DNA of 64,000 nucleotides, taken from the IMG/VR virus record IMGVR_UViG_2667527592_000002, one strand, 5' to 3'. A program made the translations under genes and the position numbers. Below, piece by piece: positions 1 through 64,000 of this stretch (the first letter of the stretch is position 1; every line of letters starts with the position of its first letter). Below the pieces are notes generated by a model that had not been told where the DNA came from, made no database searches, and saw only the letters and a list, made by a program, of their open reading frames with translations. Source of the DNA: a virus. Its lineage: Duplodnaviria; Heunggongvirae; Uroviricota; Caudoviricetes.

Positions 1-2
1 GC

Positions 3-146
3 TTTGTCATGCTTCCTGAGCTGAAATACGCAATTTCAGACACTTTAAGCACTATCGTTACTTTTGTGTTTTATCTTTACTTTGATTACTTATTGAGCAC
101 TAAAATCAATGAATTATCCGAGGAAATGCAAGGTGGCTGTAAGTGA
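3..146 (+). CDS. 3' fragment of hypothetical membrane protein (start outside window)
   Basis: Frame open from window edge to TGA 144-146; hydrophobic translation; stop overlaps next ATG (TGATG). Confidence 0.25.
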   Translation, partial: FVMLPELKYAISDTLSTIVTFVFYLYFDYLLSTKINELSEEMQGGCK

Positions 147-274
147 TGGATTTTTGGGCGTTTGCCGATAAGAACCCTGGTTGGACATTTTTATTTTTGC
201 TGGTGGTTGCATATGGGGTCGAGCAAGCGGCTAAAGCCTTACGCGGTTCTGGCAAAAAGCGTAAGCGGAATTAA
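146..274 (+). CDS. small hypothetical protein, 42 aa
   Basis: ATG 146 to TAA 272-274; hydrophobic core and basic tail (GKKRKRN); below ORF-track size cutoff. Confidence 0.3.
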   Translation: MDFWAFADKNPGWTFLFLLVVAYGVEQAAKALRGSGKKRKRN

Positions 275-283
275 CAGTAATCT

Positions 284-359
284 GGCCCTTTAGCTCAGTG
301 GTTAGAGCAGGCGACTCATAATCGCACGGTCACCGGTTCAAATCCGGTAGGGGCCACCA
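284..359 (+). tRNA. tRNA with CAU anticodon (Met or Ile2/lysidine type)
   Basis: 76 nt cloverleaf read by hand: acceptor GGCCCTT/AGGGGCC, D-arm GCTC-AGTGGTTA-GAGC, anticodon loop CTCATAA, T-arm ACCGG-TTCAAAT-CCGGT, encoded CCA. Confidence 0.9.
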
Positions 360-813
360 TATTTGGTTGTAACACGGCGTATGGCACATGCGTCGTTAGC
401 GGTCTGGTGTAGCTGTTAGGTACCTTACTAACACTGCATGGGCACATCAGGTAGCCGGAATGTGCAAGTCACCGCTGGAGGGATAGCGGACTCAGGGACT
501 CACCATCCTGGCGATTCGGTGTGACAGCCGGAATAGCACGGCGCACAACAGGAAAAGGCGTTTAATTAACGCGAGCGCCGTTTCCGTTGTGGTAATTGCG
601 GCTATGCGCTCGTGACGAAGCCATTTTCATTCACTACGTTCTGATAAGTGACGTCGCCGGGAGTGGCTAACCTGGCAGGTGGAGGCACCACCGCCACAAC
701 TCCTTTCAATTCATCATATAGCCGCTCAGGCTGTACCCCTTAATTAATACGAAGTTACGACATCACTACCGGTACTTCCGGGGGATAGTCGCGCGTGTAA
801 AAAAGGAGACGTT

Positions 814-1389
814 ATGTTAATGGCGAACGATAACGCATATGCAGAAGAAGATCTCATTTTGAGTGACTTCATAGGGAAGCGGGAACGCTGGACCCAAAAG
901 CGAGAGGAACTTTACGCCTCATTAGTTCGCAAAGGCGTCAATATCGAAACCGCACAAAGCGGCGATATGACAGTGGTAAGCGTTGGATTGCACGGTGTAA
1001 GCGTGTCAGCAATCAATCATGAGCCATACGTTGCGTTATCCGAGTCAATGGTAAGGTTAGTTAAGTTCCTGAAGTACACAGAAGCGAATAATGTAATCAT
1101 TGGCAAAAAGAATATCCCTTTTTCCTCGGCTTTTTACTGGATGATGAAAGGGCTTGATGCCCGGCGGACATCATGGCCTAAAGGGAGCTATATATCGATG
1201 TTCCGTGGCAGCATTGGCAGCAAAGAAAAGCTCTTCGAATTCTTGCCGGAAGAGGCATTCGATATTGTGGAAGGGTGCGATGTGATGGTGATGCCTCGCC
1301 TGGTAATGATGAATGGGGATTTACAGGCGCAGACAGACTGGTTTGCAACTGGTGTGGATATTATCGCGACTGACTGGGAGGCTTTCTGA
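814..1389 (+). CDS. hypothetical protein (191 aa)
   Basis: ORF track; ATG preceded by AAGGAG; no recognisable motif. Confidence 0.55.
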   Translation: MLMANDNAYAEEDLILSDFIGKRERWTQKREELYASLVRKGVNIETAQSGDMTVVSVGLHGVSVSAINHEPYVALSESMVRLVKFLKYTEANNVIIGKKNIPFSSAFYWMMKGLDARRTSWPKGSYISMFRGSIGSKEKLFEFLPEEAFDIVEGCDVMVMPRLVMMNGDLQAQTDWFATGVDIIATDWEAF

Positions 1390-1781
1390 TGTACGGGACT
1401 ACCAAATTAAGCACTCAACAGGCCACCAATATGGAGTGGTCTATCGCTAACTGTAAGATTGTGTCATGCAATGCCACGCGTACTGATGTGGGCCATAAAA
1501 GCACTATAACAGGCTATCTAGTAATGACCACCAGGGGGATGAGGGTTAGATTTCGCTGGAAAGCAGAGCAAGTAACGCCATTCAGAGAGCCATCAATGCC
1601 GCTGCAGGTTGAGCAGGATTATCTATGTTTACCAGAAATAGATGGAGGAATGCTGGTGGAGTCTGATGGTAGTAAGGCTGATTTTGAAGCCAATTTGAAG
1701 CTGGCACAGGCCGTAATCAATAGTTATCGCGGAAAGTGGATCGCAAAAGTGAAACATGTTGTTCGTTTGTCTCGCTGGTAG
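1389..1781 (+). CDS. hypothetical protein (130 aa)
   Basis: ORF track; start overlaps upstream stop (TGATG), translational coupling. Confidence 0.5.
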   Translation: MYGTTKLSTQQATNMEWSIANCKIVSCNATRTDVGHKSTITGYLVMTTRGMRVRFRWKAEQVTPFREPSMPLQVEQDYLCLPEIDGGMLVESDGSKADFEANLKLAQAVINSYRGKWIAKVKHVVRLSRW

Positions 1782-1798
1782 CGTTAGGTATTTAATAT

Positions 1799-1814
1799 TA
1801 GTTTTCTAATATAA
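1799..1814 (+). promoter_or_regulatory. operator-like motif, variant copy (TAGTTTTCTAATATAA)
   Basis: Member of recurring asymmetric motif family; about 80 bp upstream of the 1890 operon. Confidence 0.35.
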
Positions 1815-1889
1815 TCATCTTTTTACCAGTCTATACAGTTTTAACATTCTCATTATCATCCCCTCGGTCATTTCCTGCCCGGGGGATTA

Positions 1890-2282
1890 ATGGAACAAAT
1901 CAGCAGCGCAGAAATTGCGGATATCATGATCAGGGCTGACTGCTATCTGACAGTCACTGAAATTACCACTCTCGCCAAAGAAAAATACCCTCATCTCCAT
2001 GTTTCACGAGTAAGTGTAACTAACATCATTCGTCATTTTGTTCGTTCAAGCAGGGCAATCTGTGAGCTGGATGATCGTGTGTATCCACGAAAATACTGGC
2101 TACATGGTCTGAACGGATATCAGTTCAAGGTGCGCGGGCGCACGCCTGAATACGGTAGCTTACTGGTTAAAAACTGTAGCAGGAAATCAGTCGAACAGGC
2201 GCGAAAAGAGCAACGAGAGCTGGTGGACATGGCGAATAAGCTGTGGAATGCCGCCGTTAAAAAGCGTGGTGTTGCTTTATGA
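1890..2282 (+). CDS. hypothetical protein (130 aa)
   Basis: ORF track; stop overlaps pacA-like start (ATGA). Confidence 0.5.
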   Translation: MEQISSAEIADIMIRADCYLTVTEITTLAKEKYPHLHVSRVSVTNIIRHFVRSSRAICELDDRVYPRKYWLHGLNGYQFKVRGRTPEYGSLLVKNCSRKSVEQARKEQRELVDMANKLWNAAVKKRGVAL

Positions 2283-3643
2283 GTCTGGTTAATTGGGAGG
2301 AGCACCGCGCCCGCTTTATAGCGTTGCGTGAAGAAAAAGGGATCACTGTAAAGGAATACTGTGAGGAGCATGGCCTTAGCTTCAATACAGCCAGAAAGCA
2401 TCTCAATATGAAAAAAAATGAGGTGCGGTCGCAGGTAAAGACAACAAAAAAAAGCACCAAATCACCTGAAAAAAAACGGGCGGGAAGAGCAACAAAAAAG
2501 CTGGAAGAGGGTGCAGAAAAAACAAAATTTACAGAAATTGACAATTCGCAGGGTGCAGGTTCTTTCCGAAGTATGCCAAGAAAGAAAACTTCGGATCATG
2601 AAAGTAATTCCAATAATAACAATGAGATAAAAGAATCTGTCAGGAGATCATTGCGCGAAAAAATGGCGAAAATGATCCCCGAAGAAGATAAAAGCGCCCC
2701 AAAAATTGAGGGATCTTCAGCAATGATCCCTGGCGGTGCTGTGCAACGTGCCACATTGCCCACTACGAATGTGGCTCGCGACATGATGAAGAACGGCGCA
2801 GAAGAACACCTGCGGTTAGCAATTCAAATGGCGCAAGAGCGCGCACTTCAGTATCAAAGCATTGTTGATCAGGAGGCCGAACGTCTACAGGCGGAAATAG
2901 ACGCCTTGGGCGATAAAGAGCCAGAAGGAATGCACCCTGGGCAGCGCCTTCTCGGTCTAATCAGTGACGCGGCCTACTACATGAATGATTTTATCAGTAG
3001 GTTGGCAGCTATATATCAGTCCGAACAAAAGCTGCGACAGGGGGATGAAAAGCTTCGTCAGAGCGCTCGCCAGCAAGCATTCAAAGAGGCTGAGGCCAGA
3101 GAAAAACTCGAATTAGCACGCCTACAGGCCGAACAGCGTGGCAAAGAGATTGAATATCGCATTGGCGCTGACGCACGCGCTGCCAGAGTTATCGCCGCCG
3201 CTATACGTATGCGTGAGCGCGAGGAACTGGATGATATCGGTGTTGCTGAATACATCGAGCGCCAGGGGGTCAGCGTCCCGGCTATCCTCGCGGCGCGCGC
3301 GGCGAAAGCTATCACTCTTCTCGAACCACCTGTTTCTGACGTCAATGATGTTGATGATGAACAGCTGGACAAAGAGGCAAGGGAGTTTGCAACGCTTCAG
3401 GCTAACCATCCGCAATGGCTGGCAGAGCGCCGGGCGGATGTGGCAACCATTGTTGAAGAATTGGGGTGCGGAGATTACGACCGCAATGGCGAGCGTAAAG
3501 CTGGAGAATTCGAGGCCAGCGACGAAGAGCTGGATATTGACCCTTCGGCAACGGCTGAAATTTACGGTGATTATGATGCATCTGATGCAGGGTATGACGC
3601 CGGAGATGATGATATCGCGATAGAACCGCCGGAGGATGATTAA
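2279..3643 (+). CDS. putative terminase small subunit (PacA-like), acidic C-terminus
   Basis: Immediately upstream of and overlapping the large terminase; N-terminal HTH-like segment; internal GATC cluster; assignment by position, not by recognised sequence. Confidence 0.45.
   Translation: MSLVNWEEHRARFIALREEKGITVKEYCEEHGLSFNTARKHLNMKKNEVRSQVKTTKKSTKSPEKKRAGRATKKLEEGAEKTKFTEIDNSQGAGSFRSMPRKKTSDHESNSNNNNEIKESVRRSLREKMAKMIPEEDKSAPKIEGSSAMIPGGAVQRATLPTTNVARDMMKNGAEEHLRLAIQMAQERALQYQSIVDQEAERLQAEIDALGDKEPEGMHPGQRLLGLISDAAYYMNDFISRLAAIYQSEQKLRQGDEKLRQSARQQAFKEAEAREKLELARLQAEQRGKEIEYRIGADARAARVIAAAIRMREREELDDIGVAEYIERQGVSVPAILAARAAKAITLLEPPVSDVNDVDDEQLDKEAREFATLQANHPQWLAERRADVATIVEELGCGDYDRNGERKAGEFEASDEELDIDPSATAEIYGDYDASDAGYDAGDDDIAIEPPEDD
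2594..2728. other. GATC cluster (5 sites in 135 bp), candidate pac-type packaging site
   Basis: GATC at 2594, 2646, 2674, 2712, 2725, mostly as TGATC[CT] hexamers; P1 pac lies within pacA and is built from Dam-methylated TGATC[AG] hexamers. Confidence 0.35.
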
Positions 3644-5151
3644 TGGCTGGCGGGCGCAAGATTAAATGCGTCACCAGCGATCCACGCTGGCGCGATATGG
3701 TAATCAAATACCGCTACAACTTTACCCAGGCTGTTGTCGATATTTTTGGGATGTTCCCCTCCCACCAGCAGCAGCAGATCATTCAGTCAGTGCAGGAAAC
3801 GGGGAGTAGGACGACCGTCACGTCCGGACACGGAACGGGGAAGTCGTCCCTTACCGCGATGTTGCTGTTGATTTTTATGATCCTGTTCCCCGATGCCCGT
3901 GTCATCATTGTTGCTAACAAGATAGGCCAGGTAAAAACAGGCGTATTCAAATACGTTAAACAGTATTGGGCGAATGCAGTTAAGCGTCATGGGTGGTTGC
4001 AGACCTATTTTGTCCTCTCTGACACCATGTTTTATGAGCGCTCCCGTAAGGGGATTTGGGAAGTTCTCTGCAAAGGTTATCGACTCGGCAACGAAGAAGC
4101 GCTGGCGGGGGAACACGCGGCACATTTGCTTCTAATTCTGGACGAAGCATCTGGTATATCTGATAAGGCGATCGGCGTAATGACCGGTGCTCTTACTGAA
4201 GAAGATAACCGGATGTTGATGCTATCCCAGCCAACAAGGCCAAGTGGTTATTTCTACGATTCGCACCATTCTCAAGCAAAAACCCCAGACAACCCGAAAG
4301 GGATCTGGACAGCAATTGTTCTTAACTCGGAAGAATCACCGTTCGTCACACCACAATTCATCAAGCAGAAGCTTCTGGAATATGGCGGGCGCGATTCTAT
4401 TGAGTACATGGTCAAGGTGCTTGGTCAGTTCCCACGAGAAATTAACGGCTATTTGCTTGGTCGTGATGAATGCGATCGCGCTGCTCGCCGCAAGGTGTTG
4501 TTGGAGAAAAACTGGGGATGGGTGGCAACGGCTGACGTTGGTAATGGGCGAGATAAGTCGGTCCTCAACATCTGCAAAGTATCTGGTCACAGGGATAAGC
4601 GGCGCGTTGTTAACTTTAAGGTAATGGAGATGCCTGGCACTATGGACCCATTGGCCTTTGCTGACTTCATATATAACGAATGTACGCCGGAAAAATACCC
4701 GAATATAACAATCGCGGTTGATGCTGATGGTTTTGGTTCTGATACGTGTGCGCAGTTGGTGCGTCGTGGTGCGAACCCGGTACGTATTCGGTGGGGAAAA
4801 CCCATGTTTGCGAACAAAGACAGGGAGCGATTTGTTAATCAGCGTGCCTACGCAAATATTATGGCGCGTGATGCCATAAAGTCAGGGCGTATGCGGATAG
4901 ACAGTGACCCTAAAACGGCAGAGCAAGCGTCAAAAATCCCCTTTTTACTGAATGAAGAAGGGAAAATGGCGATGATGCGCAAAGAGCACATGCGGCAAAA
5001 GCTAAACATCAAATCGCCTGACCGATGGGATACCTACTGCTTCACTATGCTGGTGGACTATGTGCCTGCTAATGAAGATATTGGTGCCGAAATGGCAACT
5101 TTCCGAGATCAGGTTCTGGCGGATATCGAAATGCCGGATCTGGATATATAA
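3643..5151 (+). CDS. terminase large subunit (PacB-like)
   Basis: 502 aa; Walker A SGHGTGKS, Walker B LLLILDEAS, C-terminal acidic nuclease-like region; start overlaps pacA stop. Confidence 0.7.
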   Translation: MAGGRKIKCVTSDPRWRDMVIKYRYNFTQAVVDIFGMFPSHQQQQIIQSVQETGSRTTVTSGHGTGKSSLTAMLLLIFMILFPDARVIIVANKIGQVKTGVFKYVKQYWANAVKRHGWLQTYFVLSDTMFYERSRKGIWEVLCKGYRLGNEEALAGEHAAHLLLILDEASGISDKAIGVMTGALTEEDNRMLMLSQPTRPSGYFYDSHHSQAKTPDNPKGIWTAIVLNSEESPFVTPQFIKQKLLEYGGRDSIEYMVKVLGQFPREINGYLLGRDECDRAARRKVLLEKNWGWVATADVGNGRDKSVLNICKVSGHRDKRRVVNFKVMEMPGTMDPLAFADFIYNECTPEKYPNITIAVDADGFGSDTCAQLVRRGANPVRIRWGKPMFANKDRERFVNQRAYANIMARDAIKSGRMRIDSDPKTAEQASKIPFLLNEEGKMAMMRKEHMRQKLNIKSPDRWDTYCFTMLVDYVPANEDIGAEMATFRDQVLADIEMPDLDI

Positions 5152-5170
5152 AGCCCCGCGATGCGGGGCC
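5152..5170. terminator. hairpin between convergent genes (GCCCCGC-GAT-GCGGGGC)
   Basis: 7-bp GC stem; T/A-rich run follows on the minus strand, so mainly terminates the 5179..6216 transcript. Confidence 0.5.
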
Positions 5171-5178
5171 GGTTGTGA

Positions 5179-6216
5179 TTACCAGAGCTTCGCGGCGTAC
5201 TGCGTTTGGGGGAATGTGTATCCGTAACGTTCTTCGATTGCTTTGCCGTATTTTTTACGAGCTTCATTCAGTTTAATGCCGGTCAGGTCGTCTCCAGAGG
5301 CCATCATTACCTCTAACAATTCCAGATCCATTTTATCCAGCCTTGCCATTGCTTCACGTGATGTACGTATCTTACGCTCAATGATATGGCGAATAGCCGG
5401 ATCGGCATCCTCCAGCATCTTAGCGGATTTCTGCTTAAGGCTTTCATTGCGAATATCGATGTTCCTTAAGATGTACGACTTCGCAACGTAGCTTGGCTGG
5501 TGTTTTTCCAGGTCACGAACACGATATAAGTTAAAATCGCCGAGAAGGCTGCAAGGTACCGATTCGACGCCAGAATAAATTGTAATGCTCCGGCGTTCAC
5601 CAACATTATTGACAACGGGGATCGTTGTCTTCGGTAGTCTTGCGAAAACCAATGCGCCATGTGCGCCAACTCTAAAGCGAGAAAGGGCATTGCTGCCTTC
5701 GATGTTTGTTGTCAGCACAACATCTGTATATGCCTCTTTACGCGCCCGGTAGATCTCGCCTTCAGGCTCAGCTTCAAAGAAGCGCTGTTCTTCTTCAAGA
5801 GCGCCTACGATTTGAGAAAAAACCCTATTTTTCAGGCTTTTCTTTATGATTTTGTCGTATTTTTTGAGCAATTGTTCACGTGTAAATGTACGTGTTGTTG
5901 TAGCGCTTTGCACAACAACATGCGTGCTTTGATTGGTGTCCTCAATGATGAATGGGATCGGAGAATATACAGACTCAACAATGTTCGACGCTTTGCCGTC
6001 GGCATCGCGGCACATGTCAACGAAGGCTTTCCATTCAGCAAGACATTTTTCAGCTTCTTCTAATATGTTTTGGTCATGCGTTAATGCAACATGGCGGAAT
6101 TCCTCGCCAGCATAACTGGTATCATGGAAAACAGAGTTTGCGACCACCAGCTCTTTCCACCGTTCAGCGGTTTGCAGGAACCGTTTGTACTCTTTCTCGA
6201 TCGACTTCTTACTCAT
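5179..6216 (-). CDS. hypothetical protein (345 aa); candidate lysogeny regulator by position
   Basis: ORF track; ATG with AGGA RBS; operator-like motif 16-33 bp upstream; sits between terminase and lox-cre. Confidence 0.55.
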   Translation of the reverse strand: MSKKSIEKEYKRFLQTAERWKELVVANSVFHDTSYAGEEFRHVALTHDQNILEEAEKCLAEWKAFVDMCRDADGKASNIVESVYSPIPFIIEDTNQSTHVVVQSATTTRTFTREQLLKKYDKIIKKSLKNRVFSQIVGALEEEQRFFEAEPEGEIYRARKEAYTDVVLTTNIEGSNALSRFRVGAHGALVFARLPKTTIPVVNNVGERRSITIYSGVESVPCSLLGDFNLYRVRDLEKHQPSYVAKSYILRNIDIRNESLKQKSAKMLEDADPAIRHIIERKIRTSREAMARLDKMDLELLEVMMASGDDLTGIKLNEARKKYGKAIEERYGYTFPQTQYAAKLW

Positions 6217-6231
6217 TATTCCTACTCGATT

Positions 6232-6249
6232 TAGTTTTCTAACATAAAA
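6232..6249 (+). promoter_or_regulatory. operator-like motif (TAGTTTTCTAACATAAAA)
   Basis: Recurring asymmetric motif; overlaps promoter region of 5179..6216. Confidence 0.45.
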
Positions 6250-6425
6250 TTACTATGACAAATTTATGTCGAATAACAGAGTGAGTAAAGGATCGAACTG
6301 TGATTTTTTGTCATCAATTTTAGAAAACCAACCGTAGAAACCACACTTCGCAAATTAAAGACCATGAAGGCAACGTGTTACTGGTCATCATCAATCTATG
6401 ATGGATTTAAAAAAATCGGCATTTT

Positions 6426-6459
6426 ATAACTTTAAATAATTGGCATTATTTAAAGTTAG
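6426..6459. other. lox-like recombination site (13-bp inverted arms, 8-bp spacer)
   Basis: ATAACTTTAAATA-ATTGGCAT-TATTTAAAGTTAG; arms 12/13 complementary and about 10/13 identical to loxP arms; 150 bp upstream of cre-like gene. Confidence 0.7.
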
Positions 6460-6610
6460 GCTATAATCATGTGTAGATGAACAGTGTTGACATCACTGAA
6501 AATACGTGCCTCGAATCAAAGGCTTGTATTTTGAAAATTAACTTATAGCTACCCTGTCATTTTTATATTTTTCGCGTAGCGTCATCTGTATATAGAGGTG
6601 TAATAGTTTC

Positions 6611-7639
6611 ATGGGTGAATTAATTATCTCTGGCAGTTCCGGTGGTTTTCTGCGCAACATTGGCAAAGAGTACCAGGAAGCCGCAGAAAACTTTATGCGG
6701 TTCATGAATGACCAGGGGGCTTATGCGCCGAATACTCTGCGCGACCTCCGGTTGGTGTTTCATTCCTGGGCGCGCTGGTGTCACGCTCGCCAGCTTGCCT
6801 GGTTTCCGATCTCACCAGAAATGGCCCGCGAGTATTTTCTTCAGCTGCATGATGCCGATCTGGCTTCGACCACCATTGATAAGCACTACGCCATGCTGAA
6901 CATGCTGCTTTCGCATTGTGGCCTTCCGCCACTTTCGGATGATAAAAGTGTTTCTCTGGCTATGCGGCGCATCCGGCGCGAAGCAGCAACTGAAAAAGGC
7001 GAACGAACAGGCCAGGCTATACCGCTGCGGTGGGACGATCTGAAACTGCTCGACGTCCTGTTGTCCAGGTCAGAACGGCTGGTGGACCTGCGCAACCGGG
7101 CTTTTCTCTTTGTTGCATACAATACGCTGATGCGTATGTCGGAAATCTCGCGTATTCGTGTAGGAGATCTGGACCAGACAGGTGACACTGTCACGCTACA
7201 TATTTCACACACGAAGACAATAACGACCGCCGCCGGGCTTGATAAGGTGCTTTCCCGTCGCACTACCGCTGTGCTGAATGACTGGCTGGATGTTTCCGGG
7301 CTTCGCGAACATCCTGACGCAGTGCTGTTCCCGCCGATACACCGTAGCAATAAGGCCAGGATCACGACAACGCCCCTTACTGCACCTGCAATGGAGAAAA
7401 TATTCAGCGACGCCTGGGTGTTGCTGAATAAAAGAGATGCTACGCCAAACAAAGGAAGATACCGGACGTGGACCGGGCATAGTGCACGCGTCGGGGCCGC
7501 TATTGATATGGCTGAAAAGCAGGTGTCTATGGTGGAGATCATGCAGGAAGGAACCTGGAAGAAACCGGAAACACTTATGCGGTATCTTCGCCGTGGCGGC
7601 GTGTCTGTGGGGGCTAATAGCCGCCTGATGGATTCGTAA
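6611..7639 (+). CDS. cre: Cre-type tyrosine recombinase
   Basis: 342 aa; long collinear similarity to P1 Cre including GHSARVGAA...W...Y active-site region and NTLMRMSEISRIRVGD block. Confidence 0.9.
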   Translation: MGELIISGSSGGFLRNIGKEYQEAAENFMRFMNDQGAYAPNTLRDLRLVFHSWARWCHARQLAWFPISPEMAREYFLQLHDADLASTTIDKHYAMLNMLLSHCGLPPLSDDKSVSLAMRRIRREAATEKGERTGQAIPLRWDDLKLLDVLLSRSERLVDLRNRAFLFVAYNTLMRMSEISRIRVGDLDQTGDTVTLHISHTKTITTAAGLDKVLSRRTTAVLNDWLDVSGLREHPDAVLFPPIHRSNKARITTTPLTAPAMEKIFSDAWVLLNKRDATPNKGRYRTWTGHSARVGAAIDMAEKQVSMVEIMQEGTWKKPETLMRYLRRGGVSVGANSRLMDS

Positions 7640-7642
7640 ATT

Positions 7643-7658
7643 AAATTTCTAACACATC
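7643..7658 (+). promoter_or_regulatory. operator-like motif (AAATTTCTAACACATC)
   Basis: Recurring motif; just downstream of cre stop, upstream of 7713 operon. Confidence 0.4.
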
Positions 7659-7712
7659 TTTTTAGATTAACGCCTTTGCTGTAAAGTACCCTCGCCTATT
7701 TAGGAGGGTGCT

Positions 7713-8057
7713 TTGCAGAGTCAAATCACGGAATCAAGACGCTTCAAGGTGGATGGTTACACCGTAACCTTCGCCGCTGGTGTTAAGAACAGTCATGCTG
7801 TCGTTGTGTTCGGCATCATGACCGGGCTTGAGGCCGTCCCTGTGTTTACCCTCGAAAAAAACTGGCGAAATCTGGAGGAAGCAGAAAGCTACGTCCGGAA
7901 AGTAACCATCATTGCCGCCGAAAAACTCCTGGCCCACTATCAGGAAAATTATCGCACTATGGTCGAGAAGATTAATCTCGCTTTCACTCGCCCCACTACC
8001 GGCTTTATTGCACCGGATACTAATGCAGGTCGATATCCTGCAAGGGGGCGTCGGTGA
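7713..8057 (+). CDS. hypothetical protein (114 aa)
   Basis: ORF track; TTG start 5 nt after AGGAGG. Confidence 0.45.
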   Translation: MQSQITESRRFKVDGYTVTFAAGVKNSHAVVVFGIMTGLEAVPVFTLEKNWRNLEEAESYVRKVTIIAAEKLLAHYQENYRTMVEKINLAFTRPTTGFIAPDTNAGRYPARGRR

Positions 8058-8530
8058 AAACTTATTACCCATCTCTGAATTGTTACCCGTCTTCCTATCC
8101 AGAATTATCCGGGAAGCTGTTAGCTCTATTAGCTAAAGCACCTACGGAATGGTTTAAGCCAGTCGTTATCAATCCACACTTCCTGGATTACGGATCTGTT
8201 CGCACTCGTAACGAACTCAAAAACCTACTGGCGCATGGATTCATTCGACACCGTGCCGGGAAAGGCTATCAGTTAGCGATTGCGCCAGAAGAGGCCATGC
8301 GGCTATTCGCATATCGTGACAGCCAGACAAAAGCTCGGGTAATAGCTCAAATACTTCATAACGGCAGCACCTATGCCCGCCAGTTTGGCGGCGACACGTC
8401 GCAGTTCTTGCGGGCGGTGCGATCGCTGGAGGAGCAAGGAGTTATTGAAAGTTCCTGTCTTCCTGTTCCTACCGTTCCACATATCAAACGTCGGGTTTAC
8501 ACCTTCACGCAGAGAGCTAAAAAACAATGA
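8054..8530 (+). CDS. hypothetical protein (158 aa)
   Basis: ORF track; GTG start overlapping upstream stop. Confidence 0.45.
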   Translation: MKTYYPSLNCYPSSYPELSGKLLALLAKAPTEWFKPVVINPHFLDYGSVRTRNELKNLLAHGFIRHRAGKGYQLAIAPEEAMRLFAYRDSQTKARVIAQILHNGSTYARQFGGDTSQFLRAVRSLEEQGVIESSCLPVPTVPHIKRRVYTFTQRAKKQ

Positions 8531-9021
8531 TTTACGTAAAAGTGAAACGCCTACATCCGGCAGCAAAACTTCCAGCTTATGCCACCTCCGGATCGGCGGC
8601 GATGGATTTTGAGGCTGTTGAAATAACACCATGCGTCGATAGCAATGGTGAAATTTCCTCAAGCTGGTGGGTGCATACCGGACTGGCTATGGAGATCCCG
8701 CCCGGCTGGTGTCTGAAACTCTATCCGCGATCCGGATTGGGCTGCAAAAAACATACTCGCCTGGCTAACTGCGTAGGAATTATCGACTCCGATTATCGCG
8801 GTGAAATCATGGCAAAACTGATTACTGATCCCGGCGGGGAAGGCGTTTGTCTCAAGCCTGGAATGGCTGTCATGCAAGGCATTTTTGAGCGTGTTGAACA
8901 AGTCTCACTAGTCGAGGTTGAGGAACTCAACGAAACGGAACGTGGTGCTGGTGGCTTTGGTAGCACATCGGAAGGCCACTTTGAAATTAAGCGTTCACCG
9001 CTTCAGTACGAAAAGTTATAA
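8527..9021 (+). CDS. dut: dUTP diphosphatase (dUTPase)
   Basis: 164 aa; motifs GIIDSDYRGE and RG(A)GGFGSTS typical of trimeric dUTPases; ATGA overlap with upstream gene. Confidence 0.85.
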   Translation: MIYVKVKRLHPAAKLPAYATSGSAAMDFEAVEITPCVDSNGEISSSWWVHTGLAMEIPPGWCLKLYPRSGLGCKKHTRLANCVGIIDSDYRGEIMAKLITDPGGEGVCLKPGMAVMQGIFERVEQVSLVEVEELNETERGAGGFGSTSEGHFEIKRSPLQYEKL

Positions 9022-9035
9022 GCAGAGAAAAGACT

Positions 9036-9713
9036 ATGAATAACATGACAACGAAAGAGCTTTTGACGGCACTTCCAAAATACAAAAGCCATAAAACAGT
9101 TCGTGCCTCAAAAATCAAAGATATCGAAATTATCGCCCTAATGGATGTGGTCCTTCTTTGCAACATCGAAGTCGTTGAGCCAGAAGGGGTAAAAGTCCAT
9201 GTTGATAAAATGTTTTTGCAAAAACACCGACCAGAAATTGGCGGATATCTGGTCGCTTATGAGGACGGATCTCTGTCCTATTCACCAGAAAAAACATTTG
9301 AAGAAGGCTTTAGTCGGACTAACGACTTCTTCGAAAATGGGGCATTGCTCAGCATTGAAGGTCACAATGGGGTGACATTCATTACAGCCAGGGACGTAAC
9401 TATTTCTGCTGGCGGTATCGCTACTCTACAAGAAGAAATCGACCTTGAAGCAGCCGACTTTTCTGACGCGCTGATGTGGCTGAAGGATGGCAAGAAAGTT
9501 GCTCGACGCGGGTGGAACGGCGAAAACCAATTCTGCTGGCTGGTTCCTGAAGGACAGTACCCGGCACGAATGGAAGCCATTAAGGGATATTTCCCCGGCG
9601 ACCTCGTTCCGTATGGTGCTTATTTCGCCTTAAAAAATGCACAAGGTGTAGTTGTTCCGTGGGTTCCTTCTGTAGGCGACTTACTGGCATGTGACTGGTT
9701 TGTAGTGGAGTAA
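9036..9713 (+). CDS. DUF2829-domain protein (Tad2-like C-terminal domain) with extra N-terminal domain
   Basis: C-terminal ALMWLKDGKKVARRGWNG ... DLLACDWFVVE matches the DUF2829 hallmark as I recall it; N-terminal 140 aa unassigned. Confidence 0.6.
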   Translation: MNNMTTKELLTALPKYKSHKTVRASKIKDIEIIALMDVVLLCNIEVVEPEGVKVHVDKMFLQKHRPEIGGYLVAYEDGSLSYSPEKTFEEGFSRTNDFFENGALLSIEGHNGVTFITARDVTISAGGIATLQEEIDLEAADFSDALMWLKDGKKVARRGWNGENQFCWLVPEGQYPARMEAIKGYFPGDLVPYGAYFALKNAQGVVVPWVPSVGDLLACDWFVVE

Positions 9714-9719
9714 TTTGAC

Positions 9720-10526
9720 ATGGAAAGCACCAAAACAATTCAATACCGCTTGCGTAATGGCCTGCTGGTGGCTGTTAACGCCGACATGTCACTGCCGTTT
9801 GACACGATTGAACGCACTATCATGACGTATCTCGGCTTTAATGAAGAACTGAATGAAGAGCATGGCGTAGCTATATGGAGTGATGCAGACAGCGGCGTTC
9901 GTCGTTACATCACCGCCAGGGGCAAAGACTACTCTCTGGAAGAACTGTTTGCCCTTGCGCAGTCTTTCGAATGTGTAGCATTAGACCTGTTTAATGATCC
10001 TGCTATAGCGCAACGACTTATACGCGAGCTTGGGCTATCCGTTACACCAATTATCTTTAAAAATGGCAGCCTGACTGGCACATGGCGCGTAGAACGCATC
10101 TCAAACTACCTTCCATATAACCGACAGTTAAATGGAGTAATCTCCGGCGTTAATCAGCCCGTAGCGTGTGAAAATGTAAATCTGGTTGTCGCTGTTTTGG
10201 CAACCGCATGTCGTGTTATCGGTTTGGCTAAACAGGCATTTATTCATTTCCCAAATGGTGCAGAAGGTAGCGCAGAGATTATCGCGTGTGATTTCGAATT
10301 TACCTGGATGCTACGCGAATATCTGGACCAAACAGTGTTCCGCGCCGAAGAACTGGATATGTATATCACGTCAACGATTCCTGATGATGTGCGTGCTGAA
10401 GCAATCGCCACAGCAAGGGCCAAATGCCGTGCGGCGATTGCAGAACAGGCCAAAGAAGAACAGTCCGATGAAGTCGCGGCAGATGTGGAGGCAGAGGTAG
10501 CGGAGGATGCTGATGCTGACGCCTAA
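9720..10526 (+). CDS. hypothetical protein, acidic C-terminus (268 aa)
   Basis: ORF track; GGAG RBS. Confidence 0.5.
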   Translation: MESTKTIQYRLRNGLLVAVNADMSLPFDTIERTIMTYLGFNEELNEEHGVAIWSDADSGVRRYITARGKDYSLEELFALAQSFECVALDLFNDPAIAQRLIRELGLSVTPIIFKNGSLTGTWRVERISNYLPYNRQLNGVISGVNQPVACENVNLVVAVLATACRVIGLAKQAFIHFPNGAEGSAEIIACDFEFTWMLREYLDQTVFRAEELDMYITSTIPDDVRAEAIATARAKCRAAIAEQAKEEQSDEVAADVEAEVAEDADADA

Positions 10527-11613
10527 AAACATCACCGAATTACCAGAGTGGAGAGAGCTGGTAAGCAAATATAGCCATGACTGGGCATTAGCAGCAGAAG
10601 AGTTGATGGGTGTTAAGTTAACCCACCAGCAAAAGCTAATTGTTGAGGCGATTCAACAAAAAGGTTCAGCAGTCAGCGTCACCACTCCTGAAGGGATAGG
10701 CCAAAAGACGGTTATCGCTATAATTAGTATTCTTTATACAATCCTGATGCCTGAGTCTAAAACGGTTATTGTTTCCCCAAAGTTCTATAATTGTCGCAGG
10801 CAAGTTATCCAATACATAAGTACGTATTGGGATAGAGTCAGTAACAGAATCCCATTGCTGGGAGAATATTTTAAAGTCGATGGAAACGGCATCAATCATC
10901 GTTACCGGGAATATTGGGGCTGCGAAATTAAGCCATATCACCGAAATTATGAGGAAGGTTTCGGTGGATATTATGCTGAACATCTTTTAATCATTGTTAC
11001 GGAGGCGGCTCTTGCTGGCGATCGGCTATTCAGCATGTTAAGAGCATCGTTAGTAAGTGACGATTCACGTATACTTTTAATGTCCGCTCCTTCAGAGGAG
11101 GAGCATGGACACTTTTACGATTCCCATCATGGTCGTGCTAAATCAGAAGAAAATCCATGTGGTATTTATACAGCCATCAAGCTGAACGCAGAAGATACCC
11201 CCATTATTTCTCAAGGTTATCTTGATAACATTGCAGAAATATATGGTGGTAAAAACAGCGATTACTACCGTCGTATGGTTCTTGGTGAGTTTCCTGGTAT
11301 TAGGGGGGCTGTTCTTGAATCAGATATGCCGAAGACAATGCGCTTTTCGATGCCTGATGGTAGTGAATGGATAATGCCATTACGAGTGATAGCCCGGCAT
11401 CATGCACAGCACCACGCCAAAAAACATGGCGTTACAACATTGGAGTGGTTGAAATCGCACACCATTCCACTCTTCACTGCAGATCACAATGCTATCGTTG
11501 AGTGGGCAAAAACAATTCCGTGGGAGAATGTTGCTGAATACGCCCACATGCTAAAACCGCCGAAAGACAGGCAAGAAATTAGCTGGCTGACAGCAGAAAA
11601 AATCATTGAGTGA
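10507..11613 (+). CDS. terminase-large-subunit-like ATPase-domain paralogue with degenerate Walker motifs, no nuclease domain
   Basis: 368 aa; collinear blocks shared with 3643..5151 (HLLII.TEA, RILLMS.P, GHFYDSHH, YGG, GEFP); Walker A GIGQKT, Walker B IVTE. Confidence 0.6.
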   Translation: MLMLTPKNITELPEWRELVSKYSHDWALAAEELMGVKLTHQQKLIVEAIQQKGSAVSVTTPEGIGQKTVIAIISILYTILMPESKTVIVSPKFYNCRRQVIQYISTYWDRVSNRIPLLGEYFKVDGNGINHRYREYWGCEIKPYHRNYEEGFGGYYAEHLLIIVTEAALAGDRLFSMLRASLVSDDSRILLMSAPSEEEHGHFYDSHHGRAKSEENPCGIYTAIKLNAEDTPIISQGYLDNIAEIYGGKNSDYYRRMVLGEFPGIRGAVLESDMPKTMRFSMPDGSEWIMPLRVIARHHAQHHAKKHGVTTLEWLKSHTIPLFTADHNAIVEWAKTIPWENVAEYAHMLKPPKDRQEISWLTAEKIIE

Positions 11614-11648
11614 TAGTAGGAAGCCCGCCTGGTTGAGCGGGCTTCTTT

Positions 11649-12029
11649 TCAAATATTGGAACCATATAGTTCACGTAGTTTTTCCGCTACTGAAGATACG
11701 GGGATTTCACCAGTTGCAGCCCCCACCGCAAGTTCCACCAGCACGGGAGAATCATATACCTGTATACCGTTACGGCGTAGAAATAGCAGCGCACTGTTTA
11801 GCGCGGTACGCTTATTGGCATCATTGAATATATGCCCTCTCGCAGTAGCCACCAGGTAGGTTGCGGAGACTTCGAAAAGGTCGGTGATCTCTTCGTAGGC
11901 AACTCTGGCCTGAACTCTCCCGATAATGGCCTCTGCCCTACCCGGATCTGACATTCCCGGCAGGCCGCCGTAGCGGCTTATATTCGCATCATGAAGCGCA
12001 ATAAGTTCTTCCGGTGATATATGCCTCAT
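11649..12029 (-). CDS. doc: Doc toxin (Fic-family kinase), phd-doc addiction module
   Basis: 126 aa, near-identical to P1 Doc as I recall it ([22 protein letters not shown]... [11 protein letters not shown]). Confidence 0.95.
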
Positions 12030-12250
12030 TATCGGTTAACCAGTTCCTTGTTGGTGGAGTCCAGGGTGTCAAACAGGGATGCAAATTCAGCATCCAGCGC
12101 CGCCTTTTTGTAGGCTTCGAAAGTAGCCTTGCTGACAATTACTGCTGGTTCACGGCCTCTGCGGGTGATTTCAACCTCTTCCCCGGCTTCAACATTGTTG
12201 AGCAATTCAGAAAGGTTGCCGCGCGCGGTACGGAAGTTAATGGACTGCAT
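12029..12250 (-). CDS. phd: Phd antitoxin
   Basis: 73 aa from ATG 12250 ([15 protein letters not shown]...), matches P1 Phd; the track's GTG at 12256 is a 2-codon extension; overlaps doc start. Confidence 0.9.
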
Positions 12251-12322
12251 AAACACCTCGTGTACTCGTTATGTGTACACAATCATAAACTTCACAGGCA
12301 TAAAGCACCAGCACTTTGCAGC

Positions 12323-12712
12323 TTAAATGACCGGACAATCATCAAACTCCCCACTTCGGGCATCATTGATGACATGAGTGATCACACCAAAAACAGCATT
12401 ACTACCCGTGTAACCATCGTCATCTACTGGTAACGCCTCTTTCTTCCCGGTGCTTAAATCCTCCAGGTGCTGGCGCGGATACTTTCGGTATCTCTTTATG
12501 CGATATTCACCCTCCATAGCGCACACAAGCAGCGAACCATCAACTGGAGTAAGCGAAGAATCAACCACCAGCAAAGCACCCTGCAATATTCCCTCACGGT
12601 GATGGCTGTCTGCCGCCCGCATGAAGTATGTCGCTGATGGATGCCTGATTAGTTGCTGATCAAGAGAAATTCTGCTTTCAACATAGTCCGCCGCAGGAGA
12701 AGGGAAGCCCAT
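12323..12712 (-). CDS. humD: UmuD'-like protein (HumD-like, peptidase S24 fold)
   Basis: FPSPAADYVESRISLDQQLIRHPSATYF resembles UmuD; directly upstream of phd-doc as in P1. Confidence 0.8.
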   Translation of the reverse strand: MGFPSPAADYVESRISLDQQLIRHPSATYFMRAADSHHREGILQGALLVVDSSLTPVDGSLLVCAMEGEYRIKRYRKYPRQHLEDLSTGKKEALPVDDDGYTGSNAVFGVITHVINDARSGEFDDCPVI

Positions 12713-12799
12713 AGCGTTTTCACCTCAATAATACTGTTCATTTATACAGTATACATTAAAGAGACACCTTTGGTGCAAACGCGTTATCGCCGGTCATCA

Positions 12800-13084
12800 T
12801 TAACTCCTACATTCAGGGCAAGAGTTCCCTTCCGCAAAATAGGGGAAACTGCTATCAAGCTCATCACACCATCTGCGATGGTCGTAGCACCAAAACGCCT
12901 CCCACGGTGCACGGAAATACTTCATCCACCAGGACACTCGATCAGGTATATCTGCTGGTGGCAGCTCTTCTGGCAATAATTTGCCTGATAATTCCCTTTC
13001 CGCCCGCGCCAGCATTCCTTTTAGACTCGCATTCTCTTTTTCAAGAATCTCTATGCGCGCCTGTAACTCAGCTTTCGTTGGCAT
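12800..13084 (-). CDS. hypothetical protein (about 94 aa, coiled-coil N-terminus)
   Basis: ORF track frame; start placed at ATG 13084 after GAGG RBS rather than the longer overlapping extension. Confidence 0.4.
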   Translation of the reverse strand: MPTKAELQARIEILEKENASLKGMLARAERELSGKLLPEELPPADIPDRVSWWMKYFRAPWEAFWCYDHRRWCDELDSSFPYFAEGNSCPECRS

Positions 13085-13835
13085 GGTCCGCCTCATGTTT
13101 ATCAGCCACCAGCGGCAATAAAGCCTTCGCCATTTCATGAACCAACATGGCATCAATGACGCCTAGCGTATGGCCCGGCTTAATCTTTAATGCGGCCTCA
13201 AGATAGCCTCTTTCCAGAGTGGTTTTTACGCTTTTCCTGGGCGCTTGTTGGGAACTATCCGGAAAATCCGGATGGTTCCCAGCCTCATAAGCTACCCGCA
13301 ACCAGTGCATGAATGTTTCCGCAGACACACAACCGCAGTCCACATCGATTTTCCCGCGTTGCTGTTCCAGCCATTGCTCAAAATCTAACTTGTAAGCCTT
13401 ACTTTCAGACTTAACTTTCTGAGACGCTATGCGAGCTGCTTCATACTGTTCACGAGTGACAACCGATGTAAACGCACTGCGATCAAGGTCACTGATATCG
13501 CAAATAATGCCATCAATGGAATAATTCTTTGATGATTGGTAATTTTTATGGCGCGTACCAAAAAGAACCGTAGCGCGACTACTACCTGGCATCGTAATGG
13601 ATAGATGGCAAAAATCTTTTCCATCAGGCCATCCACGCCCCTTAGATAATTCCTTCACTAACAAGTCAATCAGTGTCATAGCTTTACCATCCTTGCAAGG
13701 CGCTAAAGCTATTTTGGCAAGCTCCAATACTTCATCTGCTGTGTATCCAGCACCGTGACCATACATTTCGATACGGGAAATAATATCTGAAATACGCTCT
13801 TTAGTGATTCTTGTCATAGTTTTATTTCCTTGCAT
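13068..13835 (-). CDS. hypothetical protein (255 aa)
   Basis: ORF track. Confidence 0.5.
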   Translation of the reverse strand: MQGNKTMTRITKERISDIISRIEMYGHGAGYTADEVLELAKIALAPCKDGKAMTLIDLLVKELSKGRGWPDGKDFCHLSITMPGSSRATVLFGTRHKNYQSSKNYSIDGIICDISDLDRSAFTSVVTREQYEAARIASQKVKSESKAYKLDFEQWLEQQRGKIDVDCGCVSAETFMHWLRVAYEAGNHPDFPDSSQQAPRKSVKTTLERGYLEAALKIKPGHTLGVIDAMLVHEMAKALLPLVADKHEADHANES

Positions 13836-14023
13836 GGTTCGCCTTTACGGCAAACAGCTACACGGTCATTTCTTACATTAACCACAGTCACCGTTCCGTC
13901 ATCGCATTGAATAACGATGAAAGAGTGTTCATTCTCTTTTGTGCAATGTTGCTGTTCCCCTGCTGTAACAGTGAGGGGAATTAATAAAATAATAATTACT
14001 GCGAATTTACTAAATGTTGCCAT
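13814..14023 (-). CDS. small secreted protein with signal peptide and 4 Cys (69 aa)
   Basis: N-terminal hydrophobic signal-like segment; ORF track. Confidence 0.4.
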   Translation of the reverse strand: MATFSKFAVIIILLIPLTVTAGEQQHCTKENEHSFIVIQCDDGTVTVVNVRNDRVAVCRKGEPCKEIKL

Positions 14024-14047
14024 AGCAATCTTTCTTTCTGTTTTTCA

Positions 14048-14341
14048 TTATGGTTGAATCCAGTTATCTTCAATAGCAATGCTCAATCTTTGTAACCATT
14101 CTGCTAATTTCAGCATTGCTTCTCTTTCGCTTAAACCACGAGGAAAATCATCAAGCGATATTGTTGGCTTGAAGTTTCCCAAATTATCCATTTCAACGGT
14201 CAGATTTTGCTCCAGCACGGTATTCCTTACGCGGCTATTGTGCCGAAGCAAATATACTGAACGTGATTTATTGGTTTTGTGGTCGAACGTATATTCGGTA
14301 AGTATCATCTGGCTTCCGCCATGATTATTACCGCGCCACAT
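14048..14341 (-). CDS. hypothetical protein (97 aa)
   Basis: ORF track. Confidence 0.4.
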   Translation of the reverse strand: MWRGNNHGGSQMILTEYTFDHKTNKSRSVYLLRHNSRVRNTVLEQNLTVEMDNLGNFKPTISLDDFPRGLSEREAMLKLAEWLQRLSIAIEDNWIQP

Positions 14342-14648
14342 AATTACTCCGTGTTAATTTTACCTTTATCGCGAACACCTTTACCGGTTTATCGCCGAAG
14401 TGCGGGTGTGTGATTATCTTGATTTCATAGCCGTCATACGGAACATCAATTCTGCGGCTGGAATCGTCGCGCTTCGGATATCCCTTTGTGATAATCAGGC
14501 GGTCATACTTACGGTTAACGAGGCGCTTATTCCAGTAGTCATTACACAGGCGATACTCTTCCGTTTTCTCCCCGCGAATCATGGCATCGAAGTATTCACC
14601 TTTAACGGCAAGTTGCAGGTTAGCCATTACCTCACCTCCAGTCTCCAT
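14328..14648 (-). CDS. hypothetical protein, possible ASCH/PUA-like fold (106 aa)
   Basis: ORF track; weak resemblance only. Confidence 0.45.
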   Translation of the reverse strand: METGGEVMANLQLAVKGEYFDAMIRGEKTEEYRLCNDYWNKRLVNRKYDRLIITKGYPKRDDSSRRIDVPYDGYEIKIITHPHFGDKPVKVFAIKVKLTRSNYVAR

Positions 14649-14887
14649 ACCGCCTGACCAATCCGGCTGGCATGGGTATCTTTGGATACTGTTCCGTCTT
14701 TAGCCAGCTCCATAAGAATTTTGCGCAAATCTGCCGAACGCCATTCTTCATCAGGAAATTCCTTCTCCATTGCCAACCGCAGATTCCAGGTTGCCATCCT
14801 GAATGGATATTCCCCGCCGAGAGCTTTATCTTGCAGGGCAGCCCGGGAACGCATCACCTGCAAAACCTTCTCTTTTACATCCATCAT
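14627..14887 (-). CDS. hypothetical protein (86 aa)
   Basis: ORF track. Confidence 0.4.
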   Translation of the reverse strand: MMDVKEKVLQVMRSRAALQDKALGGEYPFRMATWNLRLAMEKEFPDEEWRSADLRKILMELAKDGTVSKDTHASRIGQAVWRLEVR

Positions 14888-15897
14888 TTCGCCTCCTGCG
14901 GCGGTTCTGGTAGCGGCATCCAGTGAGTTACTTTCGATGCCGGTTCTTCCCCATCGTCAGTAACTGCCCACCATTTGTTTCTCGACCAATCGTAATACCC
15001 TTCGAAGGTATTGCACTCAGTCCAGCCGTAAGACTTACCCCAACACCAAACATACTGTTTATCGTTCGGCATTCGCTCACTACAGCTTATCCAACTATCC
15101 GGAATGACCGGAGAGTTGCCAGTCAGTCTACGCAAAATAGCCTTAACAGCCTCAATACGGTCATCATCGCAACTTTCCAGCGTATCTATGCGATCGAGCA
15201 TGATGATGGCGTTATCAATATCAGGATTGCCGGTCCACTCATTACCGCGATTGGATTCGGCAGTCTGGTTGCCGCGTACTGGTTGATTCTCGGCTTTACC
15301 CTGTCTGTCGTTGCTGCATGAATGCCCTTCCAGCCAGGCCAATGCTTGTCGCATGAAATACGCAATATGTTTGCCGTGGTAATCGTCTTCATTGATGTGA
15401 AAAGCGATACTGCGGATGTATTCAATTGCGTTTTCAATGGCCTCCGGCGTTATCGGCGCTGACATATTTTGATTTTGGAGTGCCAAGACGCGGCTGGCAT
15501 CCTCAACACCTTTAACGGCATCTGCGCAGTAGTTATAGCGATTGCATTCCACTAACTTTTGCTTTAGGTTTTCAATTGCTTGCGCGACATCAGCCTGTAT
15601 TACCGGCGCTGGCGGTGCGGTATAAAACTTCGTCCCCAACGGCAACAACTTCATCGCTTTTTCTCCCTTAATGATGCGATAAGTTGATTTCCCGCCAAGG
15701 TCTACCGTTCCATCCATAACAAGGCCATATCGCTTCTCTGAAACTTCACCAATAGGCTCTGCTTCCAGCGATGCCAGTGCGATACGAAACACATTGGCAA
15801 GCAGGCTGTCTGAAGATTGGTTATCGTGCGCCGGGTCGCTCAGGAAACCAGTGATGAATGATTTAATCTCCGCGTTTTCTCTGGTAATAGTGATCAT
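14884..15897 (-). CDS. hypothetical protein with DUF551-like C-terminus (337 aa)
   Basis: C-terminal W-rich segment ending THWMPLPEPP typical of phage DUF551 proteins. Confidence 0.55.
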   Translation of the reverse strand: MITITRENAEIKSFITGFLSDPAHDNQSSDSLLANVFRIALASLEAEPIGEVSEKRYGLVMDGTVDLGGKSTYRIIKGEKAMKLLPLGTKFYTAPPAPVIQADVAQAIENLKQKLVECNRYNYCADAVKGVEDASRVLALQNQNMSAPITPEAIENAIEYIRSIAFHINEDDYHGKHIAYFMRQALAWLEGHSCSNDRQGKAENQPVRGNQTAESNRGNEWTGNPDIDNAIIMLDRIDTLESCDDDRIEAVKAILRRLTGNSPVIPDSWISCSERMPNDKQYVWCWGKSYGWTECNTFEGYYDWSRNKWWAVTDDGEEPASKVTHWMPLPEPPQEAK

Positions 15898-16103
15898 TTG
15901 TTAATCCTTAAAACTTTATGCCCTGGCGCAAAAGCACGTGTTTTGTCTTTGCTTATTCGCCACCCGTCTTTACGGGCCTCTTTTGCACAACCAGACCATG
16001 ACGTACCGATATACTCACCGAAGTCTGGCACTGGATATACACCTTCCGTACACTGGCGGCAGTCACAATAGAGATGCATGGTGTAACTTGCGGCAATAGC
16101 CAT
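15894..16103 (-). CDS. small Cys-rich hypothetical protein (69 aa)
   Basis: ORF track; ATGA overlap with upstream gene. Confidence 0.4.
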   Translation of the reverse strand: MAIAASYTMHLYCDCRQCTEGVYPVPDFGEYIGTSWSGCAKEARKDGWRISKDKTRAFAPGHKVLRINK

Positions 16104-16104
16104 A

Positions 16105-16296
16105 TCAGTCTCCTTTAGTGCGCAGGTGGTTTTTCCAGCGGTTTTGCGCCGCGCTGCGCTTATCTTTTACTCCCTCTCTGGCAATTCCAGAATATAAGTA
16201 CAACACCACACGGCGATTGCTAACTCTCAACCACTGGCTGGGATAGCAACGTCTGTATACACGGGAAATAAGCATCTTTGCTTTACGGTTTTTCAT
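16105..16296 (-). CDS. small basic protein, tandem paralogue 2 (63 aa)
   Basis: Starts MKNRKAK; about 20 nt at the 5' end identical to neighbouring paralogue. Confidence 0.4.
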   Translation of the reverse strand: MKNRKAKMLISRVYRRCYPSQWLRVSNRRVVLYLYSGIAREGVKDKRSAAQNRWKNHLRTKGD

Positions 16297-16469
16297 CTTA
16301 CTGCGTACCCTTTCTTCCGCCTGTTCTGTGACGCGCTAGGCTTACGCTTTGCGGCAAAAGCCACCTGACCAAATGGATGGAGTACCGCTATCTTATGGTT
16401 GCTGATAACCAGCTCCACCACACGCACAGGTCGCTGTAAAAAAAGTCGTTTTGCTTTACGGTTTTTCAT
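16293..16469 (-). CDS. small basic protein, tandem paralogue 1 (58 aa)
   Basis: Hand-translated: MKNRKAKRLFLQRPVRVVELV...; stop overlaps next ATG (ATGA); below track cutoff. Confidence 0.35.
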   Translation of the reverse strand: MKNRKAKRLFLQRPVRVVELVISNHKIAVLHPFGQVAFAAKRKPSASQNRRKKGYAVR

Positions 16470-16641
16470 CGTTTTGCTCTCCTGCGTTTCTTTGCTGCTC
16501 GTCGTGCCGCCGCAATACCTGTATGGCGGCGCTTTGGTGCCGGGATGATGTTGTCAGCCATCAGGACATGCGGCTTTGTAATTAGCGCAGAAGCCCAAAA
16601 ACGAGTCGGATACGGTAACAAGCCGATACATGCCACACGCA

Positions 16642-17121
16642 TTACTCACCTTCTTTGATGCGAATGCCTGCGGCGCGTGGCACATTAACTTCCACGATGC
16701 GCACTGTTGGTTTGTACATCTCAATCGCTGTCAGCCAGTCAGCGCCGGTCATACGCTTTTCTGCATCGCCATTAGTCCACTTAACCGGTACACCAATAGC
16801 CTTCATCGCAATTTCTATTTCCCCGGCAATGGCGCTTTTCCCGCAACCAGTAAAACCAGATACAACGACAAGAACTTCGCCTTTTGCTGGTTTTATTTCC
16901 CGCGCCTCCACCTCTGCAATTCGGCACATAGCATCGATATTTGTGTCTTCCTGGCGTTTAACTTCATCCAATAATGCCAACGCGATATCTGGCGAAAAGT
17001 GCTTCATAAAATCGTTAAGCGCATTAATTCGCTGATCGAAAGGCATTACAGGCGCTTCACCAGCAATTTTTGTTTTTTCAGCAATTTCACGAAGCTTTTG
17101 ATAGTCAATTTTGTTTGTCAT
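16642..17121 (-). CDS. P-loop NTPase-like protein (159 aa)
   Basis: Walker A-like VVVSGFTGCGKSA; start overlaps stop of PAPS-reductase-like gene. Confidence 0.5.
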   Translation of the reverse strand: MTNKIDYQKLREIAEKTKIAGEAPVMPFDQRINALNDFMKHFSPDIALALLDEVKRQEDTNIDAMCRIAEVEAREIKPAKGEVLVVVSGFTGCGKSAIAGEIEIAMKAIGVPVKWTNGDAEKRMTGADWLTAIEMYKPTVRIVEVNVPRAAGIRIKEGE

Positions 17122-17996
17122 GCCACTACCTCTTCGAATTTCAACTCCAATTGGTCACCCCAGATTTCACATGATTCGGAACACGAACCAGTATCAAACC
17201 GCTTGGCCTGCACCATCGCCTGATACAAATTTCTGTAGTCGCTGTCGGCATACATTCTGGCAATCCCGTCAAGCGTCAGGTGACCACGGTACATAACGTC
17301 TTTACCTGTTCTGCGATGACCATCCCTGACGTGTTTGCCTGTAACCAGTTCATTAAAAACCCGCATCAGACCTGGTTCGTCTTTACATGCAAGCCCCAGC
17401 TTTTGCGTTGACTTTTTGATGCAAAAAACACAGTTCCCGAGGTGCTCCGGGATTTGCAAATCAAAAGGTTGTTTTCGCCACCACCGGATAACATCCGACT
17501 TATCAAAATCTGACAGCTCGGCAAGATACCGGACGCCCGGTTTCGGTTTCAGCCTACGGGGTTCGTCCGCACGAATACCCAGCCATGTGATGTAATTCCC
17601 TCGCCCAAAATGGTCATCGCAATATTTCGTGAAAGGGGTGAGTTTTAGCCTGTCAGTACAGAACGCGCCGCCGATGTATGGCGTACCGTACTTTTTAACC
17701 ATGTCCATAAACGGTTTAAGCACCGGCATTCGCGTCTGAATATCCTTTGGTTCCCATTCCGTATAACCATTTGGCTGCCCAAGTTCTGGATTTATATCGA
17801 CCTGCAACACCGTTAGCGGTACATTCCAGAACTTCACAACCTCACGAATAAAGCGATACGTCAGAGGATGTTCACAGCCGGTATCCATAAAAATGAAATG
17901 GACGCTAGCGCCAGCTTTTCGCTGTGCTTCCATCAGATGAACGAGATAAGCCGATGTTCGTCCACCTGAAAAGCTGACGACTTGATGCATACTCAC
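17118..17996 (-). CDS. PAPS reductase-family protein (PP-loop ATP pyrophosphatase fold)
   Basis: VVSFSGGRTSAYL ... IFMDTGCEHPLTYRFI parallels the CysH N-terminal region. Confidence 0.8.
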   Translation of the reverse strand: MSMHQVVSFSGGRTSAYLVHLMEAQRKAGASVHFIFMDTGCEHPLTYRFIREVVKFWNVPLTVLQVDINPELGQPNGYTEWEPKDIQTRMPVLKPFMDMVKKYGTPYIGGAFCTDRLKLTPFTKYCDDHFGRGNYITWLGIRADEPRRLKPKPGVRYLAELSDFDKSDVIRWWRKQPFDLQIPEHLGNCVFCIKKSTQKLGLACKDEPGLMRVFNELVTGKHVRDGHRRTGKDVMYRGHLTLDGIARMYADSDYRNLYQAMVQAKRFDTGSCSESCEIWGDQLELKFEEVVA

Positions 17997-17999
17997 GGT

Positions 18000-18692
18000 T
18001 TATTCCTGAACGCGCTTAAACTCGATTACCCATACCCACGGGTTAGATAGCCAGTTATCCTGCCCGTAAATACTGCGCCAGATATCACCAAAACCAACGC
18101 GATAAACAGCTTCCGGCGGCGTAATTTTGTACATCGCCGGAGATGCGCCTTCTGCTTTAGCATCTGCCTCGCTCATATCACGCAGCCGTTCCACACGCAC
18201 GTCGGTAATTTCCAGCAAAATGCGCGATGCCCAGCGCGGCATGTGAATTGATGGACGCCACCCGCCATCAAATTTTTCATTCACAGTGTGAGGTTTCCAG
18301 TCGGCATCATCGGGTATCGACCACAAGCCGTAATCACCCGGCTTTTGCTCACAACTGGCCCGATAAATCCTTGCTGCGTTCTTCTCATCGCCACGACAAA
18401 GGTTGTCGTTCCAGTCCACACTGCAACCATCCTCATTGCCTAATATCGCCCACGCCTCACGGACCCATATGCGATCACCAACGTTACCGAACGGGCATAA
18501 ACCATGTTCAGGTGCATCCATAACGTGGGTATAGACACCATTGCGTTTCTTGGTCGGTTTACGGATAACCAGGCAGTTATCGGCCCTGACATTTTTTACA
18601 GGTCGGCGAGTCTGCGTCTTCCTTCCTTCGAGGATGGCCCTGACCATCTCATCGTTAAAAATCATCCCGCGTTCTTTCATTTTTTGATCCAC
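18000..18692 (-). CDS. hypothetical protein (230 aa)
   Basis: ORF track; N-terminal MIFNDEMVRAILEGRKTQTRR motif common in phage proteins. Confidence 0.5.
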   Translation of the reverse strand: MDQKMKERGMIFNDEMVRAILEGRKTQTRRPVKNVRADNCLVIRKPTKKRNGVYTHVMDAPEHGLCPFGNVGDRIWVREAWAILGNEDGCSVDWNDNLCRGDEKNAARIYRASCEQKPGDYGLWSIPDDADWKPHTVNEKFDGGWRPSIHMPRWASRILLEITDVRVERLRDMSEADAKAEGASPAMYKITPPEAVYRVGFGDIWRSIYGQDNWLSNPWVWVIEFKRVQE

Positions 18693-18696
18693 CTCA

Positions 18697-19692
18697 TCAG
18701 TTATTGAACGTGATCACTCCGCGCTCGATGGCGAAGTCGAAAAGCTGGTTAGCTGCTACGTAAAGGCGTATGCCATGTGCTTTTTCCCATGCCCGGACAT
18801 CGTTTTCTGCGCTTCTGGCGCAGTCATCGCAAAGAGGAACAGCCCAGCGGTCGTGTTCGTTTAACGAGCGGGCGCGGTACATGAATGGGTGATTAACCTT
18901 GCCGCCGCAGCCTACACACGGGCGAGACACCACAAACCGGAGATAAGCCGGGCTTTTTCCGAGTAAGGTTTTTGGACGGCGCATATATAGGAGGCCAGAA
19001 TCTTCATCGACGGACAGATTGACGATCTGCTCTGCGGAAATATCCACCAGCTCGCGGGTACTATGCTCCCAGGTAATATCCGACTCTTTCAGAGTGCCGG
19101 TAGGGATTTCAGTTTTTGGCTGACAAAATGCAATGCGACCAGCTTCATCAGGCAGTTCGTCTTTAAGATTCCGGCGAATGGCCCAAAAGGTGAGTTCAAC
19201 CATGCTCAGATCGCGATCTGGCGGAAGTTTTAACTCGCTGGCAGCCCAGTTCATAATCCAGTTGGCGCGATTCAGTGACAGTTGGTCTTCCAGCTTGCCG
19301 TATCCCTTCATCATGTATTCCGCATCATGCTTCCAGCACAGGCGAACGGCAGAACCGTTATAGAAATGGGTGGTTAACTGGTGGCTGCAATCGCGCTTAT
19401 CATGCGCCTGGCAATCGTGAATGTTGGTGCTAACCCAGTGAACGAGAGAATCCTCACCACCTAACGCGTTAAATACGCGCTCACTTTGAAAAAAGGGTGC
19501 CAGTGACTGGTTGGTAACCAGTGAATAATTCAGGTCAACGACACCATCAGGGGTGTTTTCAGCCTGTTCACGCGGCAATGGGGATATAAGAAAACGACGT
19601 CCTGCGCCGATGTAATTGCTGGTGGGCTTATCTACAGGAAAGACAGCCACACCAGTTTCATTTACGACATATGGGGTGATTATTGCACTCAT
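18697..19692 (-). CDS. hypothetical protein with C-terminal Cys-rich zinc-ribbon-like motif (331 aa)
   Basis: ORF track; CVGCGG ... CDDCA. Confidence 0.5.
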   Translation of the reverse strand: MSAIITPYVVNETGVAVFPVDKPTSNYIGAGRRFLISPLPREQAENTPDGVVDLNYSLVTNQSLAPFFQSERVFNALGGEDSLVHWVSTNIHDCQAHDKRDCSHQLTTHFYNGSAVRLCWKHDAEYMMKGYGKLEDQLSLNRANWIMNWAASELKLPPDRDLSMVELTFWAIRRNLKDELPDEAGRIAFCQPKTEIPTGTLKESDITWEHSTRELVDISAEQIVNLSVDEDSGLLYMRRPKTLLGKSPAYLRFVVSRPCVGCGGKVNHPFMYRARSLNEHDRWAVPLCDDCARSAENDVRAWEKAHGIRLYVAANQLFDFAIERGVITFNN

Positions 19693-19731
19693 AATGCATA
19701 CCGACTCTGTTTTGTTCCGAGTGGTAAAATA

Positions 19732-19750
19732 ATATGTTAGAAAACTAAAA
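19732..19750 (-). promoter_or_regulatory. operator-like motif (minus strand TTTTAGTTTTCTAACATAT)
   Basis: Recurring motif 40-58 bp upstream of 18697..19692 operon. Confidence 0.45.
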
Positions 19751-19789
19751 TCAATGTTCTAACGCATTTTGAGTGCGTAAATGATTTGA

Positions 19790-20482
19790 TCAGACTTTAA
19801 GCTGCCCTCCCTTCACATGCATTAGCGTCAGATTTCCGCAAAAAACCGCGCCCGTGTCTATGTAGTGCTGATTCCAGTATGCTTTTGGTCTTCGTACCGG
19901 TGTGTGCCCAAAGATAAAGCGATCTGCGCCTGTGATTTCTCCACCAATGCCATCTATCGAATCACCGACGCGACTGCGCGACCAGACAACATCAAAAAGC
20001 GACACATCCTTACCGAACTGGTACTCTCCACCTGGATAGTCGGCATGGGCTATAACGATAGTTTCATGCCCGGTGTTCAACTCAATGATATAGGGCAGAC
20101 GTCTTACCAGCTCCACCAGCGCCCTGGCTAATATTTCCCGATCAGCGTCCAGCATGAAGAACCATTGACCACCATTCATTAGCCAGTTATTCACGTTGCC
20201 TGCGGGACTTAACGCATCGATCATTAATCGCTCGTGGTTTCCCATAACCGACCGAAACCAGGGCATCTGCAATAGCTCCAGGCATTCAACATTTTCGGTG
20301 CCGCGATCGATAAGGTCGCCAACCGATATCAGTAAATCCTGCGCCGGGTCAAAATCCACACGATGGAGTTCGGACATCAGTCTGGTGTAGCAACCATGCA
20401 GATCACCAACAACCCATATGTTTCTGTAGCCAGAACCATCAATACGGCTATATAAATTCACTTCATGCATAGCCTGGATCAT
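19790..20482 (-). CDS. Ser/Thr protein phosphatase (lambda PPase family)
   Basis: [29 protein letters not shown] metallophosphatase motifs; start set at ATG overlapping upstream stop. Confidence 0.85.
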
Positions 20483-20790
20483 GCGGCAACCTTCTCCCGC
20501 AGCCAGATACAAACTGGACCATCTTCAGTGTCATGGATAGAGCCAACAAACCAGCCTTCACCCTCTGGTCGCTCCGGTTCCCAGGCGGCAATATCGGGTC
20601 CATCTGCGTCCAGATCAAAATCATCTTCATCCATACTGCGAATAGTCCACTGAAGATTATTTTCCTTCATCCAGGCGTCAAATTCCTCAGTGGAAATATA
20701 TTCACGACCTGCGCAAAACTTCTCATACTCCGGATGTGTCCAGCAGCCATATTCATCACGTTCTACCGGCATTTTTTTAATGATGCTCAC
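20479..20790 (-). CDS. hypothetical acidic protein (103 aa)
   Basis: ORF track. Confidence 0.45.
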
Positions 20791-21011
20791 TCTTCATCCT
20801 CCAAGTCGGCAACGGCCTCCATCACATCAGAACCGCGAATAACCTCAAAAGCACGGCAGGCCATTTCAAACACCTGTTGTTCTTGCGGATGCGGTGACTC
20901 CCAATACTTAAAACCAGGTCGATGCTCGTAACCCATCATGGAATAAAAATCGCCAGCAAGTTCAATCGCGGCATCAACAAGTTCGCGATTTGTCATCGTC
21001 TGTTCTGTCAT
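20787..21011 (-). CDS. hypothetical protein (74 aa)
   Basis: ORF track. Confidence 0.4.
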   Translation of the reverse strand: MTEQTMTNRELVDAAIELAGDFYSMMGYEHRPGFKYWESPHPQEQQVFEMACRAFEVIRGSDVMEAVADLEDEE

Positions 21012-21283
21012 TTGGTTTTCTCCTGTCTGAACATCACTATCATCAGGTCGCCTTTTGTCGCTATCCTGGCTGTTGTGCCTGGTTCAATGCGGCTAAGTTC
21101 AAATGCGTCATAGAACGCTTCTAATGCCTTCTGGCGTAGTTCCTGTTTGCGCCGTTTTTTCCACTCTTTTAGGAAAATGGAACCCAGCCATCGCCAGGTA
21201 CGGGACATGATGTAAAGCCAACCGAAAAGTGCCAGACCGGTATTTAGGGCCGTATCGATTGTTATCGTGGTGTCGATATTCAC
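21008..21283 (-). CDS. small membrane protein (91 aa)
   Basis: ORF track; hydrophobic segment LALFGWLYIM. Confidence 0.4.
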   Translation of the reverse strand: MNIDTTITIDTALNTGLALFGWLYIMSRTWRWLGSIFLKEWKKRRKQELRQKALEAFYDAFELSRIEPGTTARIATKGDLMIVMFRQEKTK

Positions 21284-21528
21284 TGTGGTGGCTCCTGCTT
21301 TTCTGCCTTCAATACCATGCGCGAACCATCATCCAGCTCCCAATTAATTTCACCGCCTTCAGCCATGACTAGATGCCAAACGAGTTGTGCGGCCTCGTTG
21401 GTTACATCACGACCGCGATCATTGCCGACACGACGTTTTGTTCCATCCCCTAAGTCACGCATTTTTGCCAACACGATGGTTTTTGATAGCGGTGAAAAAC
21501 CAAGCTGTAGTCGTGCGGTATTACTCAC
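21280..21528 (-). CDS. hypothetical protein (82 aa)
   Basis: ORF track. Confidence 0.4.
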   Translation of the reverse strand: MSNTARLQLGFSPLSKTIVLAKMRDLGDGTKRRVGNDRGRDVTNEAAQLVWHLVMAEGGEINWELDDGSRMVLKAEKQEPPQ

Positions 21529-22322
21529 TGTTTACCTCCTTTTCGAAGCTGTTCGGCGATATCTTCGAGAACGCCATCAGAGAATGAGCGGTCAAAATCG
21601 CCTTCCCGCGCATTAGCCATAAACTCAGTAGAGGTAAGAATCATCCGGGCAATATCCGCGGCGTTCTTCGCAGTATCATCAATAAAACCAGCTTCCCAAG
21701 CAGCCAGCATCCTGTTCGCCACAAAGTAAGCGCCCTCCTTGCGTGCTTCAGTCTTCACTTCATCCAGGAAAGTGTCGGTCGCAGGAGTGGTTTTTTGTGG
21801 TGATAGGGCGATACGAATTGTTTCAAGAGCTGGATCTATTTCCACTGTTGGCACCTTGATAAAACCAAGCTGCACGCCATTCATAATGAACGTGCGGCGA
21901 TCCTCACATATCGCCTTCAGTCTCGCATTCTCCGCAGCCAGCGCCGCGCGATTACCCTCCAGCTCTGCAATGCGCTGTTTTGCGGCATCAAGTTCAATCG
22001 ATAATTTTTCCAACTGCTCTTTATGCTTCTTGTATTCCTGATATGCGTGCCAAGACTGACCTTTGCGCACACTATCAGTAATATCAGTAATCTGTTCTGG
22101 TGTTAGCGTGGTCAGTGGCTGTGCTGGGAAAATCAGCACTTTCCCGGAATCCCAATCAAAACCAGCGTGAATTGACTGAACCTCAACTGAGGGTGTTGAA
22201 CCAATGCTGCCAGGCGAATGAACAACGATCGTTACATCCATATCGCGACGATGGCTGTGGTTATTGGACAAAATACGATTCACCAACTCAGAAAATTTGG
22301 AGAATTTCATGCGGAGCCTCAA
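21525..22322 (-). CDS. coiled-coil protein; C-terminal domain paralogous to 22726..23229
   Basis: Shared block AAENARLK / AAENALARK and similar C-terminal halves. Confidence 0.5.
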   Translation of the reverse strand: MRLRMKFSKFSELVNRILSNNHSHRRDMDVTIVVHSPGSIGSTPSVEVQSIHAGFDWDSGKVLIFPAQPLTTLTPEQITDITDSVRKGQSWHAYQEYKKHKEQLEKLSIELDAAKQRIAELEGNRAALAAENARLKAICEDRRTFIMNGVQLGFIKVPTVEIDPALETIRIALSPQKTTPATDTFLDEVKTEARKEGAYFVANRMLAAWEAGFIDDTAKNAADIARMILTSTEFMANAREGDFDRSFSDGVLEDIAEQLRKGGKQ

Positions 22323-22729
22323 TATGCAAAATAGACAGTTGCCACACCGTTATAGTGATCAAACGATACGGCGTTTACTTCATAGCTGGCAGGAAGCTTC
22401 GAGCCGAGAACGTATCCGGGCCACGTTTTCCATGGAATTTCTCTACTCTCACTATCCCCATATACCGTACATCCAAGCGAACCTACAGCCTCGTCAGAAC
22501 GTTTGCCGCATGTTATGAAACCTATATTTTTCTTGCTGGCCTTAATGGCGATTGGGTGAACACTGGCTGATGCATTGGCAGCACGCTGTGACTGTTGGTT
22601 TGCGATATTCGCAGAGTTCGCAGCAGCTACAGCAGCCGTGGTCGCGGCGGTAGATGCCACAATAACTGCTGAAGCCTGCGCCTGTTGGGTAATGGTCAGC
22701 AATGCCGCCACAAAAATCATCTTCTTCAC
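22319..22729 (-). CDS. secreted protein with signal peptide, C-terminal aromatic residues (136 aa)
   Basis: MKKMIFVAALLTITQQAQA signal-like N-terminus; ends VYFAY. Confidence 0.5.
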   Translation of the reverse strand: MKKMIFVAALLTITQQAQASAVIVASTAATTAAVAAANSANIANQQSQRAANASASVHPIAIKASKKNIGFITCGKRSDEAVGSLGCTVYGDSESREIPWKTWPGYVLGSKLPASYEVNAVSFDHYNGVATVYFAY

Positions 22730-23229
22730 TTGTCAGCTCCTTTGCGAATCTGTTCCGCCCATTCTTCAAGGGATTTCTCCGCATATTCACCGGACAGGCC
22801 ATCAATCGGGTGCGATTCATTAGCCAACTCTTCTTTCGCTGACAGAATCATGCGCGTAACGTCGAAAACTTCACGTAAAGACTTATTGATAAATCCGTGG
22901 TTGAAAGCAGCAGCAAGACGGCTTGCGGTATAGTTAATCCCCTCGTTGCGAGCCTCCGCACGAATTTCAGCCAGGAAAGCATCGGTGACTGGCATATTTC
23001 CTGTTGCCTTCATGGCCTCCAAAATAACCAGAACGCCATCTCTCCCTACCACCTCGCAGATAACCTCGGTGTTGTCGCCAACAACATCGCAGAATGCCTG
23101 AACTGCTTTACGAGCAAGTGCATTCTCCGCCGCTAGCGCAGCACACGCTTTCTCAAGTCGGGAAATTTCCGTTACATACTCAGCGTTACGCTCTGCCAGT
23201 TGCGCGGGCGTTAAACCTTCAGACTTCAT
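22726..23229 (-). CDS. coiled-coil protein, paralogue of 21525..22322 C-terminal domain (167 aa)
   Basis: ORF track; paralogy seen by eye. Confidence 0.5.
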   Translation of the reverse strand: MKSEGLTPAQLAERNAEYVTEISRLEKACAALAAENALARKAVQAFCDVVGDNTEVICEVVGRDGVLVILEAMKATGNMPVTDAFLAEIRAEARNEGINYTASRLAAAFNHGFINKSLREVFDVTRMILSAKEELANESHPIDGLSGEYAEKSLEEWAEQIRKGADK

Positions 23230-23536
23230 ACACTCTCCTTTCGAAATAAACGTACTGATTAATCATGCCCAGGGGCATTTCGAGTTTTTCCGCGATCTCA
23301 CGGCGGGGAACGCCACACTGATGAAGCTGCCGCGCCAGCTCTATATCGCTCTGCCGGTATTTGGCTGACTGGTGAAAGTCACCTTTCAGAATCATGCTGA
23401 TCCCAAGCTCTCGCGCTTTAGTCCTGACGGCATCACCGGTACGACCGATCAGCTTCCCAATACTCTCGACCGTCATAGTTCCGGCGCACTGGCGGAGTAT
23501 CATGACTTCTGCCCTTCCCCATCCCCGCCAGCTCAC
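23219..23536 (-). CDS. HTH DNA-binding protein (105 aa)
   Basis: Two HTH-like segments (IGKLIGRTGDAVRTKARELGI; REIAEKLEMPLG). Confidence 0.5.
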   Translation of the reverse strand: MSWRGWGRAEVMILRQCAGTMTVESIGKLIGRTGDAVRTKARELGISMILKGDFHQSAKYRQSDIELARQLHQCGVPRREIAEKLEMPLGMINQYVYFERRVYEV

Positions 23537-24144
23537 GCAGAACTCCTTCTAACCAAAAGAACGCCATCTTCAGAAACAACGTTGCAGGACTTCAGGTAAT
23601 TCATTGCCTCTTTCGGTAATGGATTCTTTGGATCGGCGTTTGCCAGGGATTTCGATAACCTCATGATAAATTTGATCATTACCTTCTGGCGGAGCTTGTG
23701 CTCATGAGATAAAGAAAGGTAATAGGAAATGGTATGGGCTAAACGCTCACGAAGCTGTTCTGTGCCGTGATATACAGCAGCGATATCACGCAGTGCATTG
23801 ACCAGTTCCCGGTAAATATGTGGAGCAACCTGGCATTCAATGTTGGTTGGTGACTCATAAATTACAGTCAGCCCCAGCTTTTCAGCCAGCGCGTGCTCTG
23901 CACGAGCACCAACCGATTCTTCCCATCGATTGAGCAAATAGATCGCATCAGCAGAACGCACCATTGCCAGGCAAATATCCATGTATTCACTCTGGCAAAG
24001 GCCACCAGGTAACACCGCTGGATTCAGAACGATATGCCCTTCAGCCATCAGCTCGCTCGCTTTCGCATTAAACGCCGCACGGTTGTAATCTGGATAACCA
24101 GTCATCGGCCCCGCGATGTAAATTTTCAAAACACGTTTCACCAT
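23533..24144 (-). CDS. DUF4406-like protein (nucleoside 2-deoxyribosyltransferase-like fold), C-terminal extension
   Basis: N-terminal KIYIAGPMTGYPDYN ... NPA ... WEES.GA motifs; start at ATG 24144, not the longer track extension. Confidence 0.55.
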   Translation of the reverse strand: MVKRVLKIYIAGPMTGYPDYNRAAFNAKASELMAEGHIVLNPAVLPGGLCQSEYMDICLAMVRSADAIYLLNRWEESVGARAEHALAEKLGLTVIYESPTNIECQVAPHIYRELVNALRDIAAVYHGTEQLRERLAHTISYYLSLSHEHKLRQKVMIKFIMRLSKSLANADPKNPLPKEAMNYLKSCNVVSEDGVLLVRRSSA

Positions 24145-24299
24145 CAAAATTTCCCCAAAATCGTGACGCAAAACATAAGCACTGCGAAAAGCTCAATACC
24201 AAGCTCAAGTAGCGCCAACGCCCCGAAAAACAACACATAGAACAGGCCAATCTCATTCACAGATGGCTGGTGGATCGCACTTAAAGCTATAAGCATCAT
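24144..24299 (-). CDS. small membrane protein (51 aa)
   Basis: Hand-translated MMLIALSAIHQ...IGLFYVLFFGALALLELGIELFAVLMFCVTILGKF; stop overlaps next start (ATGA); below track cutoff. Confidence 0.4.
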   Translation of the reverse strand: MMLIALSAIHQPSVNEIGLFYVLFFGALALLELGIELFAVLMFCVTILGKF

Positions 24300-24332
24300 G
24301 TCCTCCAAACAGTTATCAGGAATGATATTAAT

Positions 24333-24350
24333 GTTTTGTGTTAGAAAATC
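24333..24350 (-). promoter_or_regulatory. operator-like motif (minus strand GATTTTCTAACACAAAAC)
   Basis: In divergent promoter region between 24299 operon and ref-like gene. Confidence 0.45.
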
Positions 24351-24416
24351 AATTTTGAATATCTAACTATTTTGATCAATCATAGAAAAATCGCTGAAAA
24401 GTAAGAGGCAGCCATC

Positions 24417-24995
24417 ATGCAGAAACAGAGCTATTGGGAGAAACAGAGACAAAAAGCCATGCAAAAATTGGCTGACCCGGCCTGGCGAGAGGAACAAAGG
24501 GCAAAGCGCCTTCAACAAGCTCAACGCCAGCAGCAGCGAGCGAGAGAAAAAGCCGCATCGCCTGAATATCGGCAAAAAAAAATTGAAAAAGCAAAGCAAT
24601 ATGACCAGCGGAGAAAAGAGAAAGCTGTATCCGCTCCGTCCAAAAAAACACGCACGTCACGCGGCCTGAAGGGCAGATCACTCACAGCCGATGAGCGCCG
24701 GATACAGACCGCTATCGGTACTCTCCCCTGCATTGCCTGCCATATTCACGGGCAACATAGCCCAGTAGTATCCCTGCACCATATCTTCGGGAGAACGGCA
24801 GAGAACGCGCATAAATATGTCCTCCCTTTGTGTAAATGGCACCACCAGTACGCAGCGCCAGCCGAGGTCCGAGAACAATATCCCTGGCTGGTCCCTGTTC
24901 ATGCTGATGGAAAAATAGGCGGAAAAGCAGATTTCATACGGCACAATGCCGATGAAATGGCGTTGTATCAGATGGCAATTGAATTGATAAATTAG
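24417..24995 (+). CDS. Ref-like HNH-motif protein with basic disordered N-terminus
   Basis: 192 aa; K/R/Q-rich N-terminal half, C-terminal CIACHIHGQH ... HHIFG ... CKWHH; resembles P1 Ref architecture. Confidence 0.5.
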   Translation: MQKQSYWEKQRQKAMQKLADPAWREEQRAKRLQQAQRQQQRAREKAASPEYRQKKIEKAKQYDQRRKEKAVSAPSKKTRTSRGLKGRSLTADERRIQTAIGTLPCIACHIHGQHSPVVSLHHIFGRTAENAHKYVLPLCKWHHQYAAPAEVREQYPWLVPVHADGKIGGKADFIRHNADEMALYQMAIELIN

Positions 24996-25010
24996 TTTTC
25001 TAACATTTTA
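24993..25010 (+). promoter_or_regulatory. operator-like motif (TAGTTTTCTAACATTTTA)
   Basis: Overlaps stop codon of ref-like gene. Confidence 0.45.
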
Positions 25011-25326
25011 AGTTGAATTGAAAATTTCTCCGATGTACATTCACTACCGATTGGCACACCGGTCAACTTTTTGAGACAAACTATTTAGTTTTTCGTATTA
25101 TTGCCGCCGCCATACCTATGGCGGTGCAATATAGGTGGCTGAAAAGCCCCCGTTGACTCACGGTGTTCCAGCCTTTATTGCGCCGCCACCAGACCGTGGA
25201 ACAGTCGATGGCGGCTCCGAAAGCAAGGAGTCACTACACTATGAACAACTACAGTCTTTTCCCATCACTCGTCGTCCACCACTCACGCGATAATCTGCAT
25301 TCTTTACTCGCGCTGGGGGTGTCAAA

Positions 25327-25494
25327 ATGACTGTTCGCTACCTCAACTTTCAAATCAAGAACATTACTGGCGGTTGCTATGACTGGTTTGTCACTCTCGG
25401 AAAAGAAGTGATCACCGGGAAGCTGGATGAAGTGAAAGCTAAAGCAATGGCCTACGCCTGCAAGCAAGCCCGGAAAAAATCCGCCAAAGCATAA
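25327..25494 (+). CDS. small hypothetical protein (55 aa)
   Basis: Hand-translated MTVRYLNFQIKNITGGCYDWF...; followed by terminator; below track cutoff. Confidence 0.35.
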   Translation: MTVRYLNFQIKNITGGCYDWFVTLGKEVITGKLDEVKAKAMAYACKQARKKSAKA

Positions 25495-25597
25495 AATACT
25501 GACTGTTGCGCCCTGGCATTATCGTGGGGTATATTTCTACGGCACCTTAGAAAAACGGGTGCCGGGATTGGAACCCCGGATAATGCAAAAGGCGACA

Positions 25598-25622
25598 CAG
25601 ACGCCGAAAGCGTCTTTTTTTG
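25598..25622 (+). terminator. rho-independent terminator (GACGC-CGAAA-GCGTC then T7)
   Basis: 5-bp GC-rich stem, 5-nt loop, seven T. Confidence 0.6.
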
Positions 25623-25806
25623 TGTCATGCCATCGCACAGCCATACGTAGCGTTTAGCTCAGAGATCAATGGTAGTGCTGGCTGGGCTGCCGAAAGGCAG
25701 GCCGGTTCCCTTTTGCGCCGGTAGTTCCAACCCAGTCAGTGCTACCGCCATTGAGATTGGAACCTCACGCGGTAGCTCCTTAAATTAGCAAAAGGAGGCT
25801 GCCAAT
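25623..25806 (+). ncRNA. candidate structured regulatory RNA (immI/c4-like position)
   Basis: GAAA-tetraloop hairpin CTGCC-GAAA-GGCAG; repeats CGGTAGTTCC / CGGTAGCTCC; inverted GTTCCAA / TTGGAAC; immediately upstream of icd-like RBS. Confidence 0.25.
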
Positions 25807-26022
25807 ATGGCTACTATCCCTACCCCAACTCATTCTGAATTTATCTGGCGTTTCTATTCCTGCCAAAAACACCTGTATATCTGCGTAATGGCTGCTACCG
25901 AAGCAGAAGCTCGTTCATACCTTCCTGAAGAACCCTGCATTTTTGCCGCACGCTTCACTCTTGATGCGATGGAGATCCTCAATTACTGGAATCTGCCGAT
26001 GAACTGCGTGGAGGTGCACTGA
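25807..26022 (+). CDS. small protein overlapping antirepressor start (Icd-like position, 71 aa)
   Basis: Strong RBS AAGGAGG; stop overlaps next start (TGATG). Confidence 0.45.
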   Translation: MATIPTPTHSEFIWRFYSCQKHLYICVMAATEAEARSYLPEEPCIFAARFTLDAMEILNYWNLPMNCVEVH

Positions 26023-26963
26023 TGAATCTGCCCATCTCTCGCAAAGCGACAATGACCAGTATTGAGATCGCGAAACTGGTGGGAAGTCGTCACTCTGATG
26101 TTAAACGCAGCATCGAAAGACTTGTTGCTAAAGGTGTTATCCAACATACGCCATTGGCTACAGTTGAGAATAATCAATCACTTAGCCCTAATAAATACAC
26201 AAAAGCCTATGTCTTCGAAGGCGAACAAGGCAAACGAGACAGTATCATTGTCGTCGCACAGCTCTCTCCGGAATTCACCGCCCGGCTGGTGGACCGCTGG
26301 CGCGAACTGGAGAATGCCAGGGGACCGTTAAAATCAAAAGCCGAAATCCTGGCTGAAATGGCGCAAATGCATCTTGAGCATGAACGCCGGATCAACGCCG
26401 TAAATGCCCAGGTAGCCGAGGTATCAGCACAAGTATCGATGGTTGCTGAAACACTCGAGCAAATAAAGAAAGGCAATATTCCGGAAGGCTACATTGGCTA
26501 CCGCCAGCTGGCGGCGAAATGCGGCCTGACTGAAGCCAAATGCCGAAACCTGGTCAACGCTTACCGGATTCCCACCGATACGCATGAGTTTTTAACTCCA
26601 GATGGTTTGCTTGCGCGACGCTCCATTGTGGCCCTGGCCCCCTTCCGGAAAGCCTTTAAGCAGGTGATGTCGGAGGCAGAACCACGCAATAAACGCTGGT
26701 ATCATCCAAAGATGGGGATGTTTCAGGCAATCCACCATCCTGTGCCTGAAAGCCCAAAGGATAATCTGTCACTACATACCGCCAGAGAGAAGATCAGGAC
26801 TGGATACGCAACAGTGTGTCGTCGTTCTTCCTGGCCTGAAGGTGTATGGGTATGGCCCGAAGGTGGATCACGAAAGCACTGGCGCACCATCCGGGACGGA
26901 AAAATCCATGCTATTGATTTAGCTCCAAAGGATGTTATTGCTATGGACTGGATTGTTAGTTAA
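26022..26963 (+). CDS. Rha-family phage regulatory protein / antirepressor-like
   Basis: N-terminal TSIEIAKLVGSRHSDVKRSIERL matches Rha-domain pattern; 313 aa. Confidence 0.7.
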   Translation: MNLPISRKATMTSIEIAKLVGSRHSDVKRSIERLVAKGVIQHTPLATVENNQSLSPNKYTKAYVFEGEQGKRDSIIVVAQLSPEFTARLVDRWRELENARGPLKSKAEILAEMAQMHLEHERRINAVNAQVAEVSAQVSMVAETLEQIKKGNIPEGYIGYRQLAAKCGLTEAKCRNLVNAYRIPTDTHEFLTPDGLLARRSIVALAPFRKAFKQVMSEAEPRNKRWYHPKMGMFQAIHHPVPESPKDNLSLHTAREKIRTGYATVCRRSSWPEGVWVWPEGGSRKHWRTIRDGKIHAIDLAPKDVIAMDWIVS

Positions 26964-27022
26964 ATGCTGCATCCCCGGCGACTCCGGGGATTTAACTGCC
27001 AAATAATCGGATTATCCGCACG

Positions 27023-27334
27023 ATGAAAAAAATAGATTTCACTTATTCTGCCGCCACAATCCAGCGACGTTTCAGTCTCATAAGGGAAGTGGAACTATCA
27101 AAAAACTTGTATCAAATTCTACTGGATGAAGAGTTTTCACTGATGGTTATAGCAGAAAAATTAGCTATGCCGAACGACCGGCACAAGGTCATAGCCAGCC
27201 TCGATCTGGTGACAAACAGATACTGGGAGAAAGAGGAACTACATGAGGCGGGAGTAATTCGTGACCTGATGGAGAATTCCGTTCCCCGCCGCTATCGTGC
27301 AGGGAACGGCATCTCCGTGGTTAAAGGTGTTTAA
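27023..27334 (+). CDS. hypothetical protein (103 aa)
   Basis: ORF track. Confidence 0.4.
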   Translation: MKKIDFTYSAATIQRRFSLIREVELSKNLYQILLDEEFSLMVIAEKLAMPNDRHKVIASLDLVTNRYWEKEELHEAGVIRDLMENSVPRRYRAGNGISVVKGV

Positions 27335-27723
27335 AGCTCACCTGCGCGCTGTTTTTCAAGCACAGATTTAACATTTGGCGCTTTCCCTTTAAAAGAATGG
27401 AAAGTGCCACATTTTTCTGTTTTAACCTCGCGCAGAGCTTCGCCATCGGCGTTCTGCCATTGATGGGATAATGTCATATCACCGCGAGAAGGAACATCCA
27501 GCGAGTACAGCGTGTAAGTTCCCCCCATCTCCGCATACTCCTGGAACACATAGCTCATTACGTCAGATTCAGTTTTTCGGTGTGCGTTATCAACCTTATT
27601 CCCATTCAGAAATATGGCATCTGGATAGATTTTTATATCAAACCGACCGCACTTAACTTGTAAATTTCCGGCGCTCGCGATCAAAGGGAAAGACGCCAGT
27701 AAAGCAATAGCCAATCTTTTCAA
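27331..27723 (-). CDS. secreted protein with signal peptide (130 aa)
   Basis: MKRLAIALLASFPLIASA signal-like N-terminus. Confidence 0.5.
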   Translation of the reverse strand: MKRLAIALLASFPLIASAGNLQVKCGRFDIKIYPDAIFLNGNKVDNAHRKTESDVMSYVFQEYAEMGGTYTLYSLDVPSRGDMTLSHQWQNADGEALREVKTEKCGTFHSFKGKAPNVKSVLEKQRAGEL

Positions 27724-27743
27724 TTCTGCCTCCGCTGCGTAAC

Positions 27744-28367
27744 TTATTGCCCGTATTTTTTACACCATTGCTCTGCCATTTGTTTGGCTAAAGGCCCGGC
27801 TACTGCACTGTATTCTGCTGTTTTACTTTGCACACATGAAGCAGATGGTTTTTTATTTCGCTGCTCGGTTAGTTTGCGCTCATAAGCCATCATGCTATCG
27901 AACCCGGCAATATCACTTTGGCGAAGCATTCCCTTTTTAACCAAAAATTGCTGCCCCTCTGGCACCAACGCAAGCATAAAAAGTGGTTGCAATAACTCAC
28001 CTAATCCTTGCTGGCGATACACTTCGAATTGCTGCCATCCCTGACTTAATCTGGAAAGAGTATCTTTGGTTGAATAACCTGTTTTTGTTATAGCTTTGTC
28101 CGTCAGATATGCTGTATATGCAAAAACGCAAAAGTCAGTTTTACCAATAAACTGAGTTCCAACAGGCCGTAATGGAATGCCCTCCCTCTTGCAAAAGTCC
28201 ATAATTGCCGCTTGTGAATGATCCCCACCAGCGTTATTCATAACCTGCTGCCCTGCCCTGAATTGTGCAGGTAACGCAGTTGCATTGGCAGTATTAACAG
28301 ATACGCATCCCAACATAGCCGCGAGCGCGGCCCCTAAAACCCTTAACTTCACTACACCATCCTTCAT
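27744..28367 (-). CDS. secreted/periplasmic protein with signal peptide (207 aa)
   Basis: Hydrophobic N-terminus ending ANA; ORF track. Confidence 0.5.
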   Translation of the reverse strand: MKDGVVKLRVLGAALAAMLGCVSVNTANATALPAQFRAGQQVMNNAGGDHSQAAIMDFCKREGIPLRPVGTQFIGKTDFCVFAYTAYLTDKAITKTGYSTKDTLSRLSQGWQQFEVYRQQGLGELLQPLFMLALVPEGQQFLVKKGMLRQSDIAGFDSMMAYERKLTEQRNKKPSASCVQSKTAEYSAVAGPLAKQMAEQWCKKYGQ

Positions 28368-28582
28368 GTAAACAAAATGAAGTTTTATGTTATAAAAACA
28401 ATTAACTACATCAACATGATTTAGGCCAAATTTCGGTCAAAAAATAAAATCCACAAAAAGTGGTTGACACTATTTTGGAAATCACAAACTACACATAATC
28501 CATCGCGCTAACGGCTCCCGTTGAAGGTTCTTTTGACGATTAACTTTCAGCCGAAGCGCGGTAGGGAGTCATAACGCCAAAG

Positions 28583-28609
28583 CAGGCCGCCATGTGCGGC
28601 CTTTTTTTG
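28583..28609 (+). terminator. rho-independent terminator-like hairpin directly upstream of a gene
   Basis: GGCCGC-CATGT-GCGGCC followed by TTTTTTT; start codon of next gene 27 nt downstream. Confidence 0.55.
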
Positions 28610-28635
28610 TATCCGTCATCCGTGAAGGAAGGACA

Positions 28636-29289
28636 ATGGAAAAGATCGCAATATTCAGCCTGACCACCAGCAAGCCTCAAATGCTCACTGCAATACTGAA
28701 AGACGGTGCTCTCATTATTAACGAAGTAAAACCCCTTCCCGCGTCAGCATTGGAGCAAAAGCAAAAAATTCCTCCAGCTATAGCAGCCCTGCGGAAAAGC
28801 AAATTTAAGGTACTGGTAGACGAAATTACGCCAACGATCTCCGCTGGCACCGGAGCAAGCCAGGTGACTCTCAAGACCCGTCATGCCGATGGCAGAGCAG
28901 CAATCATCGTCGGGATGGAAAGATACAGAGAGTTAAAACTCCAGAAGCTATTATCCCTGCCGCAAAATAACAAAGGTGCTTTCGAAATCCCCGACTCTAT
29001 CGTTGATACCGAATACAACGGTAACGGAGAAGAAGTCTACAGGGTGAACTGGCAGGATATCAGGCCGGAGCATATTCTGATGATCCTGTGTTGCTACGCG
29101 ACCGTATACCAAAACGTTGCCAGTGCAGATTACGTAGAGCAGATGACCGGGACAGTCGAGAAAGAGCAAAAAACAAGCATACTCGCTTCGTTCCTTTCCA
29201 TTATTGGGCATGAAAAAGTTAAAGCAGGCACCTCCCAGCCAAAGTCACTGGCTGGGAAAGAAGTTGATGAAGATACCGTGATACTTTGA
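28636..29289 (+). CDS. hypothetical protein (217 aa)
   Basis: ATG 28636 after GAAGGAAGG RBS; the track's GTG 28594 start lies inside the terminator hairpin. Confidence 0.55.
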   Translation: MEKIAIFSLTTSKPQMLTAILKDGALIINEVKPLPASALEQKQKIPPAIAALRKSKFKVLVDEITPTISAGTGASQVTLKTRHADGRAAIIVGMERYRELKLQKLLSLPQNNKGAFEIPDSIVDTEYNGNGEEVYRVNWQDIRPEHILMILCCYATVYQNVASADYVEQMTGTVEKEQKTSILASFLSIIGHEKVKAGTSQPKSLAGKEVDEDTVIL

Positions 29290-29424
29290 TCACATTAGTA
29301 GCTTTGTTAACTCCCTCAATACCAGGTAGAAGAGTAACAAAAATATTGACGCGAGTATTTGAGTGGTCAATGAAGCGTTCATAAACAGATCAATTAGCAT
29401 TAATAATTCGAAGATAACATCCAT
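29290..29424 (-). CDS. small hydrophobic protein (44 aa), type-I-toxin-like
   Basis: Hand-translated MDVIFELLMLIDLFMNASLTTQILASIFLLLFYLVLRELTKLLM; GGAG 8 nt upstream; abuts stop of convergent gene. Confidence 0.35.
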   Translation of the reverse strand: MDVIFELLMLIDLFMNASLTTQILASIFLLLFYLVLRELTKLLM

Positions 29425-29617
29425 GTCATTCACTCCGTTTAATTTTTAATCTAATGCCAGCAAAGGAAGCTGGCCCCCGCATAAAGATTAATGAAAGTCA
29501 CTTGTCACCAGTGAGGGGATTTATGAACCACATCCCCCTGAACTGGTGGCCTGTCTGTTTCTCGCATTTCACACCCTGCATACAGTTTCCCCCAGGTTAT
29601 GACTGAGAGGCTTTGTT

Positions 29618-29947
29618 ATGGGCTATAGCAGACTCGACGATAGGTACATTGAAGACGATATTTTTCGTGCGCTGTTTCACCAGGAAATGATTAAGCGGGT
29701 ATCGGAGTATCACTCTGATAATTTCCAGTACACGATAAAGATTGATGAAGTATATCGTTCAGACCTTGCAGCCTACAGGGCGTATGGCAATGCAGATTTG
29801 CGCTGGGTATTCCGGGTGCTGGTGGGCCATGAGTCAGAAATGGAAGAAATGCCCGCCGGGACCACGTTAACTCTTCCTGATGTGGCATGGCTGAGGAACA
29901 AGATCCGTGATTACGCGAGCGCGGAACCGGAGATAGAAAATGCCTGA
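29618..29947 (+). CDS. hypothetical protein (109 aa)
   Basis: ORF track. Confidence 0.45.
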   Translation: MGYSRLDDRYIEDDIFRALFHQEMIKRVSEYHSDNFQYTIKIDEVYRSDLAAYRAYGNADLRWVFRVLVGHESEMEEMPAGTTLTLPDVAWLRNKIRDYASAEPEIENA

Positions 29948-31133
29948 TTTCCTGAAAAACCAGGACGGGCGCTATATCACTGACGGCCTGTCCTCTAAGG
30001 ACTTCACGCGTTTATTCGACCTTATCAGGAAAGAACAAACCCGTAAGCGCCGACAAGCTCACCGGACGCTGACGCCAGGCAGACTTAGGAACAAATCCGC
30101 CGAAGATATTCTCAAGTTAGGGAAGAAAAAAGGCGGCACGTTCTTCACGCGAGACGACCTGAAAGGTTTCGAAAAGCTACGGAGTAAAACGCGCGAAAAA
30201 TATGACAGCAAGACGGCTGGCATCACATACGCCCAGCTGGTGGCATCCAGCCAGGCAATCGATATTAAGCGTGCAAATAACGCCGTGGATGACGGATCTG
30301 GTATCAAAAGAGCTACACCCGTATCTCTTCGCCACAATGTGATTAATATCCGCGTAGAAGCATCGGATATATCCGTCCACCAGCACCATATCGTCCGGAT
30401 ACGCTTTGAAGAATGGGATCAGATGGTTGATGACATCGCAGAAGACGATAAATCAGCTCTCAAAATAACTAAATCACTGTGCGCCGGGCGAGTGTCTTTC
30501 GATTGTGACTGTGGTCGCCATCAATACTGGTATCGCTACATCGCCACTGCGGGTAACTTTGCCCTGGCACCGCCAAAAGAATACGCCTATCCAAAAGTTC
30601 GCAACCCTAAGCTGCAAGGTGTCGCCTGTAAACACGTGATTCACGCAATGACGCGGTTACAGTCCGCCAGTTGGCAAATGAGTATTGCTCGTGCGCTACA
30701 AAAGGCTGCAACGCAAATTGCATTTGGTGACGATCGCCGCCGTACAACCAAACACTTCTCAAAAGAAGACGAGAAGGAGTTTAATCGCAATCGTAGCAGT
30801 AAAACGAACGTTGAAGCCGCCAAACGCGAATGGAGGCTCTATCAGAAGCGCCAGGCAGCTTTAAGTACAAAACTGGCAAAGGACAACGGCAAGATCGACA
30901 AACTACGTGACCAATTGACCAAGGCCAGAAAGTTGTCAGACGCACAGAAAAAACGGGCGGCAGCAAAAGAAGCGGCCTTGCAACGTGAGAAACAGAAAAA
31001 CAAGGAGCTTCAGCAACGCCTTGCCGATCAGTTCGCACTGAAGAAGCAGGCGTTCATTGATGCGCTTGTCATGGCTGGAACACCACCAGCACAAGCTGAA
31101 AAAATGTTCATGGAGTATGTAAAAAAAGCATAA
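29940..31133 (+). CDS. hypothetical protein with SWIM-type zinc-finger-like motif and basic coiled-coil C-terminus
   Basis: FDCDCGRHQ ... ACKHVIHA (CxCx(n)CxH pattern); 397 aa. Confidence 0.5.
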   Translation: MPDFLKNQDGRYITDGLSSKDFTRLFDLIRKEQTRKRRQAHRTLTPGRLRNKSAEDILKLGKKKGGTFFTRDDLKGFEKLRSKTREKYDSKTAGITYAQLVASSQAIDIKRANNAVDDGSGIKRATPVSLRHNVINIRVEASDISVHQHHIVRIRFEEWDQMVDDIAEDDKSALKITKSLCAGRVSFDCDCGRHQYWYRYIATAGNFALAPPKEYAYPKVRNPKLQGVACKHVIHAMTRLQSASWQMSIARALQKAATQIAFGDDRRRTTKHFSKEDEKEFNRNRSSKTNVEAAKREWRLYQKRQAALSTKLAKDNGKIDKLRDQLTKARKLSDAQKKRAAAKEAALQREKQKNKELQQRLADQFALKKQAFIDALVMAGTPPAQAEKMFMEYVKKA

Positions 31134-31142
31134 ACCACACAT

Positions 31143-31176
31143 AGCCTAGCTGCCTAGGCTAGGCTTTCATCTTTTT
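31143..31176 (+). terminator. hairpin AGCCTAGC-TGCCTAG-GCTAGGCT followed by T-rich run
   Basis: 8-bp stem; T-tract overlaps stop codon of convergent AT-rich gene. Confidence 0.5.
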
Positions 31177-31895
31177 GAAAAATCAATTTCCGTTTTATCA
31201 AATAAATTTGAAATATCAGCAACCAATTTATTAAAATCATGATCGCCATTATAAAGCGAAGTCTTCTTTATTGCCATTACAAAATCATATAACTTTTCTG
31301 GGGAGTCAATACCAACCCCTCTACTTTTAAAAAGCTCAATGATAACTCCAACATCATCATATAATAACTTTATTGCCGCTATAATCTCTTTTTGCTGCCT
31401 AAGAAATCTCTCAAGTTCATTTTTATTTTCATCCATAATTCTTTTGTTGAATTGTGTATCATTAATACTTTTTATTATTTCAGTCTCTTTTATTTGCAAC
31501 GCCTTTCTTTTATTTTGATCCATGTCGGCATCCAAATACCTTATCTCTGTATATATTTTACTTGTTAGCTTTGATACGCAAAGAGTGACAATCGGAGCTG
31601 CAATTGATGCAATAATTCCAAAAATAAATGGCAAGCCAAAATGATAAAACCAAGGAGACAAAACGCCTTCATAAACTAGAGGAATCTTACCTCCAACAAA
31701 TGTTACAGATAAAGTATATAGGATATCATCCTTTGACTTCATCAATATTAGTATATCTTTCCAATTAATAATTAAAAAAGAAATGAATATATATGCAAAC
31801 ACTTTATTAAAAAGCTTGTCTTTTATGGCATCTCCAAAAGATACTTTGATTAGATCATTTTCAGTCAATTTTTCTGTTGATGAATCTGTATTCAT
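31167..31895 (-). CDS. AT-rich two-TM membrane protein with cytoplasmic coiled-coil domain (242 aa); candidate exclusion/abortive-infection protein
   Basis: Locus visibly far more AT-rich than flanks; TM segments VFAYIFISFLIINW and FGLPFIFGIIASIAAPIVTLCV; K/E/I/N-rich coiled-coil C-terminus. Confidence 0.6.
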   Translation of the reverse strand: MNTDSSTEKLTENDLIKVSFGDAIKDKLFNKVFAYIFISFLIINWKDILILMKSKDDILYTLSVTFVGGKIPLVYEGVLSPWFYHFGLPFIFGIIASIAAPIVTLCVSKLTSKIYTEIRYLDADMDQNKRKALQIKETEIIKSINDTQFNKRIMDENKNELERFLRQQKEIIAAIKLLYDDVGVIIELFKSRGVGIDSPEKLYDFVMAIKKTSLYNGDHDFNKLVADISNLFDKTEIDFSKR

Positions 31896-31957
31896 ATAAA
31901 CTACCGGGATTACTAATATCTATTTTATGAAAATAGCGGTCATCCAGACCGCCAAAC

Positions 31958-32317
31958 TCAAATACCAACCAAGCTTTCAAGAGGAATGCCAAACTGGGAA
32001 TGTAAACGGCGAATCATAGGTAACGTCAAATTTCGTGTCCCATTTAGCACTTCGTAAACACGATTTGACTTACCAATCGCCGGTTCCAGATCCTTCACGG
32101 TCAGCCCTTGCTGTTCCATACGGAATTTAATGGCCTCAATAGGTGATGGTGGCTCAATTGGGTAATGTTTTTTCTCGTACTCCTCAATGAGAAGACACAT
32201 GACCTCAAAGAAATCACCTTCCGGGGTGTTCATTTCCGGTTCGTTATCGAACATCGGTTCGACCGCACGCAGTGCGGCCTCATAATCTTGTTCTGTACGG
32301 ATAGGTTTAATGTTCAT
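31958..32317 (-). CDS. higA: HigA-family antitoxin (HTH)
   Basis: C-terminal GKSNRVYEVLNGTRNLTLPMIRRLHSQFGIP matches HigA HTH region; downstream of higB. Confidence 0.8.
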   Translation of the reverse strand: MNIKPIRTEQDYEAALRAVEPMFDNEPEMNTPEGDFFEVMCLLIEEYEKKHYPIEPPSPIEAIKFRMEQQGLTVKDLEPAIGKSNRVYEVLNGTRNLTLPMIRRLHSQFGIPLESLVGI

Positions 32318-32320
32318 GAT

Positions 32321-32623
32321 TTACTCCAGTTCTATTGTATCCGCGTCAATGGCATCGTATTCCTTGTGTGTTCCAATAAATTTAACGAACATCCATCCTC
32401 GCTGATAAGCAATTGCGACAATTAACCTGTAATCATTTCCCTTAATATTGAACACCACGCGCCTGTTTTTAAGGATGCTGGCTGTCCGGTACTGTTCTTT
32501 GATCTCAGCCGGATTTTTCCAGTCAGCCTTTGTTGCTTCATCAACCCATGCCTTTAATGGCTGTTCTGCATCGGGATTCTTCGCCCAGAAATCCCTTAGT
32601 GTCTTTACCGAAATTATTTTCAT
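32321..32623 (-). CDS. higB: HigB-family toxin (RelE/ParE fold)
   Basis: FNIKGNDYRLIV ... KFIGTHKEYD parallels E. coli HigB; ATG 32623 after GAAGGA RBS. Confidence 0.8.
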   Translation of the reverse strand: MKIISVKTLRDFWAKNPDAEQPLKAWVDEATKADWKNPAEIKEQYRTASILKNRRVVFNIKGNDYRLIVAIAYQRGWMFVKFIGTHKEYDAIDADTIELE

Positions 32624-32653
32624 CACAGATTCCTTCTTTCTGAAAGTATAGTA

Positions 32654-32699
32654 GTCCCAATATGGGACAATGTAAAGTACTTTAGTCCCATGCTGGGAT
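32654..32699. promoter_or_regulatory. two palindromic operator-like sites in higB promoter
   Basis: TAGTCCCA-ATA-TGGGACA (32654-32668) and TAGTCCCA-TGC-TGGGATA (32685-32699), 31 bp apart. Confidence 0.45.
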
Positions 32700-32726
32700 A
32701 TGAATTGAAATCACAATCTCCAGACA

Positions 32727-33560
32727 ATGCACCCTCGATACCTGATAAATCGACCTTTGAGGATGCTTATGGGCCGTTTTGACGAATGGTTTGCTGACGA
32801 TGCAAACCTGGCAAGTAAGGAGTCAGAACATGACAGCACGCAGAGAGAAACGCCAGCGGCGGTTGAAGCGGATGCAGGAAGCGCGCCGGAACATGGCAAT
32901 GCCGGACCGGATTCATTCAGCATTCTGGAAGAGCAATCCACCGCCGAAGCTGATAGCCATGATAATTTTGCTGATAGCAACGGTGGCCTTACTCCGGACG
33001 CTGGCGAATCAAATATAGCCATACTTCCACCTTCCCTGGCTGGCAGAGAACCGACTCCACAGCTAAAAGCACGCTATAACGGGCATAAAGCCTTTAACGA
33101 CCAAATCCGCGCAGACTGGATGCTGATTATTGAATCCAGCCCAGACGCGTTTCAGGCTCTCTTATATCGACCAGATGTTGGCACATATGGGGTAGTCAGC
33201 GACGAAACAGGAGAAGAGTCATTCACTGAACTGGATAACAACCAACGCGAACTGACTTACCAGGAACCTGAAATCGTTTATGTGCTGGATAACCCGGACG
33301 GGCGTGACTCTTTCCATGCGATTGACGCAGACGGTGAGCAGGATGGCTTAACCGATGATGTTCTGATTCTGCGTATTGCAGCAAATAACGTCCCCGTCGG
33401 ATCAATTCTTGAATGGAATGAAGAGATGGTAAACGGCGTAGCCCGCCGCTGGTTGTACGTGCACCGTATTTTTAGCTACGGCACACAGCATGTTGGTTCG
33501 CTTTACTACTGCATACCGGCCAGGAATTTTGATACGACTCAAAACGGAGTGATCGAATGA
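32727..33560 (+). CDS. hypothetical protein, acidic N-terminus (possible virion protein)
   Basis: ORF track; alternative start ATG 32769 has the better RBS. Confidence 0.45.
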   Translation: MHPRYLINRPLRMLMGRFDEWFADDANLASKESEHDSTQRETPAAVEADAGSAPEHGNAGPDSFSILEEQSTAEADSHDNFADSNGGLTPDAGESNIAILPPSLAGREPTPQLKARYNGHKAFNDQIRADWMLIIESSPDAFQALLYRPDVGTYGVVSDETGEESFTELDNNQRELTYQEPEIVYVLDNPDGRDSFHAIDADGEQDGLTDDVLILRIAANNVPVGSILEWNEEMVNGVARRWLYVHRIFSYGTQHVGSLYYCIPARNFDTTQNGVIE

Positions 33561-34324
33561 CTTCAAATAAAACCCTCCTGGCGCGAACAGGTGAATGGCA
33601 AACCTCACGCACAGGAAAATTCCAGACCACGGGCTTTGAAAGCGTGGATAACGCGTTTGCTACGCTAATCAGCAATATCTTTTCTGATATCTTACTGGTG
33701 GCCCCCGCGCCGGAAGAAAAACGCTTTGCGTCATTCCTGAATCGTCCACCAGCAGAGCGTGTCTATGTGGCCCGTTTCGACAATGCGATCGAGTTTCTTA
33801 AAGCAGTTCGTCGCGCAAATGCCGGGCAAGGGAGAAAACCTGAAAACCAGAACATTAACCGGGATGCTCTCCCCCTGGTCAATATCTCACGCACTATGGA
33901 TATCAATTATATCAACGATGATCAGCAGATTGACCGCAAAAAAGTAGCCAGTTTTTGCGAACCGGATACCGGAATGCCTTTAGCAGAACTGGAATACACC
34001 CAGGCCATTCTGACGTATGACGTTACGTTAATGGCAACTGATAAAGCGACCATGAGTCTGATGTGTAATTCGCTGGGCGCACGGCTTCGCCTGATGACAG
34101 GTACACAATTTGAAGCAACCACTCACCTTGTTCGTGTCCCGGTCCCGCTGATTTGCTCGATACAGGATGCCAAAGAAGTCGGCTTTACGGATGTTTCAGC
34201 ACCAATTGGAGAAGAGCGTATTTATGCCACACAAGCGCCGATAAGTGTGATTGCAGACGTGATCACAGCATGGGAGTTGGACGCAAAACGTATTATTACC
34301 GAAACCTCGATATCTATGGGGTGA
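33557..34324 (+). CDS. hypothetical protein (possible baseplate component)
   Basis: ORF track; ATGA overlap; upstream of spike gene. Confidence 0.45.
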   Translation: MTSNKTLLARTGEWQTSRTGKFQTTGFESVDNAFATLISNIFSDILLVAPAPEEKRFASFLNRPPAERVYVARFDNAIEFLKAVRRANAGQGRKPENQNINRDALPLVNISRTMDINYINDDQQIDRKKVASFCEPDTGMPLAELEYTQAILTYDVTLMATDKATMSLMCNSLGARLRLMTGTQFEATTHLVRVPVPLICSIQDAKEVGFTDVSAPIGEERIYATQAPISVIADVITAWELDAKRIITETSISMG

Positions 34325-34327
34325 TAA

Positions 34328-35308
34328 GTGGCCCAGGAGTTACAACAATATTTTCTACAGTCAGTGCTCATTAACGATAACAAAGTGCCACGAGACTGGA
34401 TTTTTACCGCAGTATATGTAGAAAAAACCAGCCTCAAAGCCCCTTTGCTAAAACTGGAAATTCATGACGCTACCGGCACCGTAATTGATGACTGGAAAGC
34501 CAAATACGGTGCATCGCTGGTGGCTGAAATGGGCGATCCAAACGGTAATGCAGGCACTTTTAAAACAGATTTCTTTGTTACGTCTGCAATGCTGGCTGGT
34601 GATGTTGTTACCGTTATTGCTGTCAGTGAAGACGTGCGCAGGTTTAAGATCCCCTCCCCGCGCACAAATTTACATACCAACAAAACACCAGACGCTATAT
34701 TCAAGGCATATTCCGGCAAGCTTAAAATTACCAGCAGCGTGCTAAAACGCGCAGTTACATATCATCTGAATGCTGGTGACAAACCGTCAAAAATGCTTTC
34801 GGAGATAGCGCGAGACAAAGGTGCATTGTGTTGGGTATGTCGGGGGGAATTTAACTTTTACACCCTGGCTGATCTGATGAAGCAAACGCCATCATTTACC
34901 TACGAGGGGAATAACCCTAAAGCAGAATACACTTTGTCAAAAATGCGCCTACTCCAACAGGAACATGCGTCAACAGCAAAGAATCAATATCGTTTTGTTG
35001 GGTATTCCATGACCGATGGCTACGTCGAATATGGCGATAGCTCACTCCCAGTGCGTTATATATCCGACTCTGATATGGAAACTCTTCGCAATATGCAGCT
35101 GTCTCTCGTCCCCAAAATGGATATAGAAGTCGCAGGCAATCCTGATATAAAACCGGGGATGGTAATAGAGATTATCGTATACCGCTATGACCAGGAAAAC
35201 CGCATTGATGAATCAATGCCCCGTAAGCTGATAGTAAAAAATGTTGCGCACTTTGAGGACCGCGTAGGCTACACAACACGAATGATATTGGGAGTGCCGA
35301 ACAAATGA
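34328..35308 (+). CDS. hypothetical protein (possible baseplate hub component)
   Basis: ORF track; immediately upstream of spike gene. Confidence 0.45.
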   Translation: MAQELQQYFLQSVLINDNKVPRDWIFTAVYVEKTSLKAPLLKLEIHDATGTVIDDWKAKYGASLVAEMGDPNGNAGTFKTDFFVTSAMLAGDVVTVIAVSEDVRRFKIPSPRTNLHTNKTPDAIFKAYSGKLKITSSVLKRAVTYHLNAGDKPSKMLSEIARDKGALCWVCRGEFNFYTLADLMKQTPSFTYEGNNPKAEYTLSKMRLLQQEHASTAKNQYRFVGYSMTDGYVEYGDSSLPVRYISDSDMETLRNMQLSLVPKMDIEVAGNPDIKPGMVIEIIVYRYDQENRIDESMPRKLIVKNVAHFEDRVGYTTRMILGVPNK

Positions 35309-35958
35309 AGCGTAGAGCGCAAATTGTTGGAACTGTGCACCCGGCAGGGCTTATGCGTGCTCAAGTCCGTGTTTTACCTGACTGGAATGGCGTTCCTGAT
35401 GACGATCTCCCATGGGCAGAATACCTGTTACCCATAGGTAACGCGTTTGTACCTACAGTAAAAGGCGACCTAGTATGGGTAGAGTTTCCTTATCTGGATG
35501 TTAATGGTCGAATTGATACCAGACGCCCAATGATAGTTGGCGCGGCTCAGGATGCGCCAGGCGGAATTCCAAACGTTGCACCAGAAGCATCTGGCAAAGG
35601 CAACGGCTGGACGCCGCCGGAAGTAGATGGAGCACCTCCCCGCCCCCAAATCTCAGCAACGAAAGACTTCGTTATTCACCGCAACAATATTCTTGAAGTA
35701 CGAACTGCTGGTGGCGGCTATGAAATTGCCAATACGGCAGCTGGCTCAAGGATTGGCATGAATGAGTCCGGGCAGATATATATCATTGGTCCGGCTGATG
35801 TAATCGTGAATGCAGGAGGGAGTGTTAACGTCAAATCAGCCAACAACATCAATGTTAATGGGGAAAATATAGCTGTCACCGCTAACGGGGACATAGCTTT
35901 CAAGGCAGGAGGAACCTTTCAGGCCACTGCTGGCAACTTCGATTTCAAGAAAGGATAG
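35305..35958 (+). CDS. baseplate spike protein (gpV-like OB domain plus beta-helix repeats)
   Basis: N-terminal VGTVHP ... DLPWAEYLLPIG ... GDLVWVEFPYLD; Gly/Asn/Val-rich C-terminal repeats. Confidence 0.55.
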   Translation: MKRRAQIVGTVHPAGLMRAQVRVLPDWNGVPDDDLPWAEYLLPIGNAFVPTVKGDLVWVEFPYLDVNGRIDTRRPMIVGAAQDAPGGIPNVAPEASGKGNGWTPPEVDGAPPRPQISATKDFVIHRNNILEVRTAGGGYEIANTAAGSRIGMNESGQIYIIGPADVIVNAGGSVNVKSANNINVNGENIAVTANGDIAFKAGGTFQATAGNFDFKKG

Positions 35959-35968
35959 AAAACGCACC

Positions 35969-36010
35969 CATTTGTGTTAGATAATTAACATGCATTTTCT
36001 AACACAAATG
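35969..36010. promoter_or_regulatory. inverted pair of operator-like motifs (13-bp perfect arms CATTTGTGTTAGA / TCTAACACAAATG)
   Basis: Arms 16 bp apart; right arm ends 8 bp before rdgC start. Confidence 0.5.
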
Positions 36011-36017
36011 GTGAGAC

Positions 36018-36923
36018 ATGAGATCAGTCGCTTTCAAAAATATCTTCATCTATCGTCTTTCACGCGAAGTTAACTGGGATACCGCAGAAGTAAATGCTGC
36101 CCTTAGCAAGTTTGTGTTTACCCCATGCGGTTCTCAGGATATTGCTAAAGCTGGTTGGACCCCCGTCCTTGGCGACAACCTCACCCATGAATACAAGGGT
36201 TTTCTTCTGATACAGCATAAACGAGAGGAAAAAATCCTACCTTCTCAAGTGCTCAAAGAAGAGCTACAGAAAAAAATCCTGAAACTTGAAGAAGAACAAG
36301 ACAGAAAGCTGAAGAAGACCGAAAAAGATTCGCTGAAGGATGAAGTGCTTCACTCTCTTCTTCCTCGTGCTTTCACGAGAAAATCAGTCGCTAAAATCCT
36401 GATAGACCGAAGCAATCATCTGGTTTTTGTCGAGGCGAGCAGTGCTAAAAAAGCAGAGGATCAGCTGGCTTTGTTACGGAAATCTCTTGGCAGCTTGCCC
36501 GTTGTCCCCTTCTCTCCGAAAGACCCATTAGAACTGACCATCACTGGCTGGATTAAAAATGGCTTCCCGAACGGTTTCCGTGCCGGTGAGGAAGCGACCT
36601 TAAAAGCATTGCTTGATGATGGCGGCGCGGTCCGCTGCAAAAAAGTGGACCTGCTATCCGACGAGATCATGAGTCATATAGAAGCTGGTAAGGTTGCAAC
36701 CACAGTTGCGGTTAACTGGCAAGACCGTGCATTTTTCAGACTGAATGACGATATGAGTATCAAGGCTTTGTCGTTCAGCGACGAATTGTACGACCAGAAC
36801 GACGATATTGATCGAGAGGATGTTGCTCAACGATTTGACGCTGACTTTATCCTGTTTACTGCTGAATTATCAGCGATGTTCACTTCGCTGGTGGAGGCCG
36901 TTGGTGGTGAAGCAGAACGTTAA
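36018..36923 (+). CDS. rdgC: recombination-associated protein RdgC
   Basis: Collinear with E. coli RdgC as I recall it: [45 protein letters not shown]. Confidence 0.85.
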
Positions 36924-36936
36924 CAATAGACCTCTT

Positions 36937-37587
36937 ATGGTGAGTCTTTGTGATTTCACGGGGAAAATGGTCGCCCCCTGGCTGGAGCATGGTATAGATG
37001 CTGTTATCGTCGATCCACAACACGCAAAGACCACAGATGAGCTGATGCAATCAGGCGCAGTTCTGACACGTATCAGTGCGATTATCGATAGTGATGAAGT
37101 TTATGCTTTTCTCCGAAATAATTTACAACGTATTGTGTTTTTAGCTGGTTTTCCGCCGTGCACGGACCTTGCTGTTTCCGGTGCGCGCTGGTTTGCACAT
37201 AAGGCTGACAAAGATCCGGTTTTCCAGTTCAAAGCGATGCAAGTCGTCTGGCAGTGTTACGACATTGCAAAGATGATTGGTTGCCCGTACATGATTGAAA
37301 ACCCGGTCAGCCAAATATCGACATTCTGGCGTAAACCTGATCACATCTTCCATCCTTACCACTTCACTGCATATTGCAAGGAAGACAATTACACCAAAAA
37401 AACATGCCTCTGGAGCGGGCAGGGCTTTGTCATGCCTGATGCCCTAATGGACGAATCATTAGGCAAGCCAGATAACAGAATCCATACCGCGCCACCTGGG
37501 CCTGAAAGGGCTAATTTTCGAAGTGCTACTCCGAATGGATTCGCAAAAGCAGTTTTCGAAGCAAATAAGGGGGTGCTCTATGAGTAA
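36937..37587 (+). CDS. short DNA (cytosine-5) methyltransferase-like protein
   Basis: GFPPC (PC catalytic motif), MIENPV (ENV motif); only 217 aa, no obvious target-recognition domain. Confidence 0.45.
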   Translation: MVSLCDFTGKMVAPWLEHGIDAVIVDPQHAKTTDELMQSGAVLTRISAIIDSDEVYAFLRNNLQRIVFLAGFPPCTDLAVSGARWFAHKADKDPVFQFKAMQVVWQCYDIAKMIGCPYMIENPVSQISTFWRKPDHIFHPYHFTAYCKEDNYTKKTCLWSGQGFVMPDALMDESLGKPDNRIHTAPPGPERANFRSATPNGFAKAVFEANKGVLYE

Positions 37588-38485
37588 ATCTCTAGTAAGC
37601 ACAGCCATAGAAAGACATGATTCGATGGCGGAAATTAGCTATATGCGCACCATTCGGACTCCGGATGAATACGAGCGTCCGATCTTCAAATGGGTAGGCG
37701 GTAAATTTTCAGAGTTGCCTATAGTGCTTGAGCATCTACCACACGGTAAGCGGTTAATAGAACCATTCGTTGGTGGCGGTTCCGTATTTACGAATGCAGG
37801 ATTTCGCCACAACCTGCTTAATGATATTAACGGTGACTTGATTAACTTCTATCAGACATTGCAGCGAGAAAGACATTCTCTAGTCACGCTGTCATATAGT
37901 TTTTTCCAAAATTACAACAACGCTGACGCTTACCTCGAAGTGCGTGAGGCATTTAACAGAGGAAAGTATGACCAACTACATCATGCTGCTGCCTTTTTGT
38001 ACCTTAATCGGCACTGTTTTAATGGCGTAACACGGTACAACCAAAATGGCGAGTTCAACGTAGGGTATGGTAAATACAAAGCGCCCTACTTCCCACATGC
38101 AGAGATGGAGGCATTTTTGGCTGATGACGTACTCAAAAACACTTCCTTTGTATCAGGTGACTTTGCTGGCGTCATCGAGGCGGCTGGTGAAGGCGATGTG
38201 ATTTTTTGCGATCCGCCGTATGAACCGCTGCCGGATACAGAAGGGTTTACCAGTTATTCAGGAAATAGCTTCCGTTTCGACGAACAGAAACGGCTGGTAT
38301 CTCTATTGGTGGAAGCCCACCAGCGCGGCGCTAAGGTAGTGATTACAAATAGTGGTGCTCCAAACATCCGTGAACTATATGAAGGAAACGGGTTTAAAGT
38401 ACATCATATGGCAGCCAGACGGTCGGTTTCCTGCAAGGCGTCAACACGTGTAGTTGCTAACGATATAATTGCAATAATGAAGTAA
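37580..38485 (+). CDS. Dam-family DNA adenine methyltransferase
   Basis: KWVGGK, EPFVGGGSVF and DPPY motifs; start overlaps upstream stop. Confidence 0.85.
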   Translation: MSKSLVSTAIERHDSMAEISYMRTIRTPDEYERPIFKWVGGKFSELPIVLEHLPHGKRLIEPFVGGGSVFTNAGFRHNLLNDINGDLINFYQTLQRERHSLVTLSYSFFQNYNNADAYLEVREAFNRGKYDQLHHAAAFLYLNRHCFNGVTRYNQNGEFNVGYGKYKAPYFPHAEMEAFLADDVLKNTSFVSGDFAGVIEAAGEGDVIFCDPPYEPLPDTEGFTSYSGNSFRFDEQKRLVSLLVEAHQRGAKVVITNSGAPNIRELYEGNGFKVHHMAARRSVSCKASTRVVANDIIAIMK

Positions 38486-38486
38486 A

Positions 38487-38516
38487 AAACGCCGCAGTAG
38501 CGGCGTTTACTTTTTC
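38487..38516. terminator. bidirectional rho-independent terminator between dam-like and glnS
   Basis: AAACGCCGC-AGTA-GCGGCGTTT with T-runs on both strands. Confidence 0.6.
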
Positions 38517-38533
38517 ATGTGGCGAAATACCTA

Positions 38534-40195
38534 TTAACCTAACTTCGCCCAGGTATCACGCAGCCCAACGGTGCGGTTAAATACCGGTTTTTCCGCCGTA
38601 GAATGGCGGCTGTCGAGGCAGAAATAACCTTCACGCTCAAACTGGAATGCTTTACCCGCTACCGCTTCTTTCAGCGACGGTTCAGCAAAGCCTTGTTTGA
38701 TCACCAGCGATTCCGGGTTAATCACCGACAGGAAATCATCCGCAGCACCTGGGTTCGGTACACTGAACAGACGGTCGTACAGGCGAATTTCAACCGGCAG
38801 CGCATGTGCCGCGCTCACCCAGTGAATAACGCCTTTCACTTTACGACCATCTGCCGGATCTTTGCTTAAGGTGTCGGCGTCATAAGTACAGAAGATGGTG
38901 GTGATATTGCCTTCGGCATCTTTCTCCACGCGTTCAGCCTTAATGACGTAAGCATTACGCAGACGCACTTCTTTACCCAGCACCAGACGTTTGTACTGCT
39001 TGTTAGCTTCTTCGCGGAAATCGGCGCGGTCGATCCAAATCTCACCGCTAAACGGCACCTGACGGCTACCCATTTCCGGTTTGTTTGGATGGTTCGGCAT
39101 GGTGACCATTTCGCCTTCGCCCTGGTAGTTTTCGATAACCAGTTTCACCGGATCGATAACCGCCATTGCGCGCGGGGCATTTTCGTTGAGATCTTCACGG
39201 ATGCAGGATTCCAGCGACGCCATCTCAATGGTGTTGTCCTGCTTGGTCACGCCGATGCGTTTGCAGAACTCACGAATAGAAGCCGCAGTGTAACCACGAC
39301 GACGCAGACCGGAAATGGTCGGCATACGCGGGTCATCCCAGCCTTCAACGTGCTTGTCGGTCACCAGCAGGTTCAGCTTACGCTTGGACATCACGGTGTA
39401 TTCCAGATTCAGGCGCGAGAATTCGTACTGGCGCGGGTGAACAGGAATGGTGATGTTGTCCAGTACCCAGTCATACAGACGACGGTTGTCCTGGAACTCA
39501 AGCGTACACAGAGAGTGCGTAATACCTTCCAGCGCATCGCTGATGCAGTGGGTGAAGTCGTACATCGGGTAGATGCACCACTTGTTGCCAGTCTGGTGGT
39601 GTTCAGCAAACTTAATACGGTACAGCACCGGGTCGCGCATCACGATAAACGGCGAAGCCATGTCGATTTTCGCACGCAGGCAGGCTTTACCTTCTTCAAA
39701 ACCACCGGCACGCATTTTTTCGAACAGCGCCAGGTTCTCTTCAACGCTGCGGTCGCGGTACGGGCTGTTTTTACCCGGCTGCGTCAGGGTGCCGCGGTAT
39801 TCGCGGATCTGTTCCGGCGTCAGTTCGTCAACATACGCCAGGCCTTTGTTGATCAGTTCAACAGCATAGGCATGGAGTTTGTCAAAATAATCGGAGGAGT
39901 AACGGATGTTGCCAGACCAGTGAAAACCTAACCATTCAACGTCGTTTTTAATCGACTCAACGTACTCGATATCTTCTTTTACCGGGTTAGTGTCGTCGAA
40001 ACGCAGGTTGCACTGGCCTTTATAGTCCTGGGCGATCCCGAAGTTCAGGCAGATAGATTTCGCATGACCAATATGCAGATAGCCATTCGGTTCCGGCGGG
40101 AAACGGGTATGTACTGTGGTGTGCTTACCACTGGCCAGATCTTCATCGATGATCTGACGAATAAAGTTAGTCGGGCGGGCTTCTGCCTCACTCAT
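38534..40195 (-). CDS. glnS: glutaminyl-tRNA synthetase
   Basis: 553 aa; near-identical to E. coli GlnRS from memory ([17 protein letters not shown]...; HIGH in YLHIGHAKS; MSK in VMSKRKL). Confidence 0.95.
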
Positions 40196-40369
40196 TGTGG
40201 ATTCCTCAAAGCGTAAACAACGTATAACAGCGTATGATCTTATAAGCCGAATAGGCTGACAACCACTAGTTGATTAGAAATTGCTTTCTATCGTTATTTC
40301 AATAATGAGCTTTTTCATGAAGCCCACTTTTGCGCATAAGTAAATTAATGATAAATGGTACACAATCGG

Positions 40370-40428
40370 AACCAAAAAGGATGTAAAGGTGCACCAAATT
40401 AGTGGTGTATTGGTACACCTTTGGTTCA
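40370..40428. promoter_or_regulatory. long imperfect palindrome (GGTGCACC / GGTGTA..TACACC), candidate centromere or terminator
   Basis: AAAGGTGCACC ... GGTACACCTTT inverted arms with outer GAACCAAA / TTTGGTTC. Confidence 0.3.
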
Positions 40429-40463
40429 AGACTTTTTAAGTTCTAAAACCAACCTGAAAGACT

Positions 40464-40751
40464 TTATTTTGCTTCCTCAGACTCCGCTAACATGAGGATA
40501 GCATGGCGGATCATATTCAATTTGCTGCGATTATGCTTTTTACTTAACGCATCAAGTACTTGGTACTCGTATTCATTGAAACCAACACGAATAGATTTAA
40601 AATCACGTGGAGCGTCCTTATCGAGCACTTTGTTGTCTTCTGGTTGCTCACCCGGCACCAAATCAGCCTTACTGGCAAAATCCTCAATTCGGCGTTCAAG
40701 ATCGGGGTCTTTTACTTCGGGGGCTTTTACCGATTTACGAGGCTTAATCAC
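40464..40751 (-). CDS. ribbon-helix-helix centromere-binding protein (ParG-like)
   Basis: 95 aa; C-terminal RHH-like RVGFNEYEYQVLDALSKKHNRSKLNMIRHAIL; overlaps parA stop. Confidence 0.6.
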   Translation of the reverse strand: MIKPRKSVKAPEVKDPDLERRIEDFASKADLVPGEQPEDNKVLDKDAPRDFKSIRVGFNEYEYQVLDALSKKHNRSKLNMIRHAILMLAESEEAK

Positions 40752-41385
40752 TTAATAACTCCTTAACCAACATCTGGATTTCACCTTTAGCTTTCCCGTT
40801 GTCCATCTCAACAACGCCCTTCCCTTCAGCCATGCAATCGCGGTAAACCTTACGATCACGAATGATGGTTTTCAGCAACTTCAGTTGCGGATATTCAGCC
40901 AGGTACTCTTTGGCCTCATTAGTTTCATTCACAACCGGATTGGATGGGGCCATTGTTAAGACTGCGAACGCCTTAATGCTAGGATTAGGCATCAGGTCCA
41001 AAGCCTCTTCAAACACTTCAACAAAGTGTGCCAGCGTGTCTAAATCTGGTTGAGATGGTCTGAATGGGACCAACACAATATCTGCAGCGGTTATGCCTGT
41101 ACGCATCTCTTTGCTATCGCGCCCGGCTGTATCAACAACTACAAATTCATAACGCTTATCCAGATCGAGAAGTGTTTCTCGAATATTACCAAACTTCTGG
41201 ACACAATGAATTACAGGAGAAACCTCTGCCGTGTTACGGTCAGCTGCCCAGCGGGCAGCTGTTCCTTGCTTGTCTGCATCTAGTAACACTACATCCTTAT
41301 TTGCGCGGGCAAGCTCCGCACAGATGTTTACGCTTGTGGTTGATTTTCCACAGCCACCTTTTTGGCTGACTACCAATATAATCAT
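40744..41385 (-). CDS. parA: ParA-family partition ATPase (small type Ib, ParF-like)
   Basis: Deviant Walker A SQKGGCGKST, VVVDTAG Walker B; ATG 41385 after GAGGAA RBS. Confidence 0.85.
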   Translation of the reverse strand: MIILVVSQKGGCGKSTTSVNICAELARANKDVVLLDADKQGTAARWAADRNTAEVSPVIHCVQKFGNIRETLLDLDKRYEFVVVDTAGRDSKEMRTGITAADIVLVPFRPSQPDLDTLAHFVEVFEEALDLMPNPSIKAFAVLTMAPSNPVVNETNEAKEYLAEYPQLKLLKTIIRDRKVYRDCMAEGKGVVEMDNGKAKGEIQMLVKELLSD

Positions 41386-41625
41386 ATCCGTTCCTCGGTG
41401 TGATTTTGGTATCAAAACGGTTCCAGATAAGAGCCTTTTTGATGCGGGACAGGCTCTATAATGGAGTCATGAATGTTTGGCAAAGTATAACATCAATCAG
41501 ACCAAATACACCTTATATTGCATCCTATTTAACACGAAATCAGCCCTAAATTGGAACCAGATACAAAATTGCACCATAACAGCACCTAACTGGTGCCAGA
41601 TTAACACTAATTAGACACCATTAAG

Positions 41626-41654
41626 GCATAAAAAAGGCTGCAATTTGCAGCCTT
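41626..41654 (-). terminator. rho-independent terminator downstream of parR
   Basis: AAGGCTGCA-ATT-TGCAGCCTT perfect 9-bp stem; T5 follows on minus strand. Confidence 0.6.
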
Positions 41655-41672
41655 ACACCAGCACATCTTCTG

Positions 41673-42017
41673 TCAATCAGGTAGAGAGTCAGCCAGATTG
41701 CGCGCCGACGCGCTTTTGGCAACAACTTGCTCCTTCACTGGCTCAATGGAGGCAGGGCGCTCCTCAACCGCAGCTGGTAGTTCCAGGAAGGATGCCAGCA
41801 TTTTTCGGATCAGCTCCGGGTTGTTGTCTTCGGTCAGCAGGGAAGCCAGTAATCCTGGAAGCCTGCTATCGACTTCTCCCAGCGCAAGCCCTGCCAACAA
41901 TGCGGTTCTTGCCATATCGCTATGTTTTTTTATCTTCTCGCTCGCCGCCTTTTCATTGGCATAAGCCTCTGGGCGAAGATAAATCATCACTTTCTTACGT
42001 TCCTGAGACATGGACAT
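41673..42017 (-). CDS. parR: ParR-like adaptor (type II partition)
   Basis: 114 aa directly downstream of parM; ARTALLAGLALG resembles ParR N-terminal region. Confidence 0.6.
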   Translation of the reverse strand: MSMSQERKKVMIYLRPEAYANEKAASEKIKKHSDMARTALLAGLALGEVDSRLPGLLASLLTEDNNPELIRKMLASFLELPAAVEERPASIEPVKEQVVAKSASARNLADSLPD

Positions 42018-42024
42018 TACCTCG

Positions 42025-42981
42025 TTAACCGATTGCTTTCAGGCCATGAACAAGAGCAAGTTGCGGGTCATCCGCCACGAAGAAACGGTCATCACGAATA
42101 TTAACTTGCTCGCGAATTGCATCTGCCACCAGCGGTGCGCCACCACCGATCACCATGACATGCGTATATCCTTTAAAGTCGCCAATCACATCAAGAACTC
42201 GGGTACGCAGACGGTCAATGCTTGCGGCAATGGCCTTTTTCACATCACCAATCGCTGATGGGTCATTGATATTGTCGTTCAGATAATCTTCATCGTGGCG
42301 GTTAATAATGAGCTGATCAACATTGTAATTTGACGTTTCGGTATTGGCCCTTGCAAGTGCTTGCCTTACTTCCCTGGTGACCAGTGATACACCAAGATTC
42401 GAATCGCCAAAAACACGGGAAACTGCCGTCATTTGCCCGGCGACCATTGAAACATCAAGGGTAGTTCCACCCAAATCGACGATAAGAACAGAATGGGCAG
42501 GGTTCAGATTGTCGCACAGGCCAATTCCTGCCGGAATAGACTCCGGTCGTACCGTAACTTTCTTAATCGTGAACACATTGCCTTTATTCAGCGTGACGGG
42601 GCGCATAAGGCTGGCTTTCTTGCGCTCGATGTTATCGAGATTGTATTGCGCGTCGTCGTCGTAAAACTCCGCCAGAGGCAGCGTGACCACAATTTCTACT
42701 TCCTGCGGCTCAATACCGCTTGTCAGCAGGGCATGGTGAACAGCCAGGACGTTAAGCGGGCTGTATTGCCATTCCACGTTATTCGTCGGCAGAACATCTG
42801 GCGAGATCAAATCATACGAATACTTCTCGTCGTCAATGACATAGTTAAACGGCTTGCCAGCACCAAATGTTGCTGACCATCCGCGCTTAAAGCTGTTAGG
42901 ACTGATGTGAGTGCGAGTTTCCCCGTCGTGCTCCCACAGCATTTTGATATTGGTTGAACCATCATCGATAAAAATGCGCAT
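42025..42981 (-). CDS. parM: ParM/StbA actin-like segregation ATPase
   Basis: MRIFIDDGSTNIK ... HISPNSFKRGW ... VLAVHHALLTSG collinear with R1 ParM; ATG 42981 after GGAG. Confidence 0.85.
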   Translation of the reverse strand: MRIFIDDGSTNIKMLWEHDGETRTHISPNSFKRGWSATFGAGKPFNYVIDDEKYSYDLISPDVLPTNNVEWQYSPLNVLAVHHALLTSGIEPQEVEIVVTLPLAEFYDDDAQYNLDNIERKKASLMRPVTLNKGNVFTIKKVTVRPESIPAGIGLCDNLNPAHSVLIVDLGGTTLDVSMVAGQMTAVSRVFGDSNLGVSLVTREVRQALARANTETSNYNVDQLIINRHDEDYLNDNINDPSAIGDVKKAIAASIDRLRTRVLDVIGDFKGYTHVMVIGGGAPLVADAIREQVNIRDDRFFVADDPQLALVHGLKAIG

Positions 42982-43007
42982 CTTCTTGCTCCACTTCTGA
43001 GACACAT

Positions 43008-43162
43008 TTGAGAATCAAAATGTAATTTTAAAAGAGAAGCACCCAAAAATCCACACCAAACGAGACAAAAAAGAGCGCTTGTTGAGTTTATTTTGAGAAT
43101 ATCTTAATCACCCACTGAATGATGGCCTGATAGTGAGATTTATTTGAGAATGAATTGAGAAT
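43008..43162. repeat. parC-like centromere repeats (TTGAGAAT x4 plus degenerate copies)
   Basis: TTGAGAAT at 43008, 43093, 43144, 43155; variants TTGAGTTT (43082), GTGAGATT (43132); upstream of parM. Confidence 0.45.
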
Positions 43163-43248
43163 ACAAAAAATATTCCGAAATTTAACTCTCCGTTTGAATG
43201 ACGAAATAACAAAGTGATGACAATAGGAGGATAACCAGGAGGTGAAGA

Positions 43249-43533
43249 ATGAGCGCAATAGCCACCAGCGACACCCTTTGTTCTGGTCACGGAGGATTTC
43301 CGCCGCGACTGGTAGCTGAAACCGTTCCCTGGTTCACCGTTAACGGTAAGCCAGTTGTTGTAGATGGTGCCATGTTTCCCAGTCACACTGACGGTAACAG
43401 TGCACACCCAGGGGCAGCTGTATCGACGCGAGTATGGTTTTCGATAGGTGGAAAGGGAGTTGTCTGTGTAGGCGATCCGCTTTCTTGTGGTTCTGTTATC
43501 GCCAACGGCGAGGATATTTTTCAGGTTGCATAA
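43249..43533 (+). CDS. PAAR-motif spike-tip protein
   Basis: 94 aa; CSGHGGFPP ... PSHT ... GSVIANG pattern; AGGAGG RBS. Confidence 0.6.
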   Translation: MSAIATSDTLCSGHGGFPPRLVAETVPWFTVNGKPVVVDGAMFPSHTDGNSAHPGAAVSTRVWFSIGGKGVVCVGDPLSCGSVIANGEDIFQVA

Positions 43534-44339
43534 TGCTTGATTCAATAGGTGAAGTTAAAGCCTTCAAAATTCTGTCAGATGCCGGTATCTCTACACCAGA
43601 ATCTATAACCATAAGCCGGGCAGCTTCTGTAAAAGCCTCATCGCTCGCCAGCGCCATACAGGGAATAGTTCACGCCGATAAAACCTATCCTGATTCTGTT
43701 TCGGCCTGGGCTACTCAATTGCTTGGCTTTTCTGAACAGCTCAATGAGGCCAGCAAAGCGTCTTCATTACTGGCTGATTCTCTTTCCCCATACACCAAGC
43801 CATCAGAGCTGTTACAGATGAAGATTGGCTGGGAATGCTACGCAAAAGGTAACGAGCTGCCCCTCATACCTGCTTTCGCCCTTGTTGAGGGAATGGGTAA
43901 TGTTTCCATTCCGCAATCTCTAACGGACGCATTGACGGCGCTAAAACTTGATGCTCTGAAAACCGCCATGAACGCCATTAACGCAAAAATTGAAGCTGCC
44001 GGAAGTGCTGGTGGTGGTGATAGCAATGGTGGACAGGGTGGTGCTGGGGGCGCTCAGGCTCCAGTCATTACTCAGGATGAAATTGATGCTTTACGGGAAG
44101 CAGTGACAGCCGCCGAAGCTTTACTCTCCGAAATTAACTCAGCAAGTGAGAGTGTCGTAGCCCTTACAGGTCGCATTAAAACGTCAACCACTCAGGCAAC
44201 CAAAGGTTTAGAGAACGCTGTCGCCATCACGTTAACTGGTTCTCTACTGGATGATGCAGTAATGAGTCCGGCAATCAGTTTAATCATGCCACAAGGCGTT
44301 ATCGATGCACTCCAAAAGAACACCAAAAAGGAACCATAG
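43533..44339 (+). CDS. hypothetical protein, Gly-rich central linker (268 aa)
   Basis: ATG overlaps PAAR stop (TAATG); track's longer 43434 start is an out-of-context extension. Confidence 0.45.
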   Translation: MLDSIGEVKAFKILSDAGISTPESITISRAASVKASSLASAIQGIVHADKTYPDSVSAWATQLLGFSEQLNEASKASSLLADSLSPYTKPSELLQMKIGWECYAKGNELPLIPAFALVEGMGNVSIPQSLTDALTALKLDALKTAMNAINAKIEAAGSAGGGDSNGGQGGAGGAQAPVITQDEIDALREAVTAAEALLSEINSASESVVALTGRIKTSTTQATKGLENAVAITLTGSLLDDAVMSPAISLIMPQGVIDALQKNTKKEP

Positions 44340-44394
44340 CAACACCACTTAGGAACACAAAAGGATGTGAATTGGTACATGTTTAACACCAAAA

Positions 44395-44868
44395 ATGAAC
44401 CTGAAGAGGATGGTTTTGAAAAAGATAATTTTGATTGTAATTGCGCTTTTAGCCATTTCTGGAATTTACCGAACAACGACGGCAGTTATCGAACACATCA
44501 GGTATGTCCGATCGCTTGAAGACTCAAAATCACAACTGGAAAGCACGAACAACACGCTTTCTACCGCATTACAGTTAAGTGAGAACGCTCGCTCAGCCAT
44601 GCTGACCGAAAACGAAAGAATTAAAGCACTGGAAAAGGAGTACCAGCGCAAAACAGCAGAACTGAATGCCAACCTAATCAAACAACGGGAGGAAAGCCAG
44701 AATGAAATCACTCGCCTTGAAAATGCGTTACGCCGTGCTGGGATTAACGATGTGCGTGTGCCTGATGACGTTATCAGGATGCAGCGGGAACGGGCAAAAG
44801 CCATCAACCAGCGTGCCAGTGAAAATTACCGTAGAAGCCACCAGCAAGCCGCAGGCAAATCTGATTGA
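44395..44868 (+). CDS. Rz-like inner-membrane spanin (i-spanin)
   Basis: N-terminal TM (IILIVIALLAISGIY) then coiled coil; alternative start ATG 44410 has better RBS. Confidence 0.55.
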   Translation: MNLKRMVLKKIILIVIALLAISGIYRTTTAVIEHIRYVRSLEDSKSQLESTNNTLSTALQLSENARSAMLTENERIKALEKEYQRKTAELNANLIKQREESQNEITRLENALRRAGINDVRVPDDVIRMQRERAKAINQRASENYRRSHQQAAGKSD

Positions 44869-45034
44869 TTACTCCCCTTGTTTAGTGCCAGAAGACACGC
44901 CAGTGCTGTTAAACAAGTATCCGACATACGCTGAACAGTTATTCAGCACGATCGACGAATGCAACCAACGAAACGCACTGAATAACCAAAGAAACAGGGA
45001 GATTTGGGAAGGGAAGGGGGATCAAGGCTCCTGA
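44702..45034 (+). CDS. Rz1-like outer-membrane lipoprotein spanin (o-spanin), overlapping Rz in +1 frame
   Basis: Lipobox LMTLSGC after short signal; Pro-rich; starts inside Rz and extends past its stop. Confidence 0.5.
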   Translation: MKSLALKMRYAVLGLTMCVCLMTLSGCSGNGQKPSTSVPVKITVEATSKPQANLIDYSPCLVPEDTPVLLNKYPTYAEQLFSTIDECNQRNALNNQRNREIWEGKGDQGS

Positions 45035-45480
45035 AGCCAGATGTCCTGGCTGTCAGCTTCTTCGAAACCGTGACAGACGTTAAAGTCACTCAAACGATAC
45101 TGACGCTGACGGCCCCTATTTCGCTCATGCCAATGCATATATCCACCAGCAAATGCCAGCGGACAATCGCTATAGTCTATGTAACCAATACCATTCCCCA
45201 AACGTGCTTCGCGCGCACCAGCTTTCCAGGACAGTAGAAAAGAGTCACGATCCGCCAGCATAACAACAAAATCGTCCGGATCTCCGATACAGTGAAGAAT
45301 ACCTGCCTTACATAACTGCTTGAGCGCTTTTGACTGGCTCAGGATGTCTTCTCCGTAATACTGAAAACAATCATCAACAACAGCGGGATAGCCTGCCGGG
45401 GGATTCAGGCTGGTTGGTATAGCTGACGCGATCGCCAGCATTAAGCGATATTGTGTTTTTGATGGGTTAACGTGACTCAT
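45022..45480 (-). CDS. hypothetical protein (152 aa)
   Basis: ORF track. Confidence 0.45.
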   Translation of the reverse strand: MSHVNPSKTQYRLMLAIASAIPTSLNPPAGYPAVVDDCFQYYGEDILSQSKALKQLCKAGILHCIGDPDDFVVMLADRDSFLLSWKAGAREARLGNGIGYIDYSDCPLAFAGGYMHWHERNRGRQRQYRLSDFNVCHGFEEADSQDIWLQEP

Positions 45481-45496
45481 TTTGTCCCTTGTTTAC

Positions 45497-45889
45497 TCAT
45501 TGTCGCCATGCATTTTTTAACTCAGGAATATCTGCCATTTCAATTAACTTGCGAAGTCCAGCACTGACTTTCCCATTGCCAACCATAGCAAGCCAATCTC
45601 TTACAGCTTTCGGCATGTAGAGCGTTGCAGTTACCGGCTCTTCAACCCTGGCAGGACATCCGCATACAGGCCATTTAATTGATTCCATAACTTCGGATGC
45701 CGGGGTGAGGGCGGGGACATTGAGTATATCTCTACCAGAAAACTGGATAACGATCCGTTCAGCGAGCGAGAGTATCTCACTTTCGGCAAGAATTGATGCC
45801 AACTGCGCCTCAACAAGAAAGCGACTTGTTGTGTTCAGAGAGTGGCTCTTAGCGCCATTTTTATACGAAACAAAGATTCGATACGCCAT
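45497..45889 (-). CDS. hypothetical protein (130 aa)
   Basis: ORF track; operator-like motif 12-31 bp upstream. Confidence 0.45.
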   Translation of the reverse strand: MAYRIFVSYKNGAKSHSLNTTSRFLVEAQLASILAESEILSLAERIVIQFSGRDILNVPALTPASEVMESIKWPVCGCPARVEEPVTATLYMPKAVRDWLAMVGNGKVSAGLRKLIEMADIPELKNAWRQ

Positions 45890-45900
45890 AACTCTAATGA

Positions 45901-45920
45901 TTTGTGTTAGAAAACTAAAA
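45901..45920 (-). promoter_or_regulatory. operator-like motif (minus strand TTTTAGTTTTCTAACACAAA)
   Basis: Recurring motif between divergent 45889 and 46048 genes. Confidence 0.45.
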
Positions 45921-46047
45921 TTAAATCACATAACAACATGCGTGTTAATAGATTTTATTTTACTAAACCTATTGACTAAATCACAAAGTAGGTATTGTTA
46001 GCCCGTCAAAAGAACCTTCACGCCGCGCCCGAATTTAGGGCTTAACC

Positions 46048-47745
46048 GTGAATAAAAACATTCAGCCAGCTCGTGATCGCGAGCGCGAGATTATGAATCG
46101 GGCGGCAAGCGTCATGGCTATGACCGTCGATCCGACCACCGATGCAGCAGGCAACATGATTGCTGACCAGGCAGTAATGATGGAAAACCTGGATAAAGCA
46201 ATCCAGAAAGTGCCTATGTTTGAAGGCGTAAATCCAGAGGTCGCTCGTCAGATCACTGGTGGGTGGGCTATGTCTCTGCATGAGTATAAACGTCAACATG
46301 GTCATTACCCGGCAAGTGACATCCTGGCGAACGCACACATGGCTCTTGAACGCCTGATGACTGAATGTGCCAGTGATACCCATGAAGGCACGGGTAAGGC
46401 AATGTTTGAGTCTGTCGCGCAATCAATGCGTAGCTCTGACGGCGTAATGAAAGTTGCTCAATATGCTGCTCTAATTCTGCCTGCCTCTCTGGGCGCTGCT
46501 ACCAGTGATGCCTGTACTTTTGTTCCTTGTGATCGTGACGAGTCAAATATTTATGAACTGGTCAACGTAGCAGGCACAAAATTCGGCACCTTCAAACAAG
46601 GTGACGAACTGAATATGCAGTCAGCTGGTGTTTATTCTCAAATGAAGCGCCTGTATACCCTTTCCACTAAAGGGGATGGCAGCACCAAAACCTTCCAGTT
46701 CGACATCCAAAATTTTGAGGGACAATCCTGCCCGCTTCGCGCTGGTTATAACAAACTGCTGATCAACCGCAAACCGTCCAAAGTTGACGACGGCGATGGC
46801 AACCTTTATTTCAATGCTAAAGACAGCAAAGGCAATGCTTTCTCAGCGACTGCCAAAGTTGCCTATGACACTGGTGTCATTGACATTACATTTACCCAGG
46901 CTCCGCCAGAAGGTACTGAAATTGCTGTTCAGGTCGAAATTAACATCGAGCGCAATCCAAGCCTGATTCCTGTGATCAACCAGGCTATGCGTAAGTACGA
47001 AGTTCGTCCGTCCCAGTACGTAATTGCTTCCGAACACACGGTAATGTCCGCATCCGATTTAAGCCGTGAGCACGGCCTTGAATTAGCGGCACTTCAGTTC
47101 TCCGCGATGCGTAACTGGATCTCCCATGAAACCGACATCATGCGTCTGCGCACCCTGGTATTCCATACCGTTTATGGTCGTGAATTTGATGTGGCTCTGC
47201 CGGAAGCTCAAAACTATGAGTCCTGGGTCGGCCTCCTGCGTCACGTAGTAAACGCTCTGTCTCAAGAAATGGCAAATCGTACCCTGACAACGGGTATTCG
47301 TGGCGGCTTTGCTGGTGGTGACGCCGCGAACTTCCTGCGCTCTCTGCCTCCACAGCACTTCCAGATCGCACCAGGTTACGTTCAGTCGCCGTATGTACAG
47401 TACATCGGCACCCTGTTTGGCACGATTCGTATTTACGAAGTGCCGCAACCTGTCTGTGAGCAATTCCAGGCACAGGGATATGACTTCGGGCTGGATGACA
47501 TCTTCTTCTATGGGCGTGGCGAAGGCATCGGTAAAGCCGGTCTGATTGCTGGTGATGCAGTCCCTGCAATCCCTTACGTGCATGAAACCAATCCGTCTCT
47601 CGTTAACCGTACCACTCTCTGGGGCAGTGCCATCAACGAAGTACATCCTCGCAACGGTGAAAACTACTTCACCCGCCTGCGTCTGACTCGTGCCAAAGAA
47701 GGCGCTATCGACATGCTGTCAGGCAAGGTTAACGAAAAAAAGTGA
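46048..47745 (+). CDS. putative major head (capsid) protein
   Basis: 565 aa; first large ORF of virion block, followed by Ig-like ORF; by size and position only; GTG start uncertain. Confidence 0.4.
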   Translation: MNKNIQPARDREREIMNRAASVMAMTVDPTTDAAGNMIADQAVMMENLDKAIQKVPMFEGVNPEVARQITGGWAMSLHEYKRQHGHYPASDILANAHMALERLMTECASDTHEGTGKAMFESVAQSMRSSDGVMKVAQYAALILPASLGAATSDACTFVPCDRDESNIYELVNVAGTKFGTFKQGDELNMQSAGVYSQMKRLYTLSTKGDGSTKTFQFDIQNFEGQSCPLRAGYNKLLINRKPSKVDDGDGNLYFNAKDSKGNAFSATAKVAYDTGVIDITFTQAPPEGTEIAVQVEINIERNPSLIPVINQAMRKYEVRPSQYVIASEHTVMSASDLSREHGLELAALQFSAMRNWISHETDIMRLRTLVFHTVYGREFDVALPEAQNYESWVGLLRHVVNALSQEMANRTLTTGIRGGFAGGDAANFLRSLPPQHFQIAPGYVQSPYVQYIGTLFGTIRIYEVPQPVCEQFQAQGYDFGLDDIFFYGRGEGIGKAGLIAGDAVPAIPYVHETNPSLVNRTTLWGSAINEVHPRNGENYFTRLRLTRAKEGAIDMLSGKVNEKK

Positions 47746-47892
47746 TGGTGGCGAACGTGTCGGTATCACCAACGTCACTTGACGTAGATGAAGGTGAAAC
47801 TATCGCCGCGAACACTTCAAAGGCACAGAAAAAAACAAAGCAGAAGTAAGGCAAAAACACGCCCCTGAATAAGGGGCGTTCAGGAGAAAAGA

Positions 47893-48171
47893 ATGGCAAA
47901 CATTCAAGTAACTATCTCGCCATCTGACGCAACAGACAAATCTTTCACTGTTGAGTCCGATCACCCTGAAATTGTCCAGGTTGATGGCACTACATGTACC
48001 GCTCTTAAGGCCGGGCAGGCAGTGCTGACAATCAAAACCAATGACGGCAATAAAACCGCACAGTGCACAGTCACTGTTAGGGAGGCACCTAAAAGCGTAA
48101 GCGCCGTCAGTGTTGAACCAACTACGAAAGAAGTAACCGTAGGCGACAACTTCACGGTAAGCGAATCCTGA
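47893..48171 (+). CDS. bacterial Ig-like (Big_2-type) domain protein
   Basis: 92 aa; TISPSDAT ... VTVREAPKSVSAVSV pattern. Confidence 0.5.
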   Translation: MANIQVTISPSDATDKSFTVESDHPEIVQVDGTTCTALKAGQAVLTIKTNDGNKTAQCTVTVREAPKSVSAVSVEPTTKEVTVGDNFTVSES

Positions 48172-48238
48172 TCAGAGGCTGCCCATTAACCGTGGGTAGC
48201 CTTGCCTCGTTCTCTCGCTTTAGAGGATAAGAACCAGC

Positions 48239-49897
48239 ATGAATAAGATTAGTTTTTCGGTAGGGCAGGCAGCTGGCGTTGCTGTAATGTCAGTAAATGC
48301 TGACGCTACCCTCACCAATACCAGCGGTGGCGCTTCCGTCTTTGCTGGGCTTGTAATATCGCGTCGTGGCGCACCGGGTAAGGTACTGAAAGTTGACGAT
48401 ACGACTTATCAAAGCGTATTAGGTTCACCGATTCACCCTCGCCTGGGCGCGGCATTTGAACCATACCGCCACGTGGAGCGTGCAGTAAAAGGCGGTTCTG
48501 GATATGTCGTTCGAGTTTGCGCTAAAGACATGAAGGTACCGGGTATTTCTGTTTCCGTTGTGGGCAGAGCAAAAGCGGCAAAGGCGAGTAAAGAACTTTC
48601 CGTTGAACCAACTGAAACCACAGTAAATCCAGGTGACACATTAAGCGTTGGTGTTGCTTCAACAGCAACGACTCAATCAGTGGTCTTCACACCAAAAGAG
48701 ACGCCTCAGATAAAAGGTGATGAGAAAGCATTATTCTTCATCAAAGATGGTGATGCATCTCAAAATCGCACGTTATCACTAACCCGCGATAATGAAGAAA
48801 GCGAACTCTTTACGCTGACGCTGAAAGAAAAACAAACTGATGGGTCCATTGAGGTACTGGAAAGCCACCAGGTGTCCTTCAATCCAGAAGGCACTAACGA
48901 CATGGGCCAACCTGCATGGATTCCGACACTGCTTGAAAGCCAGTCCACTCGCATTGGTGCCGTGCTGGCAGATGATGCAGAAGCATCTGCTGCTCAACTC
49001 ATTTTTGAGGATGTAGCTTTTGAAGGTGGTACTGATGGCGATCTGTCCACAATTAACACTGAAGACTATCTGGAAGCATTAAAGGTTCTCGAAGCTTCAG
49101 AGGTTAATTACACCGCATTGCTGTCACTGGGTTGTTATGACGCATCCGCCTTAGCCGCAATCAAAAAGCTGGCTGAAGATGTTCGCGTAGACATGTTCTA
49201 TGACCTGAAGGGTAACCAGACACCTGAAAACGCTATTTCAGAAGCGAAAAGCCATAGTTTTGGCGGCTCACATCAACCAAGCCGTTACTACTTCCCGCTT
49301 TCCTGCCGAGATACCTTCACTGGGATGAATGTCGTCTATGGCATTAGTTGCGACGCATTCGTAGCGAAAGCAAAAGGAGTTGCGCTGGTACCGGATGTTG
49401 GTGGTTGGCATTACGCACCCGCAGGTATATCACGCGCGATTATTGATCGACAGAACATTGCCCGAATTCCAAATATCGGTGCGGTTGATCGTGAAGCGTT
49501 CGTTCTTGCGCGCATTAATCCAGTTTCAGTTGCTGCTGACGGGTCCGTTTACATTGACGACTCTTTAACAACTTACAGCAAAAACAACTATCTGCGATTC
49601 CAGCATGTGTCTTCCTTGATGAACGCCATCGCCAGAAATTTCTATGACGTAGCTCAGGCGATTAAGCACGAACCGGATGGCATTACCAAAGAAACGCTCA
49701 TGAAAGCAATGACTGAATTGCTTGACCGTTACGTTGCAGCCGGTGCGCTGGTTACTCCACGTGACAAATCCCAGGGCGAAGATCCATATGTTGTTCAGGT
49801 TGTCCAAAAGGACATCGATCTGTGGGAAGTGTCCTGGTCTGTTTGTCCGACCGGTACAGCTCGCCGAATCGTCGGTAAGCCAATTCTGATGCGCTGA
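48239..49897 (+). CDS. putative tail sheath protein
   Basis: 552 aa; AGAGG RBS; by size and position in a contractile-tail gene set only. Confidence 0.4.
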   Translation: MNKISFSVGQAAGVAVMSVNADATLTNTSGGASVFAGLVISRRGAPGKVLKVDDTTYQSVLGSPIHPRLGAAFEPYRHVERAVKGGSGYVVRVCAKDMKVPGISVSVVGRAKAAKASKELSVEPTETTVNPGDTLSVGVASTATTQSVVFTPKETPQIKGDEKALFFIKDGDASQNRTLSLTRDNEESELFTLTLKEKQTDGSIEVLESHQVSFNPEGTNDMGQPAWIPTLLESQSTRIGAVLADDAEASAAQLIFEDVAFEGGTDGDLSTINTEDYLEALKVLEASEVNYTALLSLGCYDASALAAIKKLAEDVRVDMFYDLKGNQTPENAISEAKSHSFGGSHQPSRYYFPLSCRDTFTGMNVVYGISCDAFVAKAKGVALVPDVGGWHYAPAGISRAIIDRQNIARIPNIGAVDREAFVLARINPVSVAADGSVYIDDSLTTYSKNNYLRFQHVSSLMNAIARNFYDVAQAIKHEPDGITKETLMKAMTELLDRYVAAGALVTPRDKSQGEDPYVVQVVQKDIDLWEVSWSVCPTGTARRIVGKPILMR

Positions 49898-49941
49898 TTT
49901 ATAACCCCCCGCTAAATGATGCGGGGGAAAGAGGTTTGAAT

Positions 49942-50676
49942 ATGAAAAATTATACTGCTGATCCTTTTATGCGTGCGATTTTCGGTTCTGGCTGCTTTGA
50001 AAGCGGTGATAAATCCACGCAGGACAATAATGATAACGCCATGCTGGAAAGCGCAGGACAGAAAGGGAAGGACACTCAACCAAAGCCCAAAGACGACATT
50101 GAAACCGCAATGATGGAAGCGGTTGAATCCCGTGCACAAGGTGATATGCGCAGCCTGGCAGCTTCCATGCTTGCTGGTTGGGTTGAAGATGGTGATCCGG
50201 AGGCTGACTCATTTGATGCATTAGCAATCACTATGGCTGGTCTGGCTGATATCGATGAAGACACCGATTTCACCGATGAGCAAATCGATGCTTATAACGA
50301 TGCTCTCGCAGCTCTTGCTGATGCAGCTGTTGCGCTTGGCGCTGATCAGGACGATGTAACCGAAATGATCGACGATGAAGATGACTCAGCTGCCGAACGT
50401 GTTTATGACGCTCTTTCCGAAAGCGACACCGACATGATGGAAACAGCTATTGCCATTTACACCGTTGCTGGTGGTGATAGCGCAATGCTGGAAGCGGTAC
50501 GTAAAAAAGTGGTTCGTGATGGCAAGGTTACCATCATCCGTAAACGCCCGCGTCCTCGCCGCATGACGTCATTGCAAAAACAGGCGCTGAAAAAAGCACG
50601 CCGCAAAGCACATACATCCGTAGCGAATATCAACCGCAAAAAATCAATGCGCATTCGCAAAAAACGCGGTTTGTAA
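49942..50676 (+). CDS. highly acidic protein with strongly basic C-terminal tail
   Basis: ATG 49942 after GAGG; long D/E-rich segment then RKRPRPRR...RKKSMRIRKKRGL. Confidence 0.5.
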   Translation: MKNYTADPFMRAIFGSGCFESGDKSTQDNNDNAMLESAGQKGKDTQPKPKDDIETAMMEAVESRAQGDMRSLAASMLAGWVEDGDPEADSFDALAITMAGLADIDEDTDFTDEQIDAYNDALAALADAAVALGADQDDVTEMIDDEDDSAAERVYDALSESDTDMMETAIAIYTVAGGDSAMLEAVRKKVVRDGKVTIIRKRPRPRRMTSLQKQALKKARRKAHTSVANINRKKSMRIRKKRGL

Positions 50677-50725
50677 GTGACATAGGCCGCCTGCAAAGGT
50701 GGCCTCTACCTGGGAGAAATAGCGT

Positions 50726-51316
50726 TTGATTTGCGGCGCGATAATGCCTGACGGAATAAGTCCGTTAATGAAGGTTTATATCCTCTCTTCAGAGGATATG
50801 GTCGTCGGTTATATCGGTGAAGGATCTACCGCAGAACTGTCATCAATGTGGCAATCACCATTTGAAAACCAGTCAGTAGGAGGTTTGCTTGGCGGTATTA
50901 GCGCTGCGGCTGGCTCTCTTGCAGATACGCTTCAGACCGCAACCGGCGTAACAACAAAAACCCTCTTCAACTCAATGCTTGTTTGGGAAGGTCAGCAACC
51001 GCCTGAATTTAATCTGGTAATTGATTTCATGGCGACAACGAACGCGCAACTTGAAGTGAACGCAGCCATTACAGCATTGCTGAAGATGGAATCGCCGGAA
51101 CTGAACAATGTAGCGCCATTCGGTCGTCGCCCTGAGACAGTAACGTTAAACATAGGTAGGAACATAGCCCTTACCGACGTTGTTATCAAAAGCGTGAGTT
51201 ACCAACTGGACGCCCCACGCACACCGGAAGGCTATTTCACTCATAACACGGTAACCCTGCAATGCAGCGGAAACACCTCGATTAACCGTAGCAACATATC
51301 ATCTGTTTTTGTGTAG
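50726..51316 (+). CDS. hypothetical virion protein (196 aa)
   Basis: ORF track; start uncertain. Confidence 0.4.
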   Translation: MICGAIMPDGISPLMKVYILSSEDMVVGYIGEGSTAELSSMWQSPFENQSVGGLLGGISAAAGSLADTLQTATGVTTKTLFNSMLVWEGQQPPEFNLVIDFMATTNAQLEVNAAITALLKMESPELNNVAPFGRRPETVTLNIGRNIALTDVVIKSVSYQLDAPRTPEGYFTHNTVTLQCSGNTSINRSNISSVFV

Positions 51317-51324
51317 GAGTATTT

Positions 51325-51816
51325 ATGTCCGGTTTTGCAAATACAAAAGCCGATATCGCTTTTCTGAAATCCCGGTTGAACAAAAACCTGGCAGCGGGCG
51401 AAAAACTTATTGGTTCAGAATTCTGGATGACTATTAAAGGTTACGAAAAACTATCTGTACTTGTTCGTACCACTCAGTTGCCGGAAATGACACGCGAAGA
51501 CGTGGAAGACTATGGTCCTGGCGGCATGAAGATCAACCAGCACGGGCCATTGCGTAACTCAGGTGAATTCCAGGTCACCTGCTCTGAAACCATCGAAGGG
51601 GATGTTCTGGCAGCCGTAAAACAAATGGTATATGGCAAAGAATATCTGGAAATTACCTTACAGGCAGCGGCTGAATCCAATAGCGGTAACCATAAAGGTC
51701 TGATCCGCACATATTATCACTGCAAAGTGTATTCCGACGCAGTGGACTTCTCCACCGAAGACGTAACAGCAGTCGTTAAGCCTTCCCTGCGTATTGTTTA
51801 CAACTGGGTAGAGTGA
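51325..51816 (+). CDS. putative tail tube protein
   Basis: 163 aa; size and position only. Confidence 0.4.
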   Translation: MSGFANTKADIAFLKSRLNKNLAAGEKLIGSEFWMTIKGYEKLSVLVRTTQLPEMTREDVEDYGPGGMKINQHGPLRNSGEFQVTCSETIEGDVLAAVKQMVYGKEYLEITLQAAAESNSGNHKGLIRTYYHCKVYSDAVDFSTEDVTAVVKPSLRIVYNWVE

Positions 51817-51868
51817 TCTCTTTCCCGCCCTTGTGGCGGGAACTCCTTGTATTTGAGTTGTAGGTACG

Positions 51869-52420
51869 ATGACACCAACCGAATTATTAGAAAGCGTTAA
51901 AGCACGATTTAATCCACTGCTTGTGCGTGAAGAAGAAACGCTGAAAGCCTTCTTGATCAAAGCTCTGACCACGTATCAAGACAGGGCAGGGGTAGTGAAA
52001 ACGTTAAAACTTGAAAGAGCTGGTGGTACTGCAATCCCGTTGCCAGAAGATTATCTCTCTCTGGTTCATGTTACCGACAACAACGGCCTGTTGGTCTATT
52101 CGGATGAATTATCCGGCTTTATTGAATTAGAGCTAACAGGTTCAGAACGCTGGCCTTTTCGAATGCTGTATCTGGTTAATCTACGCGACAGAAAGCTGGA
52201 TGAATGGCAAGTGCCTCCTGCAATCATTGGAATGCTGGAGGAATATCTGGAGGCGCTTATCAATGTAAGAAATGTCGCCCGGCAGCGTAGAGCGTCCATC
52301 GACGGGAAATTTGACTACTCCGATCTTCCCGATGAAGCCACGCTATATGCCCGCGTGCAGGAGATTGAGGAAAAAATGTCCTCAAACCGGGCCATTATTC
52401 CGGGGGCTACCATTTTTTAA
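51869..52420 (+). CDS. hypothetical tail protein (183 aa)
   Basis: ORF track. Confidence 0.45.
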   Translation: MTPTELLESVKARFNPLLVREEETLKAFLIKALTTYQDRAGVVKTLKLERAGGTAIPLPEDYLSLVHVTDNNGLLVYSDELSGFIELELTGSERWPFRMLYLVNLRDRKLDEWQVPPAIIGMLEEYLEALINVRNVARQRRASIDGKFDYSDLPDEATLYARVQEIEEKMSSNRAIIPGATIF

Positions 52421-52435
52421 CGCTGGAGGCGCAGA

Positions 52436-53143
52436 GTGAGTATTTTCAGCAGCGTTGGTAGAACGTTGACCACCGCATTGTCATTCAACACGAAATCATT
52501 CACCAGCAACCTCATTAGCGACATTCTTGATAAAGCCATATCAGGCGGCGGGGTAAGCGGGAATTACAGTAGCGATATTGTCTACGGAAAAAATATTGTT
52601 GCTGCCGCTATGCGTATCCGTTACGCCCAGGGGTGGCAGTGGACCGTTGAAGTGGATGGTCTGAACGGCTTCGATATGTTCGTGAAGGATATCACCTACA
52701 GCAGTGGGAACATCGAGACAGAAAGCAAGGTGATCGGCAGCGTAGAATTCAGCAAGCCAACCTATGTTAGCGCCGGACCGGTCACTATGACCGTGAGGGA
52801 TACCGAAGATGGCAAGATCATGGACTGGTTCAAAGAGCGTCGTTCTCGTGTAACAAATCCTGATGGAACAATAAACCTTCCTCCGGAATATCTGATGAAA
52901 ATCCGTGTCTACCGGGTAACTCAGGACGGCGGAAAAGAACTGGAAGAAGAAATGCGCGTATTTCCTACACAACTTGGGGAAATCACTCGCTCACGTGATC
53001 AGGTGTCAGAGTTCTTGTCATACCCAATCACTTTCCAGAAATACACATCCGCAGGCTCAGGTGTTTCTGCTTTGGTCAACGGTGCCGCTGGAATGGCTAC
53101 AAGTGCGTTAAAGGGGGCTGTGAGTGGAGTGATCAAATTCTGA
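52436..53143 (+). CDS. hypothetical tail protein (235 aa)
   Basis: ORF track. Confidence 0.45.
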   Translation: MSIFSSVGRTLTTALSFNTKSFTSNLISDILDKAISGGGVSGNYSSDIVYGKNIVAAAMRIRYAQGWQWTVEVDGLNGFDMFVKDITYSSGNIETESKVIGSVEFSKPTYVSAGPVTMTVRDTEDGKIMDWFKERRSRVTNPDGTINLPPEYLMKIRVYRVTQDGGKELEEEMRVFPTQLGEITRSRDQVSEFLSYPITFQKYTSAGSGVSALVNGAAGMATSALKGAVSGVIKF

Positions 53144-53233
53144 ATAGCTTTAATTATGTGTGCTGGAGGGTTGCTCATTTCCCGTCAGCACCCACGCCCT
53201 CAACGATAGCGGGTAGGGAAGGAAGCGCAATTT

Positions 53234-53528
53234 TGAGGGCATTTTTTACATCATCAATCCATCTGTAATGAAGGCATTCTTTACACATTTCAATAATATC
53301 AATCAGTTAACACCGTGAATGATAATGAAAAAGCACAATAAGAATGCCAGAAACACACGATATTGGTTGAGGGCAATTTTTACATAAACCTTAAATATCA
53401 ATAGGTTATATAAAAACACAACTTGCTAATAACAAGATACATGCAATTAAGATGTAAAAATTGCCCTCAATTGCCGATCGTTAAGGGCAAATTCTACACC
53501 TTGAGAGGGGTGTAAAAATTGCCCTTAA
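53234..53528. repeat. incA-like iteron array downstream of repA (about 6 copies, both orientations)
   Basis: 19-bp units TGAGGGCA(A/T)TTTTTACA(T/C)C at about 53234, 53270, 53367, 53451(rev), 53482, 53509(rev); last overlaps repA stop. Confidence 0.6.
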
Positions 53529-54280
53529 GACTGCTGATAGGTAAATTTTATCCTGGTAACTTTGCCGCCTTCCGTCACCTCTGAGAAGACTATTTTCATT
53601 TTTGTATTTTTTTCAATCTCTGCTACAGCCTTCGTTAAAAAACTTCTCTTAAATTCGGCATACCGCTGATAGCTTTTTGGTAACCCATAACGCTCCCGCA
53701 TCCATTCGACGCCAAGTATGGCAAAGCCGCTTCCATCATCCTTCCTGTACTGGCATAAGGACTCATAAAGCCGCATAGAATAAGGATTTGTAAGGCGAGA
53801 CACTTCGGTAAAATTCAGCCTTGTGAATCTCTTATCAAGCAGAGTAAAAAACGGCATGAGATATGGATTAAGATGAATAATGTAAGTCCCGCGCCGTGGT
53901 GAATAGGCATCCTTAATCATCCAAGGATAAGACTCATAACTATCTTCTGATTCGGTCGATTCATCAGGGTTATATATCGTAACTTTCTTCTCGCTAAGCC
54001 CTGAAATGGCCTTACGAATATCCTTGCTGGCTTCAGCAGAGGGCAAATTATACATCTCTGCATATTCGTTGACCGTCAACTCACAGGCACCTGAACCAAG
54101 AACGCCATCCTTAGAAGCATAGCGAAGTCTTCCCACCACAATAAACAACAGTCGCTTTTGGTCGCGAGTCAGGTGATAAGCAGCCTCCGTGATCTCATTG
54201 GCTTGTGCCAAACTACGACTAATAGGTGTCGCTGACTCAATCAGGCTGACGGCTTTTGCTGTTAATTCCGCTCTGTTCAT
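53525..54280 (-). CDS. repA: iteron-binding replication initiator RepA (Rep_3 family)
   Basis: C-terminal MRERYGLPKSYQRYAEFKRSFLTKAVAEIEKNT ... KVTRIKF typical of Rep_3 initiators; flanked by iterons; ATG 54280. Confidence 0.85.
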   Translation of the reverse strand: MNRAELTAKAVSLIESATPISRSLAQANEITEAAYHLTRDQKRLLFIVVGRLRYASKDGVLGSGACELTVNEYAEMYNLPSAEASKDIRKAISGLSEKKVTIYNPDESTESEDSYESYPWMIKDAYSPRRGTYIIHLNPYLMPFFTLLDKRFTRLNFTEVSRLTNPYSMRLYESLCQYRKDDGSGFAILGVEWMRERYGLPKSYQRYAEFKRSFLTKAVAEIEKNTKMKIVFSEVTEGGKVTRIKFTYQQS

Positions 54281-54304
54281 AACCCTGTGTGATCCTTCAA
54301 ATGG

Positions 54305-54421
54305 TGAGGGCAATTTTTACATCACTTTGAGGGCAATTACTACACCTTTTGAGGGCAAATCTTACACCTTTTGAGGGCAAATCTTACACCGATCGTATTT
54401 AATTGAGGGCAAATCTTACAC
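54305..54421. repeat. oriR-like iteron array: five direct 19-bp iterons
   Basis: TGAGGGCAA(T/A)T(T/A)(T/C)TACA(T/C)C at 54305, 54327, 54349, 54371 (22-bp register), 54403; inverted copy at 54545-54564. Confidence 0.7.
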
Positions 54422-54517
54422 CAGTCTCCTCTACAGCCCGCGCCACTACTGGCTCCAGCGACGCCTAAAAAGGATCTAAAAAGGATTAAAAATGGAAAAA
54501 GGTTTATAAAAATACTC

Positions 54518-54526
54518 TGTGGATAT
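54518..54526 (-). promoter_or_regulatory. DnaA-box-like 9-mer (ATATCCACA)
   Basis: 8/9 match to TTATCCACA in AT-rich stretch between iterons. Confidence 0.35.
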
Positions 54527-54668
54527 GTGAGTAGCGTCACTTAAGGTGTAAAAATCACCCTCAATAATCGCTTCACGACCGGCAAAGATCTTCATTCAAT
54601 CCCCATCGCAAATCACACACTCCCTATCCTCTGGAAAATGAACAGATACCTGCTTTTCGGAGGAATAA

Positions 54669-55490
54669 TTGAACATTCCAAAATTCCCATTGCCTTCCCG
54701 TCCTGAGACAGAAATTCAGTTCCACGCCCCTACCGTGAAGGATGCGCTGAAATATTCTGACCTGAACCCGGCAGAAGATGAGGCAACTACTACAGAGTAC
54801 CTTAACTCTATGCAGGATGGTGAAATTAACGACAGTGCTAACTGGACAGTTCAGGATCGCAGAACTGCTCTTTGGTGGATATTTGTTAATTCGCGCCCCG
54901 ATGCAGTAATGACTTACTCCTATGAGTGCAGTCACTGCGGTAATACGCATCACGCCGATATAAACCTGGGCGATCTGGCTCAAACAGTAGAGATACTCAC
55001 TGTACCGCCTTACGTAAAAACCAACGTACCGGTAAACGGTGTACCAACTGACTGGATACTTAAACCATTAACCGGGAAAGGCGCGGAACTCCTTGAACGT
55101 ATGCGTGCGTCACTTCCTGATATGAAAAGCCCTGAATACAGTGCAGGCGTGGCCCGTATGCGCATTGCAGAACTCGCTTTATGCACGGCACTGGACGACG
55201 ATCCGGAAGACTTCACTCAAGCAGCTAACCGACGCTTCGACATCATTGAAAGCATGGCGCTTGAAACCGAGTTTACACCGCTTGTGGCTCGCATACAGCT
55301 TATGCAAAAAGACCTACGCCACGGCCTGAAAATGTCTATTGAGAGAGGCACAAGCCGACTGATCCTGCCTCCGCAACATTGCAAAAACGCTAAGGAGGGT
55401 GCAGATGTGACAACCACACTGTACGTCCCCTTTCTCAATAGAGAGTTTATCCCATCAATTAGATCTGAATGGATGGCTAACCATTATTAA
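54669..55490 (+). CDS. hypothetical protein (273 aa)
   Basis: ORF track. Confidence 0.5.
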   Translation: MNIPKFPLPSRPETEIQFHAPTVKDALKYSDLNPAEDEATTTEYLNSMQDGEINDSANWTVQDRRTALWWIFVNSRPDAVMTYSYECSHCGNTHHADINLGDLAQTVEILTVPPYVKTNVPVNGVPTDWILKPLTGKGAELLERMRASLPDMKSPEYSAGVARMRIAELALCTALDDDPEDFTQAANRRFDIIESMALETEFTPLVARIQLMQKDLRHGLKMSIERGTSRLILPPQHCKNAKEGADVTTTLYVPFLNREFIPSIRSEWMANHY

Positions 55491-55504
55491 CAACCTGACT
55501 CTAT

Positions 55505-58500
55505 ATGGATATCAGCCCGTTAGCGACGTTGAACAATTACCGCAATGGCGAGCACTCCATATGTCAAAAGCCCTGGAAGAAAAATACAAAGCTCAAGCCG
55601 GGAAACGTTGATCGCGCTGGTAAAAGAGAGGTTATTTTGAAAGAAAATAAAGACCGTATCGCAATAATTGACGCTATTCAGGAAGCGAGCACAAACGAAC
55701 TTAAAGCTCTTGCTGAGGTAAAAGACGCCATTCTTTCTGGGGCAAGCACCATAACTCAACAGGACGAAAGGCAAGGCAGAGTTAGCAACAGACTATCACG
55801 CAGGCGTAAAGACTACGAGCAAAGTACATCTGATAGCGTTAGAGATGTCCAAACTAACCCATATAAAAAACGTCTCCCTGCTAAAAAGGAGAGGGCACCG
55901 ATAAACCAAACCGTGGACCGCTCTATCGTTGCAACGAACACACCAGAAAGTGTTCGTTCTGTGCAATCACGTCAGAACATCCGAAAATCGGACGGTTCTA
56001 TACCGGTAGCTGCTAATTCAACTCCTCTTGAACCACAATCCCCCCAAAGTCTAAAAGGCCCGCTGCGGGATAGTAATGGACGTTTTGTATCCCAGAAAAG
56101 CAATGAGGATGTAGCCAGAAAAAAAGAACTGCAGAACGCACGTAAAGCCGACGCAAAATTACAAGCTGGCTTTCTCAGAAAGCTGGGTTCCATTATGGGG
56201 GTAGATGGCAATCAGTCTTCCAGTGAAGAGTCTTTAACAAATGCAGCTGGTGTCGGTGCTGGTGGGCCGTTATGGATGGCAGCTCGTGGCATGTACGACA
56301 TAACTAAAGAGATCACAGGTAAAGCAGAATCTCTTAAAGAATGGGTAGAAAAGGGGAAAAAAGAAACATCAACCTCGAAAGCGATATCACCAGTAATTAC
56401 TTATCCGGCGGCGGTGAATTCTCAAAAAGCAACATCTGCAAAAGCGTTCAATAACGCTGTTGAGACAAAATCCGCACAAGCAGTAGAAGAGCAAACCAAA
56501 ATCCTTCAGACCAATGACAACAAAATAATTGATGGTCTGGAAAATGTTTCTGACGAGATAGTTAAGCTTCGGAAATCAGTGTCTTCTGGAAATAAGTTCG
56601 GCTTAAGTGATCTCTGGAAAAATCGAGCAAGCAGAAGAAATAAAATCAATATTGGTGATCAGACGGGAAAAAATAAACGGAACAAATCGAAAAGGAAAGG
56701 CCGCAATCTTGGGAAAAAAGCACTCTCCGCTGGCGAAAAAGTTGCTGCCGGTAGCGCTGCGGCTGGCACTGGTGTCGGAGCAGCAAAAGTAGTTAAAAAT
56801 AAGATCAGCAAACCCAAAGATGTAAGCACTATCAGCGATACATCAAAGGGGATTGCAAAGGAAACAAAAAATACTGCTAAGGCCGTGAAGTCAGCTGGTG
56901 TTGTGGCTGAAGATGCCACCATTAAAACCGGCGAAGCCATTGCAAAGAAAAAAACTGAATCTGTAGCCCTCAAAAGTGCAGCAAAAATAGGTGTTAAATC
57001 AGCAGCATCCACAGCGGCAAGAGCGGTCCCTATCATCGGTTCGCTGGCAATGGCTGGATATGACGCCATAGATGGTTACACAGATACAGAGGCGCAAAAG
57101 GCAGCCTTTGGTTTAAGTGACGATGATGCTGTATCCGAACAGAAAAAAACGGCTTACGCAACAGCTAATGTGCTCGATATGGGGGGCTTGGTGTCGGGCG
57201 CAACGAACTTGATAGGAAAAGGAATTTCTGCGCTAGGATTTGAAAGAGCAGGTGAAAAACTTCAGAATTTTGATACCGGAGATATTGCTCGTGGTGTTAA
57301 CGGCGCGGTAGATATCACCAAATCTGTTTTTGGTAGCCTTAAGGATACATTTTTATCCACTGACGAAAACACGAAACAAGTAAAAAAAGCTGTTGAAGAC
57401 GGCACCAAAAAAACTGTCGATGCGATTCATTCTCTAGGTGAACAATTACAAGGTGGGCGTAATGGCGAGGATGGAGTTGGTGAGCACGGATATACTTCTC
57501 CAACTGAATTTAGTGCACCTGCCAACAACACCATTGCAGCGGATCTGAATATTGGCGGCAGCAACGCTAAAAACCGCAATTACCGAAATAATAATCTCGG
57601 CAATCTTGTTTTTGCCAACCAGGAAGGGGCGACGCTGGAATCGCCAAATGCAAAAGGGGAACAACGTTTTGCGCGATTTAACACACCTGAAGAAGGGATC
57701 AGGGCACTGGCAAACCAGGTTTCCAGCTATTACAACGGCACCAGTGCCGCAGCGGGATATCAGAAGTTACAGACGGTATCCAGCATCATTTCAAAATGGG
57801 CACCGCCAAATGAGAACAATACTAACCAATATATTGATAACGTCAGTAAATATCTTGGTGTATCGCCTAATGAAAAAATAGATGTCAGCAACCCAGAGGT
57901 TATGACGCAATTAGTTCGTGCAATTGCGACGAAAGAAGGCGGAAATCCGGCAGTTAATAATGAGTTCATTAAGAATGCACTTGGAGCATTTAACACAAAC
58001 ACTGGTCGATGGGAGGGACAATTCTCTGACGAAACATTGGCGCGGATTAATAAAATTCAGAAAGAAAATGGTGGTCAGCTAATTGCCCGCGATTCGCAAT
58101 ATAGTGTTGGTCGCAAGGTAAAATATGCTAATGGAAAATCTCCAGCTCAACCAGTTTTGAATGCCGTTCCGACAGCAACACAACAGCCAATTGAGGTTGC
58201 ACAACATGCCCAGGCAGTCAAAAAGCCACAAAAAACAGGCAATCAATCGCAACCGATTAATCCAGAGAATGTTGATGTTAATACTGGCTCGCCATCAAGT
58301 CTGCTTGAGAGATTAATCGCTATAAATGACAGCGGGGTAGGTAATTTATTTGGAGGTGCGGCTACCAGCCTTGCTGGTACAAGCCTTGGCCTGATTAAGG
58401 ATTTTGCGTCGGCGACTTCGTTTGGTTCTATATCTTCGCTTTCCGAAAAAGCGAAAGGAATGGATCAGGCTCTTACTGAAAAGATATCCAGCTTAACCGG

Positions 58501-59287
58501 TAAATCTTTTGGATTTCAAAAAGCAAGCCAGGTAACTGATATAAGAGACGCTTTACAAAAAAGACCAAAAGCTGAACGCGATATGCCTTCAGTGGATCTT
58601 CTTTCCGGTGTTTCTTCGGCAAGTGAGAGTGAAAAAATCTCTGTAAACTCAAGGGGGATTCCAGTTTATGACAATGGATACAAGGTAATTGATGGTGAAG
58701 ATAAGGGGGTACTTGGCTCTTTGTTTGACTCGTCATTAACAGGTCTGAAACGTATTAGCTCTGCTGTGTTACCTGCAATTGGCGATAACGTTTCACGACT
58801 TATTGGTGGGGTAGATGGCACTGGCATTGTTAATGATTTGGTTTATCAGGCTACTGGGCAGAACTCAACAATTGCCAGGGCTATTAGCCCGCTTACCAGG
58901 AGCGCCGGTAGTTGGCTGAATAATGGTATTCAACAAACCGCAGATAGCATTAGAGGTATATCAAACGAAGCCAATAATGCCATATTTGGCTCTGCGTCAG
59001 CCGTGCAAGAACCTTTTCTTGCTATGCCACCACAGCTTCCTACTGTAACAGATCTCGCACGAAGCGGAATAAGACAACCATTAACTACTGACACTATAAA
59101 TAACGATCCTGCTATGTTGAAGGCGCTGGATAACATCTGCTCTATCCTGAACGACCTTCTGAATGTGAACAAGAACAATACAAAAGGCGATCCGGATAAG
59201 GTTGTCAAAACATCGCAGCCGCAACCGCGACCACGTGCTAGCACAACTATTAATGACCCGTCGCTGGATGCTCTGCTTGAGGATTAA
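55505..59287 (+). CDS. tail tape-measure-like protein (Sit-like), possible cell-wall hydrolase region
   Basis: 1260 aa, largest ORF, just upstream of baseplate genes; Ala/Gly/Lys-rich repeats; central NRNYRNNNLGNLVF... block. Confidence 0.55.
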   Translation: MDISPLATLNNYRNGEHSICQKPWKKNTKLKPGNVDRAGKREVILKENKDRIAIIDAIQEASTNELKALAEVKDAILSGASTITQQDERQGRVSNRLSRRRKDYEQSTSDSVRDVQTNPYKKRLPAKKERAPINQTVDRSIVATNTPESVRSVQSRQNIRKSDGSIPVAANSTPLEPQSPQSLKGPLRDSNGRFVSQKSNEDVARKKELQNARKADAKLQAGFLRKLGSIMGVDGNQSSSEESLTNAAGVGAGGPLWMAARGMYDITKEITGKAESLKEWVEKGKKETSTSKAISPVITYPAAVNSQKATSAKAFNNAVETKSAQAVEEQTKILQTNDNKIIDGLENVSDEIVKLRKSVSSGNKFGLSDLWKNRASRRNKINIGDQTGKNKRNKSKRKGRNLGKKALSAGEKVAAGSAAAGTGVGAAKVVKNKISKPKDVSTISDTSKGIAKETKNTAKAVKSAGVVAEDATIKTGEAIAKKKTESVALKSAAKIGVKSAASTAARAVPIIGSLAMAGYDAIDGYTDTEAQKAAFGLSDDDAVSEQKKTAYATANVLDMGGLVSGATNLIGKGISALGFERAGEKLQNFDTGDIARGVNGAVDITKSVFGSLKDTFLSTDENTKQVKKAVEDGTKKTVDAIHSLGEQLQGGRNGEDGVGEHGYTSPTEFSAPANNTIAADLNIGGSNAKNRNYRNNNLGNLVFANQEGATLESPNAKGEQRFARFNTPEEGIRALANQVSSYYNGTSAAAGYQKLQTVSSIISKWAPPNENNTNQYIDNVSKYLGVSPNEKIDVSNPEVMTQLVRAIATKEGGNPAVNNEFIKNALGAFNTNTGRWEGQFSDETLARINKIQKENGGQLIARDSQYSVGRKVKYANGKSPAQPVLNAVPTATQQPIEVAQHAQAVKKPQKTGNQSQPINPENVDVNTGSPSSLLERLIAINDSGVGNLFGGAATSLAGTSLGLIKDFASATSFGSISSLSEKAKGMDQALTEKISSLTGKSFGFQKASQVTDIRDALQKRPKAERDMPSVDLLSGVSSASESEKISVNSRGIPVYDNGYKVIDGEDKGVLGSLFDSSLTGLKRISSAVLPAIGDNVSRLIGGVDGTGIVNDLVYQATGQNSTIARAISPLTRSAGSWLNNGIQQTADSIRGISNEANNAIFGSASAVQEPFLAMPPQLPTVTDLARSGIRQPLTTDTINNDPAMLKALDNICSILNDLLNVNKNNTKGDPDKVVKTSQPQPRPRASTTINDPSLDALLED

Positions 59288-59292
59288 TACAG

Positions 59293-59667
59293 ATGCTTTA
59301 TGAAATAGACGCAAGACTTCAAACGAATGAGAGCGGTGTCATTATTGCAGAAGGAAGTACCGCAGCATGGATGGCCCGACTTGACGAGTGGCTACGAACC
59401 CCTGAAGGGAGTGTTTATGGTTTACCCTCTTGGGGGAATCCAATGGAAGAATTTAAGCATGAACCATTCGGCTCTGAAACTTCGCACATAGTTGAAGTGG
59501 CTATTGAAGGGAGAATGATGAAAAAACTACGACAAGACTTGCCAGGTTTGGATGTGCAGGGGATTCGTTGCACATCAATTTCTGAAGATTCTTTATTAAT
59601 TAGTTTTTATGCGAAAGGTGGGAGCATGGATATTGTTATGCAGAAATCAAGTGGGGTGGGCGCGTGA
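59293..59667 (+). CDS. putative baseplate wedge protein (gpW/gp25-like by size and position)
   Basis: 124 aa; ORF track. Confidence 0.4.
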   Translation: MLYEIDARLQTNESGVIIAEGSTAAWMARLDEWLRTPEGSVYGLPSWGNPMEEFKHEPFGSETSHIVEVAIEGRMMKKLRQDLPGLDVQGIRCTSISEDSLLISFYAKGGSMDIVMQKSSGVGA

Positions 59668-61094
59668 CGATTACAGAATTACTGGACAAATTTAACGCCA
59701 AGTTAAATGAAAACACATGGTGGTCACGATTTGTAAATAGTCAGTTTGTGCAGATGCACGCGATATTCGGATCACAGCTTATTTATATTGCCCGTACATT
59801 TGCAAGCCGCGGCCTCACTGAGGGACTTATTTCAACGGCTACGCGCCGCTCAAGTATTTTAGCGGTTGCTGAAGACCGTAGCTACGTAGGGCGATTTGTT
59901 AGTGCTTCATACGGAACAACGTCTATAACCAATAAAACTGATCGGGATATTACGTTACCAGCCGGGGCTGAATTGCTTGCCAATGACCAAACACCTTTGG
60001 CAATTATTAACAGTGTTGTAATTCCTGCTGGAGGAACTGTTTCTGGCGTAGAAACTAAACAGCATGAAGCTGTTAGCGTTACATTTGATATTGAGAAGGA
60101 AACTTTATTTCTGACATTGTTGCTTTCCAGAGAGTTAACAAAAGAAGTCTCTAGCCTGGATGTTTATGTTATTACAGATGGCGTAGAAGAAAAATGGACA
60201 TATAACCCATTATTTAGAATGTCCAGAGACAAGAGTAAGCACTATTCATTGGCATATAAACCTACAGAACAACTTGGAGTCAAGTTTGGTGATGGTTCTA
60301 TGGGTATGATGCCTCCAGCAGGCTGTCAGGTTCGAATCGATGTTATGGCTAGCCTTGGCGACTATACTTTGGCTGAAGGACAAAAGTTAGAACCGGCTGG
60401 AAATATCGCTCAATATGTGGAGTCACTAGAGTTTAAAACTGATTCGATCATTACCGGTGGTAGTGGTATGGAAACTACAGAAGAAACTCGAAATCGTGCT
60501 CAGTATTATGTTGCATACGATGAACAAGTGGTATGGGGCGGTGATTATCGCCAATTCATTCAGAATGTTGTTCATGGAACTTCATGGTTGAACGTTTGGG
60601 GCGAAGCGTTACAAGAGAAAATAACTGGGTTTGACGTTCGAAACATCAACAAGATTTTCTTTTGCGGACATAAGCCAGGTGTAAGCCAGGCTCAGCTAAA
60701 ATCAGAAATACTGAAAGCTCTAGAGAATGTTCCAAATGAGTTGAACAAGCGGTTTGAGTATGTAGATACAAATGAACAACCATTTACTATAAAATTTACA
60801 GGTATTGCACGTAAAAATGTTCTGATAGACGACGCTCAAAATGCTATTAAAGCAGCGTTGGAAGATAATTTTGGTCGTGATTCGTCATCATTCAGTTTAT
60901 TACTACAGAGTGATGATGATTCTCAGCAATGTTATGCACAGGTAAAAGTTAAAGATATTTGGCGAGTAATAGAGTCGCTGGATATGTTTCTCTCTTATGA
61001 CATAACAATACAAAATATGAAAGATGCAGTTTACTTTAATGACTTCATTTATCTTGACGTGAAATCTTCAACGTTCAGTATTTCTTACCCGTAA
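59664..61094 (+). CDS. putative baseplate protein (gpJ-like by position)
   Basis: 476 aa; ATGA overlap. Confidence 0.45.
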   Translation: MTITELLDKFNAKLNENTWWSRFVNSQFVQMHAIFGSQLIYIARTFASRGLTEGLISTATRRSSILAVAEDRSYVGRFVSASYGTTSITNKTDRDITLPAGAELLANDQTPLAIINSVVIPAGGTVSGVETKQHEAVSVTFDIEKETLFLTLLLSRELTKEVSSLDVYVITDGVEEKWTYNPLFRMSRDKSKHYSLAYKPTEQLGVKFGDGSMGMMPPAGCQVRIDVMASLGDYTLAEGQKLEPAGNIAQYVESLEFKTDSIITGGSGMETTEETRNRAQYYVAYDEQVVWGGDYRQFIQNVVHGTSWLNVWGEALQEKITGFDVRNINKIFFCGHKPGVSQAQLKSEILKALENVPNELNKRFEYVDTNEQPFTIKFTGIARKNVLIDDAQNAIKAALEDNFGRDSSSFSLLLQSDDDSQQCYAQVKVKDIWRVIESLDMFLSYDITIQNMKDAVYFNDFIYLDVKSSTFSISYP

Positions 61095-61104
61095 TGAGGT
61101 TAGC

Positions 61105-61950
61105 ATGAAAGATAATTGGCTTAAGGAACGATTAACTAAAGTAAAACAGGATTCACATCTCTGGAGTGCATTTATAGACGCTTTACAGGATGTCTGGAAT
61201 GAGGCAGTAGAACCAATATTAACAAGAATAAGTAACAGAAAATCCTTCTTCACTATGGACAGTGAGGATATGGATGCCCGCATTGCTGAATACGGGCGTT
61301 TTTTCGTTATCACTGAAAAAGATAAGGCTCGTAGGCCAATGCTGCTGGCACAACGTTTAGATGAAGTGCACTTTAAAGGCACTATCTTGCCAATTGAGCA
61401 GACATTCTGGCGTGAATTCGGTTGTATTCCTGTTAGTTGGGAACCGCTGTATGCACCTGTAAATATAGAAAAACACCCCTATGGTTCATATTTTGCGACC
61501 GAAATAGAAATACCTACGGCACAGGCTCAATTCGGTGAGTTCTTCCTGACATCAAGGGGGCTGGTCGTTGTTGATCAGAACAAGCTATATCGCTCATATG
61601 GAGAGCAGGATAAAGAAGCCGCTGTACAGAAATTGTTATCTGACTTCGAAACAGTAATAGCCCCTTTATTGCCATTGCATATTGTTTTTGATGGCGTCTC
61701 GTTTCGGCTTAGTGCTGTATTCCCTGAAGTGGCAGAAATACTAAATTGCTTGTCTACGGATGTTTCGGTAATTGAAGGTGTTTATGTTACTGAGAGTATG
61801 GCTGATATGCTATCCCGTAGTGATACCTCCTGCCAGGTAGACAATATTTCTCTTAACGCCATACCGAACCGAACGGCAGAAAAGCAATTACATCTTGATG
61901 TAACCCCACTCGATGCGTGGCCTTTGGATTACCACCTTCAACCTGTTTAA
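61105..61950 (+). CDS. putative baseplate/tail protein
   Basis: 281 aa; ORF track. Confidence 0.45.
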   Translation: MKDNWLKERLTKVKQDSHLWSAFIDALQDVWNEAVEPILTRISNRKSFFTMDSEDMDARIAEYGRFFVITEKDKARRPMLLAQRLDEVHFKGTILPIEQTFWREFGCIPVSWEPLYAPVNIEKHPYGSYFATEIEIPTAQAQFGEFFLTSRGLVVVDQNKLYRSYGEQDKEAAVQKLLSDFETVIAPLLPLHIVFDGVSFRLSAVFPEVAEILNCLSTDVSVIEGVYVTESMADMLSRSDTSCQVDNISLNAIPNRTAEKQLHLDVTPLDAWPLDYHLQPV

Positions 61951-62044
61951 TAATTCTTCCCCCGCATTTGGGGGAAGAACAACGGAAATCACAAACTGAG
62001 CATACTCTCCTTTGGTTCATTGCTTATGAAGGAGCTATGTTCGT

Positions 62045-62491
62045 ATGGCTGAAAATTTAAAGGCAAGAGATGGTAACCGCCTGTATAAGGCGCAATTGCT
62101 TTCCTACTATTATTCACGCCGCGCAGAGTCGGCGATCGGCAAAGGTGCGCGTTTTGTTATCTCTAAGGCGTATTGGTGCAAATCTAGTCTGGTAACTGCT
62201 AATGGTGCAGGAGGCTGGAATATAGCGGACATTCCACTCGATTTTAAATTGAGTGACGCTCAACAGTTTGCCGTGTCCGATCTGATATTATCCAGCGTGG
62301 ATGGGATTATCACTATCAATGCAGCCTTCCCTCAAGAAAGAATGCCGGATAACACGCCTTACGACTTTAACACGCTTGTGCTTGTTGATGCTGAGGAACA
62401 GGCTTTTGGTGTGCTTTGCACCCAGCAAGATACCCTCTATAAAGGTAAACGTTACAGTATTCTCATGACAATCGAGCAAGTTGAGGGTTGA
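62045..62491 (+). CDS. hypothetical tail protein (148 aa)
   Basis: ORF track; directly upstream of tail fibre. Confidence 0.45.
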   Translation: MAENLKARDGNRLYKAQLLSYYYSRRAESAIGKGARFVISKAYWCKSSLVTANGAGGWNIADIPLDFKLSDAQQFAVSDLILSSVDGIITINAAFPQERMPDNTPYDFNTLVLVDAEEQAFGVLCTQQDTLYKGKRYSILMTIEQVEG

Positions 62492-62493
62492 TT

Positions 62494-64000
62494 ATGGGGG
62501 CTGATAAAACGAACAACATAATGACACTATCCTCTGGTGTCTCACAGCCTTTGCTTGCTGATGTTCAATATTTCGAACTCTATAGTAGTTCGGCTCTTAA
62601 CAGAAAACTAAAAAATATTGTTTTGCCTGGCTTTTACTGTGGATTTGAACCAGTTCCCGGCACAGGGTTGAGCGTCCGTATAACTTCTGAAAATTCAGAA
62701 GGTAAAGGGGCTGCTTCAGTAGATGTAAATAATGTTCAGATATCCGTTCAGCAAATAGAAGATGTGACTGTCTCGGTAAAGGCAGGGGCTACCAACATTA
62801 TTGTGCTGGAAGCCAATTTTGAACATGGTGTAAAAACGACACAGGTAGATAGCACATCTTCTGTCAGTGCTGCAAGAATTTACGCGCGTACGGACAATAC
62901 TATTGGGCAGAATCAAATTGAATTATGTCGAGTTATCGTGCCTAGCGGCGCAACGGCTGTGACTAAAGAAATGATTGTGCTTAAATACCGGGTTAACCGT
63001 GCTGTTGGTGTCGAATTCTCTAATGAAATAAGCAGTACAGAAGAAAGAAAAGCGGCTACACCTCTGGCTGTCAAAACTCTCCATGATTTGGTTGATACAA
63101 AAGCTCCGCTCGATAGTCCGCATCTGTCAGGTACGCCGACTTCGCCAACACCTGAACCCGGTACAAAAAACACACAGATCGCAAATGCGGCCTTTGTCTA
63201 TGCAGCTATAAATGCGCTTATCAATGGTGCTCCGGGAACGATGGACACGCTGAAAGAAATTGCAGCAGCCATCAATAACGACCCAAAATTCAGCGAAACT
63301 ATCAATAACGCACTGGCTCTTAAAGCTCCTTTGGCAAGCCCTGCATTAACGGGTGTCCCTACTGCGCCGACCGCCGCACAGGGCACAAATAATACGCAGA
63401 TTGCTACGACCGCTTATGTAAGAGCTGCCATTTCCGCATTGGTTGGTTCATCACCAGAAGCTCTTGATACCCTGAATGAGCTTGCCGCAGCACTTGGCAA
63501 TGACCCGAACTTTGCGACAACAATGACAAATGCGCTGGCAGGCAAACAGCCTCTGGATGCAACTTTAACCGCGCTTGCTGCCCTTGCGACTGGTGCAAAC
63601 AAACTGCCTTATTTCACCGGTAAGGATACGGTAGCGCAGACTGATTTAACGTCAGTCGGTCGCGATATTCTGGCTAAAACAAGCACACTGGCCGTTATCC
63701 AATACCTTGGTTTAAGAGAACTCGGTACCAGCGGTGAAAAGATCCCCCTGTTGAGCACGGCTAACACATGGAGTGCGCGCCAGACTTTCAACGGCGGGAT
63801 CACCGGGGCGCTGACAGGGAACGCCGATACCGCGACGAAATTGAAAACAGCCAGAAACATTAATGGCGTCAGGTTCGATGGTTCGGCTGACATTAATATC
63901 AATACTCTGGTATCACGCGGTCGAGTAACTGCTCTGGCGTCGAATGCGCAGGGGACATCCGGGATTCAGCTGTATGAGGCATACAACAATGGCTACCCTT
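62494..64000 (+). CDS. tail fibre protein, 3' end beyond window
   Basis: Open from ATG 62494 to window end; repeated NTQIA..A(F/Y)V...AP(L)xSPxLTG.PTAPT motifs typical of P1/Mu/P2 tail fibres. Confidence 0.7.
   Translation, partial: MGADKTNNIMTLSSGVSQPLLADVQYFELYSSSALNRKLKNIVLPGFYCGFEPVPGTGLSVRITSENSEGKGAASVDVNNVQISVQQIEDVTVSVKAGATNIIVLEANFEHGVKTTQVDSTSSVSAARIYARTDNTIGQNQIELCRVIVPSGATAVTKEMIVLKYRVNRAVGVEFSNEISSTEERKAATPLAVKTLHDLVDTKAPLDSPHLSGTPTSPTPEPGTKNTQIANAAFVYAAINALINGAPGTMDTLKEIAAAINNDPKFSETINNALALKAPLASPALTGVPTAPTAAQGTNNTQIATTAYVRAAISALVGSSPEALDTLNELAAALGNDPNFATTMTNALAGKQPLDATLTALAALATGANKLPYFTGKDTVAQTDLTSVGRDILAKTSTLAVIQYLGLRELGTSGEKIPLLSTANTWSARQTFNGGITGALTGNADTATKLKTARNINGVRFDGSADININTLVSRGRVTALASNAQGTSGIQLYEAYNNGYP

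Follow-up and report, generated by a model that had tools for sequence, protein, structure and literature searches.

The locus lies in a window of 64,000 nucleotides (the whole stretch of DNA analysed, referred to below as the 64-kb window), which is ~98.7% identical to phage D6 and to ~100 D6-like plasmids. Between a tail tube gene and a pmgB-like morphogenesis gene it houses an initiator gene bordered on both sides by iterons, with the following features.

52436..53143, plus strand: tub (tail tube) gene, the left flank, closing the late gene block that lies upstream; orf43 in the D6 annotation, ‘similar to P1 gene tub’
53155..53173, plus strand: orphan P1-type iteron 1, TATGTGTGCTGGAGGGTTG, its first 16 nt being those of P1 incA iteron copy 4
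53171..54612: exchangeable replicon cassette, delimited as the segment not in common with the backbone of the related genome L025
53178..53196, minus strand: orphan P1-type iteron 2, CGTGGGTGCTGACGGGAAA, inverted relative to iteron 1 and more degenerate, an invariant T being changed
53233..53528, both strands: six RepE-type iterons, corresponding to incC of F and incA of P1, with copies at about 53233 (minus), 53268 (minus, degenerate), 53367 (minus), 53453 (plus), 53481 (minus) and 53511 (plus)
53525..54280, minus strand: rep gene, ATG start, 251 aa, TAA stop; Rep_3 initiator and homologue of F RepE
~54037..54056, minus strand: iteron-like site TGTATAATTTGCCCTCTG within the rep coding sequence, of uncertain function
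~54304..54420, minus strand: five direct origin iterons of TGTAAGATTTGCCCTCAA type, located by consensus scan; the iterons of F ori2 align with them
54467..54517: AT-rich stretch, probably where the origin unwinds, with three AAAAAGGWT-type short repeats and one GATC (54473–54476)
54518..54526, minus strand: DnaA box ATATCCACA, matching the consensus TTATCCACA at 8 of 9 positions
~54545..54564, plus strand: distal iteron TGTAAAAATCACCCTCAA, past the DnaA box and inverted relative to the origin set; identical in the relatives L014–L017
54610..54630, plus strand: candidate D6-type late promoter AAATCACACACTCCCTATCCT, at the right border of the slot
54669..55490, plus strand: pmgB-like morphogenesis gene, the right flank; orf41 in the D6 annotation, ‘similar to P1 gene pmgB’

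The 251-aa Rep contains the two winged-helix Rep_3 domains by which Rep_3 iteron-controlled theta replicons are classed, scoring 102.7 bits for Rep3_N (2.9e-29) and 58.3 bits for Rep3_C (9e-16), both over the Pfam cut-offs, and the Rep_3-family gene proposed in a preliminary description of this DNA is therefore borne out. Chains of F-plasmid RepE in the PDB match the protein with an E value of 1e-73, and F RepE is 46.5% identical to it over the full alignment. The NCBIfam equivalog model for RepE returns 280.6 bits, below its cut-off of 342, and the protein is therefore a relative of RepE and not RepE proper; judged by sequence, it belongs to a sister lineage. The intact ORF is 98–100% conserved over hundreds of records, and its identical-protein cluster, named ‘RepB family plasmid replication initiator’, has 222 members. 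P1 RepA, which is a distant member of Rep_3 too (25.7 bits), gives no significant BLASTP match to it (E 0.057 over 44 residues), and a tblastn search of the 64-kb window found none of P1-type RepA, ParA, ParB and RepL. Across the 91 kb of the D6 record this is the sole annotated plasmid rep gene. The partition genes of D6 (StbA-like and ParA-like) are located ~10 kb from the replicon, with neither parAB nor sopABC adjoining it.

As rep is carried on the minus strand, the region preceding it is that of higher coordinates. Scanning of the 64-kb window for the iteron consensus GAGGGCAAWTYTTACAYC, at most 3 mismatches being allowed, gave 12 matches, every one at ~53235–54562; shuffled controls gave an expectation of 0.21 matches, and 12 were reached in none of 100 shuffles. 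Ahead of rep, the five direct iterons previously described are present, beginning at ~54306, 54329, 54351, 54373 and 54405, but the exact 22-bp register ascribed to them is not, the spacings being 23, 22, 22 and 32 bp. The iteron nearest the gene ends 23 nt ahead of the ATG, and the same number and geometry are found in L005 and L008, P1-like elements that carry RepE-type relatives at other genome positions. An AT-rich stretch with GATC and a DnaA-box-like 9-mer had also been described, and both are found, with a single GATC. The stretch aligns with the AT-rich region of F ori2, ‘tttttagatc’ included, and the block ATATCCACAGRG-TATTTTTATAA is near-invariant in the window, L005, L008, L014, L015 and F. 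The locus therefore has the architecture of a Rep_3 theta replicon, namely tandem repeats of ~17–22 bp at helical-turn spacing, an AT-rich region, a DnaA box and an adjacent rep gene, and all origin parts are conserved in relatives down to 71% protein identity.

Two iteron copies can be added to those listed before, the inverted distal one and the site inside the coding sequence. The latter was considered as a conserved regulatory site, a reading weakened by the fact that its conservation follows the peptide; every D6-like relative retains it, as does L008, and all of these retain the peptide EMYNLPS too, and it is gone in L005, whose peptide differs.

On the other side of rep, six iteron copies were counted, in agreement with the earlier count of about six in both orientations over the stop codon; the copy nearest rep (~53509–53528) overlaps the TAA. 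The position of this array is conserved in L014–L017. L008 has just one downstream copy, and since the arrangement of auxiliary iterons differs in this manner among relatives, a copy-control role is assigned to the array by analogy.

The flanking genes are those of the late region, the D6 annotation of tub and pmgB confirming that the replicon sits between tail genes. At the right border, AAATCACACACTCCCTATCCT is a candidate late promoter that may restart late transcription into pmgB-sit, an assignment made by analogy with the late promoters of P1. A D6-specific late motif, AAATCACAMA-N5-YATNNT, built from three intergenic regions, has 4 exact matches, all on the plus strand, against 0.11 expected by chance; three of these precede the capsid gene, pmgB and R, and the fourth is at 28479. 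The P1 late-promoter consensus AARTKACTW-N4-TANNAT has 2 one-mismatch matches, none near the locus and not above chance. A sigma-70 scan of 52900–54800 found no rep promoter. Read by eye, TGTAAAAAT in the proximal iteron is a possible extended -10 element.

In P1, tub and pmgB are separated by 14 bp, and sister backbones hold other replicons at this point, so that synteny supports the earlier idea of a replicon cassette. L025 runs parallel to the window in gene order over 45881–53170 (93.5%) and 54613–58014 (88%), and in place of the RepE-type unit it carries a 1366-bp replicon of P1/IncY type, whose RepA is 83.7% identical to that of P1. In another relative, L011, homology to the window ends at 53144 and resumes at 54610, and the intervening p0111-like replicon encodes an initiator of 294 aa with 41% identity to P1 RepA; orphan RepE-type iterons remain beside this newly arrived replicon. 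These comparisons support the view that replicons have been exchanged in the tub-pmgB gap, which serves as a slot for them. The gap (53171–54612) provides a concrete, well-bounded case of replicon exchange in phage-plasmids, with the order of events recorded by three alternative occupants together with orphan-iteron scars, and it fits the proposal that replicon swaps serve as an escape from incompatibility (PMC10879196). Sequence anatomy, homology and synteny, together with the other replicons that occupy the slot, indicate that the locus very probably serves a D6-like phage-plasmid as its plasmid-prophage replicon, that it is RepFIA-like, of the RepE/ori2 kind known from F, and that it is placed in a replicon-exchange slot.

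The two orphan iterons next to tub appear most simply as scars of a replaced P1/IncY replicon, because in L025, with a backbone 93–98% identical, they form the tub-proximal end of incA. The sequence of orphan iteron 1 recurs in the IncY-type replicon of L025, as the first of its incA iterons, and a better-preserved counterpart of orphan iteron 2 is present in L014, where the spacer is 23 nt against 4 nt in the window. A BLAST comparison of 53140–53240 with P1 matched on the iterons alone, with no longer remnant of incA. A terminator hairpin at 53162–53192 was also considered and rejected in favour of two P1-type iterons, since the fold is no better than that of shuffles (z -0.74), a T-run is lacking and L014 retains both arms at 23-nt spacing.

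An alternative view of these iterons holds that they, and larger sets in L005, are selected as RepA decoys that would hinder the replication of co-resident or incoming P1/IncY phage-plasmids, in partnership with the Phd antitoxin, which would neutralise P1 Doc, otherwise lethal to P1-losing cells, the two making up a natural displacement kit. Orphan iteron 1 falls wholly inside natural P1 iteron variation, and most D6-like records keep the pair, as does L014 with its other spacer; the pair is missing altogether from one D6-like lineage (L015, L016), and orphan iteron 2 is degenerate at an otherwise invariant position. L005 carries 6–8 P1-type iterons, one of them matching a P1 iteron at 19/19 positions, which sit with RepE-type iterons in duplicated 180-bp units; this composite array had no match among the plasmids searched, and its junction motif had 0 matches in viral contigs. 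The Phd and Doc of the window (11658–12250) are 98.6% and 92% identical to those of P1, P1 incompatibility is determined by iterons (PMC10999674), and engineered cassettes that combine replication control with neutralisation of addiction displace plasmids (PMC11983097). Against this, two iterons on a single-copy plasmid would be a weak dose, the end of the incA array in L025 accounts for them as scars, and L011 offers the mirror case, with orphan iterons of the RepE type left beside a new replicon. The decoy and antitoxin proposal, taken jointly, is accordingly judged unlikely. If it were true, the D6-like element could drive out a P1-like element already in the cell or withstand being driven out by one, as a natural counterpart to engineered plasmid-curing cassettes. 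The orphan iterons constitute a cheap experimental handle on the competitive consequences of replicon scars.

The preliminary description had assigned the whole unit to the P1 type (oriR/RepA/incA, IncY), acquired or relocated as a cassette. As a layout analogy this stands: origin iterons, rep and control iterons follow the annotated order of P1, the host element is a relative of P1, P1 RepA shares the Rep_3 family at a distance, and two real P1-type iterons lie at 53155–53196. As a statement of descent it fails, because Rep is a homologue of F RepE without a significant match to P1 RepA, and layout alone cannot identify P1, the order of origin, rep and control iterons being common to F (ori2-repE-incC) and P1. 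The iteron sequence, the lone GATC and the block of DnaA box and AT-rich stretch fit F ori2 and not P1 oriR, parAB is not adjacent, and the genuine P1-type replicon of this slot, in L025, is quite unlike. Descent from the P1 replicon is thus very improbable. No more credible is a decayed or auxiliary replicon, the element being kept by RepL or an unrecognised origin, for although L017 combines an IncY replicon with this one, its origin iterons down to three, and so demonstrates that the unit can decay beside another replicon, the rep ORF is intact and conserved, the full set of origin parts persists among divergent relatives, D6 has no other plasmid rep gene and the P1 annotation gives RepL the part of lytic initiator.

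For a functional replicon of the RepE/ori2 kind, the working of the parts, from the binding of Rep and the firing of the origin to the control of copy number, the repression of rep by its product and the identity of the promoter, can be inferred from the established iteron replicons of F and P1. Monomers of the 251-aa Rep would bind the five direct origin iterons and, jointly with host DnaA bound to the neighbouring box, would open the AT-rich stretch for loading of the host replisome. The six downstream iterons and the inverted distal one would titrate Rep and take part in ‘handcuffing’ with the origin iterons, keeping copy number low. The rep promoter probably overlaps the iterons, because the operator/promoter segment of the F type is absent and the last iteron lies 23 nt from the ATG, and binding of Rep would then repress its own gene, a P1-like topology. 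The replicon occupies, in antisense, the gap between two late transcription units, with the late-promoter-like box straight after it. An earlier IncY-type occupant of the slot would have been replaced, the pair of P1-type iterons next to tub being its scars.

The replicon itself is ordinary and already known. It is carried by ~100 circular plasmids of 75–95 kb at ≥95% identity, it is the only replicon cluster typed in the D6-like plasmid records inspected, and its iterons have been noted before, the D6-like pYU39_89 being described with ‘repB associated with iteron sequences’ (PMC6799933). The finding by itself therefore adds little, since the unit was annotated previously in D6 and the ~100 D6-like plasmids. 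The D6 record marks the gene as ‘similar to P1 gene repA?’, a description unsupported by the comparisons made here and, on their evidence, misleading. The RepE-type identity matters for plasmid typing, D6-type replicons being reportedly missing from the typing databases in common use (bioRxiv 10.1101/2025.09.12.675607). Kinship with F RepE/ori2, the F operator having been lost, predicts a different incompatibility behaviour, in which the replicon may cross-talk with IncFIA but would not, via its own Rep, do so with IncY; the outcome of incompatibility with IncFIA is uncertain, as the 5′ half of the iteron has diverged from that of F.

Among known systems, a close parallel is F RepFIA, which likewise combines DnaA box(es), an AT-rich stretch with GATC, a GC-rich spacer, direct iterons at ~22 bp, rep and control iterons, and whose ori2 aligns with the present origin column by column. 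The 3′ part of the iteron, TTGCCCTCA, is identical in the two, the 19-bp iterons of F being TGTGACAAATTGCCCTCA and those here TGTAAGATTTGCCCTCAA, whereas the 5′ half is TGTAAGAT/TGTAAAAA here and TGTGACAA in F, and the origin has five iterons in place of four. Control iterons begin at the rep stop in this locus, much as F incC starts 3 nt past the repE stop, although their mixed orientation is unlike F. The F repE operator is a half-iteron inverted repeat, GTGTGACAAT-N8-TTGTCACAC, over the promoter in a leader region of ~85 nt, and F has ~38–60 extra nt bearing this repeat; no repeat of this type occurs in the 23-nt gap between iteron and ATG here, nor in L005, L008, L014 or L015. In addition, sopABC adjoins the F replicon but not the D6-like one.

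The P1 replicon (oriR/incC - repA - incA, IncY), the prophage replicon of a related phage, shares the functional layout. Its likeness extends to a last origin iteron that abuts the gene, with a promoter probably embedded in the iterons here as PrepA is in P1, and to control iterons in both orientations that reach the rep stop codon. It differs in its iterons, of the 19-bp GATGTGTGCTGGAGGGAAA type against TGTAAGATTTGCCCTCAA for those flanking rep in the window, and in the number of GATC sites in the origin, which is five in P1, four in L025 and one here, within the AT-rich stretch. It also differs in location, being elsewhere in the genome beyond gene 23, and the D6-like replicon has no linked parA-parB-parS operon beside it. 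The p0111-type replicon is another alternative unit, with a relative in the same tub-pmgB slot (L011), and is known to swap into P1-family elements (PMC9603915); its initiator and iterons are other than those of the RepE-type unit. Phage D6 itself, with D6-like plasmid prophages such as pYU39_89, provides the nearest match, and the window adds one more member to their population. The orf42 region of D6 (NC_050154, 45453–46971) is identical to the slot at 98.7% of nucleotides along its full length, with gene, iterons and the position between tub (orf43) and pmgB (orf41) all the same and essentially no difference from the locus described here.

The gap at 53144-54668 is flanked by + strand genes at 52436..53143 and 54669..55490, annotated in the Escherichia phage D6 record as "similar to P1 gene tub" (orf43) and "similar to P1 gene pmgB" (orf41), respectively. 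Its sole long ORF, on the minus strand at 53525..54280 counted from the ATG, encodes a 251-aa protein containing both Rep_3 domains (Rep3_N 2.9e-29, Rep3_C 9e-16). The surrounding 18-19-bp repeat, GAGGGCAAWTYTTACAYC in its + strand form, occurs 12 times in the 64-kb window if as many as 3 mismatches are allowed, against a shuffle expectation of 0.21, and all 12 matches are confined to about 53235-54562.

Parts of the replicon, in the direction of the rep gene (minus strand)
54564-54547: inverted iteron, distal to the DnaA box
54526-54518: DnaA box ATATCCACA, consensus match 8/9
54517-54467: AT-rich stretch with three short repeats and one GATC
54466-54421: GC-rich spacer
54420-54304: five direct iterons, start-to-start spacings 32, 22, 22 and 23
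23 nt: gap from iterons to ATG
54280-53525, minus: rep
54054-54037, minus: iteron-like 18-mer TGTATAATTTGCCCTCTG inside rep, encoding EMYNLPS
53528-53233: six iterons in both orientations, the first overlapping the TAA stop codon

The preliminary description had reported iterons on both sides of a Rep_3 gene, an AT-rich stretch with GATC and a DnaA box, all of which are present as described, as is the downstream array in both orientations that overlaps the stop codon. Its gene arrangement also stands once rep is placed on the minus strand, while the 22-bp register it called exact is not quite so. Two iteron copies lie beyond its tally, the inverted one and the intragenic one. The latter is kept in L008, a P1-like contig, and throughout the D6-like relatives, and is absent from the P1/D6-like contig L005, whose peptide differs; constraint on this site may act at the protein or the DNA level.

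Over its full length the slot shares 98.7% identity with phage D6. About 100 circular plasmids of 75-95 kb, most of them non-mobilizable and found in E. coli, Salmonella and Shigella, match it at 95% identity or more. The D6-type plasmid replicon is already annotated and recognised, since the D6 record lists its ORF as orf42, "replication initiation protein, similar to P1 gene repA?", and a preprint from 2025 separates D6 repB from IncY and p0111, the replicon types of P1, and describes it as missing from typing databases (bioRxiv 10.1101/2025.09.12.675607). No second plasmid rep gene was found in D6, which does have a repL homologue. About 10 kb separate the replicon from the StbA-like and ParA-like partition genes of D6; coordinate mapping of D6 57140-59656 places the set (StbA/ParM-like, a small partner, ParA-like) at about 40465-42981 of the window, near upfB/upfC and unlinked to the replicon, unlike in F or P1.

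Pairwise comparison of the 251-aa Rep with P1 RepA, whose own membership of Rep_3 is marginal (25.7 bits), revealed no resemblance (BLASTP best E 0.057). Among solved structures it matches F-plasmid RepE with an E of 1e-73 across residues 21-249, and their identity in a four-way alignment is 46.5%. As the protein reaches only 280.6 bits with the NCBIfam RepE equivalog model, whose cut-off is 342, it would represent a sister lineage of RepE and not RepE itself. The label "P1-type" given earlier thus holds for an iteron replicon of P1-like layout but fails with regard to P1 descent.

Only 14 bp separate pmgB from tub in P1, whose plasmid replicon is found at another site, past gene 23 and adjoining parAB. 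A RepE-type unit fills the tub-pmgB gap of all sampled D6-like lineages (L002, L014, L015 and L016), down to approximately 74-85% nucleotide identity, suggesting that its occupancy is old within this group. In the IMG/VR contig L025, with Tub 98.3% and PmgB 96.7% identical to those of the window, the same gap contains a genuine P1/IncY replicon, comprising seven incA-type iterons after the tub stop, a RepA 83.7% identical to P1 RepA, five incC iterons set at intervals of 21 bp, as well as a DnaA box and four GATC sites. Homology between L025 and the window spans 45881-53170 and 54613-58014, and the points where it stops and resumes set the limits of the exchangeable segment at 53171-54612. A third replicon occupies the gap in L011, a D6-like E. 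coli plasmid (NZ_CP085065.1); its Rep, of 294 aa, shares 41% identity with P1 RepA, and its DNA is about 77% identical to a replicon on about 400 plasmids, which in the one record inspected (L020) sits at the canonical P1 position adjoining parAB, as described for p0111 (PMC9603915). Beside this p0111-like replicon, four RepE-type iterons are left as orphans at L011 4868-5097 together with the final nucleotides of the RepE-type gene, apparently the fresh scar of a replicon swap.

The RepE-type unit also occurs outside the slot. L008, whose capsid and sheath are 78% and 74% identical to those of P1, carries a 71%-identical Rep with a like five-iteron origin at the canonical P1 position, and L005 a 78%-identical Rep near darB-like and higBA genes. 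DNA homology of these two contigs with the window is limited to 53511/53515-54528/54533, that is, origin, rep and first downstream iteron. The synteny comparison with P1-like genomes that had been proposed earlier thus bears out the suggested cassette in the tail block: P1 lacks the gap and keeps its own replicon next to parAB, the RepE-type occupancy is old among D6-like lineages, the gap can contain other replicons, and the RepE-type replicon is also found elsewhere. Phage-plasmids have been proposed, as a general matter, to exchange replication genes, perhaps as an escape from incompatibility (PMC10879196); judged by sequence comparison, the tub-pmgB slot appears to be a clean instance, to which the slot boundaries, three alternative occupants and orphan-iteron scars are added here. 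As side observations, L017 (NZ_CP127005.1) at 1495-4077 is typed IncY plus D6-type, with 3/5 iterons in its D6-type origin and an IS5 transposase gene where pmgB is expected. L008 7195-8337, between rep and the capsid gene, holds a 380-aa ORF with no Pfam match and no P1 ParA similarity, which may encode an unrecognised partition or maintenance protein.

Immediately past the tub stop codon lie two further iterons, of a different type.

Orphan P1-type iterons
53155-53173, +: TATGTGTGCTGGAGGGTTG, first 16 nt equal to a P1 incA iteron, ending also found in P1 incC copy 12
53178-53196, minus: CGTGGGTGCTGACGGGAAA, more degenerate, in the opposite orientation to the first

In a BLAST comparison with P1, this stretch matched the P1 iterons alone, and no P1-type RepA is encoded by the window or D6. 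In L014 the pair is better preserved and its spacer is 23 nt long; none is found in L015, L016 or L011. The L025 incA array, at the tub-proximal end of its replicon, starts with the same "ctttaattATGTGTGCTGGAGGG" as the orphan, and its fifth iteron equals the second orphan of L014; the pair is therefore most simply read as the putative tub-proximal remains of an IncY replicon displaced by the RepE-type unit, with the RepE-type orphans of L011 as the reverse case. That they act as decoys binding a competitor's RepA is unlikely: the element does carry a Phd 98.6% identical to P1's, but the incA remains seen through L025 give the simpler account. The phd-doc addiction module (11658-12250, minus) is almost that of P1, with Doc at 92% amino-acid identity, and the D6 record likewise annotates phd and doc. 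In L005, 6-8 P1-type iterons are interleaved with RepE-type iterons and no P1-type RepA is encoded in its available 12.7 kb. Its duplicated units of about 180 bp after rep (5661-5740, 6757-7290; also in the compared contig L006) each combine an inverted P1-type iteron pair with RepE-type iterons, one P1-type copy matching a P1 iteron at 19/19.

The motif AAATCACAMA-N5-YATNNT has four exact matches in the 64-kb window, all on the + strand, against 0.11 expected.

Matches to the motif
28479-28499, +: fourth copy
45978-45998, +: directly upstream of the capsid gene
54610-54630, +: directly upstream of pmgB
61986-62006, +: directly upstream of tail-fibre gene R

Its form, a box, a short spacer and a -10-like hexamer, parallels P1 late promoters, and P1's own late-promoter consensus was not found in the window; the motif may be a late promoter specific to D6 and different from the P1 consensus. 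If so, the replicon would lie between two late transcription units and not inside one, and that promoter would coincide with the right-hand limit of the exchangeable segment at 54612. No terminator is evident after tub.

The non-coding sequences fit the F relationship of the protein. In F ori2, DnaA boxes (TTATCCACTTATCCAC) are followed by an AT-rich stretch containing "tttttagatct", and four iterons (TGTGACAAATTGCCCTCA) come after a GC-rich spacer. When the origins of the window, F, three D6-like relatives and two remoter ones are placed in a multiple alignment, ATATCCAC-RGRG-TATTTTTATAA stays in register, as does the TTGCCCTCA half of each iteron. The F incC iterons start 3 nt past the repE stop, and the first downstream iteron of the D6-type unit likewise lies at the stop of rep, which it overlaps. 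The chief difference is in the rep leader. The F leader extends for about 85 nt from the last iteron to repE and contains a promoter and an operator inverted repeat (GTGTGACAAT...TTGTCACAC), while the D6-type leader, in every relative examined, is 23 nt long with no operator inverted repeat. As no sigma-70 consensus was detected for rep, we infer the place of its promoter from this short leader: it would overlap the iterons or sit upstream of them, and P1 PrepA is annotated as overlapping its iterons. The origin, rep and control-iteron layout is common to F and P1; the D6-type replicon would combine F-like parts with a presumed P1-like autoregulatory topology, and its probable assignment to an F RepE/ori2 lineage devoid of the operator is what is added here.
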